A stretch of DNA of 63,362 nucleotides, counting the filler, from Candidatus Methanoxibalbensis ujae (GTDB lineage: Archaea > Halobacteriota > Syntropharchaeia > Alkanophagales > Methanospirareceae), in assembly GCA_026134085.1 (NCBI GenBank). It is 3 parts of 3 records of this genome, joined end to end, with 100 filler letters (N's around TTAATTAATTAA, not from the genome) between each part and the next. Parts side by side here need not be neighbours in the genome. Positions count along the whole stretch, not along the records: positions 42,560 to 63,362 come from JAOQIN010000032.1; 2 more parts are not named here. The stretch is one strand, 5' to 3'. Below the pieces are notes generated by a model, which did not search any database, had not been told where the DNA came from, and worked only from the letters and a program-made list of their open reading frames with translations. Position 1 is the first letter of the stretch; each line of letters starts with the position of its first letter. Positions 1 to 63,362 of this stretch are shown one piece after another. The position numbers were made by a program, and so were the translations under genes.

Positions 1-77
1 CCCTGATGCCAGAGGGTGCGTAAACCACCCCGTAGGTCTTATGACCTATAACCCCGCGAAAGCTGGGAGTAGTTTAC
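1..77 (+). mobile_element. Right end (3' of tnpB, omega-RNA region) of an IS200/IS605-family element, truncated by the window start
   Basis: CCCTGATGCCAGAGGGTGCG...TTATGACCTATAACCC.GCGA.AGC.GGGAGTAGTTTAC is near-identical to the minus-strand end of the tnpB element at 42089-42156. Similarity stops right after TTAC at 77. Subterminal hairpin present. Confidence 0.85.
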
Positions 78-207
78 TCCGTTTGGCACGCTTCCTCTTT
101 TTGGATTCGGGAAAGCGTCCCCTGATGCTATTGGTGCTGTTGGCGGACACCACAGCCCCTCCTGTGTTGTCAGATTTTCACCGCGCAAGCAGCGTAGCAA
201 TAGGACG

Positions 208-1302
208 CTATGACTTCCAGCGCACCCCCACCTCCGATTTGATCAGAACATCTTTCACGCGCTCAACGACTTCTCTCACATCATCTCTGATGTTATCGCC
301 GCTGCTGTGTGTGTCATGCAGTTTTTCGTATGCATTTCTGTCGCATTTTGCCCCTGAAACTGTTATGAATATGATCGCCCAGCTGCGAGCGACATTTTTG
401 CTGTATCCTCCGCCGCCGAGGACGAGATAGCGTCCATCACAGGTGTCATGCGATATATTATGCATGATGCGGGCTATTTCCTCATATGCGTGCGTCGTCA
501 GCGAAAGACCGACGAGCGGGTCCTCATAGTGCGAGTCAACGCCGAACTGCTGAATGATGACATCAGGCCTGAACGCTGATATGAGCGGCGGAACAATCTC
601 ACGGAACGCATATATATATGATTTGTCGTCTGTTCCTGCGGGAAGCGGCACATTCACAGCATATCCCTCCCCCTCACCTTCGCCCGTCTCATTCACATCT
701 CCCGTTCCCGGATAGAATCCAGGACCATAACGGTGAAAGGATATCGTGAGCACATCTTTCTCCTCATAAAACTCCTCCTGTGTGCCATCGCCGTGATGAC
801 CGTCGACATCAACTATCGCAACTTTCATCCCTTTCTTCAGAAAGAACCTCGCCGCTATCGCAACATCGTTGAACACACAGAATCCAGCAGCTCTGTCGCT
901 GCGTGCGTGATGCCAGCCGCCGCCAAAATTGAAAGCATGCGCAACTCTGCCAGAGAGAATAAGCCTCGCCCCCTCCAGAGAGCCGCCAACCCTCGCAACC
1001 GCACCGTCATATATCCCCCTGGTCACAGGAGTATCTCCAAAATCAAGCACTCCATAACCCCTCTCACTCATCCTCTTCACAAAATTTATGTAATCCTCTG
1101 TGTGAACAAGCATCAATTCGTCCTCTGTCGCAGGTGGAGGCTCGACTAACAGCACATATTCATCATCAAACACATTTAAACCCTTCAATATCTCAAGCGT
1201 CTGCTTGCATCTGTCAGGTTTCAGCGGGTGTGTCCTGCCAAGATTGTATTTCAAATATGTGTCGCTGTATATAAACGCGGAAAAATGTTCTCTATTCTCC
1301 AT
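208..1302 (-). CDS. Histone deacetylase / acetoin utilization AcuC family Zn-dependent deacetylase
   Basis: Motifs HPLKP, GGGWHHA, GFCVFND, DVDGHHGDG, NVPLP, GVDSH, GGGGY. Confidence 0.92.
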   Translation of the reverse strand: MENREHFSAFIYSDTYLKYNLGRTHPLKPDRCKQTLEILKGLNVFDDEYVLLVEPPPATEDELMLVHTEDYINFVKRMSERGYGVLDFGDTPVTRGIYDGAVARVGGSLEGARLILSGRVAHAFNFGGGWHHARSDRAAGFCVFNDVAIAARFFLKKGMKVAIVDVDGHHGDGTQEEFYEEKDVLTISFHRYGPGFYPGTGDVNETGEGEGEGYAVNVPLPAGTDDKSYIYAFREIVPPLISAFRPDVIIQQFGVDSHYEDPLVGLSLTTHAYEEIARIMHNISHDTCDGRYLVLGGGGYSKNVARSWAIIFITVSGAKCDRNAYEKLHDTHSSGDNIRDDVREVVERVKDVLIKSEVGVRWKS

Positions 1303-1469
1303 ACCTCATCCTCCCCTCCTTTCCATTACCTTTACATAACTTCTTGTTTTCGCCCGCATGATTCGTGAAGCTGTGATCAAAGATTTTTCAAAGGCTCACC
1401 TGCACATCACAACCTGCACATCACAAAATCTCAACAGCATCACCAGGACAATCATTGCGATTGCACAAT

Positions 1470-3119
1470 TCAGGATTCCTCGGATATCAAACAGATGAAA
1501 GCGATGAGCGCATCTAACTGAATGTTTTCATTTGCACCTTCTGCGATTCTGAAATCAGTCTCGCCTATTCTGTTGAGAATTTCCACTTTTTTCTCGGCCG
1601 GGATTTTCATTCTCATTATTGATCTGTGCATTTGAGCGAGTATTTCATCAGCGAATATTCCCTCATCACGCAATTCATCAAGCTTTCGCAGCGCAGTCGT
1701 GAAGTCGCCTGATAGCGCTTTTCGCAGCAGGAACTCTATCTGCTCAGGACGAGCGGTTGCTGTTATTTCATATATCATTTCCGCGGTTATCCGCATTCCC
1801 AGCGCTGCAGCGCTCTGGAGCGTGTTTATAGCCCTGCGCATGTCACCGTTCGCAACAAACACAATGGCATTGAGAGCCTCATCCGTCAATTCCAGACCCT
1901 CCTGCTCCGCAATATATCTTATGCGACGGGCAATGGCATCATCAGAAAGAGGTCTGAACCTGAAAATCGCGCATCTTGACTGAATAGGTTCTATTAACTT
2001 TGCGGATAAATTCACGCTGAATATGAATCTGCATATCTCAGAATATTGTTCCATTGTTCTTCTGAGTGCGGATTGTGCGTCATGCGTGAGAGCATCCGCT
2101 TCATCGAGAAAAATTATCTTGAAAGGAGCATTAAGCGGGACGCTTCTCGCGAAGTTTTTTATGCTTGTTCGCACAGTGTCAATCCCACGCTCGTCGCTGT
2201 TGTGGAGAAGCACGGGAATATCTCCGCCTCCCCAGAACATCTCGCTTCCCGGCACCGAGATATCATAAACAAAATCATCATAATCCCTCACATCAATGCG
2301 CTCAATAAAAACCACAGACAACATTGAACGCAACAAACGCACAAGTTTCACAAATTTTTCATGTTGAATCCCGCTGCTGACGCTTATATCGCCGATGTCA
2401 CTCAGAATGCGCATCACAGCTTCTTTCTTCGTTCTGATCACTCCAACATCTCCGAAATGATGCAGAACAGATCGGCGACCGATTATGCACTCGAGCAGAT
2501 GAACAACAGTTTTAACAGGTAAGAACCCGCGAGATGATTGCGACTGTGATGAGAAATTATAAGATTGAAAGGATATAAGAAGGTCGCCAGCCGAAAGCTC
2601 AGATACTTTCTTCGGAATCAGATTTCCATATTCATCTAAAACAATCACTGAATGGCTCAAACTCGCCCTCAATCTGCCACCTTCATATCTTATTTCCGCT
2701 ATTTTACTCACTTTATGCCTGAAAATATGTGATGCCTGTAGAAATTTTATTTCATAATTTCTGTCAATGGACAACACATCAAAATGAACTCTCGCGTATT
2801 TACCGCTTCCATATCTGGAAGCCAGTTCAGCGAAGTTCGTCCTCTTTATCTTTCCCCCCTCCCTCACGAGCAGAGGTGTTTCAGGTGCGACGCTCGCATT
2901 CAGCTCAATGAAATTATCACGCCACCTATCACCGAAGAACTCCTTTGCCAGTGCCACTGCCGCAGCTGTCTTGCCGACTCCCGCGGGACCCGCAAATATG
3001 AGATGAGGCATGTTTCCGCTCTTTACATAAGATTGCAGGTTTCTCACTATCGCATCTTGACCGATAATCTCTGAAAGGCGACTCGGACGGTATTTCTCTA
3101 TCCAGACCTCCTCCCCCAT
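1470..3119 (-). CDS. rfcS: Replication factor C small subunit, intein-containing
   Basis: WIEKYRP, Walker A GPAGVGKT, IELNA|SDERGID split by an insert, FLDEAD, AQSALRRTME, QSRC. Confidence 0.95.
   Translation of the reverse strand: MGEEVWIEKYRPSRLSEIIGQDAIVRNLQSYVKSGNMPHLIFAGPAGVGKTAAAVALAKEFFGDRWRDNFIELNASVAPETPLLVREGGKIKRTNFAELASRYGSGKYARVHFDVLSIDRNYEIKFLQASHIFRHKVSKIAEIRYEGGRLRASLSHSVIVLDEYGNLIPKKVSELSAGDLLISFQSYNFSSQSQSSRGFLPVKTVVHLLECIIGRRSVLHHFGDVGVIRTKKEAVMRILSDIGDISVSSGIQHEKFVKLVRLLRSMLSVVFIERIDVRDYDDFVYDISVPGSEMFWGGGDIPVLLHNSDERGIDTVRTSIKNFARSVPLNAPFKIIFLDEADALTHDAQSALRRTMEQYSEICRFIFSVNLSAKLIEPIQSRCAIFRFRPLSDDAIARRIRYIAEQEGLELTDEALNAIVFVANGDMRRAINTLQSAAALGMRITAEMIYEITATARPEQIEFLLRKALSGDFTTALRKLDELRDEGIFADEILAQMHRSIMRMKIPAEKKVEILNRIGETDFRIAEGANENIQLDALIAFICLISEES
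2199..2894 (-). mobile_element. 232-aa intein in rfcS, no recognisable homing endonuclease
   Basis: Insert begins with Ser (SVAPETP), has SLSHS (block B-like) and VYDISVPG (block F), ends in His-Asn followed by Ser; it interrupts the conserved ELNASDERG motif. Confidence 0.9.
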
Positions 3120-3254
3120 CTCAGGGCACCTGACATTAACTCAATCGTCGGCAACCTTTATATATGGGGAGCATGATCATAGATTCGAGAAGAAGCATCG
3201 CTGAGGGAGAAAGGAGATTCCCGATATACGGGGAAATGAGAAATATCAGAGGCT
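3120..3254 (+). promoter_or_regulatory. CRISPR leader, shared with the divergent rfcS upstream region
   Basis: 135 bp non-coding stretch 5' of repeat 1, containing TATA-like CTTTATATAT at ~3156-3165. Confidence 0.6.
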
Positions 3255-4697
3255 GTTAAACACGGACTATGGTAGGATTGAAAGCAACAGGCCATACACA
3301 AAAAGAAAAAAAGAAAAAGAAAGTTAAACACGGACTATGGTAGGATTGAAAGAACACTATACACAGGCGGCACTGTATTTCATGTGTATGTTAAACACGG
3401 ACTATGGTAGGATTGAAAGCTCCTCTCTCTTTCCCGTGTTCCATGCATGAACAGGCGTTAAACACGGACTATGGTAGGATTGAAAGGGAGTCAGCAATCA
3501 CAGGAGTGAATGGTAGAATGACCTTGTTAAACACGGACTATGGTAGGATTGAAAGCTGCTCCAAAGGCACAAATCGCTCCCAGTTCATCACTGTTAAACA
3601 CGGACTATGGTAGGATTGAAAGAACTATCTACTCATTGACGAGATAGGGCGAATGCGGGTTAAACACGGACTATGGTAGGATTGAAAGAATATTAGGTTG
3701 GTTCGACCATCTGAGATGAAAGTGTTAAACACGGACTATGGTAGGATTGAAAGTATATTCTTTTCCCTTCTTTTTATTCTTTTCGCTCAAGGTTAAACAC
3801 GGACTATGGTAGGATTGAAAGGGTCTCAACAAACCGCCTCGGCTCCCTATATGGGTAGTTAAACACGGACTATGGTAGGATTGAAAGTAGAATGTGAGCC
3901 CGTTTCTGTCTTCGTCGTTTAAAGTTAAACACGGACTATGGTAGGATTGAAAGAAGCACCTGCGTTACCTCTGCTGCTCTAAACGGCCTCGTTAAACACG
4001 GACTATGGTAGGATTGAAAGGTTTACGCAAGTTTAATCACGGCAATTGGGCGGATCAAGTTAAACACGGACTATGGTAGGATTGAAAGTGCAAGTAAGCG
4101 CTTATCCGTTTTCTAGTGATATTGGGTTAAACACGGACTATGGTAGGATTGAAAGATAAGCTGGTCATCTCTACTCAAGCGATATCAATGAGTTAAACAC
4201 GGACTATGGTAGGATTGAAAGGTACATAGGGGAGGCAGGCAACATACGCTCTCAGGAGTTAAACACGGACTATGGTAGGATTGAAAGATGCGCGACTAAA
4301 AAAAGTATTTTAGGGTATTTTAAGTTAAACACGGACTATGGTAGGATTGAAAGAAATGAGGTTTCAAACAGTTTCTTATCATTCTGATAAAGTTAAACAC
4401 GGACTATGGTAGGATTGAAAGGCGTTATCTCTGCCACTTTAAATGGACTCGCTCGCTCAAGTTAAACACGGACTATGGTAGGATTGAAAGAAAATCCAGA
4501 TATACTCATTTTTGCTCAAGCCTACCCTGTTAAACACGGACTATGGTAGGATTGAAAGCGCTCTCATTTCCTCTCTTAACTCTTCTATTTGCTCCGTTAA
4601 ACACGGACTATGGTAGGATTGAAAGCAGATAAAGAATATATGACGCACATGAAGCGCACAAAATCGTGTTAAACACGGACTATGGTAGGATTGAAAG
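3255..4697 (+). CRISPR. CRISPR array: 22 identical 30-bp repeats GTTAAACACGGACTATGGTAGGATTGAAAG, 21 spacers of 35-42 bp
   Basis: Repeats counted directly; first at 3255, last at 4668-4697. The 3' ATTGAAAG tag gives + orientation (Class 1-type repeat). No cas genes in the window. Confidence 0.98.
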
Positions 4698-5458
4698 ATG
4701 CTTCAGATTTTACATACAAAGAGCAGAGGTGGCGTGGAGAGCTGAGCAAGGAAGAGAAGCCGAATAACTTAACGCATGGATGGTAAATCCATTTCAGGTG
4801 AAAACTTAGCGGTCTCATCTCTATAGCTTTGTTTACTTGCCCGTATATCAAAGCCCGTATATCAAAGCGGATAAGCCAGAATTGACAAGCTTGGATAATC
4901 CTCAATTAAGCTCTCTGTAATCAATGAGCATGTAAACGCGCCACCTTCATGCCCATCATATGGTTACCTTCCCTCTGCTTAACTTCTCTAAATATTAGAC
5001 AATGAAATCCGAAGAATATGCCACGAGCTACGAGTTTTTCATTTCTCTCCAGTTTCTATCTTTATATTTCTTTCTCCCACGCTCTTCATAAATCATTTCA
5101 TAGGAAACCATACCTCCTTAAAGCAACAAAGCACCGAAATCACAAATTGAAGTTCCGTCATCTCAACGCGAAAGAGATAATGAAAATTTCCTTTTGTTTT
5201 GGCCTGACTCAAAGAGATGAAGGACAAAACTGAATGTCATTCATGCAGTTGTAATGAAATGCACTTGCAATGTAAGGATGTTTGCAAATATCATGGAATA
5301 TGATGGATGGGAAGGGCGGCGGAAGTCATTGCTGTGGCTGTTATGGGAGTTTGTGCGGTGAGAGAGACAGATGATACAATGAGAGACAGATGACACAATG
5401 CGTGATGGGATAAATATGTAATATGTATTGATGAAGAGGTGATAAATGAGGAGAGGGA

Positions 5459-6319
5459 ATGAAGAGAATTGCGTTTTACGGGAAGGGGGGCATTGGCAAG
5501 TCAACGATTGTTACGAATATTGCAGCAGTTTATGCAGAAAGGGGGAAGAAGGTTATGGTTGTCGGCTGCGATCCGAAAGCAGATTGCACGAGGAATTTGA
5601 TAGATGAGGAGATTCCCACAGTTCTTGATGTGATGCGTGAGAGAGGTGTTGTGAAGGGTTATGAGGAGATAGATGTGAGTGAAGTTGTGTATGAGGGGAG
5701 GATGGGCATTTTATGTGTGGAGTGCGGAGGTCCTGAGCCGGGTGTGGGGTGTGCCGGGCGTGGCGTGATTGTCGCGACTGATCTGCTCAGGAGGATTGGA
5801 GCGTATGAAGGTGTTGATGTGGTGCTTTATGATGTGCTCGGCGATGTTGTGTGTGGGGGATTTGCAATGCCTCTCCGTGAAGGTCTCGCATCTGAGGTAT
5901 ACATTGTCACATCTGCTGATTTTCTCGCAATATACGCAGCAAATAACATATGCAAGGGGATTGTGAGATACGCATCCAGAGGAGGCTCTCTGCTCGGCGG
6001 CATCATTTACAATGTGAGAGGTTCCTTTGAAAATGCGCAGGCTGTGTCAAAATTCGCATCTCTCATAGGTTCAAGGGTGATAGGCAGCATACCGAACAGC
6101 AAGATCATAAGCGAGAGTGAGATCGCCTCAATGACTGTTGTTGAATATGCACCATCATCAGATATAGCACAGATCTTCAGAAAGCTCGCGGAAGATGTTT
6201 ACAGAAACCAAAATGCAGTTGTTCCCAGACCCCTCTCAAAAGAAGCGCTTAAGGAGATCGCCATGAACTCCCGACGCTCAACCCGAGGACATCCTCAATC
6301 AACCACCTCGCCCACTTGA
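5459..6319 (+). CDS. NifH/CfbC-family (nitrogenase reductase-like) Fe-protein ATPase
   Basis: [45 protein letters not shown]; both 4Fe-4S Cys ligands present. Confidence 0.92.
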
Positions 6320-6980
6320 GCTTTTTCCTCTTTCGCTCGCTCACTCTCTCATCGTTCAGGTCAAAGCCAATGAAGTGTGTTTTTGAAGCGCCGAAGTGGA
6401 CTGCAAGAAACGCACACCTGTCGCCATCTGTGAATCCTCCGTAATTTCTCATGATGCCAGAAGGGCGGCTCTGCGTCGTGCATATAACACGCTCATTCAG
6501 CTCGGGCAAAACATCTCGCACCTGCTCCATATTGTCACCGTGCGCGTGCACAACAACAAATGCACCGAGACGGTTCGCAAAAATGATGTCCGCAATAAAG
6601 CCGTCAAGGTCTGTCACGATTATGTCAGGTATGATGGCATGATGAAGCAGAACAGAAGTCGCACCATCCGCAGAAATTATCACTTTTCCCTCTGTGTCAG
6701 TGCTGCGAATTTCTTCATCCAGATTATGCGAGTTTCCACATATAATGACTTCATTCCCCTCAATTATCCTCATCAACTCCCCCTCCAAATCGTGAATGTC
6801 CTTCCCCACTCTTGAAAGCTTTCTTGATAGAATCTCACTCGCTCTCCTCGCAGACTCCTCGTCTTTTTGCCTGTCAAATCCAAAATCCTCCAGGATGCGC
6901 TCGTAAATTGCTTCCCAGTCCTCAATACTGATTTTGAGGCTGCCCCTCATCACACACATCACACACATCACACACATCAT
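6249..6980 (-). CDS. mptE: 6-hydroxymethyl-7,8-dihydropterin pyrophosphokinase (DUF115); true start uncertain because of a tandem repeat
   Basis: [41 protein letters not shown]. Confidence 0.88.
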
Positions 6981-7112
6981 TCCATCACACTTTCATCACA
7001 TCTTCTCTCTCCAGTTCACATCTCCAGTTCACATCCCGACCATAACAAGCTCAAAGCAGACAGCACGCGCCCGATTCTGATGAGCTCATTTCCTGATCTC
7101 CTGCCGTTTTTT

Positions 7113-8357
7113 TCAGATTGAGAAAAGAACATGCTTCTTCGTCCTTCTTCTCAGCTCCTCTTCCATTCTGCATCGCAATGCTTTCTCATCAACAGCTGCG
7201 AAATCACTTCCCCTTCGGTGTTTTACAGGGATCTCGCTCTCATGAAATGTGAATATGCCGCGTTCAGCGAGCTTTTCATATGCGATGGGGGAGAGTTCAC
7301 GCCCGTATATGATTGCTGAAACCCCCTTTTCAGCGAGCATCTCAGCTGTCTTTGGCCCTGCTCCGCTGCCATCCTCAATAAACAGCACATCTCCACGCTC
7401 CAATCCGAACTTTCTCTCAACTTCCTCAATCCCCTTCCTGCTGAAATTCCTCAACACCTTCACACGCATGAAACCTTCATGCACCATCTCCCCCTTGAGC
7501 TCCTTTATAAAATCCTTCAAACGCGCATTCTCCTCACGAACACTCTTTAATTGCGATTTCAAGCGCGAAATCTCAGCTCTCAACTCCTTCACAATGCGCT
7601 CCCGCATCACTTCCCTCCTCATTTCAAAAATTCTGCTGCGCAGTTTTTCATGCAATTCAGCTATTTCTCGCTTTTTACAATCAAGTTCGCATTTCAATCG
7701 CTCCTGAAATTCTTTTAATCTCTCTATTTCCTCATCTTTCTGCCTTATTTCTGCTCTCAATCGCTCAATATAATCCTTTCCGTTGACAGATTTATCGGCA
7801 CTTTCCGCCCTCTGTTTGTCGTGCGAGTCCGCTTTTTCGCTGTTGTTGAGCAGCATGTTTATCGCTTTCTGTATTGAAATGCCGCGGATAACCATTGCCT
7901 TGACATCCTCCTCAATCTCAGGTGGCGTTTTCTTGCCGACCTGTGCAAATTTCTTTTTATATCTGTTGAAGGCGTCAATGCATGCAGCCAGCGCATCTCT
8001 TTCGTGTGTGTTTTTGCATCTGTATCCGTATTTTGCAGTCAGCTTCTCCTTGTATTCAACAGTCATTGAGGCTTTCAGCTCGTTCACAACAGATGCGAAG
8101 ATGCTCCCCATCTTCCTGACCGCTGATGGTGTCGGAGATACATCTGTAGCGACGATAACCGGCTTTCCATAAGATATTATCCTGTTGATTATATCACTGA
8201 ATGAGCAGTTCTTCGCGCTGAACACATCAAGCAGCCTGCCGTTCAGGTCCATGATCGCCACGCCAACTGTTGTTCCGGGGTCTATCCCGACAATGATGTG
8301 ACGATGCCTCACATTTACAGTTTCGTAATTCTTTAAATAAAACTGACATCGCACCAA
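7113..8357 (-). CDS. DUF460 family protein (RNase H-like N-terminus plus coiled coil)
   Basis: IVGIDPGTTVG, IVATDV, HERDALAA, long coiled coil, C-terminal DGSGAG. Confidence 0.8.
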   Translation of the reverse strand: MVRCQFYLKNYETVNVRHRHIIVGIDPGTTVGVAIMDLNGRLLDVFSAKNCSFSDIINRIISYGKPVIVATDVSPTPSAVRKMGSIFASVVNELKASMTVEYKEKLTAKYGYRCKNTHERDALAACIDAFNRYKKKFAQVGKKTPPEIEEDVKAMVIRGISIQKAINMLLNNSEKADSHDKQRAESADKSVNGKDYIERLRAEIRQKDEEIERLKEFQERLKCELDCKKREIAELHEKLRSRIFEMRREVMRERIVKELRAEISRLKSQLKSVREENARLKDFIKELKGEMVHEGFMRVKVLRNFSRKGIEEVERKFGLERGDVLFIEDGSGAGPKTAEMLAEKGVSAIIYGRELSPIAYEKLAERGIFTFHESEIPVKHRRGSDFAAVDEKALRCRMEEELRRRTKKHVLFSI

Positions 8358-8490
8358 TCCCGATCCTGCGCAGAAAGCGCTTGCCGTGAGGTTATTAAGT
8401 TATTCATCCAGATAATATCTGTTATCTCCGAAAAAATTATCAATAATGTTTTTAAATCACTGTATTTTCATGCATGTGTGGTGCGGAATA

Positions 8491-9156
8491 ATGCACATAT
8501 CTGATGGCATATTGACGCCGATGTGGTGTCTGGTGTGGTATGTTATTTCACTGCCTTTTATTGCGGTGGGAGTGTGGCGGATAAAGCGGAGGATGGAGGA
8601 GAATGCGTCGTATATGCCCATACTTGCGATGATAGGTGCTGTGATTTTCATAATTGCGGTGTGGCACATTCCTGTTCCAGTGACTGGCTCATGTTCGCAT
8701 CCCATAGGCACGCCAATGGCAGCGATAATCGTCGGTCCTTTTGTGACAGTTGTTTTGAGTGCAATTGCGCTGTTCTTTCACATATTCATCGGGCATGGTG
8801 GCATCACAACACTCGGCGCAAGCACTGTGTCAATGGGTATCGCAGCCCCATTCAGCGGCTATCTGCTGTACATCCTTTTCAGGAAGATGAATGCGCCACT
8901 CTGGCTGTCAGCGGGCGTTGCAGGATTCGTGGGAGATATAGTGTGTTATCTGACGACTGCGCTTCAGCTCGCATTATCGCTGAATCCCGATACAGTTGTC
9001 TCGCACTGGATGATGTATTCAGCGGGCTACATGCCAACACAGCTTCCACTCGCAGTTGCTGAGTTCATATTCAGCGCGGGAATTGTGCAGTATATCGCAG
9101 ACAGGAGACCCGATCTGTTTGAAGTTGGGATGGGAGGTGATGTCCCTCATGTCTGA
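8491..9156 (+). CDS. cbiM: Cobalt ECF transporter S component
   Basis: N-terminal MHISDGIL, PVPVTGSCSHPIG, GHGGITTLGA, PTQLPLA. Confidence 0.92.
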   Translation: MHISDGILTPMWCLVWYVISLPFIAVGVWRIKRRMEENASYMPILAMIGAVIFIIAVWHIPVPVTGSCSHPIGTPMAAIIVGPFVTVVLSAIALFFHIFIGHGGITTLGASTVSMGIAAPFSGYLLYILFRKMNAPLWLSAGVAGFVGDIVCYLTTALQLALSLNPDTVVSHWMMYSAGYMPTQLPLAVAEFIFSAGIVQYIADRRPDLFEVGMGGDVPHV

Positions 9157-9493
9157 CTTTGTTGACAGGTTTACGATGACAGCACTGGTTTTGATGGTCG
9201 GAATAACCACCGCGTTTGTCATCTGTGCATACATCGGACATCTGGGCGAGGTGGGGGAAATGGATGGCACAGATGCGATTGTTGAGGAGATGGCAGCAGA
9301 CACCGTCGGTAAAGAGACGACATCTGTGTTGCCAGCATTCCTCACCGACATCGTCGGCGAACCTCTCGGTTTCACAATTGCCGGAATTGCCGCGGGGTTT
9401 ATCGTCGGATACTTCTGGATTGATATATCTGCATCCGGTGCGTCTGAGAGGTCTGAGAGGTCTGGGAGGTCTGGGCGGAACAGCAGGGAATGA
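9149..9493 (+). CDS. cbiN: CbiN-like cobalt transporter accessory membrane protein
   Basis: Two hydrophobic segments around a DGTD loop, GFIVGYFW motif, position right after cbiM. Confidence 0.7.
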   Translation: MSDFVDRFTMTALVLMVGITTAFVICAYIGHLGEVGEMDGTDAIVEEMAADTVGKETTSVLPAFLTDIVGEPLGFTIAGIAAGFIVGYFWIDISASGASERSERSGRSGRNSRE

Positions 9494-9570
9494 GATGAGT
9501 GAGAGAGGAGTAGAGAGTGAGTGGTGAGTGCGAGAGAGGAGAGAGAAGAGTGGAAAGGGAGGGCACAAAA

Positions 9571-9717
9571 ATGGAGTGGCTTTCTGGCGGTCCGTTACTT
9601 GGTGTGGGAACTACGATCGGATTTTTCTCAGCGTTGATCATAGGGTATCACATCCGTCTGCTGAGGGAGAGGAAAGCAGCGTCAGGTGAAGAGCGTGGAG
9701 CGATAAATGAGAAGTGA
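9571..9717 (+). CDS. Small single-pass membrane protein in the cbi transporter operon
   Basis: MEWLSGGPLLGVGTTIGFFSALIIGYH hydrophobic stretch, co-oriented between cbiN and cbiQ. Confidence 0.45.
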   Translation: MEWLSGGPLLGVGTTIGFFSALIIGYHIRLLRERKAASGEERGAINEK

Positions 9718-9759
9718 CGATAAATGAGAAGTGACGGGCGAGGAGCAAAGCGAGGAGAG

Positions 9760-10590
9760 ATGCGCTTCACGGATCTGATTCATGATGTGGACATAGAGAG
9801 GCTGGTTGTGAGGAGGGTTTCTGTGATTCATCGGATTGATGCGCGTGTGAAAATCCTGTCAGCACTTGCGCTCATAGTCGGCGTCATTTTCATGAGATGT
9901 GTCATCATCCCTCTTTTCATCTTCATCACAGCGACAATTGTCGCCATTGGAGTTCTCAGGATACCGCTCAGGACATATCTGAATCGTCTGATCGTCATGC
10001 CTTTCTCAGTTGCGGGTGTTGTGTTTCTGGTTTATGTATTGACGCAGATTGGAGATAAGGAAATCGCATCGTTCTTTGGTCTGCGGATATATGAGGAGTC
10101 TCTCCATTTCGCCGTTCTGCTGTTCACGCGTATAGTCGCGTCAGTTTCCGTGCTCAACATAATTGTGATGACAACACCGCTCAATGATGCTGTGAGGGCC
10201 ATGCTCTGGTTCAGGGTGCCCGGGGTCATGGTTGACATCGCTGTCATGATGCTGCGATATGTTCATCTGCTCTCGGTGGAGGCTGTGCGGATGTATCGTG
10301 CGCAGGTCTCCCGGTGCGGATTTGCTGGAAATCTCAGCTACAGGCAGAAACTGATGAATATTGGCACCATAGCAGGTGCGCTCATGTTGCGTGCGTTTAA
10401 ACGCGGCGAACGCGTATACATCGCAATGCTCTCACGGGGATACTCCGCAAATTCGCGGATCATTCAACATGAACCGATGTCGGCGAAAGATGCACTCACG
10501 GCAACTGCGATAGTAGCACTGACTGTTGGGCTCGTGTTCATTGATTTTTATTTTTTATGTGCTGTGCTGATTGTGAGGTGCTGCTGCTGA
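9760..10590 (+). CDS. cbiQ: Cobalt ECF transporter T component
   Basis: IHRIDARVK, TTP, RYV, RAFKRGERVYIAMLSRGY. Confidence 0.9.
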   Translation: MRFTDLIHDVDIERLVVRRVSVIHRIDARVKILSALALIVGVIFMRCVIIPLFIFITATIVAIGVLRIPLRTYLNRLIVMPFSVAGVVFLVYVLTQIGDKEIASFFGLRIYEESLHFAVLLFTRIVASVSVLNIIVMTTPLNDAVRAMLWFRVPGVMVDIAVMMLRYVHLLSVEAVRMYRAQVSRCGFAGNLSYRQKLMNIGTIAGALMLRAFKRGERVYIAMLSRGYSANSRIIQHEPMSAKDALTATAIVALTVGLVFIDFYFLCAVLIVRCCC

Positions 10591-10637
10591 TTGTGAGGCC
10601 TGATTGTGAGCTGCTGATTGTGAACTGACGAATCAAA

Positions 10638-11489
10638 ATGTGTGATGAATGTGCAGTCAGGACAGTGGATCTCCATTTCACATATCCCGATGGGACGAGA
10701 GCGCTGAGAGGTGTCAATTTCACAGCGAGAAGGGGTGAAAAAGTTGCAATCATAGGTTCGAACGGCAGCGGGAAATCCACTTTTTTATTTCATCTGAACG
10801 GCATTCTTTTCCCCACAAAGGGCAAGGTTTTTATAAATGGGGAGGAGATCACAAAGAAGAACCTTGACAACATAAGACAGACAGTTGGAATTGTGTTTCA
10901 GGACCCTGACGACCAGCTTTTCGCGCCCACTGTATGGGATGATGTTGCTTTTGGACCGGGGAACATGGGTCTTTCAAAGAGCGAAGTTGAGGAGCGTGTG
11001 AACAACACATTGAAAATGCTCAACATAGAGCAATTGAAGGACAGGAGTCCTGATAACCTGAGCGGCGGGCAGAAGAGGCTTGTCTCCATCGCGGGTGTCC
11101 TCGCAATGAATCCCGAGATCATCGCACTTGACGAGCCAACATCCAATCTTGATTCTCGCAGCTCAAGCACAGTGATGAGACTCCTGCACAATCTGAGTGC
11201 GAGGATGAAAATCACATTGATCATGGCGACGCACGACATAGATGCTGTGCCTTTGTTTGCGGAGCGAGTTTATGTGATGAGCGAGGGAAGGATAATCGCT
11301 GAAGGCACACCGGAAGATGTGTTTTCAGATGTGGAAGCGATAAGAAACTCTCATCTCAGACTGCCGAGAGTCGCTCACATGATGGAGATCCTTCACAAAA
11401 AGGACGGTATGCCGACAGGTAATCCCTATCCCCTGACCATCGGCGAGGCGAGGAGGAGGTTGCGAGAAATATGCGGGTTGAGAAACTGA
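10638..11489 (+). CDS. cbiO: Cobalt ECF transporter ATPase
   Basis: GSNGSGKST, FQDPDDQLF, LSGGQK, LDEPT. Confidence 0.93.
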   Translation: MCDECAVRTVDLHFTYPDGTRALRGVNFTARRGEKVAIIGSNGSGKSTFLFHLNGILFPTKGKVFINGEEITKKNLDNIRQTVGIVFQDPDDQLFAPTVWDDVAFGPGNMGLSKSEVEERVNNTLKMLNIEQLKDRSPDNLSGGQKRLVSIAGVLAMNPEIIALDEPTSNLDSRSSSTVMRLLHNLSARMKITLIMATHDIDAVPLFAERVYVMSEGRIIAEGTPEDVFSDVEAIRNSHLRLPRVAHMMEILHKKDGMPTGNPYPLTIGEARRRLREICGLRN

Positions 11490-12073
11490 ACTGGGAATAC
11501 ATCTCATCCGGGATACCTGACAGTCTTTTTCTGCGCTCAAAAGCGGGCTTGACAAGAGAAGAAGTGCGTGCGATAATCGTATCAAAGGCCCGGGTGAGAG
11601 GGAATGAGCGTGTTCTGGATGTCGGGGCGGGATCTGGAAGCGTATCCATAGAGTTCGCTCTGCTTGGCTGTGATGTCACCTCTGTGGAGAAGGACAGGGA
11701 GAACTTTGAGATCGCAAGAGAGAACCTGAAGAGATTTGGATTGGAAGATAAAACAGCGCTTATCCTGGGAGATATGAGTGAGATTGAGCTGTCTGATGAT
11801 TTTGATGTAATTTTCTTCGGAGGAACTGACAACCTTGAAAAATCATTTGAGAATGCATTCTCACATTTAAAAGCAGGAGGCAGAGTGATAATTGCGGCTG
11901 TAAGGCTTGAGACTGTTGTTGAAGCAATAAATGTGCTTAAAAAAAAGAATATTACTCCTGAAATTCTGAATATATGCCTGAACAGGGGGAAAGATCTGGG
12001 AGGGAAGACCGCGCTTGCACCATCTTATCCTGTGTTTTTGATTTATGGAGAGAGGCGAGATGAGGATTCGTAA
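11471..12073 (+). CDS. cbiT: Cobalt-precorrin-6B C15-methyltransferase
   Basis: GIPD, LTREEVRA, SAM motif DVGAGSGSVSIE. Confidence 0.88.
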   Translation: MRVEKLNWEYISSGIPDSLFLRSKAGLTREEVRAIIVSKARVRGNERVLDVGAGSGSVSIEFALLGCDVTSVEKDRENFEIARENLKRFGLEDKTALILGDMSEIELSDDFDVIFFGGTDNLEKSFENAFSHLKAGGRVIIAAVRLETVVEAINVLKKKNITPEILNICLNRGKDLGGKTALAPSYPVFLIYGERRDEDS

Positions 12074-12914
12074 GCTTTATGGTGTGGGAGTTGGACCTGG
12101 AGATCCAGAACTGCTCACATTGAGGGCTTATAAAGTGCTTAAGGAGGTTGAAATAATTGTCGCACCGCGCTCGGGAGCTGGAAGAAGGAGTTTGGCACTT
12201 CTCGCTGTTAAAAAGGTGCTTGATGAGCGTGAGAGGAAGCCGATTGTCGTGGAGCCACTGTTTCCGATGACGAAAGATGAGAATGAACTGAGAATGCACT
12301 GGGAGCATGCCAAAAGACAGGTTTTGCAGCGCTGTCGTGTGTCTGTGGATGGAGATGGAGATGGAGATAGGGATGGAGATAGGGATGGAGATGCAGATGC
12401 AAATGCGGATGAATATGATTCAGCAGGTGATTTTTCAGCAGGTGAAAAGACTGAAAAGACTGAGGGGGTCTCATGTTGTGATGTTGCATTCATCACGCTT
12501 GGTGATCCGAGTCTCTACTCCACATTTTATAAATTTCTGAGGCTGTTTGACGAGGATGAGATTGAAGATGTTGAGGTCATACCGGGTGTGCCTTCTTTCG
12601 CTGCATGCTCAGCACTGGCTAAGCTTCCTGTTGCCGAGGGTGATGAAATTGTCTCAATTGTTCCAAACGCGAGTGGAGAAAGAGCTGTGCATGTTATAAA
12701 AAACGCCGATTCATTGATTTTTCTCAAACCAAAAAACATGGATCTGATAAAGAATGCTCTCGGCGACGGATTGGCTGTTCTCTGCGTCAGAATTGGATTT
12801 GATGCACAGGAGTTTATCATGGGGAGGCTCTTTGATATGAAAGCGCCCGGACATTATCTTTCCACGCTCATCGTAAAGCGTGGTGGGAGAGAGGTTGAGA
12901 GTGGTGAGAGGTAG
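12060..12914 (+). CDS. cbiL: Cobalt-factor II C20-methyltransferase with an acidic low-complexity insertion
   Basis: LYGVGVGPGDPELLTLRA, FPMTKD, FITLGDPSLYSTF, VIPGV. Confidence 0.88.
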   Translation: MRIRKLYGVGVGPGDPELLTLRAYKVLKEVEIIVAPRSGAGRRSLALLAVKKVLDERERKPIVVEPLFPMTKDENELRMHWEHAKRQVLQRCRVSVDGDGDGDRDGDRDGDADANADEYDSAGDFSAGEKTEKTEGVSCCDVAFITLGDPSLYSTFYKFLRLFDEDEIEDVEVIPGVPSFAACSALAKLPVAEGDEIVSIVPNASGERAVHVIKNADSLIFLKPKNMDLIKNALGDGLAVLCVRIGFDAQEFIMGRLFDMKAPGHYLSTLIVKRGGREVESGER

Positions 12915-13035
12915 GTTGAGCATGGTGAGGGATAAGAGTGGTGAGAGGTAGGTTGAGAGTGGTGAGAGAGAGGTTGAGCGTGGTGAGAGATGAGAGAGGT
13001 GAGAAAGAGGCTGAGAGGAGGAGCTGAGGAGGGGA
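12893..13035 (+). repeat. Imperfect tandem repeats of the cbiL 3' end (GTTGAGAGTGGTGAGAGGTAG-like, ~21 nt)
   Basis: About 4-5 degenerate copies fill the cbiL-cbiF spacer. Confidence 0.8.
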
Positions 13036-13048
13036 GGTTGTGAGGTGT

Positions 13049-14341
13049 ATGGCTGGTAGAGCCGGTAGAGCCGGGAAGCCTGGCAAGCGCGGAAAAGTGG
13101 TATTTGTCGGAGCAGGACCCGGTGATCCCGAACTTCTCACTTTGAGGGGGAAGCGGGAAACGGAGAGTGCGGATGTGATTGTATATGCGGGTTCTCTCAT
13201 CCCTGATTCTGTTTTGAGGTGTGCGAGGGATGATGCCATCCTGATAAACAGCCACGGAAAGAGCAGGGAGGAGCTTTTTGCAATTTATGAGAATTTTGTG
13301 AAAGAGGGAAAAAAAGTGGTGCGACTGCATTCGGGCGACCTCAGTCTTTACTCCGCTTTTCAGGAACAGATTGAGTTTCTCGCATCCAGAAGCATTGAGT
13401 TTGAGGTTGTGCCCGGAGTCCCTTCATTTTCCGCAGCCTCAGCCCTTCTCAAGAGAGAATTCACATCGCCGGGCGTTTCGCAGACGATTATAATCACGAA
13501 ACCGGATGGAAAAACAGGTAAACCTGAGAGGGAGCGTCTTAGAGCGTTGGCGAGACATGGTGCAACAATGATAATTTTCCTCGGCGTGCATCTCATTGAG
13601 GATATAGTATCTGAACTGCTGGCGGATCATGGTGATGGTGATGGTCACAGTGATCGTGATGATCGTGACAGTGGAGGCTATGCGCCAGACACTCCTGTTG
13701 CGGTGGTTCATAAAGCATCGTGGAGGGGAGAGGAGCAGGTTATAACAGGAACACTGCGGGACATAGCGGAGAAGGTGCGTGAGGCGGGGATAGAGCGTCA
13801 GTCGCTGATAATTGTGGGGGATGTGCTGAGGAGGTCGGGTGTCTCAATGTTATACAGCGTTCGCGGCGAAAAAAGCGGTGCTGCGGTGCCTGCTGATGCA
13901 TTTGCTGATGCATTTGATTGTGATGCATTTGATTGTGATGGAAACAGAGGAGAAGTTGAGATATTCTCGCTTGCCCAGAAATCTGTGGCTGTTGGAGAGC
14001 GTGTCAAAAATGTTCTTCTGATGAAAGGGATTGAAGCGGAGTTCGTGTGCTTGGAGGCGCTTTCGTGCGATAATGCCGACAGGAAGGTGAGGAGCGTCTA
14101 TCGTGCCATAAGGGAGAGCTTCAGAGCGGGGAAGAACATAATCGGCATCCTTCCCATGGGCGTGCTTGTGCGTGCGATAGAGCCGGGGCGTAAGGCGGAA
14201 GATCCGTGGGTTATATGCATGGATGAGGATGGGAGATATGTGATACCCGTGTTGAACGGGCACAGAGGTGCGAACAATTTTGCGAGGCTGATCGCTGAGG
14301 AGCTGTCGTCGGAGGCAGTGATAACGACCCATGAGGAATAG
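13049..14341 (+). CDS. cbiF: Cobalt-precorrin-4 C11-methyltransferase fused to the CbiG N-terminal domain
   Basis: GAGPGDPELLT, YAGSL, RLHSGD, VSQTIII; C-terminal part GVLVRAI..KAEDPWVICMDEDGRYVIPVLNGHRGAN..AVITT is CbiG-N-like. Confidence 0.88.
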   Translation: MAGRAGRAGKPGKRGKVVFVGAGPGDPELLTLRGKRETESADVIVYAGSLIPDSVLRCARDDAILINSHGKSREELFAIYENFVKEGKKVVRLHSGDLSLYSAFQEQIEFLASRSIEFEVVPGVPSFSAASALLKREFTSPGVSQTIIITKPDGKTGKPERERLRALARHGATMIIFLGVHLIEDIVSELLADHGDGDGHSDRDDRDSGGYAPDTPVAVVHKASWRGEEQVITGTLRDIAEKVREAGIERQSLIIVGDVLRRSGVSMLYSVRGEKSGAAVPADAFADAFDCDAFDCDGNRGEVEIFSLAQKSVAVGERVKNVLLMKGIEAEFVCLEALSCDNADRKVRSVYRAIRESFRAGKNIIGILPMGVLVRAIEPGRKAEDPWVICMDEDGRYVIPVLNGHRGANNFARLIAEELSSEAVITTHEE

Positions 14342-14795
14342 GCAAAAAGCGTATATCGGAATGGGCTTTCACAGGGATGTCAGCGAGAGTGAGCTCAAGC
14401 AGGCGATCCTCATGTTTCTGGATGAGCTTGGAATAGATGAGGAAGAGGTGAAAGGACTGTGCACGGCGGATTTCAGGGTGACTGAGGCGTTGAAAGCAGT
14501 CTCTTCTGACCTCGGCATTCCATTGTTTGTGTTTTCTCGATCTGAGATAAACAGCGTGGAAGTGCGCTCGGAGAGCAAGGCAGCAATGAAAGCACTCAAT
14601 GTGAAAGGTGTTTCAGAACCCTGCGCAATTCTCGGTGCGATTGGAGATATTGCTGAAAGCGGGGGTGGCAGTGGCTGTCGGGACTCATGCGGTGGCGGGA
14701 TGTTGAGAGTTGAGAGAAGATCATTTGACAGGAAAATTACACTGGCGGTTGCGATTGTGGATGTGCGGAGAGGGAGGATGAGATGCTGTCGATAG
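14331..14795 (+). CDS. cbiG: CbiG C-terminal (CobE-like) domain as a separate ORF
   Basis: IGMGF, GVSEPCAI, ITLAVA. Confidence 0.8.
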   Translation: MRNRQKAYIGMGFHRDVSESELKQAILMFLDELGIDEEEVKGLCTADFRVTEALKAVSSDLGIPLFVFSRSEINSVEVRSESKAAMKALNVKGVSEPCAILGAIGDIAESGGGSGCRDSCGGGMLRVERRSFDRKITLAVAIVDVRRGRMRCCR

Positions 14796-16192
14796 TTGGG
14801 ATAGGGCCCGGTGCTTTGGACCTTCTCACCGGACGGGCGAAGGAGCGGATTGCGCATGCTGACATCGTGATAGGAAACGAGCGCTATATCTCGCTGATAA
14901 AGGAGATAATCCCGGAGCGTGCGGAGGTCATCATGAGCAAAATGGGCAATGAGGTTGAGCGAGCGAGGATGGCGATAGACCTGAGCAGAGGGAAGAATGT
15001 TGTTCTCGTCTCAGGAGGCGATGCTGGAATCTATGGCATGGCCGGGCTTGTGCTTGAAATGGTTGATCACACTGTGCCTGAAATGATTGATCACACTGTT
15101 GAGCTTGAGATAATTCCGGGCATAACAGCCGCATCCGCCTCAGCCGCACTTCTCGGAGCACCTTTGGCAAATGATTTTGCAGTCGTGAGTCTGAGCGACC
15201 TTCTCGTGCCATGGGCTGAAATAGAGGAGAAGCTCGTCAGTCTGGCGATGACTGACATTGTGGTTGTGATATACAATCCGAGTAGCCGAACGAGAAAGTC
15301 GCAGATTGAGCGTGCACACCAGATTTTCATGAAATTCCGCGGTGATAAGACGCCTGTTGGCATCGTGCGAAACGCTGAAAGGGAAGGTTGCGAGGTCAAC
15401 ATCACCACACTTGCTGAATTGCCACGCTTTTTCGGGTCAATTGACATGTCCACAACAATCGTCATAGGCAGTTCAATGACAGAGAGGCTCGGCAGGAACG
15501 GAAGGTGGATGGTCACCCGCAGAGGTTACAACAGAAAATACGGTTATGACCGCAAGAAAGATAGGGAAAAAAGGGCTGAAAATAGATGGGCAGCAAGCAG
15601 CAGTGCGAGTGAGGCAATATGGATAAGGAGCAAGGCGATCGCTGAGAAGATTGTTTCCGTATGTTCTTTCAACAATTACGAGCGAAGAGTTGCAGAACGC
15701 ATTGTCTTTGCAAATGCGGATCCCTCACTTCTCCGCTTTCTTGTGTTTCATCTCAATCCAATTGAGCGTGGAGCTGCGTGCATAAAGGCGAGAAAGCCTG
15801 TTGTCACCGACATTGAAATGGTGAGATCCGGCATAAAATATGAGCATGTGAAATGCTTTGTGAACGACACAAGGGCATGGGAGCTGGCGAGAAGGGAGAA
15901 CATAACGAGAACTGCTGCGGGAATAAGGCTCGCAGAAAATTTGATGCGAGATGGCATAGTGGTGATCGGAAATTCGCCATCTGCATGTACAGAGCTCGCA
16001 GCACTCGTGAGGCGAGGTATAAAGCCCGCCATCATCGTCGCAACACCGGTTGGTTTCGTAAACGCTGCTGAAGCGAAGGAGGAGATATTGAGGAGTGACA
16101 TCCCCGCAGTCGTCGTGAGAGGAGTTCGCGGTGGCACGCCATCGGCAGTTGCGATAATAAACGAGATAATTGAGATCTCGCGTGAACTGTGA
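14783..16192 (+). CDS. cbiH: CbiH (precorrin-3B C17-methyltransferase) fused to CbiC (precorrin-8 methylmutase)
   Basis: VGIGPG, VSGGDAGIYGMAG, SLSDLL, YNP; C-terminal TDIEMV, TRTAAG, IGNSPSA, PVGFVNAAEAKE, RGG. Confidence 0.9.
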   Translation: MLSIVGIGPGALDLLTGRAKERIAHADIVIGNERYISLIKEIIPERAEVIMSKMGNEVERARMAIDLSRGKNVVLVSGGDAGIYGMAGLVLEMVDHTVPEMIDHTVELEIIPGITAASASAALLGAPLANDFAVVSLSDLLVPWAEIEEKLVSLAMTDIVVVIYNPSSRTRKSQIERAHQIFMKFRGDKTPVGIVRNAEREGCEVNITTLAELPRFFGSIDMSTTIVIGSSMTERLGRNGRWMVTRRGYNRKYGYDRKKDREKRAENRWAASSSASEAIWIRSKAIAEKIVSVCSFNNYERRVAERIVFANADPSLLRFLVFHLNPIERGAACIKARKPVVTDIEMVRSGIKYEHVKCFVNDTRAWELARRENITRTAAGIRLAENLMRDGIVVIGNSPSACTELAALVRRGIKPAIIVATPVGFVNAAEAKEEILRSDIPAVVVRGVRGGTPSAVAIINEIIEISREL

Positions 16193-16255
16193 TTGATGAG
16201 GAGAAGTGAAGAATGATGAGGAGAAGCGAAATAGGAGAAGCGAAATGTTGAGAAG

Positions 16256-17353
16256 ATGAGAGGAATAAGAGACCCTGTATCAGGAAAGATATATCCGGAC
16301 CATCTTATAAGGAAAGCCCCGCTTGCATATGATCTGCTGGTTGAACAGATAAAACAGGGGCGTGTTGTCCTGCTTGATGATGGAAGAGTGCTCAGAAGGG
16401 GCTATACAACAGGGACATGCGCTGCTGCCGCTTCAAAGGCTGCTTCTCTCATTCTCACCTGCATGTCTGAGGTCAGGAGCGTTGATGTGATCACGCCTGT
16501 TGGAGTGAGAGTTGTGCTGAAAGTTGAATGCGCAGCGAAAAAAGAGGGGGAAGGCGTTGCGTGCGTCCGTGTTGATTCAGGCGATTACAAGCACGACACA
16601 TTCAATGGCCTCCTGATATGCGCGAAGGCACGGAGAGCTGCCAAACTCACAATAAAAGCGGGAAAGGGAATAGGAACAATAAAAAAAGAGGGTTTCGGCG
16701 GCAAAATAGGCATGCCGGATATCTACCCGCACATACTGAAAAACATTGAGGAAAATGTGAAAGAAGCTCTGGCGGCACACTCACAGAAAGGAATGGAAAT
16801 AGAGATTTTTGTGCCTGAGGGGGAGGAGGTGGCAAGGAAAACAATCCTTCCTGAGCTTGGAATAGAGGGGGGCATTCCAATATTCGGAGCCACAGGATTC
16901 GTTGAGCCTTACACTGACGATGATTACAAGCATGTCATTGATTTCCTCATAAAAGACAGGAAAGACATGCTCGGCGTTAGCACGGGTGAAAAAAGCAAGA
17001 GGCTCGCTGTTGAGAAGCTTAAGTTCCCGGCGGACAAAATCGTGGTTGCAGGAAATTTCGTCAGATACGCTGTTGAGAGGTCAGATGCGAAGAGGAATGT
17101 GATATTCACAATGCCCGCAAAACTCTGCGATATGCTTGAGGTAAACCCGCATGAGCATTTCAATTTTGAGTTCAGCAGCGTCGGTGAACTGGTTGAGCGT
17201 TTGAAAAGAGAAGATTGCAGGCAATTAAAGGAGTTCTTCGGCAAACTCGCAGATGAGCTGTCCATCAAAACGGGAGCAGAAGTTTATGTGTTTGACAACA
17301 GCGGCGAGTTGATCGGTATGTCCTCATCTCAGACTTCAACGCAGCAACGATGA
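16256..17353 (+). CDS. cbiD: Cobalt-precorrin-5B C1-methyltransferase
   Basis: LRRGYTTGTCAAAASKAA, GKGIG, LGIEGGIPIFGATGFVEP. Confidence 0.9.
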   Translation: MRGIRDPVSGKIYPDHLIRKAPLAYDLLVEQIKQGRVVLLDDGRVLRRGYTTGTCAAAASKAASLILTCMSEVRSVDVITPVGVRVVLKVECAAKKEGEGVACVRVDSGDYKHDTFNGLLICAKARRAAKLTIKAGKGIGTIKKEGFGGKIGMPDIYPHILKNIEENVKEALAAHSQKGMEIEIFVPEGEEVARKTILPELGIEGGIPIFGATGFVEPYTDDDYKHVIDFLIKDRKDMLGVSTGEKSKRLAVEKLKFPADKIVVAGNFVRYAVERSDAKRNVIFTMPAKLCDMLEVNPHEHFNFEFSSVGELVERLKREDCRQLKEFFGKLADELSIKTGAEVYVFDNSGELIGMSSSQTSTQQR

Positions 17354-17456
17354 GCCCTCATGAAGAAGCCCGGTGATGAGGAGCCAGAGGAGCCGGGGCT
17401 GCGATGTAATGTGGATGTCTCGGCCGCAGGTGTGGACGAATTCGTCCTCTCCGAAG

Positions 17457-17990
17457 ATGAACATTGTGATTCTCAGGCTCGGGCACCGCCCTGAAAGGGA
17501 CAAAAGGGTGACAACGCATGTCGCACTCACGGGAAGAGCATTCGGAGCGAGGGGAATGTTCATCACAAATGAGGATGAGCATGTGAAACGCAGCATTTCA
17601 GATGTGTCGGCGCGGTGGGGTGGTGATTTTTTCATTGAAACTGTTGAAAATTGGAGGAGAATGATTAAAGAGTGGAAGGAAAAAGGAGGCAAAATATGTC
17701 ATCTCACAATGTATGGCATAAATATTCTTGACATTATTGACGAAATACGCGAAGAAGCCAGCACCTCGCCCCTTATGGTGATTGTTGGTGCTGAAAAAGT
17801 GCCCCGTGATGTGTTTGAAATTGCGGACTGGAATGTTGCGGTAGGTCATCAGCCTCATTCTGAGGTTGCTGCCCTTGCTGTTTTTCTTGACAGGCTGTAT
17901 GAGGGCAAAGAGCTGAGAGCGAGATTTGCAGATGCGCGCATTGAGGTCATACCATGTGAGCGTGCGAAAAAAGTGATGAGAAAAAAGTGA
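17457..17990 (+). CDS. trm56: tRNA (cytidine(56)-2'-O)-methyltransferase aTrm56
   Basis: [49 protein letters not shown]. Confidence 0.93.
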
Positions 17991-18037
17991 TAAAAATGAA
18001 TGATTGAGTTTATTGAGTTTAGAATGCTGCGATGAGA

Positions 18038-19021
18038 TCACAGTTTGAACATGGCTCTTATGCGCTCACCGACGATTTCTATGTCCTTTTTTTTGCCATC
18101 TTCTCTTGCTTTTTTGAGGAATGGCATTCCATGCTCGCTCTCACTGCGCCATTCTTCCGCGAACTTTCCGCTCTGCACTTCTTCAAGTATTTTTTTCATT
18201 TCCTCAACCACTTGCGCCGAGATAACCCTGTTTCCACGTGTTCTGCCGCCGTATTCCGCTGTGTTAGACACATTTTTCCACATATATTCCATGCCACCCT
18301 GTTGAATGAGGTCAACAATCAGTTTTAATTCATGAAGGCACTCAAAATATGCTATTTCAGGTTGATATCCGGCGTCAACAAGCGTCTTATAAGCTGCTTC
18401 AATGAGTGCTGTAACGCCACCGCAGAGCACAACCTGCTCGCCGAACAGGTCAGAAGTTGTTTCCTCGTAGAATGTCGTCTTTATGACGCCGGCACGGGAG
18501 AGTCCCATTGCTTTCGCCATTGCGAGAGCGATTTCAAGCGCATTGCCCGTGAAGTCCTGCTCAACAGCCACGAGCGCAGGAACGCCGAAACCCTCCTCAT
18601 ACAGCTTTCTGACCATGAACCCGGGCCCCTTCGGTGCAACCATAAGCACATCCACATTCTCAGGCGGTTTTATCCATCTGAAATATATGTTGAAGCCGTG
18701 TGAGAACGAAAGCGCATTTCCATAGCTCATGTGCGGTGCCACATACTTATCATATACCTTTGATTGCACCTCGTCAGGGACGAGCATGTGTATTATATCT
18801 CCCTCCTCAGCTGCTTTGCTTATAGGCAGCACACGAAAGCCGTCTGCATTTGCCCTTTTCCAGCTGTTTCCATCCTCACGAACGCCCACGACAACAGAAA
18901 TGCCTGAGTCTCTCAGGTTCTTCGCCTGCGCTTCTCCCTGATTTCCGTAGCCTATTATCGCGATCGTCCTGTCCTCAAGAATTTTTGTGTCTATATCCTC
19001 ATCATGATACACCTTCGCCAT
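18038..19021 (-). CDS. ilvC: Ketol-acid reductoisomerase
   Basis: IIGYGNQG, FSHGFNI, VAPKGPG, DLFGEQVVLCGG, AYFECLHELKLIVDL. Confidence 0.96.
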   Translation of the reverse strand: MAKVYHDEDIDTKILEDRTIAIIGYGNQGEAQAKNLRDSGISVVVGVREDGNSWKRANADGFRVLPISKAAEEGDIIHMLVPDEVQSKVYDKYVAPHMSYGNALSFSHGFNIYFRWIKPPENVDVLMVAPKGPGFMVRKLYEEGFGVPALVAVEQDFTGNALEIALAMAKAMGLSRAGVIKTTFYEETTSDLFGEQVVLCGGVTALIEAAYKTLVDAGYQPEIAYFECLHELKLIVDLIQQGGMEYMWKNVSNTAEYGGRTRGNRVISAQVVEEMKKILEEVQSGKFAEEWRSESEHGMPFLKKAREDGKKKDIEIVGERIRAMFKL

Positions 19022-19116
19022 TATATCACCTCTTTCCCGCTTCGCATCCTGCTCTCATTTTCCCATGTATCCCAATGCCAATACCAATAATGATATTTCA
19101 CATAAACAACAATGCC

Positions 19117-19827
19117 TCACATAAACAACAATGCGAGCATAGCACTCATGAAGCCCGTCAGGAATATTCCATCAAACACGCCTGCACCACCTATGCTCAC
19201 TATCGGTGCCCCCATACGAATCACTTTCCGCATATTCAATATATCGGCACCGAACAGGACGCCGAAAACACCTGATGTGAACGCGATCTTGGGCATGACG
19301 GAAAAATTCTGCGGTGATTGCAGCACAGCGATAAGCGATGCGATTGATGCGAACAATGGAGGGAGGAAAGCGGGGATTATGATACCAACTCCCTTTATCA
19401 CCTTTGCAAATGCATATGATGCTGCGGTCACGATAAAAAAGGCGAGCAGAAAAATCTGAATATGAGGTAAAAGTGATGAAATCAGCAGATATAACGCAAC
19501 TATGACGGGTATTACAGCTCCGCCTACATTTACTGCGAGAACTGTTCTCTGAGAATGAATCACTGGTATCCGATATCTTATGCCGAAGAATGAATATTCC
19601 CGTATAACTTTCACCGGGTGCTCAAATTCCTTTACCGGTATGTTTATAAGGCTGCCTATGAGGCTTGCATACAGTATGAGAAGGATCTGAAGTGCTGAGA
19701 ATCCAAGTGCTCGCCCCACACTGACAATTGCGAACATAAAGGAGAAAAAAAGGAAGGGGAGGGTGAAAAGGAAAATGAAGAAAGGTAGTGTGAGTGGAGG
19801 AAATATATATCTTCGATCCATATTCAT
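19117..19827 (-). CDS. DUF1614 family membrane protein
   Basis: SLIGSLINIP, AVNVGGAVIP, GADI, SIGGAGVFDGIFLTG. Confidence 0.85.
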   Translation of the reverse strand: MNMDRRYIFPPLTLPFFIFLFTLPFLFFSFMFAIVSVGRALGFSALQILLILYASLIGSLINIPVKEFEHPVKVIREYSFFGIRYRIPVIHSQRTVLAVNVGGAVIPVIVALYLLISSLLPHIQIFLLAFFIVTAASYAFAKVIKGVGIIIPAFLPPLFASIASLIAVLQSPQNFSVMPKIAFTSGVFGVLFGADILNMRKVIRMGAPIVSIGGAGVFDGIFLTGFMSAMLALLFM

Positions 19828-19864
19828 TTCCGCTGATGTCAGCGTTTAGCAGTCGGGCAGCAGT

Positions 19865-20623
19865 TCACCTTATGTATTCAAGTTCCTCATCCATCCTCAC
19901 AGGTGCCTGAGCCTGCTCCATCTTTTTCAATCGCTCCACCACACGCTCCATCTCCTTGGCACGCTCTTCAAGTGCCTGCATGTCCATCTCAATGCCGAGA
20001 ATTCTGCAGAGAACGCGGAGAACTGCCTGAGCGCTCTTTGGATCAACGAGATAGCCAGAAGTCACACCGAGCAGGCATACTGCTGGGATCCCCCTCATCT
20101 TACCAAGTCCGAGCAGCAGACCTGATGCGCCTACAATGCTTCCTCCGGGCTCCTCCTCCATGAATTCAATGCCAAAGTTCTTCATCTCCTCAACGAGCTC
20201 TCTGTCATTCGCTGCACCTATGACCTTCTGCTCCTCAACAAGATGTCCGATGCCGTATCCGCCGAGCGTGAATATGCGAGACACACCATAACGCTGCGCT
20301 ATGTCAAGATAAGTCTCGGTGAGCAGGTAATGACCCTCGTTCGTTATGCTCTGCTGGTCACCACTGAGTATGAGCATGTCCAACTTTGGAGATTTCCATG
20401 CATATATCTCGTTCTTGCAGAGGCGAACCGTGCCGTCCTCGTTCACAAACACCTGCGGTGGAAAATACCACGAATATATCTCTATTATCTTTTCCGCTTT
20501 CAATTCCTCTATCATGTGCTCTACAACCAACTTTCCGACATTCCCAACGCCCGGCAGACCCTCTATCATAACAGGATTCTTCAATTCCACCCTCTTTAAC
20601 TCATGAACCTGTATCTCTCTCAT
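19865..20623 (-). CDS. PAC2-family proteasome assembly chaperone homolog
   Basis: EGLPGVGNVGKL, FPPQV, TLGGYG, GASGLLLG, TSGYLVDP; adjacent to nop10. Confidence 0.88.
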   Translation of the reverse strand: MREIQVHELKRVELKNPVMIEGLPGVGNVGKLVVEHMIEELKAEKIIEIYSWYFPPQVFVNEDGTVRLCKNEIYAWKSPKLDMLILSGDQQSITNEGHYLLTETYLDIAQRYGVSRIFTLGGYGIGHLVEEQKVIGAANDRELVEEMKNFGIEFMEEEPGGSIVGASGLLLGLGKMRGIPAVCLLGVTSGYLVDPKSAQAVLRVLCRILGIEMDMQALEERAKEMERVVERLKKMEQAQAPVRMDEELEYIR

Positions 20624-20768
20624 GTTTTCACCTTCTCACACTTATACATTCCTCCCATAATATATAAACACACGCACACCTGCAATTTTTTCTGCGACAA
20701 CATCCGCAGCACGATGAGGCGTCTGTTGCAGAAGCAACCCTGACACCGCCGGGTAGCGGCACACTCCT

Positions 20769-20936
20769 TCATTCCTTCATTGTCATCCTCTTCAGCATCC
20801 TCCGATATCTGCCGTAGCGGTCTGTAGGTGAGAAACGTGGTGGCAGAGGATTCACTGTTTTCGCACCGCACGATGGACAGATGTCCTCAAGCGTGTATTT
20901 ACCACATGAAACACATCGCTTTATCTTCGTTCTCAT
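20769..20936 (-). CDS. nop10: H/ACA RNP protein Nop10
   Basis: CxxC..YTL..CxxCG..PPRFSPTDRYGRYRR. Confidence 0.92.
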   Translation of the reverse strand: MRTKIKRCVSCGKYTLEDICPSCGAKTVNPLPPRFSPTDRYGRYRRMLKRMTMKE

Positions 20937-21137
20937 CAACATCCCCCTCTTCTGCACAACAATTTGCGCTCAGATCGCATGCAGACTTATATTTCCTCAC
21001 TTCTTTACTCACCTCAACCTTCAAGTCAGATTCTCATATACAATGCATCTCAGGCCCTCCTGCAATAAATGGACTGTCGCTTGCTCTCAACAATGCTCGC
21101 AACAGGTAAGCAGGTGCAGAAACAATGTGAAGTGCAA

Positions 21138-21441
21138 GTGACCTTCTCACCTCACTGAAGTGAGGGGAGGTTTCTGCTTCGTTGAAAGAACTTGCCCCAT
21201 TATCAAAGGTGAAATGGAGTATGAGACAACAGGCTCCCCGCTTTAGTATTCTACGAGCAGATATATAATGTGGTGATAAACCCTCTGATTTCTCATTGAA
21301 GGAACACTACAGTCCTACCAGCTCTCTCAGCCATGCAGGTGGCGAATGAATTTCAGAGGCGTCCGAAATTTCAGATGAAAGATTGTGATTCCTCTTCATG
21401 CTTCAAGGCTTCAACCGCTATGCATAGTTATAAAACCGCGC
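21138..21441 (-). mobile_element. Right end of a second, different IS200/IS605-type element; tnpB tail remnant, apparently non-coding
   Basis: Minus strand ends GAAACCTCCCCTCACTTCAGTGAGGTGAGAAGGTCAC (hairpin then TCAC). Residual frame GEPVV..GQVLSTKQKPP resembles TnpB tails, with stops upstream. Cut by the contig end. Confidence 0.65.
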
Positions 21442-21541
21442 NNNNNNNNNNNNNNNNNNNNNNNNNNNNNNNNNNNNNNNNNNNNTTAATTAATTAANNN
21501 NNNNNNNNNNNNNNNNNNNNNNNNNNNNNNNNNNNNNNNNN
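21442..21541. other. Artificial contig linker
   Basis: N44-TTAATTAATTAA-N44, with stops in all six frames. Confidence 0.97.
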
Positions 21542-21649
21542 TGAAGTCCTGGAGATTTCTTTCATGGCATGCTCTACTTGGCAGCTTCTATCATTATGGA
21601 GGGTTTTGGGATGCGCTCTAAGTAAAATAATCCGCATTTCAAATTGCCC

Positions 21650-21957
21650 CTATTTTTCCTTGCAAATCTCCTCAAAATCCTCAAAAGCCTCCTTAACTAT
21701 TTTGTCTTTACCGAAAGGCAGAAATATGACGCAATATGGAAAATCGCTCCATTCTTTCAAGTGATTTTCCCGACTTTTTCGGAAAGAGGATTTGTTAAAG
21801 TCCCGGGACCGATCTCAAGAACTTCAAAGCCTTTATTCGGAATACCATATTCGCCATTTTTCTCCCAAATCAGTCATTCCACTTGCAACGCTCTGAGTGG
21901 ATTTTATTTGAAAATCCCTGTCGTAAGTTTGGACTTTCTAATTCTCTCACTTCTCAT
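21650..21957 (-). pseudogene. Degraded class I SAM-methyltransferase fragment
   Basis: Residual frame EVLEIGPGTLTNPLSEKVGKIT*, flanked by stops and frameshifts. Confidence 0.45.
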
Positions 21958-22071
21958 CTTCTTCCCCTTATCCTACCGGTTTATCCGATATTTCGGCTCT
22001 CTTCTTTTTAACCATAGGATATCTTTTTGTAAAAAAAGCGGGGCGTAGGTGCAAATCACTGCTCTTCTGCT

Positions 22072-22078
22072 GTTATAC
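22072..22078 (-). other. attC-like R'' box (GTATAAC on the minus strand) just after the MTase stop; rest of the site degraded
   Basis: Plus-strand CTGCTGTTATAC resembles the CCGCTGTTATCG ends of the other inter-gene sites. Confidence 0.4.
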
Positions 22079-22084
22079 ATTGTT

Positions 22085-23023
22085 TCACTCATCATTTGTT
22101 TTCATGAATTTAAATTTAGTATTATATTTTATTATACTATTATATTCCTTTATCCTTCTCTCTGCCAGTTTCACATACTCTTCTTCTATATCGTATCCTA
22201 TGTAGAGTCTTCCTGTCTTTATTGCAGCGATTGCTGTCTGTCCGCTTCCCATAAATGGATCCAAAACAACTTCACCCTCATAAGTATAAAGTTGAATTAA
22301 TCTGTATGGCAGCTCAACAGGAAAAGGAGCTGGATGTCCCACTTCTTTAGCTGATACAGCAGGAAACGTCCAGACACTCTTAGTAAACTCAAGAAATTCT
22401 TCCTTTGAAATTGTGCTTTTTCTTTTATTTGTATTCCCTCTTGAAAAAGTGCCCTTGGAGAACACCAAAATATACTCATGAATATCTCGCAAAGTTGGAT
22501 TTGCAGGGGAAAGCCAGGAACCCCACGCCGTAGATGGGCTCGCAGAAGATGCTTTATTCCATATAATTTCTCCTCTCATCAGGAAACCCAATTCAAACAT
22601 ATCTTTGGCAATAAATGCGTGAAGAGGGATGTAAGGTTTCCTTCCCAAATTCGCTATATTGATGCATGCTCTACCCCCAGGAACAAGCACCCTGTAAACT
22701 TCTTTCCACACTCTTTTCAGAAATTCCAGATATTCTTTGAGCGTGAAATCTCTATCATACTCTTTTCCCACATTATAAGGTGGTGAAGTTACCATTAGAT
22801 GAACGCTGTTATCAGGCAACTCTTCCATTTTTTCGGAGGACTTGCAAAATATTTTATTTAAAAATTGAGGAGGAATGGGATTCTCCACATATTTAACTTT
22901 CTGTTCCTTAGGAAGTCCTTCATATAATTTGCTTGTGTAAAAAAGCGTGGAATCATGATTTATTCTGCCAGGAGAACCAAAGGAACTTGTTTTAGTTCTC
23001 CTTTTTCTTCTGTTGTTTCTCAT
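22085..23023 (-). CDS. N4/N6 DNA methyltransferase (beta class), intact
   Basis: VTSPPY precedes HPAPFP and VLDPFMGSG. Confidence 0.92.
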   Translation of the reverse strand: MRNNRRKRRTKTSSFGSPGRINHDSTLFYTSKLYEGLPKEQKVKYVENPIPPQFLNKIFCKSSEKMEELPDNSVHLMVTSPPYNVGKEYDRDFTLKEYLEFLKRVWKEVYRVLVPGGRACINIANLGRKPYIPLHAFIAKDMFELGFLMRGEIIWNKASSASPSTAWGSWLSPANPTLRDIHEYILVFSKGTFSRGNTNKRKSTISKEEFLEFTKSVWTFPAVSAKEVGHPAPFPVELPYRLIQLYTYEGEVVLDPFMGSGQTAIAAIKTGRLYIGYDIEEEYVKLAERRIKEYNSIIKYNTKFKFMKTNDE

Positions 23024-23026
23024 TTT

Positions 23027-23245
23027 AATCTTCCCTCCAGTAATCCACCCATCTTTTATAGGGTTATAGTCTATTTTTGTCTTCTGCCAGTTTATGATAA
23101 CTAGATAAATTATCCTTAACTAAACTTGATAAAGCTTCTTTGGTTATCTCCACACCTCTTGGTTTTGTTCTTGGTTTGTGAATTTTTATATATTTATCCC
23201 TCACAATTTGCCAAAGATTTCCTCTTGGGCTTCTAATGGTTAAAT
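23027..23245 (-). pseudogene. C-terminal remnant of a ThaI-like Type II restriction endonuclease
   Basis: Fragments KYIKIHKPRTKPRGVEITKEAL and INWQKTKIDYNP in different frames, directly upstream of the MTase; family recalled from memory. Confidence 0.55.
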
Positions 23246-23261
23246 TTTAATAGACCCGTAA

Positions 23262-23317
23262 AATGCGAAGTTCGGCTTTGCCTGAGAGCGAAGCATAGCT
23301 GTATTCCGCTGTTATCG
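23262..23317 (-). other. Partial attC-like site
   Basis: Shares TCCGCTGTTATCGGAAGT exactly with the 51302-51375 site and TTCGGCTTTGC with the 24873 site. Confidence 0.6.
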
Positions 23318-23326
23318 GAAGTTTGC

Positions 23327-24213
23327 TTATTCATGATGATCTCCTCTTTCTTGATATTCAAACAATGTAAGAGAGAATTTTTGGTTATTTACTTTTCTAT
23401 GTCTTCCAACAAATTCTCCTTTTTCCTTCCTTTCCTTAAAAGTTTTCCTGACCACATGTCTTGATAGTTCTTCCTCAACTGCCTTAATCTCATTTCTATA
23501 ATTTTTCAACCTTTTAATGCTGTATTCTACATATTCTTTAGATATGTCGATTCCTATGTAATGATAACCCAATATTTTGGCAGCAACAAGAGTTGTACCA
23601 CTACCACAGTACGGATCTATTATAATTCCATCACTTTTCTCATCCATAATGGAGTAAATAGCTCTTACGGGTAATGCAATAGGAAAAGGAGCGGGATGCG
23701 GATTATTGTTTTCAGGTGGGAAACGCCAGATAGATGTAAGCAACGCATGCCTCGGTTTTAATTCTTTCCCAATGATATTTTTCCCTTCCGGTTTATACAA
23801 CCAATATATGCGCTCCTCTACCTGCCAAAAACGCCATCCTCTTATATTTGCAGCGATCATCCTGTCCCAAATTATCTCCTGCCTTATCACCCATTTTGTT
23901 TTTCTTAACCAATCCATAGGATGTAGCATAAATCCCCTTTCCCATCGTAGTTTATGATTATAGAAAAAAGAGCCACCTGGTTTAATAACTCTGTAAAGTT
24001 CATTCAATACTTCAATTTGAATCCTTTGGTATTCTTCTTCTGGAAGATTATCAGTTGCACCCGTGTATACTACTTTGTCCACCAGCCATCCTTTCTTATT
24101 TTCTCTTTTGTTATATGGGGGGGATGTTATACCCATGTCTAATTAGTAGGCAATTTTTTTAGAGTCTCCAGAGCATCGCCGCATATCACCTTATCAAGGA
24201 AATCCTCAATCAT
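23327..24213 (-). pseudogene. N4/N6 DNA methyltransferase (beta class), frameshifted near the N-terminus
   Basis: MIEDFLDKVICGDALETLKKLPTN* then GITSPPY...HPAPFP...DPYCGSG in another frame (break at ~24140). Confidence 0.8.
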
Positions 24214-24845
24214 CCGGAGCCACCTCCATTAAAAATCTATAAAATCCTTTAACAATATTATTTCTGTATTTTTCAAGTTCTGATTTAGAGAGACAAAAAA
24301 CCACTCTTAGATCATCACATTCCATAAAATCTCTATAATCAAAATTTGCACTCCTGAGAAACTGTCCTCTTACATCTCCATTGGGAAATCTCCTATTCAA
24401 TTGTTGCCTTAACTTTGAAGCAAAAGAATTACACCTGAAAGGAAACTCCAAAATATATATTAGCCTTCCATCAACAAATCCACTAACTGACATATGTAGG
24501 TTTTCTTTTAAATCTCTTTGCAAATGTTCGTGAGTATAATCAAATTTCCACCGCCATTTAATTTGCGTTTCTTATCACTTCTTACATGTTTTGTTTTTGC
24601 TTCACACATTAGAGGTCTTCCATAAACATTCTGTTTATATCTATTATAATTTTACCTTCTGTACGAGTATAACCCGCAATTGTCACTGTCAGATCATAAT
24701 GTAGAGGAATTCTTGTCATTTATGTACATTGTAATTAGGTCTATCAAAACGGCTTGTTCTTTGATTTTCCTAAAAGATACTCATTCAGTTCTCTGTCTGA
24801 CTTCGTGGCATATATTCTTATTATTTCCGCCAACTCTTTGTTCAT
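24206..24845 (-). pseudogene. Putative Type II restriction endonuclease, multiply frameshifted
   Basis: ATG at 24845; CEAK (ExK-like) fragment; C-terminal ORF 24206-24523; stop overlaps the start of the MTase. Confidence 0.55.
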
Positions 24846-24872
24846 TTATTCACCTCCCACAAGGCAAATTTA

Positions 24873-24947
24873 TGCTAACGAGTGTCGGACATACGAATTT
24901 CGGCTTTGCTGCCAAGGCGGAGCGTAACCGTGTGTTCACAGGCGATG
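24873..24947 (-). other. attC-like site (R' GTTAGCA; R'' degraded)
   Basis: TGCTAAC followed by inverted repeat GGACATACG/CGTGTGTTC; lies between two RM gene pairs. Confidence 0.6.
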
Positions 24948-24952
24948 TCATA

Positions 24953-26213
24953 TTATTTCCCCTTTCTCAAAATGACTATGTATTCGTGATTCATTGTCGT
25001 ATCTGTTACTCCAGCTATATTACTCGGACTATTTCTTTTAGGCATCCTTTTATTTGGAATTTCTCTTATTATAGTTTTTATATGCTCAAATCCCTCTCTT
25101 TCAAAGAACTCTCTTGTTATCTCATCATTTGGTATTTCAATTCCTTTTACCCTCCTGTTGCCCACCACATAAGCTACTATTCCTCTTTTTTTTAACTATT
25201 TTAGAAACATTGTTTATTGATCTTTCATAATCTATGTAAAAAGATATTACATCATACACTCTGTTTTTGTCTATATCTGCAATCTTTGATATTACCTCAT
25301 CAAGAGGTTCAAAATCAAAACTTTTAATTACTCTTCTCCTTAAGCCTCCTATACCCTTTTTATCAACTTCGTTTAATTCTTCAAATCCCAACCATTGATT
25401 GCTCAATCGTGAAAATTGTCCATAAGCCACGGTGGTTCTTGAATCTCCGTGGGGAGGTGAAGTTATTATTATATCTACACTTTCCGATGGGAGTATGCTT
25501 TCAGGAATTTTATAAACTGTGTTAAAATCATAGATTTTAGATTCTGCTTTGTTGTTTTTTAAACGGATATACTCAGCCATTCCGTTTCTGTTCCGTATTA
25601 ACTTATCAATCATTACGGACAAAACATTTGGATTGAATTTTTCTATTTGCTTTTTGGTCATTCTGTATAACTTGAATTCACTGTTTCTTGTCAATGAAAC
25701 CTCTCGCACAGTCTCACTAAATGCCACCTTAAAAAAGTCCTGAATGTCTTTATCTTTAATCTGTTCAATATATTCTTTAACGACAGCAAGCCAATATTGG
25801 GTTTCTTCTTTAAACCAATAATCAATATTCTCAAAATTGGGGATAGCAGGTTTGGTTTTTATTTTTCCCAGTTGTATTGAAAATACAAAGTCATTAAAAT
25901 CTTCCAAATACAAATCCAATGATTTGAGCGGGATCACTGTTGTCTTAGCTTTTGCAATTAATCGTGCTAATGGATTTATATCTGTGCCAATAGCATTTAT
26001 TCCTCTTAGATTTGCTTCTACCAATGAGGTCCCTGTGCCACAGTATGGATCGAATAGAAGTTTAGCCTCTTTCCCGAACTCGTCTAAAATTCGTCCGGCG
26101 ACCTGAGGGATCATCATTGCTGGGTACGGATGGAAGCAATGAGTATACTGTTTTGTATTTGCGGTTCGAAAATCCCAAGTCTCATCTCTATATTTTTTTG
26201 TCATTATTTGCAT
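24953..26213 (-). pseudogene. MvaI-like N4-cytosine methyltransferase, frameshifted
   Basis: FHPYPAMMIP, DPYCGTGTS, TSPPH (canonical SPPY altered). An A8 run at 25186-25193 shifts the C-terminal VVGNRRVKG...NHEYIVIL out of frame. Confidence 0.8.
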
Positions 26214-26214
26214 T

Positions 26215-26905
26215 TCAAATAAGCCTCCTTTTATGCTTGTAAAGTTCCATTAAATCTTTTTCTTTGATACGAAATGCGGTTCCTCTGTTTCTTAGAGCTC
26301 CACTCTCTTTGCATTCTGATATCAATACCTATTAATGAATTTTTAAATGCTTTCAAAAAATTTCGAGGACTTGGATCCGTCAATAAATAGGCTTCGTTGT
26401 AGTGGAAATATTCCTCACCCTGTTCAACTTTTCTATCAGCTATAATTATCAACAATCTGCTTAACTTTGTCATAAATGTTCCAACTATAACATAAACGTC
26501 CCATGTAGCTAAGATTTCTTTGTTTTTGAGTCAACTAAATGGATAGTGTTTTTGTTTTCATCCACATCCAAGAATATTCCCTGTGGAATTGGTCTTCCAT
26601 ACCGTGTTTTTTAGAGCATATCTCCCTTTTTCATCAATACAGCCGTACTTTTGTACGAGTTCTTTCTGTTTAATATGCCAAACTCCACGATTGAAGGTAA
26701 AAAGTGTAATTAAAGATTGAGAATCTCTCCTTATAGTTTTTATTTCAACCCTCCCCCCGATATCTGGGATCGGAATATTATTCTCCTGCACACCAAAAAG
26801 AGTTTCAAAAGTATATCCAATTCCTGTGGAACCCCTCCTCAGTGATTGGATGAAACCTTTATTTTTAATTTCTTGAAGTTTGGTTGTTACCTCTTTCAAT
26901 CTCAT
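26215..26905 (-). pseudogene. MvaI/BcnI-family restriction endonuclease, frameshifted
   Basis: RRGSTGIGYTFETLFG..ENN..PD..VEIK..LITLFT in one frame; EEYFHY, IDIRM, RNRGTAFR in others. Confidence 0.82.
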
Positions 26906-26939
26906 CTTCTCATCTACTGCCTCTCTGGCGGTCAGTTTC

Positions 26940-27000
26940 GCCCAACTGGCTAACTGGCGGGTATGCCGAGCGAAGCGCAGCTGAGCCAGATATTTCCGAC
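26940..27000 (-). other. attC-like remnant (R' GTTGGGC) upstream of the MvaI-like pair
   Basis: Plus-strand GCCCAAC followed by GC-rich sequence containing GCGAAGC, as in the other sites. Confidence 0.45.
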
Positions 27001-27029
27001 GGGGAAAAGAAGCAATTGCCGCCTTATTG

Positions 27030-27344
27030 TCATTCTACGACAACAGCTGTTCCACTTGCACTCACCATCAACATGCTCTGTCCCACTGTCTCATAATCCA
27101 AATCAACGCTTAAAATGGCGTTCGCACCAAGCTTTTTTGCTTCTTCTATCATCTCATTTATCGCTATTTCCTTTGCCTTTCTCAGCTCCTTTTCATATGC
27201 TCCCGCTCTTCCTCCCACAATATCCCTTATCCCCGCAAACAGGTCCTTAAATATATTTGCACCCATTATCGCTTCTCCACTCACAAGACCCAAATACTTC
27301 ACAATTTTTTTACCTTCCACAGTCGGCGTTGTCGATACCAACAT
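27030..27344 (-). CDS. YbjQ/UPF0145 family protein
   Basis: [40 protein letters not shown]. Confidence 0.92.
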
Positions 27345-27575
27345 TTTACATCCCCCTCCTATTATTCACTTCTTTTAATACTTTAATATTAATATCCGCT
27401 CGGCTTCCCGCGGAGTATGTGACCTCCTCCAGCTCAGTCCCATATCATCCCGGCATCCCCCTCAGCGGGCTCAGCAGGCTCAGCAGAAAAGAGCTTTGGC
27501 AGGCTCGCAGAGTCCCCATGCCCGCAGCGGTGCGAGTGTGTGGAGGTCGCAAACCGGGTTTCCTGTTGCAGGAGG

Positions 27576-28286
27576 TCAGCAGTCAATCGTTTCTATGATG
27601 GCGAGAAGCAGTTTTCGCAGGTCTTCCCGTTTTGAAGCGTGATTGACGATATCCTCATAATGCAGTTCTTCGTCTGTGATGCCATGCGCATAGTTGTCAA
27701 CTGTGCTTATGTTCGCGTATTTTATGCCGAGCTCACATGCGAGCGTCGCTTCTGATGCCATGTTCATGCCGACTATGTCCGCGAACTTGCGTATCATCGC
27801 TATCTCCGCTTTTGTCTCAAGACGAGGACCGACTGTCTGGAAGTATATGCCGTGATCCACCACATCTATTGCGAGGTCACGGGCCACTTTTATTATCGTG
27901 TGTCTGAGCCCCTCATCGAGTTTGGGGGTCACATGAACCAATCTGTCATCGTAATATGTGGGTATATTGCACAAACTGATGAAATCATGTGGCACAACGA
28001 TGCATCCTGGCTTTATCTCCATTTTGAGGCTTCCAGCGGATGTCACACCGATTACCTTCTCAATTCCCAACTGCCTGAAAGCGAGCATGTTCGCGTGATG
28101 ATTCACGCGGTGCGGTGGTATGTTGTGATGTCTGCCGTGTCGCTGTATGAATGCGATTTCCTCATCCTTCAGAACGACCGGAACGCTTCCGTATTCTGTA
28201 ACAATCTCACGCTCCTCAACACGCTCAAACAGAAAAAGCGACTTGGCCAGGAAATTTGTTCCTCCAATTATGCCGAGCGATGACAT
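27576..28286 (-). CDS. MTAP/MTIP-type purine nucleoside phosphorylase
   Basis: GIIGGT, RHG..PPHRVN, GPRLETKAEI, VGM, VDNYA. Confidence 0.88.
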   Translation of the reverse strand: MSSLGIIGGTNFLAKSLFLFERVEEREIVTEYGSVPVVLKDEEIAFIQRHGRHHNIPPHRVNHHANMLAFRQLGIEKVIGVTSAGSLKMEIKPGCIVVPHDFISLCNIPTYYDDRLVHVTPKLDEGLRHTIIKVARDLAIDVVDHGIYFQTVGPRLETKAEIAMIRKFADIVGMNMASEATLACELGIKYANISTVDNYAHGITDEELHYEDIVNHASKREDLRKLLLAIIETIDC

Positions 28287-28300
28287 CGTCAGGATGGCGT

Positions 28301-28975
28301 TTATGAGGTTACATTACCCGATGAGTTTACCCTCTCACTCCTTTGCTTTCTTTTCTTTTCTTCCGCTTCTTCTTTCTGTATGATGTTCAGCCACTTTCTT
28401 ACTTTCGCAACTATCTCATTCAGTTTTTCCTGCGGGCAGCTCTCATGTCGCACGATACCTGACACTATATCAACGAGTTTTCCTGTGGTCTCTCCGTCTT
28501 TACGGATTGTGCTCACGCCTATATCCTCAAAATCACTGAAGCTCACCGGGCACTGGCAGAGGACGATTGCATATATTTTCACGCGCTTCAGTACGAATCT
28601 CACCTTGTATATGAAGTGCATTTTCACATTTCCGTGATGGAGGAGTGCGAGTTTATGTCTGCTCATGAATTCTATTTCACGAGGCTCCATACCGAAGACC
28701 ACACCATGACCCCCGCTTATGAGAGGAGCATCAGCTGGCATGCCGTCTCCCGCGTTGAGCACGAGCTCGCTCACGTTTATGCCTCTGTCACGCAGCTCTG
28801 TTGTTATCTCGCAGACAGGCTTTGGCACATGCCGTGAGCCGGGAGACATGGCAACCGCGACCACATCTGTCTTGAGTGCTTTTGCAAATGTGCCTCGCTG
28901 TGCCAGTCCGCCGCCAAGACCGAGACCGACTCCTTTCCTGCAGATGACAAGTTGCGTCTCTCTACCCACTGGCAT
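28301..28975 (-). CDS. mcrC: Methyl-coenzyme M reductase operon protein C-like
   Basis: GRETQLVICRKGVGLGLGGGLAQRGTFA, VAMSPGSRHVPKPVCEIT, LNAG.G.P, IVSGIVR. Confidence 0.9.
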   Translation of the reverse strand: MPVGRETQLVICRKGVGLGLGGGLAQRGTFAKALKTDVVAVAMSPGSRHVPKPVCEITTELRDRGINVSELVLNAGDGMPADAPLISGGHGVVFGMEPREIEFMSRHKLALLHHGNVKMHFIYKVRFVLKRVKIYAIVLCQCPVSFSDFEDIGVSTIRKDGETTGKLVDIVSGIVRHESCPQEKLNEIVAKVRKWLNIIQKEEAEEKKRKQRSERVNSSGNVTS

Positions 28976-28991
28976 CTGTCCACAACTCCAT

Positions 28992-30602
28992 TTATGATGC
29001 TTTTCCTCTCAAATCCTCCATTTTCACTATTTTACCGTCTTTCATGTGTGCGATCCTGTCACAGACATCGTAAGCGAAATCAATATCGTGCGTTACGATG
29101 AGGAATGTGACACCCAGGTTTTCGCGGGCTGCTCTTATTGTTGTTGCAACATATTTCTTGGTGACGGGGTCCATTGTTCCCGTTGGCTCATCAAGAATTG
29201 CGATGTCAGGCTCTTTCATAAGCACCTGTGCGAGCGCAACTCTCTGTCTCTCACCGACACTCAGCTCGTCATGCGTCTTGTTCAGGATTTTCTCAGCCTC
29301 CTGCTCAGTGAATCCAACTCCCGTGAGGACGAATTTGGCTTTCATCTTAGCAAGCTCCTCGGGAAGCCGCAGTCCGATGCATGTTGTCAGGTTCTCAAAC
29401 ACAGTCTTTCCCGCATAAAGCGAATATTCCTGATGCAACATCGCCACATGGCTCAGCACCTCCCCTCTTCCAGGTGTGGTCGCTGCCCACGATATCCATG
29501 TTCCTTTCTCAGCCTGCCTTCCCACATCTATCCACTTATCCCCCGAACGGACAAGGACAGAACCTCCTGTGAGCGAATCTATTCCCGCAATTATCCTCGC
29601 AAGCGATGTCTTACCGGCGCCGCTCTTTCCGAGAAGACCGAATATCTCGCCCTCATGCACCTCAAAGGAGACATCATCAACAGCCTTCACAATGCCGCGG
29701 TGAAGCGAATAGTAGTATTTCTTGCAGTGAACCACCCTTATCTTGGGTTCACCTATTTTCACCTCTTCCTCCCTGCCTATGTCCTCAATCTCCTTCTCAA
29801 ATTCCTCAACGATCTTATCCGCAGGTCCGTATGCCACAACCTCACCACTCTCAAGCCACAGCGCATTCTCAGCAAGGTCCCTTATGACATGCGGCCAGTG
29901 AGATGTCACTATCATCGTCATACCTCTCCCCGCAACATCTTTAAGCGATCTGTGCACGAGCTTTGCAGTCTCGGGGTCAAGTGTTCCCGTGGGCTCATCT
30001 GCGAGCAGTATGATGGGGTCAAGTGCGAGCTGCCTCGCCAACACGACTCTCTGCTTCTCGCCTCCACTCAGGTCCCTCGCGGGAAATGTCACGCGATGAA
30101 GCATGTTCACCGACTTCAACAGCTCAAATGCACGGCGAAGACGCTTGCCTGAGGGATATCCACGGCGCTCAAGTGCCTCAAGAACATTGTGCATCACCGT
30201 CTCCTCACCATAAAGCCCGAATGTGCGTTGAAGCATGATCGCAATACGACGGCGGAGAGCCCTCCTCACATCCTTGTCGGTCTCGTTCCAGTAATCTATC
30301 TCACGCAGCTCATACTTGCTCCCACATCGCTCACATTCCTCACCAGCAGCACTCGGCAGCTGCACATCAAGACATGATGGACACATCGCCACACGATATA
30401 TCACCTTTCCACTCGTCGGCGCATATTCTTTTGTGCACCTGATCATGTGCAACAGTATTGATTTTCCAGCGCCGCTCCTCCCGAGAAGCCCGAGCGTCTC
30501 TCCCTCCTTTATCTCAAGGCTCACATCATTCAACACCCTGTTTCCATTGAACTCCTTGCTCACATTCAGCACTTTCACGATCGTCTCCTTATCTTCACTC
30601 AT
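28992..30602 (-). CDS. atwA: MCR activation component A2 (tandem ABC ATPase)
   Basis: Two ABC cassettes, CxxC..CxxC Zn insertion, [18 protein letters not shown]. Confidence 0.92.
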
Positions 30603-30720
30603 TTCCTCAGTTTTCCTATTCTCTCATTTTATTATTATTATCAACTGCTTTTCTCAAACTCACATGCAAACGATGCTCGCGGGCAGGCGATGCTCGCAGC
30701 GCTGAGATGAACCCGAGCGC

Positions 30721-31761
30721 TTATCTCCTCCTCTTTTTCCGCCTTTTCACATTTTTTTGCCTTCCCGCCGACTGAGCTGTTGATCCCGCTGTATGACCTG
30801 AAAGAGCAGATGATGTGGCGGCTGGTGCAGACGCCATGTATTTTGCGGCTTTCTTTGTTTCAATTCTCATGATATACCATCTGAGTATGCCCGCATTCAT
30901 CATCCATGTGTTCATCAGATCGACCGTCAGTCCGAAGAGAAGCACGACTGAAATGTCCCTCAGCATTTCTATTGTCGGAAATCCGCGCCACAGCAGGGGC
31001 AGGAGAGTTGACACGAAAAACATCGCAAACACCGCTCCGATAGTGGTTGATGTCATGGTCAGCCCCGTCTTCATCGCACTCCTCACTCTGTCGTTTAGTT
31101 CGCCTCTCCCCCTGATCACCTTCATCGTGAGCAGAATATCAGAGTCAACAGAGTAACCGATGAGCATGAGAAGCGCCGCCACTGTGCCGAGAGAGAGCTC
31201 TATTGATACGAGATTCATACATGCAGTTGCAATGACAATGTCAGAAAGTGCTGACAATATGACTGCGACTGACGGAACAGGAGTTCTGAACACAATGAAA
31301 ACGACAAATGCCATCGCCAAAAACGCTATCAGCACAGCATTCACCGCTTGCTCGAGATATCTCTCCCCGACAACCCCGCTTATGTCGCTCGGAATCTCAA
31401 ACGCGCCGCCGAATTCTCTGTGTAAAGTCTCATTCAGTCTCTCTTTCTCCTCCTTGCTCATGGGACCGAACATGAGCATCACACCTGAAACGCCGCCCTC
31501 CTCCTCAAACTTGCTGACGCTTTCAAGCGGAAATTGCGCAAGCTTCTCCCTGATCACATCTTCAGATTCCACAACCTTCAACTTCACAACAGTCCCGCCT
31601 GTGAAGTCCATTCCAAGTTTGACCGGCGAGCCCGTGCTGAAATGCATGTATCCAAGCGCGGAAATTGCGATGAGAAATATCACAATGGGAACAAGCACCA
31701 TCTTGGTCACTGAATACCTCGTCACATCAATCTTCTCAATGATTTCATCCATACTCAGCAT
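30721..31761 (-). CDS. secF: Protein translocase subunit SecF
   Basis: LGMDFTGG, IVFRT, ALLMLIGYSVDSDILL, DLMNTW. Confidence 0.92.
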   Translation of the reverse strand: MLSMDEIIEKIDVTRYSVTKMVLVPIVIFLIAISALGYMHFSTGSPVKLGMDFTGGTVVKLKVVESEDVIREKLAQFPLESVSKFEEEGGVSGVMLMFGPMSKEEKERLNETLHREFGGAFEIPSDISGVVGERYLEQAVNAVLIAFLAMAFVVFIVFRTPVPSVAVILSALSDIVIATACMNLVSIELSLGTVAALLMLIGYSVDSDILLTMKVIRGRGELNDRVRSAMKTGLTMTSTTIGAVFAMFFVSTLLPLLWRGFPTIEMLRDISVVLLFGLTVDLMNTWMMNAGILRWYIMRIETKKAAKYMASAPAATSSALSGHTAGSTAQSAGRQKNVKRRKKRRR

Positions 31762-31838
31762 CGTTTTCCCCTCTCCGCTTGTTCTCACCCGACCGCCTTT
31801 GATGCGGCGGTGATGATGTGGCGGTGATGATGTGTGAT

Positions 31839-32366
31839 CTACTTCACTCTTATCACACTATATTTCTCACGCATTTCCCGTGTGATAAAGCCCACACCAC
31901 ATCTGTTCCCTATGATCTCTATGACAATGAGCTTGTCAGGATTCTTCAAATCAACCTTCGGCTTCTTACTGTGTATTCTCTCTATGAGATCATAGAGATA
32001 CCCTCCAACTTCCCTCTCAACAACCCTGCCTGATATATCTTCCTTCATACCTCGCCTCTCAACACGCACTGCAAATGTGTCTCCAGGCTCTATCTCATCA
32101 ATATATCGCTCAATTTTCTTCTTCAGTATGTCTATCAAATTGTCAGGCGATACAAAAAAAGTATCTTCAACCGGTATCACCCTGCTCAATCCGCGATATC
32201 TTCCGCTCTCCGCTTCCTCAAGGAAATCAGAGATGTCGGGCACGAGACCCACCAACACATCCCTGAACCCGGAGCGCCTGAAATCGCCATCCTCAGAGAG
32301 AGACTCAAGCAACTGCTTCTCAGAGCCGCTCTCCGCCACCACAACTACATTCCACTCCTTCAGCAT
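31839..32366 (-). CDS. Stand-alone THUMP-domain RNA-binding protein
   Basis: RVIPV, TFAVRVERRG, KVDLKNPDKLIVIEI. Confidence 0.8.
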   Translation of the reverse strand: MLKEWNVVVVAESGSEKQLLESLSEDGDFRRSGFRDVLVGLVPDISDFLEEAESGRYRGLSRVIPVEDTFFVSPDNLIDILKKKIERYIDEIEPGDTFAVRVERRGMKEDISGRVVEREVGGYLYDLIERIHSKKPKVDLKNPDKLIVIEIIGNRCGVGFITREMREKYSVIRVK

Positions 32367-32414
32367 CCTCCTTATTTAAAGGCCGCTGAATAATATATGC
32401 TGCGTCTCATCAGT

Positions 32415-32470
32415 CACATGCTTCACATGCTTCACATGCTTCACACGCTTCACACACTTCACATGCTTCA
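32415..32470. repeat. 9-bp tandem repeat CACATGCTT, about 6 copies
   Basis: Directly visible between the THUMP gene and cofC. Confidence 0.9.
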
Positions 32471-32556
32471 GAACGCGGTGAAATGCCTCTGAAATGCTGA
32501 CGGGCGCTGAAAATGCAAATAATATATGGGGTGCTCCTCCTTTCAAGGAGCGGAAG

Positions 32557-33381
32557 ATGTGCGCGAAAGCAGTTTTACCTTTCAAATGGAAGGGGGCAAA
32601 ATCCCGCCTTCATCCTTTTCTCAGCGTGAGGGAGAGAGAGGAGCTCGCACTGTGCATGCTGAAAGATGTGCTGCATGCGCTCTCATTGTCTGATGTTGAA
32701 GAGGCTGTTGTGATTGTGAGAGGAGATGCGGAGCAGCTGAGAGAGAACGTCATTGAACCGTCCAATCTCCGTCTGGAGTTCCGTGAGGATTTTGGAGAAC
32801 TGAACGAAGTGCTGAAAGGAGTTGTTCTCGGTGATGTTGATGAGACCTCTGATGAGACCTCATCAGAGAGATCGGAGAGAGAATCCCGTGTGCTTGTCAT
32901 GATGTCAGACCTGCCGCTCGTCAGGAATGTGCATATAAATGATGTGCTGAGATGCGATGCGGATATCGTGATAGTCCCGGGAAGAAGAGGAGGAACAAAT
33001 GCTATTTCTCTCAGAAACCCGAATGCTGCATCAATTTTCAGCTTCAGCTGCGGAATAAGCTTTCTGGAGCATATGAAGTGCGCGGAGAAAAGAGGAATGT
33101 CCGTATGCATATATGATTCCTTCTTCTTCAGCACTGATATAGATGAGGTGGGCGACCTGATAGACCTCATAGTGTTCGGAAACGGATTTGCATCTGAATA
33201 TCTGCGAAAAATAGGCGTTTTCATATCCGCCGAGGAACATCTCCACATCGCCCGCCGACCTGTTGCGTGCGCGGTCGGAGAGGAGGACACGAAGCAGATG
33301 GGCAAAAAGCATATCGCAGCGCCACGATGTGCGACGGGCAGCCTCCGGGCAGGAGGCTCTCCTTCCATCGGCAGGCCATGA
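32557..33381 (+). CDS. cofC: 2-phospho-L-lactate guanylyltransferase (F420 biosynthesis)
   Basis: PFK..AKSRL, MLKDV, MSDLP, GGTN, DID. Confidence 0.88.
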   Translation: MCAKAVLPFKWKGAKSRLHPFLSVREREELALCMLKDVLHALSLSDVEEAVVIVRGDAEQLRENVIEPSNLRLEFREDFGELNEVLKGVVLGDVDETSDETSSERSERESRVLVMMSDLPLVRNVHINDVLRCDADIVIVPGRRGGTNAISLRNPNAASIFSFSCGISFLEHMKCAEKRGMSVCIYDSFFFSTDIDEVGDLIDLIVFGNGFASEYLRKIGVFISAEEHLHIARRPVACAVGEEDTKQMGKKHIAAPRCATGSLRAGGSPSIGRP

Positions 33382-33498
33382 GCGTGGACGTTATTTATAT
33401 TATTTTTATATTATCTTTCTCTTGTTTTACAAACAAGCAAAGGCTGTCCCAGCCTGCGGACATGCCGGGTGCAAGCAGGAAGCCCGTTGTAACGTGAC

Positions 33499-34317
33499 AT
33501 GAGGGAAATGAAAAGAAAAACATGCATTCCTGCATGGATATTGAAATACAGAGATAGGATAGAGAGGGGAGAGATAACACCGGAACAGATATTGGAGGAG
33601 GAGAACAGGAGAAGAGAGAAGCCAATAAAACTGGCAACAGTGAAAAGAGCGATCAACTCCTTGGGATACTCCGTGGAGGAGCTCAGGCGGCGAGGAATGA
33701 TCGGTTCATCGGTGGCACCACACGCAGGAAATGAAGGAACTGAGGGATCTGCTGCTTTGCAGGAGGAGGCAGAGGCTCCGGAAGAAAAAATCCAGCAAAC
33801 TGAGGAAGTGAGTGTGAGTGAAAGCAAAGAGGCTGGTGAGGAAGGAGAGGCTGGTGAGGGAGAAGAGGCAAAAAAGAGGAGAAGAAAGGAAGAAGCACCT
33901 GCATGGATACTCAGATACAGGGATAAGATAGAGAGGGGAGAGATAACACCGGAACAGATATTGGAGGAGGAGAACAGGAGAAGAGAGAAGCCAATAAAAC
34001 TGGCAACAGTGAAAAGAGCAATAAACGCGCTTGGATTCTCAGTTGGCGCTCTCAGAGCTGAGGAGAGGGGGGCACGCGGCGTGCCTGAGGCGGAAGTCGC
34101 TGAACATCCTGTCCAACCAGCGGAGCGTGAGGTGGCAGCTGCCGGATATCGCATAGACGCCATCTCCGAGAAGACAAGAATAAAATTCATGGAAGTGAAG
34201 AGGAAATGGGAGGAGAGTCTCGGCAAATCAATGTCCAATGATCACTTCATGAACATACTGCTTGCACTCGCGAGCCTTGTTGAACATGGAAAGACGCTTG
34301 TCAGAAGGAGCTTATAA
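33499..34317 (+). CDS. Hypothetical protein with a duplicated ~47-aa domain, an acidic linker and a possible ribbon-helix-helix C-terminus
   Basis: Open 272-aa frame between co-oriented cofC and mfnD; identical 93-nt blocks at 33558-33650 and 33927-34019. Confidence 0.75.
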   Translation: MREMKRKTCIPAWILKYRDRIERGEITPEQILEEENRRREKPIKLATVKRAINSLGYSVEELRRRGMIGSSVAPHAGNEGTEGSAALQEEAEAPEEKIQQTEEVSVSESKEAGEEGEAGEGEEAKKRRRKEEAPAWILRYRDKIERGEITPEQILEEENRRREKPIKLATVKRAINALGFSVGALRAEERGARGVPEAEVAEHPVQPAEREVAAAGYRIDAISEKTRIKFMEVKRKWEESLGKSMSNDHFMNILLALASLVEHGKTLVRRSL

Positions 34318-34321
34318 AGCA

Positions 34322-35347
34322 ATGCGCGTGATGATCGCCGAATATGCTGTGGGCAGCTGCGATGAGAGGCGAATCTCACTGCTCAGAGAGGGCAGAGCGA
34401 TGCTTCATACACTCAGGAAGAGCTTTGAGAGCCTCGGTCATGATGTTGTGAGCCCCTATGAAGAGCATGATTTTGCAGATGCCGTTGAAAAACTTTCCAA
34501 AAAAAGTGATGCTGGCATTGTAATCGCTCCTGATGACATACTGGCAGAGCTCACTGCCGTCGTTGAGGAGAACACGCTCAACCTCGGCTGTCCGTCTGAG
34601 GCTGTGAGGATATGCGCCGACAAGCTCAGAACAACCGAGATACTGCGAGAAAACGGAATTCCTGCACCTGAGATTTATGACTTTCGCAGCAGCTGCCACA
34701 TATCAAACGCTCACACAAACTCAAAAAACAGCGGCACAGGCGAACATCGCATCGTGATAAAGCCCAGATATGGCTGCGGCTCAGAAGGTGTGTTTGTCGT
34801 TCGTGATATCTGTGATGTTTGTGGTGTGCCGCCACCGGCTGACCAAATACCGGCTGACCAAATATTGACCTCATATGTTGAAGGAGATGATGTCAGCGTG
34901 AGCATGGTTGCAGGCGCATCAAATGCACTCCTGCTCACAGTGAATAAGCAGCATGTGAACAGATACAAAGTGCGGAATCGTGATGACGTCGGTGACGTTG
35001 GTGTTGAATTCAAAGTGGAGGAGAGGCTCGTATTTGAAGGTTGCTCAGTGCCCTACACGGTGGGGGAGATATGGTTGAGTGCGCTTAAGCGGCTGAGCGT
35101 GCGAGCTGCGCATGTTCTCGGCTGCCGTGGATATTTCGGTATTGATTTCGTGCTCGGCAATGATGGAAATGCATATGTGGTTGATGTAAATCCGAGAGCG
35201 ACGACAGCACTTGTGTGCGTGGCAAGAGTGCTCAACATTGAAATCGCAGATCTCATATTGAGAGCAGCTCGCGATGAACTGCCCGCGGAGGATGAGATAT
35301 GTGTGTGTGGAAAATGCACATTTCGTCCGTCAGCCTCTCCCGTATGA
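34322..35347 (+). CDS. mfnD: Tyramine-glutamate ligase-like ATP-grasp protein (methanofuran biosynthesis)
   Basis: EYA, EGRAML, IAPD, CADK, KPRYGCGSEG, GYFGID, DVNPRATT. Confidence 0.8.
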   Translation: MRVMIAEYAVGSCDERRISLLREGRAMLHTLRKSFESLGHDVVSPYEEHDFADAVEKLSKKSDAGIVIAPDDILAELTAVVEENTLNLGCPSEAVRICADKLRTTEILRENGIPAPEIYDFRSSCHISNAHTNSKNSGTGEHRIVIKPRYGCGSEGVFVVRDICDVCGVPPPADQIPADQILTSYVEGDDVSVSMVAGASNALLLTVNKQHVNRYKVRNRDDVGDVGVEFKVEERLVFEGCSVPYTVGEIWLSALKRLSVRAAHVLGCRGYFGIDFVLGNDGNAYVVDVNPRATTALVCVARVLNIEIADLILRAARDELPAEDEICVCGKCTFRPSASPV

Positions 35348-35594
35348 GAGGAGTTTTCGGATGCGGTTCATGCTGACGGGACCCGAATCAGTCATCAAAA
35401 AACGGAACACAAGCACTTAATGGCTTCCCTGGCGGTGGCAGTGTGAAAAGTGTGAAAGGGAGGGGAGAGCGTGATGCTTGCGTGGTTTTCCGTTCTCCCT
35501 CCCGTTCTCGTGTGAGATGAGCGTTCCCTGTGTGAGATGAGTGTTCCCTGTGTGGAGTGTTCCCGCAGAGCATGAGGCAGACGGGGTGTTTGTG

Positions 35595-36047
35595 ATGATA
35601 AATGTTGTGATAATAAATATAAAGAAAATAATAAGAAAAGAAACAAGGAAAAAGGAGAAAACAGAAGAGAGAGAAATCTGCATTCTGAGGGAGACACTTG
35701 ATTTTATATTATCGGCGTGCATGAGCACGCATCCGAACGAGTTTGTGGGGCTGCTCACCACGGATAAAGGAGCGAGAAATCTGATTTCAGATGTCATAAT
35801 ACTGCCAGGAACGCACTCTTCAGCGTTCAGCGCGTATTTGAGGGAGGATATGATACCTCTTGGCATGCGTTTCATAGGCACCGTTCACAGCCATCCTCAT
35901 CCGCATGCATCACATCCATCCGCGCGGGATATGCATGTCTTCGCTCGGTTCGGAAAATGCCATATAATCACCTTCTTCCCATACTGCGAGAGCTGCTGGA
36001 AATGTTATAACGCATCAGGACGCGAGATATCGTTGAGGGTGATATAA
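35595..36047 (+). CDS. JAMM/MPN+ metalloprotease
   Basis: HPNEF ... GTVHSHP ... PSARD. Confidence 0.85.
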   Translation: MINVVIINIKKIIRKETRKKEKTEEREICILRETLDFILSACMSTHPNEFVGLLTTDKGARNLISDVIILPGTHSSAFSAYLREDMIPLGMRFIGTVHSHPHPHASHPSARDMHVFARFGKCHIITFFPYCESCWKCYNASGREISLRVI

Positions 36048-36203
36048 AGCGTAGTTGAAAGGGATATAAAGTGATATGATGGGTGATGCATCTGTTGTTG
36101 CATGATGTGCACTGCATGATCGTTGCGATTGCATTATGTGTATGATGTGCATTGTTGTGCGATGATGCATGAGCTGTTGAGAAACGGCGATGGTGTGAGG
36201 CAT

Positions 36204-36662
36204 ATGTGCGAGGAAAATAAGAAGGTAAGGGTGCTTGCGACCGGCACATTTGACATACTTCATCCCGGGCACCTGATGTATCTTGAGGAATCCCGCAAGC
36301 TCGGTGACGAGTTGTATGTGATAGTGAGCAGAGATAAAAATGTGAGCAGGCGTAAAAGGAAGCCGATAATACCGGAGGAGCAGCGTTTGAGGATTGTTTC
36401 TGCGCTTAAATGCGTTGATTACGCGATGCTCGGCAGTGAGCACGACATATATGAACCTTTATATAGGATAAAGCCCGATATTATCACCATAGGATACGAC
36501 CAGCGCTTTGATGAGGAGGAGCTTGAGAATGAGCTCCGCCGGAGAGGAATAAATTCAAAAGTGATACGAATTAATAAAAAAGAGGAATGCAGATTATGTA
36601 AGGTTGAAAGCATAATATCATATATACTGGAGGAGATGAGATATGGAGGAAAAAAAGAATGA
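36204..36662 (+). CDS. ribL: Archaeal FAD synthetase (cytidylyltransferase fold)
   Basis: [23 protein letters not shown]-terminal CxxC. Confidence 0.85.
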
Positions 36663-37113
36663 GCATAAGCATGAGGGAGGGTATGAATTGCATGAGGGAG
36701 AGCACGGATTGACGAGAATAGGCGTGTCCCTGCCCGCAAATTTGCTTGAAAAATTTGATAGTATTATAAGGAGCAGGGGATATTCATCACGATCAGAGGG
36801 AATAAGAGATGCAATAAGAGCATATATAGTTGAATATGAATGGATGCGTGGAGAATCTGGAGATCAGATAGGAACAATAACATATATATATGATCACAGT
36901 CAGCGTGGATTGGTTAGCGAGTTGATGGATATACAGCATCATTATCTTGATATGATAAAATCGTCGACACACATTCATCTTGATGAGGAGAACTGTTTTG
37001 AGGTTATCGTGCTGAAGGGGGATGCAAACAGGATAAGGGAGCTTGCTGAGAACATAATGCGGCTGAGGGGCGTGAAGCATGTGAAACTGACGACGACGCA
37101 CGGCCGTATATGA
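36643..37113 (+). CDS. nikR: Nickel-responsive regulator
   Basis: [34 protein letters not shown]. Confidence 0.93.
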
Positions 37114-37204
37114 GGTCGTGATTATGATACTTTATGATAAAGCTGAAAGAGTGATAGAGCTGAAAGAGCTGAGAAAGAAGGACACGAGAGAGTGTGAAGT
37201 GGAT

Positions 37205-37846
37205 ATGGAAGCGGTGGAAATGGTAAATGTGATGAGAGGAACCACAACTGTTGGACTCATATGTGATGGAGGCGTCGTTCTGGCGAGCGAGAGGAGAGCT
37301 ACTCTGGGAGGCTCTTTCATCGCGTCACGCGCTGCCCGAAAGATATATCGTGTGGATGATCGCATGGCAGTGACAGTCGCGGGGATTGTAGGGGATGCGC
37401 AGACTCTCGTGAGGATAATATCAGTGGAATCGCAGCTTTATAAAATAAGAAGGGGGGAGCCCATAACAGTGAGAGGTGTCGCAACGCTGCTCGCAAATGT
37501 GCTCAGCGGTCAGCGCTTCCTGCCTTACATCGTTCAGCTTCTCGTAGGAGGCATAGACAGGCACGGTCCGCATATATTCTCAATTGATGCGTTCGGCGGC
37601 ACGACTGAGGAGAAGGACATCGCAGCAACTGGTTCGGGGTCACCTATCGCATACGGCGTCCTTGAGGACAGATACAGGGAGGGCATAAACATTTCGGAGG
37701 GCATAGAACTGGCGGTCCAGGCATTGAACAGCGCGATGAAAAGGGATGCAGCATCAGGTGATGATATGGAGGTTGTGGCAATAACAAAAGAAAAATATGA
37801 AGAGGTGAGCAAAGAGGTTATAGATAGAATACGCGGCAGGAAGTGA
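37205..37846 (+). CDS. psmB: Proteasome beta subunit
   Basis: Propeptide then G|TTTVG, AG.VGDAQ, TGSGS, RDAASG. Confidence 0.94.
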   Translation: MEAVEMVNVMRGTTTVGLICDGGVVLASERRATLGGSFIASRAARKIYRVDDRMAVTVAGIVGDAQTLVRIISVESQLYKIRRGEPITVRGVATLLANVLSGQRFLPYIVQLLVGGIDRHGPHIFSIDAFGGTTEEKDIAATGSGSPIAYGVLEDRYREGINISEGIELAVQALNSAMKRDAASGDDMEVVAITKEKYEEVSKEVIDRIRGRK

Positions 37847-38058
37847 ATCTGAGAGGCTGCAACGGAGCCTCAATGATGCTGTGAATTATGTGAATGAAGC
37901 GAATGAGATGAAAGAAGCAAATGTAGTGGATGATGTGTATGAAACTGATGATACATCGTATGAAACTGATGAGACATCAAATAGACAGATTGGACACATC
38001 ATTCAATGCAATGCACATTATTCCCTGACCTGTGTGAGCGGAAGGATGTGAGATTGTG

Positions 38059-39948
38059 ATGACGACTGCGGATGAGAGGCTACAATTATTGAAGAAAAGG
38101 ATAAGGGAGTTGCTACCCAAGGATGTCAGGATAACGGATGTGCAGTTTGAAGGGCCTTCCATCGTGATATACACGGAGGACACACATCGCTTCTTGGACG
38201 ACAGCTCGCTTGTAAGGATGCTTGCGAAGGAGTTGAAGAAACGCATATCAGTGAGACCGAGCAGCTCGCTGCTTAAGCCGCCCGAAGAGGCGATGAAGAT
38301 ACTGAGGAAAGAGCTGCCTGAGGAGAGCGGCATAAAGGACATTTACTTCAACATTGACAGGGGAGAAGTCATCATAGAGGCGGAGAAGCCGGGCGTCTGC
38401 ATAGGCAAGCAGGGCGTATCTGTTAAGGAGATCGCGAAGAAAATAGGATGGAAGCCTCTCGTCATAAGAGCACCACCAATTCGATCATCAATCATAGAGA
38501 ACATAAGAAGATACCTGCGTGATGAGAGCGAGTTCAGGCGGGAGTTCCTCAAAAAAGTCGGAAAGCGTATTTTCAGGAAGAAGCTGTCAACTGACAACTG
38601 GCTCAGGGTGACAATGCTCGGAGGCTGCAGAGAGGTGGGCAGAAATGCTTTCCTCGTTTCAACGCCCGAGACGAAGGTTCTCATAGACTGCGGTGTCAGC
38701 GTGGGATCGGAGATGATCCCATATCTCTATGTGCCTGAGGTCTCTCCGCTTGACAGCATAGACGCTGTCATCCTCACGCATGCACACCTCGACCACTCCG
38801 GACTTCTGCCTCTTCTGTTCCAGTACGGATATGAAGGCCCCGTATACATGACGCAGCCAACTAGGGACATGATGGCACTGCTTCTCCTTGATTACATAGA
38901 TGTGACATCAAGAGATGGCGGCAGAATACCATATAAGTCATCTCACATACGAGATGTAATACGCCACACAATCACTCTCAAATACGGCGAGGTAACTGAC
39001 ATCGCACCTGACATCAAGCTGACGCTGTACAACGCGGGTCACATACTCGGGTCCTCAATAGTTCATCTTCACATAGGCAACGGCGCATACAACATAGTGT
39101 TCACCGGCGACATAAAATACGAGCACACATTTCTGTTTGAACCGGCATTTAACGGATTTCAAAGGATAGAGGCGCTTGTCATTGAATCCACATACGGAGG
39201 TCCTGAAGACATTCAGCCACCGCGAAAAGATGCAGAAAAACGATTGAAAGAGGTCATAGAACGCACCATAAACAGGGGAGGAAAGGTCATAATACCAGCA
39301 TTCGCAGTCGGAAGGTCGCAGGAGGTCATGATCGCACTTGAGCATATGAAACTTCCTGTAACCGTGTATCTCGATGGCATGATATGGGAAGCCACTGCAG
39401 TCCACACAGCATATCCCGAATATCTCAGCAGAGATCTGAAGGAGAAAATATATCAGGAGCAGAACCCATTTTTATCTGAAATCTTTGAGCAGGTTGATGA
39501 TGTTGATAAGCGTCGTGAGGTGATCGAGGAGAAAGAGCCCTCAGTCATACTCACAACTTCAGGCATGCTGAACGGAGGTCCTGTGCTTGAATATCTCAGA
39601 TCGCTCGCACCAGACGAGAAAAACACTCTCATATTTGTTGGATATCAGGCAGAAGGCACACTCGGAAGGCGCATCCAGAAGGGATGGAAGGAAATACAGT
39701 TCTCAACCGCCGGAAAAATAGAGAATGTCAAGATAAACATGGAAGTTGAGACAATTGATGGATTCTCAGGTCATTCCGACAGAAATCAGCTTATAAGCTA
39801 TGTCGCTGACATGCGCACAACACCGTCAAAAATAGTGTGTGTGCATGGCGAAGGCACAAAATGCATAGCACTCGCAAGCGCACTCCATAAACGATTTTCA
39901 GTGGAAACAATCGCACCTCATAACCTCGAAACAATAAGATTCCTGTGA
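38059..39948 (+). CDS. fttA: KH-domain beta-CASP ribonuclease aCPSF1 (FttA)
   Basis: N-terminal KH domains, THAHLDH, AGHILGS, ESTYG, GFSGHSD; follows psmB. Confidence 0.95.
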   Translation: MTTADERLQLLKKRIRELLPKDVRITDVQFEGPSIVIYTEDTHRFLDDSSLVRMLAKELKKRISVRPSSSLLKPPEEAMKILRKELPEESGIKDIYFNIDRGEVIIEAEKPGVCIGKQGVSVKEIAKKIGWKPLVIRAPPIRSSIIENIRRYLRDESEFRREFLKKVGKRIFRKKLSTDNWLRVTMLGGCREVGRNAFLVSTPETKVLIDCGVSVGSEMIPYLYVPEVSPLDSIDAVILTHAHLDHSGLLPLLFQYGYEGPVYMTQPTRDMMALLLLDYIDVTSRDGGRIPYKSSHIRDVIRHTITLKYGEVTDIAPDIKLTLYNAGHILGSSIVHLHIGNGAYNIVFTGDIKYEHTFLFEPAFNGFQRIEALVIESTYGGPEDIQPPRKDAEKRLKEVIERTINRGGKVIIPAFAVGRSQEVMIALEHMKLPVTVYLDGMIWEATAVHTAYPEYLSRDLKEKIYQEQNPFLSEIFEQVDDVDKRREVIEEKEPSVILTTSGMLNGGPVLEYLRSLAPDEKNTLIFVGYQAEGTLGRRIQKGWKEIQFSTAGKIENVKINMEVETIDGFSGHSDRNQLISYVADMRTTPSKIVCVHGEGTKCIALASALHKRFSVETIAPHNLETIRFL

Positions 39949-40167
39949 CCTCTCCGCATCCGCTGATCACACAACACAAACAAACAAAACAGACTCAGTT
40001 GCTCACAACTACGCTCCCTCAGTTACAAAAACAAAATAACTCCGCTCATAACATCGTCGGCGATTTGTTTATGATTCATTTTTGATACAATGCATGAGAC
40101 GTTTTTGTTTTGATGAAAGTGAAAATATAAAAATAAATAAAAAATAAAAAAAATAAAAAAATAATAA

Positions 40168-40707
40168 TCATATATCCATTTCTGCTTTCATCTGCTCCCA
40201 CATCTCATCTGAAATTTTGAACTGAGGTTGCTCATCCATTATGTTTCCTATCTCCATTGCGCAGACAACGCAAAACATAAATATTCCGATGACAGCCATA
40301 GGAGGCATAATCAATCGGCATTCAGCGATGTAAAATGCGTTGTTAAGTGCTGCGAGTGAGCCACCAATGACGAAAGCGAACATGAAAAGCGACGATGTCC
40401 ATTTCATTTCACGATGCATTTGAAGTGGAAACAGCAGAAGTGCAGCAGCACAGAATATCTTGAAAAGGACAAAGCCCGGGAAACCCTGCGTTGAGAACAC
40501 GAACCGCATGAGCGGATTGAATTCCGCATACACACCATATTTTTCAATCATGATCGCAGCAGTTATCCCGTCAAGAAATCCAAATGCAAGCACGCCAGCG
40601 ACATACATCATGACGGGAACTGCGACATTCTCATCTGAGTTACATGCATTTTTTACCTTCATATTGTATAATATGAGCAATATTGCATTTAAACTGTATT
40701 CCTGCAT
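40168..40707 (-). CDS. Hypothetical membrane protein (DUF5658-like D..T..E.NP motif); start uncertain
   Basis: LDGITA...EFNPL and several hydrophobic segments. Confidence 0.55.
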   Translation of the reverse strand: MQEYSLNAILLILYNMKVKNACNSDENVAVPVMMYVAGVLAFGFLDGITAAIMIEKYGVYAEFNPLMRFVFSTQGFPGFVLFKIFCAAALLLFPLQMHREMKWTSSLFMFAFVIGGSLAALNNAFYIAECRLIMPPMAVIGIFMFCVVCAMEIGNIMDEQPQFKISDEMWEQMKAEMDI

Positions 40708-40846
40708 ATCAGAAAAATCTCAAATTACGCTAAATAAAGAGGTTATTGTTTCAAATATGAGTTGAAATTTTGTGAATATAAATTGTGCATGTTTTCAAAA
40801 AAGCGAAAATTCTTTTATGTCCATTTTTCATATATGATGATGTGCG

Positions 40847-41992
40847 ATGTCATCAAAGATGTCATCAAAGCGGAGCAGTGAGCGTTTTGTGCCTCACATA
40901 ATATCGTGGAACATGACATTCAGGTGCAATCTGAGGTGTGCTCATTGTTATATAGATGCAGCTCAATCAACGCATGAATCAAAGGTTGCACCAGCTGTCG
41001 GGCGTGAGCTGAGCACTGAGGAGGGGATAAATCTCGTGGATCAGATTGCTGATGTGAGCCTGCCGATACTGGTGTTGAGCGGTGGTGAGCCTCTGCTGCG
41101 TGAGGATGTGTATCATATTGCGTCTTATGCCCATGAGAAAGGACTCACAGTAGTCATGGGAACAAATGGCACGCTTATCACTGATGAAGTTGCGAGAAAT
41201 CTACGGGAATGTGGTGTGAAGCGTGTTGCGATAAGCATTGATTCAGTTGAGGCCGCCAAACATGATGCGTTCAGAGGCGTGAAAGGTGCGTGGAAAAGTG
41301 CGGTATCGGGGATTGATGCGTGCATCAGGAAAGATGTCGAGGTGCAGATAAACACAACTGTGACGCAGCAGAATTATGATGAGATAGAGCGCATACTGGA
41401 TTTCGCCGTTGAGCGCGGTGCGTGCGCATTTCATCTTTTCTTCCTTGTCCCCACAGGGCGAGGTAAGAGCGTTGAGGACATCACAGCAGAAATGTATGAG
41501 CAGATGTTGAACGATGTGCTTGAGTGGAGCAGGAGTTCTCCCATAGAGTTCAGACCTATCTGCGCACCACAGTTCATGCGTATAGCAGCGCAGAAGGGCA
41601 TTCGCAACGAAAAATGGAAGAAAGGCTGCATCGCAGGCATAACTTACTGCCGTATATATCCATCAGGTGAGGTGACACCGTGTCCTTATCTTCCGATAGA
41701 TGTCGGTAATATAAGGGAAAAGCACTTTCGTGACATATGGTTTCAATCAGATGTGCTGAATGCACTGCGAAATCCTGATAATCTGAAGGGAAAATGCGGG
41801 GTGTGCGAGTATCGCCGCATATGCGGTGGATGCAGAGCAAGAGCATATGGAATCACATCTTTCGTTGACTTCTGCGGAGGTCTTCAGGCTCCTTCCTCGT
41901 TGAGTGGTGATTTTCTCGCCGAGGAGCCCTGGTGCCCATATCAACCAATCGCTGATCAGCCGGCTCACGGGGCTCACGGAAAAGACAGGTGA
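40847..41992 (+). CDS. Radical SAM/SPASM protein, AhbC/AhbD-like
   Basis: WNMT.RCNLRCAHCY, SGGEPL, LVPTGRG; SPASM CIAG..PCPY..GKCGVCEY..CGGCRARA. Confidence 0.85.
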   Translation: MSSKMSSKRSSERFVPHIISWNMTFRCNLRCAHCYIDAAQSTHESKVAPAVGRELSTEEGINLVDQIADVSLPILVLSGGEPLLREDVYHIASYAHEKGLTVVMGTNGTLITDEVARNLRECGVKRVAISIDSVEAAKHDAFRGVKGAWKSAVSGIDACIRKDVEVQINTTVTQQNYDEIERILDFAVERGACAFHLFFLVPTGRGKSVEDITAEMYEQMLNDVLEWSRSSPIEFRPICAPQFMRIAAQKGIRNEKWKKGCIAGITYCRIYPSGEVTPCPYLPIDVGNIREKHFRDIWFQSDVLNALRNPDNLKGKCGVCEYRRICGGCRARAYGITSFVDFCGGLQAPSSLSGDFLAEEPWCPYQPIADQPAHGAHGKDR

Positions 41993-42088
41993 GTATGTGA
42001 AGAATGGAGCATGACTGCCGGAAGTCTGTCAATGGAAGCCGAAGAGAAGGCTGATTGATGTGGCTGCTGAAGATGGGAGGGAGACAAA

Positions 42089-42459
42089 GTAAACTACTCC
42101 CTGCTATCGCAGGGTTATAGGTCATAAGCCCTAAGGCGCACCCTCTGGCATCAGGGAGCGTCGCCCTAATTCCAATGTTCGCAGATGCATTGAAATCTGC
42201 ATTGTAGGTGTGTCGGCAATGTTCGCAAAAGAAAGTTGCATCGGTTCTCAAACCTTGAGAACCGCAGAGATGGCATGTCTTAGATGTGTTTCTAGGAGAA
42301 ACAAGCTTAACTCTTATCCCTTCCCAATTCGCCTTATAAGTGGTGTATTTGACAATCTTACCTCTCACCCAATTGCCGATTCTTCTGTTGTTCTTTCTGG
42401 AATTTTTGCCTTTAACAGGATGCAATCCCCTGAGATTCTCCATCGCTATCATAGCTTTG
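42089..42459 (-). mobile_element. tnpB: IS200/IS605-family element: 3' part of tnpB plus right end; 5' part lost at the contig end
   Basis: MENL (RuvC-II), SPRNTSKTCHLCG..CEHC zinc finger, NADFNASANI (RuvC-III). End GGGAGTAGTTTAC is shared with the copy at 1-77. Confidence 0.9.
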
Positions 42460-42559
42460 NNNNNNNNNNNNNNNNNNNNNNNNNNNNNNNNNNNNNNNNN
42501 NNNTTAATTAATTAANNNNNNNNNNNNNNNNNNNNNNNNNNNNNNNNNNNNNNNNNNNN
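42460..42559. other. Artificial contig linker
   Basis: N44-TTAATTAATTAA-N44. Confidence 0.97.
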
Positions 42560-43533
42560 GGCATTTTGATGCCCTTAAGGAAATTTTGCGTGTTGTTGAG
42601 AATGAGAATCTGAAAGATGTGCATGAAGTTTTCATGGGCTGCTCACCCGACATAATGGGTAGTGGTCGTGGCGTTTTCCATGCACCTTTGATATCGGAGA
42701 TAAAGGAGCAGACTGCGTTCGCACATCAGTATGACATGGAGATGAACATAGTGATGAATTCAACATGTGTTGGCGGACATCATCTTACATTTGAGGGCTA
42801 CAAGATGTTTGAATGGTATTTCAACGAGTTGAACAAGGCAGAAGTTGATGCTGTCACTGTTGCTGAGCCCTATCTCATTGAGGTGTTGAGGGATTTTCCG
42901 ATAAAAAAGGTTGTGTCATGCCTCGCATATGTGGATGCACCGCAGCGTGCTGTTTTTTATGAGGAGCTCGGCGCTGATGTGATCACCGTTGACACAAACA
43001 TAAACAAAGATTTCAATCTTCTGAGAAAAATTGTCAGCGCGGTGAGCTGTGATGTGCGTGTGATCGTGAATGAAGGCTGTCTTTACAAATGTCCTTTCAG
43101 ATACGCACATTACAATCTCGCATCACACTTCAGCAGCCTGAACAGGCCAAAATCACCACCTTTCTCGCTTGATTTTTACTATGACAAGTGCATTTCAATA
43201 CGCCTCAGAGATCCCTCACAAATAATAAAATCGCCGTGGATAAGACCTGAAGACCTGAATCATTATGAGGAAATAGGCATAAAAGATTTCAAACTGTCGG
43301 GTAGAACAAAAACAGTGAACTGGATAATAAACTGCATGCGCATTTATTCGCACGGAAAATTTGACGGAAACCTGCTTGATATTCTTGATTGCCCTCAAAT
43401 ATTGCGGTATGTGTTCCACATAGACAATAAAAATCTTGAGGGCTGCATAGAACAATGGAAGAGATGCGATAAAATATGTGATGAGTGCGGGTATTGTGAT
43501 GAGATCACGAAAAAGGTGGTGTGCAGATATTAA
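42560..43533 (+). CDS. Peptidase U32 family Fe-S protein, 5'-truncated by the gap
   Basis: GSGR, NEGCLYKCPFR..H, C, WIRPEDL, KLSGR, C-terminal CxxxCxxCxxC; frame is open back to the contig start. Confidence 0.85.
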
Positions 43534-43641
43534 ACAGCTTGGCGCATTTGTGAGGGCGGCGATGTAAGAAGCAGAAAGCGGAAAAAAGAAGCAGAAAGCT
43601 GATGAGGAGTAAAGAGAGCTTCTGGACGGCGGGAGGAGATA

Positions 43642-44010
43642 ATGTTGAAGGAGCGGATGATTGAGTGGCGGAAGAGGGTTGAGGAGGAGCTGAGGAAACT
43701 TGTGTGGGGCGTGTATGTGCCTGAGATAAAAATATATGCGATGATATGTGGATGTATTGGCCTATATGTGGATACAAGAGGTCTTTATGCGGAGGATGTT
43801 GAGGTTTTCGGCGTTGATATGATGAAACTGCTTTCAGAGATGGGCAAATCATTCGGCATTCGCCCCGATATTATCTTCGCACGAAAGCTTCCCGGCTCAG
43901 AGGAGGTCGTTGTCCTGAATGTCAGGCAGCTCTGCGATGTCTGCAAATATGAATACGGCAGCACTGTTTCTCCACGACCTGATATAATCATGTTAATGAT
44001 GAATCTTTAA
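43642..44010 (+). CDS. Conserved hypothetical Cys-containing protein (CGC and CxxC)
   Basis: GGGAGGAG RBS-like sequence before the ATG; co-oriented; protein-like composition. Confidence 0.65.
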   Translation: MLKERMIEWRKRVEEELRKLVWGVYVPEIKIYAMICGCIGLYVDTRGLYAEDVEVFGVDMMKLLSEMGKSFGIRPDIIFARKLPGSEEVVVLNVRQLCDVCKYEYGSTVSPRPDIIMLMMNL

Positions 44011-44360
44011 AGATAAAATCAAAAATGCAGGTAAGCATTTGCAGCGGACAGCAGGCGAATTACATTGATTAGCTGGTATCCAATTATCGCTGAACTCTGG
44101 CGGGATCCAGAGTTGACACAGGATAGCGGCGTGTGGGTTTTTGATAAGTTGCCCGTCACAGGCACTCCCGTTGAAAATCCTCCATCAGTGTGATCTCATT
44201 GAGAATGAAAGGGAGGAGCGGGAACGAGGAGCGGGAACGCATCAACAGCGATGGGATTATGAGAGGAAGCACAAAACGGGCTGCTCACGGCGGCTGAACG
44301 CTTGCTCTTTGATCAAAAGAGATCAAAAGAGATAAGTAAAATCCGTTGAAATAGTTATCT

Positions 44361-46199
44361 ATGTCGGTGCTGTGGATAATCGGCGTTTATGTGTTTTTGA
44401 GTTACTGGCTCATTGTTCTGATTTTGGAGAGAAAAGGAATTCTGAAGCGATATAACATATCATCATTCGGTCCTGTATTGATGATAAGGACGAACAGAGG
44501 GCAGAAAATATTGGATTTGCTTGCCGAAGGTCGTTTTCGCAGAATTTTCTGGCGTATCTACGGGAATGTAGGGGTTTCACTCATGATAATAGCGATGATC
44601 GTGATGTTGGTATTGCTTATCTCAATATCTCTCAGGATTCTTTTCGCACATTCACCTCATGTGCCTGCTGCATACAACAAGCCGCAGAACATACTGCTCA
44701 TACCCGGACTGAATGAGTTCATACCGCTGTGCGGATGGATAGGTCTGATAATCGCACTTATGGCTCATGAGATATCGCATGCAGTGCTGTGCAGGGCTGA
44801 AGGAGTTCGTGTGAAATCCATGGGATTGCTCGTCGCATTGATACCAATAGGTGGATTCGCAGAGCCCGACAGCGAGCAGCTCTTCGGAAAGAAGAGCACC
44901 GAAAAGGGGGAAGAGAAAGCCGATAATGGGGAAGAAGAAAAAGAAAAGGAGGAGAAAGGTGAAGAGAAGAAAAAGGGTGATGGAAAAGAGAGGGAATCCA
45001 AAACAAACAATGATATTGAGAGAGTGGATGAGAGGGAAAGCAGAAGTAAAAGAGAAAGAGGAAGAGAAAGTGAAAGTGAAAATGAAAATGAAAATAAAAA
45101 TAAAATAAAAAAAGAAAAAAAATATGAGAAAGTTGCAACGGCAGAGGAGCGAACGAGAATTCTTGCGGCTGGAATCACATCAAACTTCTGCATTGCAATC
45201 ATTTCTTTCTTGCTTTTCTTCGCATTCCTTTCTGCTTTTAAGCCCGTGAGTGATTTCGCACCATACATATATGAGGTTGCGCCAGGAAGTCCTGCGGAAA
45301 AAGCTGGATTAAGCGCTGGAATGCTCATAACTGCTGTTGATGGACATCCTGTAGATAGTATTGATGATCTAAATATAAGGAAATCGCATGTAAATCTTAC
45401 TGTTATTGATAAAGATGGGAAAATTCAAGAAATTTTTGTGGATAACATATGTAAGGGCGTTTACATAATTGATGTTATAGAGGGATATCCGGCGCAGCGC
45501 GCTGGTATTGAAGGAGGAATGTGCATCACGGCGATAGACAACATCACTCACCCCTCATTTGAGGACTTCATTGCGTTCATGAACAGGACCCGGCCCGGTC
45601 AGACACTGCGTGTTCGTTTATGTGACGGCGGAGAGGAGAAAGTTTTTGTTGTGAACCTTACTGCCGCGCCTCATGGTGAGGAGAAAGGATTTCTCGGAGT
45701 CATTGTTGCGAACATACCACTTGGAATAGCTGTCGGATTTCCTTCAGATGCATATCTTGAGAGTCTTCGCTATATATTTTTGTCTATTTTTGCGCCTAAA
45801 TCGCTTGAGGAATGGTTTTATGTCTGGCCTGTGATACTCACTTTGCCCCTTTATCCGCCTCCTGAAGGCTTCAACAGTTTTTACCCCATGCTCTCTCAAT
45901 TTTACACACTTTCTGCATCGCTTCCGCCGGCGATTGAGGACGCATGCTTTTTCATTGCGGATGTGCTGTTCTGGACGGCATGGATAAATCTGCAGGTTGC
46001 GCTTTTCAACTGTCTGCCCGCGATACCTCTTGATGGAGGTCATGTTTTCAGGGAGGTGATGAAGTCAGCACTTTTTTTTGTGAAGGAGAAGCGCAGAAGA
46101 GAGCGCATCTCAATGGTTATTGCAGGCGTTCTGAGCATCTCAATATTCCTCCTCATAATTTTCACATTTCTGCGCTCCTTCCTCATAACATATCACTGA
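44361..46199 (+). CDS. Site-2 protease (M50) with two PDZ domains and a charged low-complexity insertion
   Basis: HEISH, GGFAEP, AAG..SN, two SPAEKAG/YPAQRAG PDZ motifs, NCLPAIPLDGG. Confidence 0.92.
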   Translation: MSVLWIIGVYVFLSYWLIVLILERKGILKRYNISSFGPVLMIRTNRGQKILDLLAEGRFRRIFWRIYGNVGVSLMIIAMIVMLVLLISISLRILFAHSPHVPAAYNKPQNILLIPGLNEFIPLCGWIGLIIALMAHEISHAVLCRAEGVRVKSMGLLVALIPIGGFAEPDSEQLFGKKSTEKGEEKADNGEEEKEKEEKGEEKKKGDGKERESKTNNDIERVDERESRSKRERGRESESENENENKNKIKKEKKYEKVATAEERTRILAAGITSNFCIAIISFLLFFAFLSAFKPVSDFAPYIYEVAPGSPAEKAGLSAGMLITAVDGHPVDSIDDLNIRKSHVNLTVIDKDGKIQEIFVDNICKGVYIIDVIEGYPAQRAGIEGGMCITAIDNITHPSFEDFIAFMNRTRPGQTLRVRLCDGGEEKVFVVNLTAAPHGEEKGFLGVIVANIPLGIAVGFPSDAYLESLRYIFLSIFAPKSLEEWFYVWPVILTLPLYPPPEGFNSFYPMLSQFYTLSASLPPAIEDACFFIADVLFWTAWINLQVALFNCLPAIPLDGGHVFREVMKSALFFVKEKRRRERISMVIAGVLSISIFLLIIFTFLRSFLITYH

Positions 46200-46437
46200 G
46201 AACGCAAACGCCGTTTGCATCACAGCCGCAGTGGTGGGAGGATGGAATGGTGGGTGAGGCCCTGATTTACTATGAAAACAAAAGCAATAATAATAATAAA
46301 AAATTAATAAAATTAAAATATAAAATAAAAAACAACCTGTGCATTATTTGCTTCAGCATTATTGGCTCCGTCCTGAAACTCTGATCTCACGAATGAAAGC
46401 GAAAACAGCAAAATATGAGCATAATATACAGATACAT

Positions 46438-47463
46438 ATGTCATGGGTGGAGGAAGTGAGAGATGCGCTTGACAGTTCACTGCACAGACGTGAGGGTGCC
46501 TGTGGAATATGTCACGATGTTCTTGAGATGATATGCAAGAAAGGAGGAAAAGCAGTCACTTACGAACAACCTGACGGTGTTATTGCGAAAATTTATGACA
46601 ATAAGGAGGAAGTTGTGGGTGAAGGCAGGGACATAGTGAGTGCATCTGCAATACTTTCAGCGGAATTAGATGCGGGAGTGATTCCAGAGCCTTTTGCTTC
46701 AGAGCTTTCTGCCGTCGTCACGAGCGAGGAGGATCTTCGAAGGACGGGTGAAATCTACGGCTACGGTCGTGTGATCACGCCTGCGAGCATTGCTCTTGAG
46801 GAGGCGAAGAAAATCGGAGGCAGAACGGTCATTCGCAGGGAGGGCATAGGCGTCGTCGCCCAAGCGTTTGACGCTCATGGTAACACATTCTTCAAGTCGC
46901 CAGTGTGTTATTGTCCCGTCTGTGCGGTTGTAATTGGCGCATCTCGGAACGAGGAGCTTGCAGAGAAAATAAAAGAGAGGCTCGCAGGCAAGAGGAACAC
47001 CGGAAAAATAAAGTGTGAGCAGGGAGTTGAGAACATCTACGAGATGGAGAACGGCACTGTTCTCGTCTCAATTAAGCGAGGCAATGAAGTGCTCGCAGAA
47101 AAAGTGCTCGCCTGCTGCATGGTCTACGGCATGGTGAAAGCGGAGGTTGTTGCGGGATTCTCACCAAAAGAATCCGCTCAACAGTTTAAAACTTATTGCA
47201 ATATATGCCCCTTGAAACACTGTTGGGTCGGAAAGTCCATAGGTTCGCTCGGAAATATCGTTCTGAACAGGCTTTCAGAGATCAATGTTGAGGTTGAGGT
47301 CTCAATTGATGGATTGATAAGGGCGAAAATTCCCGGAGATGGAGTGATTGAGGGCAGAGGAACACTCTGCACGCTATCTGCTCTCACGAACATGCTTCTC
47401 AGGGAAGATGCTTTCAAAATACTGCGACCCAAGCGGGGTTCTGCTCCCGAACACGAGCTCTGA
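46438..47463 (+). CDS. Hypothetical Cys-rich protein with about four internal structural repeats
   Basis: Long open frame; CGICH, CYCPVC, CC, CNICPLKHC motifs. Confidence 0.75.
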   Translation: MSWVEEVRDALDSSLHRREGACGICHDVLEMICKKGGKAVTYEQPDGVIAKIYDNKEEVVGEGRDIVSASAILSAELDAGVIPEPFASELSAVVTSEEDLRRTGEIYGYGRVITPASIALEEAKKIGGRTVIRREGIGVVAQAFDAHGNTFFKSPVCYCPVCAVVIGASRNEELAEKIKERLAGKRNTGKIKCEQGVENIYEMENGTVLVSIKRGNEVLAEKVLACCMVYGMVKAEVVAGFSPKESAQQFKTYCNICPLKHCWVGKSIGSLGNIVLNRLSEINVEVEVSIDGLIRAKIPGDGVIEGRGTLCTLSALTNMLLREDAFKILRPKRGSAPEHEL

Positions 47464-47674
47464 GAGTCAGTTGGGCGAGGCATCGGCGTTGAGTGGGAAA
47501 GGAGAAATGAGGTGGCTATGTGGCGGCGATAGTGGCGGGAGAGGATGGAATAGTGGCGAGAGAGGAGGAGAGGGGAGGAAGTGAGGGTGAAATTGGAGAG
47601 AAGAATGGAAGAGCGCAAGGGGAGTGAGTGTGAGCGTATGCGTATGATGATGTATGGGAGATGGGAGTGTGAGT

Positions 47675-48233
47675 GAGATGGAGATGGATGAGATGAAGAA
47701 GGAGTTTAATGAGCTTCTGGAGGATTTGCGTGAGATTCATTCGGATTTCAGGGTGATCTCCACGGAGAAAGTTGTGGTGGCGGAGTGGGTGCGCTGGAAG
47801 TGCATGTTTGGATGCAGGGCATACGGGAAGCATTTGAACTGTCCGCCATATTGCGATTGTTGCGAGATTTAAAGCTGAGCCCAACTATGAAGTGACGCCT
47901 TCACGCATACATCATTTCCTTTGGGATGCGATAAAGAATATGTATGACAAGATGTTTGAGATGGAGAGGCACGCATTTCTGTCGGGATACTACAAGGCGT
48001 TCGCGCTTTATGCTGTGCCATGCGCCTACTGCGACCCATGCATTCCAGAAGTGGAGGAGGACATTGATCACACAGCGAAGCGTCTCTGCCCGTTCCAACA
48101 TAAAATGAGACCTTCAATGGAAGCAACTGGCATAGATGTGTTTCAAACGGTCAGAAATGCAGGCTACAAAATAAAAGTGCTGACTTCCCCCTATGAGGAT
48201 ATCTTCTTCTTTGGACTCCTTCTGCTTGAGTAA
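47675..48233 (+). pseudogene. DUF2284-like metal-binding protein, split or frameshifted
   Basis: VRWKCMFGCRAYGKHLNCPP in one frame; CAYCDPC..CPF..RPSMEATGIDV in another. Confidence 0.75.
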
Positions 48234-49126
48234 AGGCTGACTCTCTTTCTGCGTTGCATGAATCAAAATTCCCAGAACTTGCTTCTGCTGAAGCTGCAGT
48301 CCCTCCACGCAGTGACTTCCGCTTATGTGTTCAGGTAAGTGTTCGGGAGAGGCAGGTAATGAACGAGAAAAAGGAGTTGCCCCCATGACATCCTCACGCC
48401 TGTAAACTTCCTTCTGCCTCACAGGTAGCTAAGCATGCGATTGCTACATGTCATATTTCATTTCATTCGTCACGGATGGCTATTTATTCCTTCCGATGCG
48501 GGGGAATGCCATATGCCATTTTGAGCAGCACCGTCTTAGCTCCGAGAGGAGGGATGCTATAAACCAAGCAGGACGGATGTGAAGCAAGGTCATACTTCAT
48601 CGGCAGACCTGCTGAAAGCGATGTCGAGCTCGGTTTAACAGAAGTGCAGGAAGTTCTGAGGAGATAAAGATGAGCAAATTGCCTGATGAGAGAGAGGACG
48701 CAGGGACAAGAAGATGAGGAGGAGGGTAAATGAAGAGGAAGGGCGATGAAATCGCAGAGGGCGTCTCGGAATATGGCGAAGGTGCTCCTGGAGGCTCTAC
48801 CGTTCAGACAATATCTGCAAGAAGCACAAACGCAATCACCAGAGATTTTGGAAAGTTCTGTAAGGGTGGTGCGATTTTCATGTCTGACGGCTACTATTTC
48901 CTGTATTCAGATGCGGAGATTAAGAGTTTTATTCTCCCGCAATCTCTCTCATCTCATTTGCTCAAAAACGCTTTATAACTCTCAAATTTTGACAAAGAAA
49001 TGTTAAAGTAAGGAGGAGTAGTAACAGATACAGCTATTATTTCATGCTCTTTCATATTCTCCTCACCAAAAATCAGCTCAATGTTTTGTTCATTACAGTA
49101 TTATGTCTGCCACCTCACAGAATTTC

Positions 49127-49218
49127 ATATAACGTTTGCGGATAAAAGAAGTTGGTGAGCTGGCGAGCCAATTTGGGTGAAGACCTGCAAGGGCTGAACC
49201 GTTTATCTACTGTTAGGC
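49127..49218 (-). other. Complete attC-like recombination site (92 bp)
   Basis: Minus strand reads GCCTAAC...AGATAAA...TTTATCC...GTTATAT (R''-L''-L'-R'). Confidence 0.75.
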
Positions 49219-49254
49219 GACGGAACGGAGTGAAGCGAAAGTGCAACGTCCTCC

Positions 49255-50075
49255 TAAGTAATTTTGGCGTCTACCATATTTCCCCATTATTCAATAATTT
49301 TTTCACTTGTTGATAGATTTCTAATACCAAATCTCAATAAGAGTAATACTGCAGTAACAATGATTATGGCGCTCATAACAGATGCAAGAACAAACATATC
49401 TAAAGAGGATACAATATTCCATAATACGTGCCAGATAATCGTCATAAACACGCTTCCTTTTGTACTATTGAAGATAAAAGTAAAATGAATTGAACAGATA
49501 AAAGTCCCAAATAAAAGTCAATCAGCATATCGATGCTAAAATCAAATCTGTAAAAAAACATCGGAAAGTGCCAGAGAAACCAAAAAATTGACAATATAAA
49601 AGTTGCAGTCAAAGCATTAAATTTTTTCTGCAAATAAGGCAACGCAAATCCTCTCCAACCAATTTCTTCAAATATTCCATATGAAATCAAAGGCAATATC
49701 CATAAAAAAGTGGAAATTGGAGAAAAGAGATTATCTGTAATAAATTGTCTAAAATCTAACCAACTACCGGATATAAAATAGCCTATTGGCAGAGATACTA
49801 ATAAAAGAAAAATAGGACTAATGGCAACTAATATCCATCCGAATCCGACTTGATACTTAATGATTTTGTTTTTTAGTCTTGAAATACCCCTATTTTTTTC
49901 TGTTATATAAATCATTATGAAAGCAGAGATTGATGGACCAAACGCTCCAAGAAAATGCCAATTTTCAGAAATAGTGTGTGTAATAATTGGCAACAACAAA
50001 GTCCATGTAATTACATATGCAATTATAAAGTAACTTACAAGTGGATTCCTTTTAAATAATAATTTAATTATATTA
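49255..50075 (-). pseudogene. CPBP/Abi (CAAX) intramembrane protease, no clear start, frameshift at ~49500
   Basis: EEIGWRG, FLWH; C-terminus IIWHVLWN in another frame. Confidence 0.75.
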
Positions 50076-50078
50076 TCC

Positions 50079-50213
50079 TCAATCGAGCTCTTCTATTACA
50101 TTACGAGGTAAAACAGGCATCATTGCACCTGTATCAATGACCGCTTCGACCTCCCTTGTTTTCGTTGAGTCAAACAGGCTCGTGAATTTTACCTTCTCTA
50201 TCACCTTTCCCAT
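50079..50213 (-). pseudogene. Truncated clan AA (retropepsin-like) aspartyl protease
   Basis: MGKVIEKVKF...EVEAVIDTGA..VLP then an early stop; GGAGG upstream. Confidence 0.65.
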
Positions 50214-50268
50214 TTCAATCCCTCCTTGTATTTTAGATGTTGTAATTTAAATACTCTGTTTTGCAATG

Positions 50269-50318
50269 GCGTATATGCTCCAAGCACGGAGCGAAGCGGA
50301 GCACATATTCTGTTAGAC
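50269..50318 (-). other. attC-like site with an internal deletion
   Basis: R'' GTCTAAC (plus-strand GTTAGAC); ATATGCTCC/GGAGCACATAT inverted repeat; GCGAAGC motif. Confidence 0.55.
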
Positions 50319-50339
50319 GCTGTTTGCCATTAAACTTAA

Positions 50340-51233
50340 CTACTGAGATTGATTATCCCACACTTCGATCTTCTCGGTGTTTATTAGCTTCTTCTTCATA
50401 ATCAAGACCAATATAAAGAAAGTTAAGGATATAAGAATCATCCTCAGGTTTAATAATTCATTTACTCCTGTAACTGTTTGCATGTGTACAAAGTTCAGAA
50501 CTGTATTATTAAACGTATGGGCAAACCAAGAGCCCCACAAACTATTGGTTTGTATATAGATCATGCCCCATGTATACCCCATAAGAGTGGCTAAGAGTAT
50601 ATAGCCCAAAGAAATTAAAGAGGCATTAAATATGTCCATCTGCCCATCTAATACTGATTTTATCGGCCACACTATATGCCATATGCCAAATAGAAGTGCT
50701 TGAAATAAATTAGCTTTAGTCAGTGTTATCTTACTCCCCAATAATGGTAACATTACTCCTCTAAATAAACCTTCTTCCGCAAATGAATTCACTACATTAC
50801 CCATAACAAGCCAAAATGCCAGCACTGGTCCTCCAGTAACAGCCCATCCTGCATTTAAACTATGACCCATTGGTATGAATCTAAGTACTGGATCATATCC
50901 CTCAACTGATAGATATAGAAATTCTGAGGAGTATGCAATTGTAAACGCTGCGATAATTGGAATTAACCCTATCATCATATTAAATCTCAAATTATTGAAA
51001 TGAAAACCGATGTTATCTATACCTTTTCCTGCTAAATACAGAAAGGTAAGTATTAAAAGAATAACACAAATCTTTGATACAGCAATTTCTCCCCAAGCAT
51101 CCTCTGTCTGCAAAAAGAATATATCTGCCGTTCTAAAGACAAAGGCTATGAGAAACAGAGAAATGCAAATTATTATGGGTTTTTTCATTATACTATTTTT
51201 GATTTGGTCCATTTTATCCTCCTCATCTATCAC
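50340..51233 (-). CDS. CPBP/Abi (CAAX) family intramembrane glutamic protease
   Basis: EEGLFRG, FGIWH, HTFNN, multiple hydrophobic segments. Confidence 0.88.
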   Translation of the reverse strand: MIDEEDKMDQIKNSIMKKPIIICISLFLIAFVFRTADIFFLQTEDAWGEIAVSKICVILLILTFLYLAGKGIDNIGFHFNNLRFNMMIGLIPIIAAFTIAYSSEFLYLSVEGYDPVLRFIPMGHSLNAGWAVTGGPVLAFWLVMGNVVNSFAEEGLFRGVMLPLLGSKITLTKANLFQALLFGIWHIVWPIKSVLDGQMDIFNASLISLGYILLATLMGYTWGMIYIQTNSLWGSWFAHTFNNTVLNFVHMQTVTGVNELLNLRMILISLTFFILVLIMKKKLINTEKIEVWDNQSQ

Positions 51234-51301
51234 CTATCTTGAAACTTAACTAGTTTAGACGCCTTCCAAATGACACAAGACGTAACCATAAGGCAAATGG
51301 C

Positions 51302-51375
51302 GTATAACGTTTTGCTGACATACGAAGTTCGCTTGCGAATTTTGGCGGAGCGTGGCCGTATGTCCGCTGTTATCG
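51302..51375 (-). other. Complete attC-like site (74 bp)
   Basis: Minus strand reads CGATAAC-AGCG-GACATACG...CGTATGTC-AGCAAAAC-GTTATAC. Confidence 0.78.
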
Positions 51376-51395
51376 GAAGTCCCGCATCTCATCTA

Positions 51396-52430
51396 TTATA
51401 CCTCCAGTATATCACCTCTAAAACCAAATCTTTCGAGGAGGCGTCTGGCATTATTTATACATCCAGCAGTGCTATAATGTACTTCGATATATAATCCATT
51501 GGATAATCTTTTTGGCGCTCTAAAGCTATCTCCATATCTGTGTTTGGGCTCTGTATTTATCAAGTGGCGTTTTCTTCCGATTGGTATTGGGCAATCACTT
51601 ACTTTTAGTTTTCCTTTCCGTATAAGCCACTCTGCTGTGTTTGTTAATATTTCATAGGAATTTCTTATCTCAAAAACATCGCTACCTATTTTCATTTTTC
51701 TTGGCTGTCCTCCTCCCCACATAGTTGTTTCTGGCGGAGATATATACTCAGGTTCTTCTATTGGAGTGATCAATTCTTTGATTCTTTCTTTGAGAAAATC
51801 CTCAATTTCTATAGGTTCAAATTCAAATTTATAATCAGAATATTCTTCTTTAATTAATTTCTCAAAAACAGGAATTAGTCCTTTAATAATTTTTTCTGGT
51901 TCATCGACCAAAGATTGCCAAATTTCGTCCAGTATTTGGAGTTTCTTTATAAGTTTCTCGATATTATCGATATTATCCTTAGAAATAGTACACAATCTTC
52001 TTATGCTCGATGTTAATTCATCACTTTCGATGTCTGTTTTCCAAACTATTCTCTCAGACATCGTAGTTCCCTCCTGAAAAGCTCTAAAAAGTATCCAAAT
52101 AACTCCATTAGTTAAAACTCCATATTTCATACCTTCACCAAAACAATATTTTGCTAATTGGCGAATAACATCCTTTTGTTCTATATCTACCGATAATTTT
52201 TTTGCTTCAATGAACAGAACTTTCTTTCCATTTTTTAAAAGGGAATAATCAGGGATACCTTCTTCTGTTGAGATATTCGGTTGCACCTCTTCCGGATTCT
52301 CGGGATTCCATCCCAAAGCCCTTAATATTGGATTTACTATCTGATTTCTGACTGCCATTTCGTTTTGCTCATATAAAAAGCTATACTTTTTCATTCTCTT
52401 AACAACCATTTTTAATGTTTCTTTAAGCAT
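51396..52430 (-). CDS. HsdR_N-like PD-(D/E)xK nuclease fused to a C-terminal putative DNA-recognition domain
   Basis: PILRALGW, PDY, FIEAK, QLAKY, LTNG..W. Confidence 0.8.
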   Translation of the reverse strand: MLKETLKMVVKRMKKYSFLYEQNEMAVRNQIVNPILRALGWNPENPEEVQPNISTEEGIPDYSLLKNGKKVLFIEAKKLSVDIEQKDVIRQLAKYCFGEGMKYGVLTNGVIWILFRAFQEGTTMSERIVWKTDIESDELTSSIRRLCTISKDNIDNIEKLIKKLQILDEIWQSLVDEPEKIIKGLIPVFEKLIKEEYSDYKFEFEPIEIEDFLKERIKELITPIEEPEYISPPETTMWGGGQPRKMKIGSDVFEIRNSYEILTNTAEWLIRKGKLKVSDCPIPIGRKRHLINTEPKHRYGDSFRAPKRLSNGLYIEVHYSTAGCINNARRLLERFGFRGDILEV

Positions 52431-52461
52431 CTTCTTCGCCCCCTATTTTTTGTGGGATTTC

Positions 52462-52546
52462 GGATAATGTTATGAGGATATGTGAAGTTTGCTGTAGACA
52501 AATTTGGCCGTAGCCGAAGGCGAAGCCACATATCCTCCTGTTGTTC
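52462..52546 (-). other. attC-like site
   Basis: Perfect 11-bp inverted repeat GAGGATATGTG/CACATATCCTC, bounded by GGATAAT and GTTGTTC. Confidence 0.68.
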
Positions 52547-52590
52547 AAGTGCGATAGCACCGAAGTGGAGAGTCGGACGAAGTGGGCGCA

Positions 52591-53523
52591 TCACTTTTCA
52601 CCCACGATATTCTTGTATGCTGCTTCGAATAAAGGATCAAACTTTTTCAAATCGATGTCAGATGATTCAACTTTGTATAAAACCTGTTTCCATTGTTCTT
52701 CATATCTGTATGGCTCATATCCCTCGATTTTAATTTTATCTGAAGCTTCTTTCGGTATTTTAAAAAATAGACAGAAGCTCTTAGAACCTATGAAAGTTAT
52801 TCCAAACACTATTGGAAAACCATATTTAAATGAGACATAACCTTTATTATTGCTTCTTGTTAGATTCCATCCCCTGGATTTTATGTAACCCTCTATATTG
52901 TTAGCTAACTTCCAGAATTCCTCTGCAGATTTGGGATTATAGTGCTCCTTGTAATATTTCTCATCGTATTCTCGGATAGTACTTACCGGTTTGACAGGTT
53001 TTTCTTCTTCTACTAACACCTTATTCAAAAAGATGTAATCATTTTGTCCATCGCTAAATTTTTTAAATTCTATGAGTTCAACAGGATAAGTTATTCTGTA
53101 GATAAGTTTTTGAACCGATGGTTTAAAGGAAGGAGCAATTATCATAATTTTTATACTGAACTCTTTTTCCCAATCAAAAGTAAAATCTTCAGGTTTGTTT
53201 TTCTGTTCCAGCCATATGCTTTTAATAGCATCAGGATGGGTTTCAACCCAAAGGGCATATTTCATTACTTGTGGAATGACACTTTCATCTGCCGTCTCGT
53301 CTTTGATTTCAATAACTAATATATTATTTTCATTATCAATGCCCACTAAGTCTATTCTTTCATCTCTTGAATATGTTTGTAATTGGCGTTTTAAGAGAAA
53401 TACGTCAGGTAGTATATTCTCAGTTTCAAAAATTAGTTTTTCTATAGTTTCTTCTGGATGGACTTCTTGTTCATTTAAGTTCTTTGTCCCCTTTTTATTA
53501 TCAATTATTATTAAATTTGCCAT
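52591..53523 (-). CDS. NucS/EndoMS-C-like PD-(D/E)xK nuclease with a C-terminal DUF5655-like domain
   Basis: E..IE, RIDLVGID, VIEIK, QVMKY motif. Confidence 0.72.
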   Translation of the reverse strand: MANLIIIDNKKGTKNLNEQEVHPEETIEKLIFETENILPDVFLLKRQLQTYSRDERIDLVGIDNENNILVIEIKDETADESVIPQVMKYALWVETHPDAIKSIWLEQKNKPEDFTFDWEKEFSIKIMIIAPSFKPSVQKLIYRITYPVELIEFKKFSDGQNDYIFLNKVLVEEEKPVKPVSTIREYDEKYYKEHYNPKSAEEFWKLANNIEGYIKSRGWNLTRSNNKGYVSFKYGFPIVFGITFIGSKSFCLFFKIPKEASDKIKIEGYEPYRYEEQWKQVLYKVESSDIDLKKFDPLFEAAYKNIVGEK

Positions 53524-53540
53524 GTTACTCCCTCCTTACG

Positions 53541-53625
53541 CGACCACGAAGCCCGGCGTATCCGAAGTTCCGAGCGAGGAGTTTGAACAGAGGCGATAGC
53601 GAAGTCGGATATGCACCTGTTATCG
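53541..53625 (-). other. attC-like site
   Basis: GCGTATCCGA/TCGGATATGC inverted repeat, ending ACCT-GTTATCG; other core box degenerate. Confidence 0.65.
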
Positions 53626-53673
53626 AAGGGAGAGCCACGATAGTGGCGGAGCGTTTCGCTTGGTGGCTTCATT

Positions 53674-54312
53674 TTAAATCCATCTTTTTGTATATTTTGA
53701 GTAATTAAATTCATCTATTAATTTTAGAAAAGTTTTATTTTGATAATTTAATGGATTAATATAATCTCCCACTTTCTCTGCAAATTCTTTCATCAATTTC
53801 ATAAATCGAATATATTTTTCAGCGGGATTGTTGTTGTAATAGCAACCATATGCTTTAGCTATTTGATCATCCCAAAGCGGGAAGAAATTTGGTGCTAAAA
53901 GATGTAAAGCCTTCGCGACTGCTACAGGACTTTTTCTCCCCTTCATATTACCTGAAGCAATTCGTAAGGATTCCATAAATTCGGTGAATATCAATTTTAT
54001 GTCTGATTCATCAGATTTAGAGAGTTCGGTTATATTCCTGTTCCTGAATTTTTTAAGTTTTTCTAAATTATTCTTTATACATTTCTCAAGTTTATCAAAA
54101 TCAAAATTTCCATACCTATAAAATGCCTGATTCCAAGTTAGTAAAAGTACGCCCAACCCATCGGCCATATCTGATGGATTACCCCAAAAATGACGGACAA
54201 GAAATGTTGCTACTCTATACATTGCATCTCGTTTTTCATGTTTTTCAAATTCTTCAATTCCCTTAATGAATTCTTCCTCAGTCGGGATATGAACTTCATT
54301 CATATTTTTCAC
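53674..54312 (-). CDS. Hypothetical cassette protein
   Basis: AT-rich 212-aa ORF with LLLTWN and VAVAKALHLLAPNFFPLWD (possibly HhH-like), bounded by att-like sites. Confidence 0.7.
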   Translation of the reverse strand: MKNMNEVHIPTEEEFIKGIEEFEKHEKRDAMYRVATFLVRHFWGNPSDMADGLGVLLLTWNQAFYRYGNFDFDKLEKCIKNNLEKLKKFRNRNITELSKSDESDIKLIFTEFMESLRIASGNMKGRKSPVAVAKALHLLAPNFFPLWDDQIAKAYGCYYNNNPAEKYIRFMKLMKEFAEKVGDYINPLNYQNKTFLKLIDEFNYSKYTKRWI

Positions 54313-54338
54313 TTCCTTTTGCTGTCAAGCGAAATGTC

Positions 54339-54373
54339 GCCTAACTCGTTCATATCCGGACAGTTCGGATATG
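54339..54373 (-). other. Head-of-array recombination core (GTTAGGC), candidate attI or truncated attC
   Basis: Perfect GTTRRRY just upstream of the first cassette ORF; adjacent CATATCCG-N7-CGGATATG inverted repeat. Confidence 0.5.
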
Positions 54374-55014
54374 CTCCCAAATGAGAAGCATATGCGAACC
54401 ATTCGCATCCCTCTGGACGACCATCGTTCTTTGTTTTTATCCTCATGTTTCACCTCTTTTTAAATATCGAATCTTCGCTGTAGGGGACTTCCCATTTTCC
54501 TTTTGGATTCCCTCTTCTTCCAGATATCATCCTTATCTTCTTTATTAACTCCTGAAGGAATGCGAATTATAACCTTGTCGTTTTTCCCAAACTCAACAAA
54601 CTCAATTTTCACCGCAGGGATTTTGCCTTTCCCCGCCATTTTATGGCAGTAAATTTTCCTATTTTTAAATATTTTGCGGTCTTCTCAAGTGGTCATTATT
54701 TCACCAAAACCTTTTTGAGTTTAACACCCTTTGAGTCTGCCAAGCAAATGTGGATTGGCACATATTTCAACCGCGATGACTTCGCAGGTGTCGTGAACCG
54801 ACAGTGGCGCCTGGTGTGCTATGGTTCAATGCCCGGGCGTCATGCCGTAAATTGCTTTTACAGCATGAGCGGAAATGAATGTTGTGGAGACACAAAACGA
54901 TGTTAAGACTTTGACAGGCAGAGATGCTGCCCCATGTCTTTGACAGTTAGACACTCTATTTTATCAGAAAAATATCAGAAAAAATATGGAAGGATCAGGA
55001 GATTATAGAAAGCC

Positions 55015-56394
55015 TCAGTCATTGAAGCCCATGCAGGTTGAACAGTCGTGGAGTTTTTTAAGCAGTCTCGGCGGTATTATCTGATGTCTGATAAGGTCTC
55101 CGAAAGTCTCCCTCTCTCTTATCAGCTCTGTTTTTCCGTTGCATACGAGGACCTCAGCGCATCTCGGTCGCATGTTATACTGCGAACTCATTGAGAGTCC
55201 GTAAGCACCGACATTCATGATCACGAGAATTTCTCCTCTTTTCAAACGGGGCAGCTTCCGATGCTCGCCGAGTACATCTCCCGACTCACAAAGAGGACCG
55301 ACTATGGTATATTCCTCAAACTCATCAGTCCTGTTGTTTTCTGCATCTGTGCGCATGCAGCTCGCGGGAATTATCTCATGATATGCGCCATACATTGCGG
55401 GTCTTATGAGAATGTTGAACCCCGCGTCCACCGCTGCAAAATTTCTCTCGGCGGTCCGCTTGACAGATTGCACCTTTGTCAGCAATATGCTCGCGTTTCC
55501 CACGATTGAGCGTCCGGGTTCAAGAACAAGCTTCACGGGCCTTCGCAATTTTGCAACTCTGAACGCTGCTTTCAGCGCATCTGCGAGGTCATGAGGTGTT
55601 GGCTGTACATCATCTTCACTGTATTTTATTCCCAGACCTCCGCCGATATCTACAAAATCTATGTCATACTCTCTCTGAAGTGACGAAGCAATGCGCAACA
55701 TTTTTTCTGCCGCCTCTTGAAAAACGCTCACATCAAGTATCTGAGAGCCAATATGGCAGTGAATTCCTCTCAGTTTAATCAATTTCATCAGTGATATGCG
55801 CCTGAATGTGTTGAAAATGTCCGCTGCAGGTATCCCAAATTTTGAGTTTTTGAGTGCAGTCGCGATTTTAGGATGTGTTTTCACGGAGATATCAGGATTC
55901 ACGCGCACCGCAACATGCACTCTCTCACGCTCAACAGGCAATGATGGCTGATCTGATGATGGCTGATCTGATGATGGCAGCTGAAGACCATGAGCGATTT
56001 CTGAGAGAGCTTCTGCCTCGTCAAGAGAGTCCAGGCACAATAGAACGCCTGTTTCCACTGCAAGTCTCAGCTCATCATCTGTCTTCGCATTTCCGTTGAA
56101 TATTATTTTGTCGGAGGGGATTCCGGCGAGCATTGCAGCTTTGAGCTCACATCCTGACACCACATCAGCGCCAGCACCCTCCTGAGCGAGTATTCGCAGT
56201 ATTGCAATGCTTCCGTTCGCCTTAACCGCATAACAGATATCAACATCATAGACAGAGGAAATCTCATCCTTGAACTCGCTGAACGCACGAACATATGCGC
56301 GGTAGTTCTCGCGCACGATATTCTCATCTGTGACTATCAGCGGTGTGCCGTATTTATCTGCAAGCTCTTCAACATCAACGCCCCCAAAATACAT
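55015..56394 (-). CDS. lysA: Diaminopimelate decarboxylase
   Basis: GTP, YAVKAN, HCHIGSQI, DIGGG, EPGR, GPLCESGD, GAYG. Confidence 0.95.
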   Translation of the reverse strand: MYFGGVDVEELADKYGTPLIVTDENIVRENYRAYVRAFSEFKDEISSVYDVDICYAVKANGSIAILRILAQEGAGADVVSGCELKAAMLAGIPSDKIIFNGNAKTDDELRLAVETGVLLCLDSLDEAEALSEIAHGLQLPSSDQPSSDQPSLPVERERVHVAVRVNPDISVKTHPKIATALKNSKFGIPAADIFNTFRRISLMKLIKLRGIHCHIGSQILDVSVFQEAAEKMLRIASSLQREYDIDFVDIGGGLGIKYSEDDVQPTPHDLADALKAAFRVAKLRRPVKLVLEPGRSIVGNASILLTKVQSVKRTAERNFAAVDAGFNILIRPAMYGAYHEIIPASCMRTDAENNRTDEFEEYTIVGPLCESGDVLGEHRKLPRLKRGEILVIMNVGAYGLSMSSQYNMRPRCAEVLVCNGKTELIRERETFGDLIRHQIIPPRLLKKLHDCSTCMGFND

Positions 56395-56441
56395 ATTTCA
56401 GCCCCCTTTCGCACAACTTCGCACATCCCACACACGCATGC

Positions 56442-56945
56442 TCACTTCAGCGAGCGAATGCGTTTCACCATTTTCACAGCTGCTTCAACTGCGCGCTTTG
56501 CATAATCAACACGCTCCTGTGCCTCCTGTCTTGTCATTCCAGGTCCTGCGACGCCTAGGGTAACTGGTTTTCCGTATTCAAGCGATAGATCCATTATTTT
56601 TCTCGCAGCGTGCTGTGCGACAATTTCATCATGTTCTGTGGCTCCCTCAATCACGCATCCAAGCGTCACAACAGCATCAACTGCATCATTCCCATCCGGA
56701 TCACGGAGCTCGAGAAGCATCTTAACAGCGAGAGGCATGTCAAATACGCCAGGCACATAGAAAGTGAGGATGACCTTAGCGTCCAGAAACGATGCGTGCT
56801 CCCTGCCCAAGATTTCCATTTGGTAGGTGATATCCCTGTGAAACTCAGAAACAACAAAGCCCAGTCTTATTTTGTCTTTTCCCTCCTTCGCAACTCCTCC
56901 TTTATCCTTTATTTTGTCTGTCTCGTCTCCCCCCATCTCCTTCAT
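56442..56945 (-). CDS. ribH: 6,7-dimethyl-8-ribityllumazine synthase
   Basis: [31 protein letters not shown]. Confidence 0.92.
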
Positions 56946-57489
56946 CTCCTTTTATCCCCCTAACAGGGCGTGGTAGATTGCTAAGTCATGGTTATGTTTC
57001 TTTATTTACGTTTCTTTATTTACATATTATCCGTCATTTGCGTCATTTGCACGACAAATACTCATCGGTCTTTCGGCGAATTCACTCACACTCAATCACA
57101 CGAAAAAAATTTTCTCTTGTTTGAGTGCTGGGAGAGATTGAGAGTGGAGATGAGATATTAAAGAAGGGAGGAGTTGGCACCTCTGTGCAATCTCCGCTAT
57201 GGGGCTGTGAACAATCTCGCACATGCGTTCGCTTACGCTCACCCCGGGCTTTGCAGCCAGCCGTTATCTGCCACGCCAGCCGTTATCTATACAGGAGGAA
57301 TCAAAGTGATGGGAAGAAGGACAGCGAATGAGGCGCGTTTAATACACTGACTTGACATTGAAGGATACTTATTCATAAGGATATTGTCCAGCAAAAGAGG
57401 CATCTCAAAAATGGAATATTTGAAAAAACTGAAAATTTAAGTGTCAGAGATGACTTAGGAGAAAGAGAGGTGAGGGGATGAGAAACGCA

Positions 57490-57697
57490 TCATGGAGCAC
57501 GAATTTGGATAGATATGAGATGGGCATAACCTCCGGTGGTCTATTTATATGCGGAATTTACATACAACTACACAAAATGAGCTCTTACCCACAAATTCAT
57601 CATACCAACAATCTCTCCCCGCATAACATGCTCAGAGTTCGTAGATACAAAAGGAAAAGGAATACTACGATCGGATTCCTGCTATAAAATTGGTGAA
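57490..57697 (+). pseudogene. Degraded copy of the C-terminal domain of 57734-58684
   Basis: Fragments YNYT, SYPQIHH, ITCSEFVDTKG, IPAIKL across frames. Confidence 0.7.
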
Positions 57698-57733
57698 GTT
57701 AAAAATAAACAAACAAAAGGTAGGAGGGGAAAA

Positions 57734-58684
57734 ATGGAGAATAAGAAGGCGGTTCTGTTAATAGCTTTTATAGTAGGAATGCTCTCCACCGTTATAGAAG
57801 CCAAAACAGAGACTGAGACGCTGACATATAAAGATTTTGACGAGCTTAACAAAGTTTGCACATACGAAGATAACTGGTGTGGATGGGCAGATTATCCGGG
57901 GAAGGCGGCTGTTTACGGGTATATGAGGGATAAAGTGGAATTGCCGGAGGGAACTACGGAGATGAAAGTGGCAATTCAGATATGTTCAGGAGGGTGGGGA
58001 GAGGGGCTTGCCGTTGATTATGGATTGTGGACAGATAATTCAGGCATACAGATAATTGTTGATGATGCTGTATGGTATAACAAAATAAATGAAAGCACGA
58101 TAAAGAGCGAGCACCATCACAGCTATTACAAACACGACTACGGTGAAAGCTTCTCTACCGATTTATTCAATGTGAGTGGTAAGGATAACATAACGCTGAC
58201 AATCAGGATGATGGATGGAGCAAGACTTGATTTCTGTAATGTCACACTCACATTTGAGATCCCACCAACTACATTCGACACAGGTTATGGCACTTATCCA
58301 AGCATAATGGGTACGCATAAAGGTGAAATCATACCATCAGATAACCTCACCGTTGGCAAGTTATACACTTATGCCTGCCCCGGAACCGGAGGGCATACCG
58401 AGTACATCGAATTATGTGAAAACGGCATTCTAATCGCAAACGGCACCTGGGAAGGATATAAAGGTGATTGGCATAATATAACCCTACATAACGTATCAGG
58501 TTATCCTTATGTCATACTGTTGAAAGGTCATAAGTATAACTATACCATCGTAACAGGCTCATATCCCCAGATAATCCATGCACATAGCAAGGAAGTAACA
58601 GGAGGAACAATTACATGCACTTCTTTCGTGGATACGAATGGAAGGAAATATAATGATTGGATTCCAGCAATTAGATTAGAGTGA
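57734..58684 (+). CDS. Secreted or surface protein: signal peptide, variable domain, conserved C-terminal domain
   Basis: MENKKAVLLIAFIVGMLSTVIEA signal-like N-terminus; C-domain FDTG..YPSI.GTH...GSYPQI...WIPAIRL. Confidence 0.8.
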   Translation: MENKKAVLLIAFIVGMLSTVIEAKTETETLTYKDFDELNKVCTYEDNWCGWADYPGKAAVYGYMRDKVELPEGTTEMKVAIQICSGGWGEGLAVDYGLWTDNSGIQIIVDDAVWYNKINESTIKSEHHHSYYKHDYGESFSTDLFNVSGKDNITLTIRMMDGARLDFCNVTLTFEIPPTTFDTGYGTYPSIMGTHKGEIIPSDNLTVGKLYTYACPGTGGHTEYIELCENGILIANGTWEGYKGDWHNITLHNVSGYPYVILLKGHKYNYTIVTGSYPQIIHAHSKEVTGGTITCTSFVDTNGRKYNDWIPAIRLE

Positions 58685-58737
58685 AAAGCATGTAAGAACA
58701 GCATAAGATAGAGGGCTTTTGAAACATCAAGAATATC

Positions 58738-60468
58738 ATGTCGCCTATTGTGGAATTGGAACTTGCATTAAGATCCCTAGGGCTGCCTTTAGCCTCTTTT
58801 CTTACCTATTATGCCACTAGAAAATGGCTTTCTTTAACAGGTAATAATACTGAAAGATTAAATATTTTTGCTACTGGAGATCCTGCTATATTAGAAGAAT
58901 TCTCAGGAAGAAAACCAAAAGTCTTTATCGTCATTCCTTCATATAATGATAGATCCATAGAGGAGACATTGCCAAAATGGTTCAATCAAAATTATGAAAA
59001 TTACGAGGTAATAGTTGCAGAAGATGGAAATAAATCTTACGATTTTGTAAGTGACACGGTAGAAAGAGAAGAACATGAATATAGAATTCCCAATAGAGAT
59101 GTTCGGCGATGTATTACAATAGAGAAGAAAAAGCCGAAAAATGGAAATTTAGATGAAATACTGGTCGTGAGAAAATATATAGAGGATAAAAAGGATTATA
59201 GAAAGGATAGAAAAGGTTTCAAAGCAGGGGCATTAAATAACGTGATTCATTTAGTTGACTTGGGTATTATCCAGGAAGAATTGAATACAGTGAAACCTGA
59301 TTATGTTATGATAGTAGACGCGGACCACGAACCTGGAAGAAATCCACTTTTGGGATGGATTCTAGGTAAAAAGTGTAAAATTAGAAGAATAGAAGAAAAC
59401 AAGCCTTTGAAGGAAGAAGATTACAGAAAATTAGATGATTTGTTGAAACCTTTCGAGGAAGAAGGAAAGGAAATACTCACATTGGATAGCTACAAGCTGA
59501 ATTCAAGATTGATGGATGACCCTAATAGTTTGGTGACCAGATTGGTTGAGTTGATGGAATACCATAGAAAATTCATTCCATGGCTTGCAGTTGTGCAGGG
59601 ATATCAGAATCATTATGCAAATCAGCAAATGGGCTTGGATCTGTTGGTAAAATCTGCGCATATTATAGCTCAATGGGATATTAAATTAAGATCTGCAAGA
59701 ATTAAAATAGAAGTTGAAAATTTAGAAAATAGAGAGAGGAAAAATTATAGCAATAGAATGGAAACAAGGCTTACTACCATATTAAATAGAAAGTGGAGAG
59801 AGATTAACGAATTCCTAGAGAATGGAAAGAAACATAGAGTTTATATTTCTAATCACAGATTTCCGCTATTTACGGGCTCTTCAGGGATAATAAGGTTTGA
59901 TTTATTACCCAAATATAAGTTTGCAGATGATATATTCAACAATTATCTGTCAGTTACTGAAGATTGGGAACTCTCCACTAGGTTACAGAAAGATAGATAT
60001 TTGGTCATGGCAACGCATCAAGTTGAAACATGGGGAAGACCTCCTGAAAACTTTGAGGCTTATAAGAAACAGCAATATAGGTGGGCTTATGGGACTATGA
60101 AAGACATAAAACATCACTTTAAGAATATTTTGAATAGCAATAATTTAAAGTTTGATGAAAAGTTTGGATTTTTAGCACAGCTCAGTCATTATATAGGAGG
60201 CTTGCTACAGCCTCTAATATATATGGGCATAGTACTTCCATTTACAGGCATAATAAACTATACTTTTCTGGATTACATATTGATGACTTATTGGTTTATT
60301 TCGCAATTTATGGTTGAGGAAATGATAGGATATGTGCAGTGCAAAGATAAACTTATGCTGGAAAGTATAAAGCGATATTTTACAATAGGTCCCGTGTATG
60401 GTAAAGCTATTACTGATGCCTTACTTGGTAAAGATTTGAATTGGATACCCACACGCAGAACGAAGTAA
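58738..60468 (+). CDS. Processive GT2 glycosyltransferase (cellulose synthase-like)
   Basis: IPSYND, KAGALN, DAD, TED, QQYRW; N- and C-terminal hydrophobic segments. Confidence 0.88.
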   Translation: MSPIVELELALRSLGLPLASFLTYYATRKWLSLTGNNTERLNIFATGDPAILEEFSGRKPKVFIVIPSYNDRSIEETLPKWFNQNYENYEVIVAEDGNKSYDFVSDTVEREEHEYRIPNRDVRRCITIEKKKPKNGNLDEILVVRKYIEDKKDYRKDRKGFKAGALNNVIHLVDLGIIQEELNTVKPDYVMIVDADHEPGRNPLLGWILGKKCKIRRIEENKPLKEEDYRKLDDLLKPFEEEGKEILTLDSYKLNSRLMDDPNSLVTRLVELMEYHRKFIPWLAVVQGYQNHYANQQMGLDLLVKSAHIIAQWDIKLRSARIKIEVENLENRERKNYSNRMETRLTTILNRKWREINEFLENGKKHRVYISNHRFPLFTGSSGIIRFDLLPKYKFADDIFNNYLSVTEDWELSTRLQKDRYLVMATHQVETWGRPPENFEAYKKQQYRWAYGTMKDIKHHFKNILNSNNLKFDEKFGFLAQLSHYIGGLLQPLIYMGIVLPFTGIINYTFLDYILMTYWFISQFMVEEMIGYVQCKDKLMLESIKRYFTIGPVYGKAITDALLGKDLNWIPTRRTK

Positions 60469-60619
60469 AAATAAGTAGAATTTGTGCATTACGGTCTAAT
60501 TTTTTCGATATCTCAGACAATCTCTGGAAAGTTCCATTGGACTTAACGCATCTCAGAGCAAGCATCTGATTTTCCTTCTCAATATAAAAAGGATTTCAGT
60601 AATTTTCGTTGAGAGAGGA

Positions 60620-60720
60620 GCGAATATATATTGATAAAATAATAATAGTGAGAGATGGAACTTACAGCGAGACCGTGGATGTGAACAGGCGATTGACCAT
60701 TCGGTCTGAGGATAGGACTG
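60620..60720 (+). pseudogene. Remnant of a NosD/CASH beta-helix surface protein
   Basis: DKIIIVRDGTYSETVDVNRRLTIRSE. Confidence 0.55.
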
Positions 60721-60960
60721 ATGATTATTATATAAATAGAAAAGCGATGGCTCAGACCGTGATAAAGATCTTGCAGGGTTATAGAGATTAAAAATATTGC
60801 TTTCAGAAACAAGAGAGTTGTTAGACATAATGGGAAAATTGAGAAGAACCGGTAAAGTGGAAAAAGATGAGCAAATCTTCGATATTTTAGATAAATTAGC
60901 GAAAGAAACGATAGAAATTTTAAATAAGAAAGGAATTTTTATGAAAGAGGGCGGTGAAAG

Positions 60961-61132
60961 ATGAAGTATATCGACTCTTCAGTGCTGAAGATTTTTACAC
61001 ATTTATGGATTCAGTTTTAGCTATTCCGGTATCTACAGGTTTACCGGGAGCGGATGCTATCCACTTTGTTTCGGCGATTTCTCTGCCTGATGTGAGTAAG
61101 ATTATGACGTTAGACCGCCACTTTAAAAGGTG
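60961..61132 (+). pseudogene. PIN-domain (VapC-like) toxin remnant
   Basis: YIDSSV then a stop; later LPGADAIHFVSA..IMTLDRHF. Confidence 0.6.
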
Positions 61133-61194
61133 AAATACCAGATTATGTCTTTGTGAGTGAAATTCCAACTGAACCTCATGAGTCAATAGTTTAT

Positions 61195-61542
61195 TTTGAC
61201 ACTGGACAACCATCCAATCCCCTCCCAATTATCTTCGGCACACACAACAGAGCAATAAAGCTAAATCAAACAATTACTGCAGGAATTTACAACGATTCAT
61301 GGAGTATCGAGACTTTACCATAGGAAGGCTATGGAGGCGATTGGCATAATCCTTCTTTCACTGGACCTTTCAAGTTGTATGCAAATGTGGAGTATAATTT
61401 CACAATAAAAACAGGCTCTTACCCTCAAATTATACATGCAAACGAATTTAATGCAACAGGGGGAAAGATAACATGCACGGAATTCGTGGATGCAAATGGA
61501 AATATATACAACAATTGGATCCCTGCAATAAAACTATATTAG
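61195..61542 (+). pseudogene. Second degraded copy of the same C-terminal domain
   Basis: FDTGQP..GTHN, an in-frame TAG at 61321 where the intact copy has Trp, then EGYGGDWHN..YNFTIKTGSYPQIIHA..ITCTEFVDANG..WIPAIKLY*. Confidence 0.8.
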
Positions 61543-61544
61543 CA

Positions 61545-62384
61545 TCAACGCAGCACTTCATATTTTATTTTATGCACATTCCCGTTTTCAAGCCTCAAAA
61601 TTACGACATCTGTCTTGTTCAGGTCAATTCCTGCGAGTCTTGCTGCCTCGCTCACCGCATCGTCCAAGTCACCGATTTTGTCCACGAGTCCCATTTTGAA
61701 GCCTTCTTCGCCTGTGAACCAACCGCCGTGTGTGAGGTTTTGACGCACATCTTCGCTTAAGTTCCGCTTCTCGCATACGCAACGCAGAAAAACATCCAGA
61801 ACGCTCTCCAGTCGCTTTTTTATGTATGCGCGCTCACGCTCATCAAGCCGTTTGTCCGCAAACATGTCCTTGAACTCGCCTGAAGAGAGCGATGAGATTT
61901 CCTTCGCAGGCTTCGTTGCGTTCGCAGGCACTTCAAACGGAAACTCAAAAGAGGCGCCAACGCCACCAACGACGGACATCGGCGTCGCAAGGATTTCATC
62001 TGCGGCTGATGCAACGAGGTAAGCACCTGAAGCTCCGACATCTGCAACAGAAGCGACGACAGGCTTCTTCGCTGCGACTTTCCGAAACTCGTTGAAAAGT
62101 TCCCAGGATGCTCCCGCATCACCGCCTCCGCTGTTTATCCTCAGGACGACCGCCTTCACCGCATCATCCTCCGCATGAACCAGCAGTTTCCTGATTAGTG
62201 AGGGTGAGGCATCGCCACCGTAAGAGATCTCGCCTTCCACCTCCACTATTGCTATTTCTGCTTTTGGATGCCACTCCACCACTTTCGGAGCGAAGAAAAT
62301 AGAAGTAAGGGCGAGAATACTAAATAACACAACCAGAACACATGAAATCACCACCACTAATACTGTCTTTCCCCTTCTACTCAC
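61545..62384 (-). CDS. sppA: Signal peptide peptidase SppA (S49)
   Basis: N-terminal TM segment, LRINSGGG, KPVVAS, ASGAY, GWFTGEE..GLVD. Confidence 0.88.
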   Translation of the reverse strand: MSRRGKTVLVVVISCVLVVLFSILALTSIFFAPKVVEWHPKAEIAIVEVEGEISYGGDASPSLIRKLLVHAEDDAVKAVVLRINSGGGDAGASWELFNEFRKVAAKKPVVASVADVGASGAYLVASAADEILATPMSVVGGVGASFEFPFEVPANATKPAKEISSLSSGEFKDMFADKRLDERERAYIKKRLESVLDVFLRCVCEKRNLSEDVRQNLTHGGWFTGEEGFKMGLVDKIGDLDDAVSEAARLAGIDLNKTDVVILRLENGNVHKIKYEVLR

Positions 62385-63362
62385 TTCTCTTAATCCTCCT
62401 TTCTTATTTATTTTATCTTTTTAATTAAAATTAAAAAATAATTGCGCCTTGAAATGCACATTTCAATCCTCTATCCTCTGTGAATGCGAGCTGCAATCCC
62501 ACATTGTCCTGTTTCTTCTCAGAAGAGGAAGAGCGAGAGGCAGAAATCCGTCAGCGATTTCCACGCAAGATTTTTGTTCAAAATGCAAGCGTCCTGATTG
62601 CTATTACGGAAACCGCATTCTTCGTTTCCCATGCTGAACCGAAACTTCTTCTTTTTCTTTCTCCCATTTTTCCCATCTTCCACATTCCTATCTCCCACCT
62701 CCATGGGAATATGGATATGCGAGGGTGATAACAGGTTCTCCGATTCTCCTTGAACCTGGTCCACATATACAAAACATGCTATCGTTATTCTAAGCTTTCA
62801 TCCACTGTTAGTGTTTTCTTAACTTTCGCAAAATGCCACCACCGGTCGCTTTCTCCTCCTATTTCCCTTGATGATTTATTCCATTCATTATCGATTTGAA
62901 TCAACTCAATGAGCGGAGCCACTCTTCCGAGTGTCCCTCATCCTTTTCTTGAAGGAATCCTCCTTTTCTTGAAGGAATAATCAGGAACGATAAAATCCTT
63001 TTTTGTTTCTTGCCACGAATTTTCTACTCTCTCCATTGAATGAGATCCCGGATGATACCATTGAATCAACCAAATCCCAAACTGTTTTATCCAAATTTTA
63101 ACATTTTTCATTTATTCGCTCTTATCTTCTCCCCTGTCCCATCTCTGAAGCGCGTCTCCAGAGCTCGCCTCTTGTGTATAATTTAATTTTTTTTTATTTT
63201 TATATTTATTTATACTTCAATATATCTATCACTAAAGGGGCTTTGTGATGAGGTGGCGAAAGGTTCACGCAGTTTGATTATCAGTGCTCCGATCAGCAGC
63301 GCTGCTTCTCAGGCCATATCGGAGGTTCTGTCAATCTGCCCTTTCATCCAACCACTAACCAT

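Follow-up and report, generated by a model that had tools for sequence, protein, structure and literature searches.

The window, a 63,362-nucleotide stretch of three contigs joined by N spacers, comes from an archaeon that is likely a methane oxidiser, and the array described here lies inside contig C26, flanked by lysA on one side and a DUF2284 gene on the other. Positions 49127-54700 are a genuine, partly decayed row of chromosomal gene cassettes (Table 1). Sites that a first-pass annotation had called GC-rich are so relative to the cassettes (0.45-0.57 versus 0.31-0.35) and not relative to the flanking genes (0.47-0.48). The coordinates and cores quoted in that annotation are all present in the sequence, and its inventory of two PD-(D/E)xK-type nucleases, two CPBP proteases, a retropepsin remnant and one unknown protein was confirmed. 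Sigma-70 promoter and terminator scans, which do not cover archaeal promoters, stayed at background level.

Table 1. Features of the cassette array and its head in contig C26, in window positions
Feature	Position	Strand	Evidence
Further cassette, truncated head (end approximate)	48950..49126	-	start codon and short frame after last GTT
Terminal attC-like site, intact	49127..49218	-	E 3.5e-12 at 49125-49222
Cassette 6, frameshifted CPBP gene, head lost (ends approximate)	49285..49999	-	Pfam E 1.6e-9
Cassette 5 remnant, first 44 codons of retropepsin-like protease	50079..50213	-	Pfam E 0.012
attC-like site, half-deleted (keeps R'' and a short stem, lacks inner spacer and GTT)	50268..50318	-	E 0.19, left half only
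Cassette 4, 297 aa CPBP (Rce1-like) intramembrane protease	50340..51233	-	Pfam E 9e-18
attC-like site, intact	51302..51375	-	E 2.1e-13 at 51301-51380
Cassette 3, 344 aa HSDR_N-type nuclease domain protein	51396..52430	-	Pfam HSDR_N E 2.5e-12
attC-like site, R' core mutated to ATT for GTT	52462..52546	-	E 1.1e-13 at 52461-52545
Cassette 2, 310 aa NucS-like PD-(D/E)xK protein	52591..53523	-	Pfam NucS_C E 0.0017, below cut-off
attC-like site, truncated: R'' and both L arms, R' lost	53555..53625	-	E 1.4e-7 at 53554-53624
Cassette 1, remaining outer arm of its own R'' end	53653..53662	-	alignment with intact L164 cassette
Cassette 1, 209-212 aa protein, DUF6308-like lead	53674..54312	-	1590 homologues
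attI-like insertion site	54339..54416	-	foreign-flank model E 3.2e-8
3' tail of the same recombinase gene, with spacer	54417..54464	-	joined to 5' remnant
5' remnant, tyrosine recombinase gene, frameshifted	54465..54700	-	82% identity to G026:C10:40850-40616, 75% to L140
Content of 5' remnant: small helix-turn-helix-like start and HARP-like domain (leads only)	54465..54700	-	

Homologues of cassette 1 are about 70% identical in several bacterial phyla, and in a Nitrospirae MAG (L164) a 69% identical homologue is the first cassette behind a recombinase of the same family as the one heading this array. Cassette 1 has an Atlas feature score of 0.98 to a cluster with 20% DUF6308, no PDB sequence match, and no family match of useful E-value in Pfam, NCBIfam or PADLOC. 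The surviving arm of its R'' end is complementary to 54326-54334, the core beyond the arm being deleted. Cassette 2 matches the PADLOC candidate model PDC-S18 at E 6e-125 and gave no match in the phage collection; this is the one strong match in the array to a PADLOC candidate model, accompanied by weak type IIG matches and by none for the other three proteins, and no PADLOC model matched the CPBP proteins. A putative defence role for the island draws on that PDC-S18 match and on the single HSDR_N domain of cassette 3. The ends of cassette 3 agree at 10 of 12 bases beyond the core, and those of cassette 4 at 15 of 22. Cassette 5 is 55-59% identical to full genes lying 3' of attC-like sites in L035-L037 and 58% identical to a copy on contig C59. 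Cassette 6 runs through two reading frames and is joined to cassette 5 by a deletion. The stretch 48950-49126 may be the head of an additional cassette.

The sites were scored with an nhmmer model trained on 21 sites, all from other genomes. Five palindromic sites had been proposed; four score between E 1e-13 and 1e-7 and the fifth is a weak half-site, with only two of the five complete. As a control, the best match of the foreign model on the reversed window has E 0.61. A contig in run X1 places the cassette head that adjoins the half-deleted site behind a complete GTT core instead. The site with the mutated R' core has an unbulged 11-bp stem. At the truncated site next to cassette 1, R'' agrees with the start of that cassette at 2 of 7 bases, and from this sequence it likely once belonged to a cassette since lost. 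Folding energy is lower than that of shuffles in two of the five sites (z about -2 to -3.7) and lies between -0.95 and +1.4 in the other three; alone it is weak evidence for the sites, which are supported by the family model and by covariation instead. An Rfam search returned nothing above gathering score, and a generic repeat finder gave no clear family. A hand-made attC heuristic produced 93 mostly noisy matches, and profile models were used instead.

The site family is present in 64 of 68 genomes of the host's order. Across its stems, 95% of cells are paired and compensatory changes occur in 9 of 14 pairs; none of 500 shuffles scored as high, and 20-44% of cells were paired when the stems were slid. 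The stems form an unbroken 9-bp helix, extending to 10-12 bp in the best sites, with no bulged bases in the first 9-12 bp. The two or three extrahelical L-box bases of canonical sites are absent; their role could fall to a small internal loop that is conserved further out. The bottom strand folds better than the top in 68 of 73 sites, and bottom-strand G.T mismatches in cognate stems outnumber the alternative by 40 to 3, a count that leans on one conserved position and related sequences. Cassette ends are matched as well, agreeing at 4.68 of 7 bases in the array's own genome (22 pairs; 3.32 when permuted) and at 5.35 of 7 in foreign genomes (48 pairs; 3.51 when permuted), with p 2e-4 in both cases, the floor of 5000 permutations. 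The start of a cassette agrees better with its own far R'' than with the neighbouring R' in 11 cases versus 1 in the same genome and in 26 versus 5 elsewhere. In the window, the starts of cassettes 3 and 4 agree with their own R'', while the ends of cassettes 1 and 5/6 do not agree because of deletions. The earlier description of a cassette-built accessory island with attC-type sites is borne out.

Strain comparisons show several kinds of change. Compared with L036, L037 lacks two cassettes, with the break at G|TT, whereas L036 and L035 differ at or near R'' and not at GTT, as do contigs in runs X2 and X4. Whole-hairpin deletions are also seen. For the earlier expectation that gene content changes at GTT cores the outcome is mixed: one breakpoint in related genomes falls there and two fall at or near R''. 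No joint marking an excised circle turned up among contigs from four runs, a result too limited to prove that circles are absent.

At the head of the array, the claim that the window holds no integrase is correct for an intact enzyme, but an internally deleted tyrosine recombinase gene occupies 54417-54700. It lies directly upstream of the feature at 54339-54416, which had been read as a head core and is instead an attI-like site. Full-length homologues match the head as a whole (54339-54700) at both of their ends, with 72-82% identity; for 54464-54338, identity to the 3' end and attI-like site in L140 and L144 is 72%. Alignment with full-length homologues places a deletion junction near 54465-54470, at the end of the 5' remnant, with about 830-870 bp of the catalytic core lost. 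The near-identical strain L033 shares the lysA flank, and there the sequence continues into the recombinase body at this junction. In the closest full-length homologue, on G026:C10, the conserved LGH motif and the normal C-terminus are also gone. The head site is one of four genomic matches at E < 0.05 to a model of the attI-like site built from 41 foreign recombinase 3' flanks, which has no match in the reversed genome; the site is 79% identical to that behind the G026 recombinase, and its G|TT crossover would fall at 54345/54344.

In the assembly, which is 89% complete, the recombinase is seen in broken form: C7 has a 3' piece, and C26 and C42 carry deleted alleles. Searches with TIGR02249, PF00589 and the family profile found no intact recombinase in it, and no IntI-domain protein was found there. 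The locus was once a complete platform of recombinase, attI-like site and cassettes, and the recombinase gene was later gutted. Judged from its sequence, the present copy should no longer be able to shuffle by itself and appears to be eroding through deletions at the hairpins. The array formally fits the definition of a CALIN (at least two attC within 4 kb, no IntI adjoining), but this label hides the remnant of a non-IntI recombinase. The reading as an ordinary CALIN with standard attC architecture is not supported: canonical integrons have another enzyme family and another hairpin geometry.

Recombinases of this family are found in many archaeal and bacterial phyla, oriented in the same direction as their cassettes, with several copies in one genome, dispersed over different loci and numbering three or more in G026. 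The distance from KG to RHSFAT is 74 residues in all 29 correctly picked full family rows, compared with 115 in IntI1, 77 in XerC and 81 in XerD. By this measure the family lacks the I2 insertion of IntI, a check made on relatives, as the C26 remnant itself is without that region. The family falls below the TIGR02249 cut-off, matching in two stretches, and above that of NCBIfam XerA_Arch (NF040815); the best PDB sequence match of its profile is IntI4 (VchIntIA, 2a3v) at E 1e-55. A quick tree, containing only two IntI rows and omitting 17 of 40 rows as mis-picked, partial or redundant, gives the family its own clade (SH-aLRT 99) and groups IntI1 with Halobacteriota IntI (97). Pieces of canonical IntI are rare in the order, as in L018.

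The arrangement around these enzymes is polar. Across 81 loci (79 GTDB and 2 plasmid), site-family matches at E<0.01 number 37 on the same strand and 0 on the opposite strand in the 208 kb searched downstream of the recombinase, and 4 and 0 in the 369 kb searched upstream. An attI-like site lies 3' of the recombinase in 48 of 58 loci with at least 250 nt downstream, a partly circular count in that 41 loci trained the model. In 56 attI-like sites the left part is conserved and the sequence becomes variable exactly after G|TT. Of the 32 loci with 2 kb or more of downstream sequence, only 16 show the cassette site family, searched with an ANME-1-biased model. At least one recombinase (L220) has a transposase as its neighbour and no attI-like site, and only 3 loci of the recombinase family are on viral contigs. 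General tRNA targeting was rejected, a tRNA directly adjoining the recombinase in 1 of 11 loci. The HARP label is weak (Pfam E 0.03-0.09; PDB 4o66 E 0.13), Atlas searches with the N-terminal part gave leads only, all under 0.9, and the predicted recombinase structure is poor (mean pLDDT 55). Six of 11 loci without a detectable HARP part retain the attI-like site.

We consider it probable that the array is a decayed integron-like platform of six or seven cassettes, inserted at the attI-like site by an intact I2-less enzyme acting on the folded bottom strand. Such an enzyme would insert cassettes one by one and would cut the folded bottom strand of each cassette hairpin without the I2 helix of IntI. 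Cassettes would pass through circular intermediates, the folded single strand would be the true substrate, and replication would resolve a single strand exchange, in the manner of CTX phage and XerC. The HARP-like N-terminal domain may bind the junction of single- and double-stranded DNA.

The same enzyme and platform could instead act on double-stranded, Xer/dif-like simple sites through two strand exchanges, the hairpins being binding-site dyads. This would suit the attI-like core, which resembles a dyad with a 7-nt spacer, as well as the Xer-like length and XerA_Arch score of the enzyme and the breakpoints at R''. Double-strand exchange normally requires matching spacers, however, and the spacers differ between attI-like and cassette sites and among cassette sites; nor does such exchange give a reason for the long-range stem covariation or the bottom-strand bias, and we regard it as unlikely. 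Were the array an ordinary CALIN served by a canonical IntI from elsewhere, with the head remnant an unrelated neighbour, its canonical AAC and GTT cores would be expected, and such enzymes are rare but present in the order and phylum (L018; 1 of 401 genomes above the TIGR02249 cut-off; Ghaly et al. 2022, Data S1 and S3). Yet that cut-off is reached in none of the 68 genomes of the order in which the sites are so widespread. The remnant, attI-like site and first cassette also abut as in full-length loci of many phyla, and the bulged bases gripped by IntI are missing from the stems, which makes a visiting IntI quite improbable.

It is more improbable still that the hairpins belong to a dispersed family of terminator- or REP-like repeats, with cassettes turning over by homologous recombination between similar copies. 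The sites are indeed alike within a genome, R'' breaks and whole-hairpin deletions occur, and no excised circle appeared among the contigs of the four runs; but cassette starts agree with their own far R'', the sequence switches exactly after G|TT at the attI-like site, and site position is strictly polar relative to the recombinase.

The I2-less platform shares with canonical integrons (IntI1 class 1; VchIntIA/IntI4) a tyrosine recombinase, an attI, tandem single-gene cassettes, AAC/GTT cores, matched cassette ends and a bottom-strand folding bias. It differs in that the enzyme lacks I2, being 41 residues shorter than IntI1 between KG and RHSFAT, and has an extra N-terminal domain; in that the gene is co-oriented with the attI-like site at its 3' end; in stems whose first 9-12 bp contain no single bulged base; and in the central spacer (1 versus 4-5 nt). 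Treponema and other spirochaetes have reverse-orientation integrons, classed as IntI, whose integrase gene runs in the same direction as the cassettes, as in the recombinase family. XerC, XerD and XerA with dif, and IMEX of the CTX-phage type, have a similar Xer-sized catalytic domain and dyad core site; the family is nonetheless a clade separate from XerC, XerD and an archaeal XerA-like protein, with many scattered copies heading arrays in contrast to one housekeeping gene and one dif site. In CTX phage, an I2-less enzyme recombines a folded single strand by one exchange (PMC7790495).

Archaeal integrons and CALINs of Ghaly et al. 2022 (PMC9668308) are likewise cassette arrays in archaeal MAGs, three ANME-1 included, mostly with no enzyme adjoining, with nuclease-type and membrane cargo and a putative attI downstream of intI. 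In contrast to the present family, their IntIs had to carry the additional domain, and the nine tested attCs (Data S9), judged by eye, have canonical bulged L boxes. That study lists attCs in 3 ANME-1 MAGs, from a different genome set than the one in which nearly the whole order carries the hairpin family, as well as one complete integron in an ANME-1 MAG (Data S3), and mentions reverse integrase orientation. In the literature searched, which left most subscription journals outside, no description was found of cassette arrays with an I2-less or HARP-fused recombinase.

On sequence grounds, the recombinase platform likely behaves as an integron yet fails IntI membership, and an array headed by this insertion-less family is probably a second kind of integron. 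According to PMC7790495, cassette capture requires the I2 helix, the feature that made an integron integrase out of an Xer-like enzyme. An I2-less family heading true cassette arrays, with sites that lack the I2-gripped bulges, makes this origin story directly testable, and suggests that the cognate enzyme of some 'integrase-less' arrays was overlooked by IntI-based searches. Opinion is evenly balanced on the broader proposal of a second, independent integron class in archaea and many bacterial phyla, with a Xer-sized, I2-less enzyme, bulge-free hairpins and HARP-like junction binding, which would be the main gene-capture system of ANME-1, would share cassettes with bacteria of the same sediment and may look like the intermediate that is missing between Xer and IntI. 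The C26 locus, as a dead copy, is a clear fossil and pointer and not the best experimental substrate. A route of gene flow between archaea and bacteria is indicated, because cassette 1 is common to the Nitrospirae bacterium in the same first position.

The window consists of three contigs separated by N spacers. The array, which lies within contig C26 (minus strand, cassettes 1-6 numbered from the head), had been read in the first-pass annotation as having no integrase in the window, a claim only partly upheld: at its head, a gutted recombinase gene is followed by an attI-like site. Two blocks at the head match a recombinase locus of a relative, and both also match a Thermodesulfobacterium locus, L140 (75% and 72% identity). 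The ~830-870 bp missing between them correspond to the whole catalytic core. A near-identical strain that shares the lysA flank (L033) runs into the recombinase body at the junction; the two have frameshifts in common, and its contig stops there. Judging from a second copy on contig C42, the deleted allele is itself duplicated or moved. When the genome was searched with an attI-like model trained on the 3' flanks of 41 recombinases from other genomes, four places scored E <0.05, the array head among them at E 3.2e-8; the reversed genome had none below that threshold. The 56 attI-like sites compared share a conserved left part and differ in sequence starting at G|TT, as expected for an insertion site. 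The genome search for a recombinase that had been proposed earlier recovered, beyond the deleted alleles, only the broken 3' piece on contig C7; no intact copy was found in the assembly, which is 89% complete and so may be missing one. The attI-like sites on contigs C1 and C4 adjoin the recombinase gene's last bases only, or none, and the C1 site heads four attC-like sites.

Locations and contents of features in and around the array (G000, the organism's own genome; G026, a relative)
Feature	Location	Remarks
lysA	window 55015-56394	flank of array; other flank a DUF2284 gene
Recombinase block, array head	window 54700-54465	82% identity to 5' part of 414-codon recombinase frame, G026:C10
Site block, array head	window 54434-54338	79% identity to site directly behind G026:C10 recombinase
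Second copy of internally deleted recombinase allele	G000:C42:13646-13951	contig end; 96%; other upstream context
Second decayed platform (L001)	G000:C7:15390-18760	tRNA-Arg, broken 3' recombinase piece, attI-like site, three attC-like sites
attI-like site with four attC-like sites, C1	G000:C1:59990-65640	
attI-like site, C4	G000:C4:40444-40650	
NucS-like protein		cassette cargo; PADLOC candidate PDC-S18, E 6e-125
HSDR_N protein		cassette cargo
Two CPBP proteases		cassette cargo; one frameshifted
Retropepsin remnant		cassette cargo; 44 codons
DUF6308-like protein		cassette cargo (cassette 1); bacterial homologues ~70% identical
Second low-GC island, C25	window 21542-26950	minus strand; DNA methyltransferase-like genes, restriction-endonuclease-like remnant (by eye)
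Decayed site of attC-like family, C25 island	window 24875-24950	E 0.015
Short simple repeats near flanking genes	window 47500-47700 and 55940-55980	

By its sequence, this recombinase family is not IntI. Relatives match the IntI profile TIGR02249 in two stretches, skipping model positions ~180-230, and the profile's cut-off is reached by none of the 68 genomes (two families) sampled from the host order and by one of 401 genomes of the phylum. The interval from KG to RHSFAT spans 74 residues in all 29 correctly picked full family rows, compared with 115 in IntI1, 77 in XerC and 81 in XerD. In a quick tree of 23 rows, 17 of 40 having been dropped, the family groups as a clade separate from IntI and from the XerC, XerD and XerA-like proteins; with two IntI rows, the tree does not fix the branching order. 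An N-terminal domain of ~65 residues is present in 61 of 78 assessable loci among the matches listed. This domain may be HARP-like, as suggested by weak profile matches and by the order of secondary structure in a low-confidence model, compared with the HARP topology.

The family is widespread, with at least 79 loci in a GTDB scan; the matches listed include Methanophagales, Archaeoglobi, Altarchaeota, Thermoplasmata, Thermodesulfobacteriota, Nitrospirota, Spirochaetota, Bacteroidota, Bacillota and others. Hairpin polarity was counted at E<0.01 around 79 GTDB loci among the matches listed and two plasmid loci. At the loci listed, 37 hairpin matches lie downstream of the recombinase on the same strand and four upstream on the same strand, with none on the opposite strand in either direction. 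By this count, the family heads arrays widely. Of 32 listed loci with 2 kb or more downstream, half (16) have no hairpin match, and a counter-case is provided by a Clostridium plasmid member that adjoins a transposase and lacks an attI-like site. At two loci (L160 and L173), the attI-like site behind the recombinase is immediately followed by a hairpin without an intervening gene, which looks like an empty cassette; a similar hairpin is found at L219. Acinetobacter plasmids commonly carry an N-terminally shorter member that is 55% identical and bears the annotation TnpF in one record (hits H13-H38).

The site cores quoted by the first-pass annotation are present in the sequence, and its five sites hold up in part. 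Under a model built from 21 foreign sites only, which avoids circularity, four reach E values between 1e-13 and 1e-7, and the remaining one, a half-site, E 0.19. Only two are complete; another carries ATT in place of GTT, and the other two have lost their right ends. Folding energy by itself sets apart only two of them. An iterated profile of the organism's own genome gives 66 matches at E<=1, 49 of them below 1e-3, on ~20 contigs, compared with a best match of E 0.068 on the reversed genome, and ~27 site clusters or single sites occur in the genome in total. The best sites consist of AAC, one base, an unbulged stem of 10-12 bp, a variable loop, the stem partner, 4-5 bases and GTT. In a 24-site alignment, 95% of cells are paired and nine of 14 pairs show compensatory change; stem covariation exceeds all 500 shuffles, which keep the relatedness among sites, and all slid controls. 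Of 73 sites, 68 fold better as the bottom strand. Mismatches within cognate stems favor bottom-strand G.T (40 vs 3), much of this coming from one conserved position. A covariance model trained on the 24 sites, three of them from the window, places the site family in 64 of the 68 order genomes with at least 930 matches, at most 62 candidates being scored per genome. Around class 1 integrons and Xer genes it gave no convincing match, the best one (E 0.01) lying beside a Chryseobacterium family member.

On the evidence of their ends, the units of the array are cassettes. Reverse-complemented, the R'' flank agrees with its own cassette's start at 4.68 of 7 bases in the own genome (3.32 by chance; 22 pairs, p 2e-4) and at 5.35 in foreign genomes (3.51 by chance; 48 pairs, p 2e-4). 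Cassette starts also fit their own R'' better than the adjacent R' (11 vs 1 own, 26 vs 5 foreign). Within the window, the ends match for cassettes 3 and 4 but not for cassette 1, and what remains of cassettes 5 and 6 is fused together. A 69% identical homologue of cassette 1 is the first cassette of a Nitrospirae MAG locus (L164), with the same start bases and a matching R'' end. Of that end, the outer arm survives in the window and the core is lost, which accounts for the mismatch and indicates that the array lost at least one cassette at that point.

Comparison of cassette order among related strains and contigs, a check proposed earlier, placed one break at the predicted G|TT crossover and others at or near R''. 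Three related strains of another species (L035-L037) carry an array upstream of lysA. Relative to L036, L037 is missing two cassettes, with the break at G|TT; L036 is missing one that L035 has, and there the body of the downstream hairpin remains, which places the break at or near R''. Contigs of runs X2 and X4 share cassette 2 and its truncated site with the window and diverge from it at the R'' core (53622). An enzyme with weaker strand selectivity that recombines the top strand could account for the R'' breaks, as could homologous exchange among similar sites. The run contigs, which cannot show absence, gave no excised circle. On the far side of lysA, the L035-L037 array has strain-variable cassettes, among them a retropepsin, a nucleotidyltransferase/HEPN-like pair (by eye) and nuclease-like genes.

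Canonical attC sites carry two to three extrahelical bases (excerpt of PMC11641012), which are docked by the I2 helix so that a second exchange is blocked, and the I2-less enzyme used by CTX phage recombines a folded strand (both in part of PMC7790495). By eye, the archaeal attCs that Ghaly et al. tested, nine in number, appear bulged (Data S9 of PMC9668308), in contrast to the bulge-free stems described here. It is coherent that sites which have lost the bulges go with an enzyme lacking I2, and these two features, with the CTX precedent, point to single-strand, bottom-strand recombination. Under this mechanism, the recombinase would act on a folded single bottom strand, cross over at G|TT and leave a product resolved by replication. 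The system falls outside the IntI integrons, yet likely works like an integron, as read from its sites and cassettes. Archaeal integrons and CALINs are already known, including in three ANME-1 MAGs (supplementary and partial text of PMC9668308), and we infer that the present host is also an ANME-1 archaeon. IntegronFinder recognizes IntI by its extra domain (excerpt of PMC9024848), so it would class arrays of this kind as CALINs or overlook them. The pairing of an I2-less recombinase with cassettes is not described in the literature searched.

The gene inventory of the first-pass annotation was recovered throughout: nucleases, CPBP proteases, a retropepsin remnant and a further protein. A defense role for the cargo nucleases is plausible. 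GC content is 31-35% in the cassettes and 47-48% in the flanking genes. The low-GC island on contig C25 is likely another eroded cassette array. In a related species (L034, L037-L039, L041 and L043), an M50-type peptidase gene directly follows lysA; in the window (44361-55015), it lies ~9 kb from lysA on the opposite strand, which places the platform at one end of an apparent inversion. A 15-nt duplication lies within lysA, and relatives lack it by alignment length. Length variation occurs at 47693 in runs X1 and X2.
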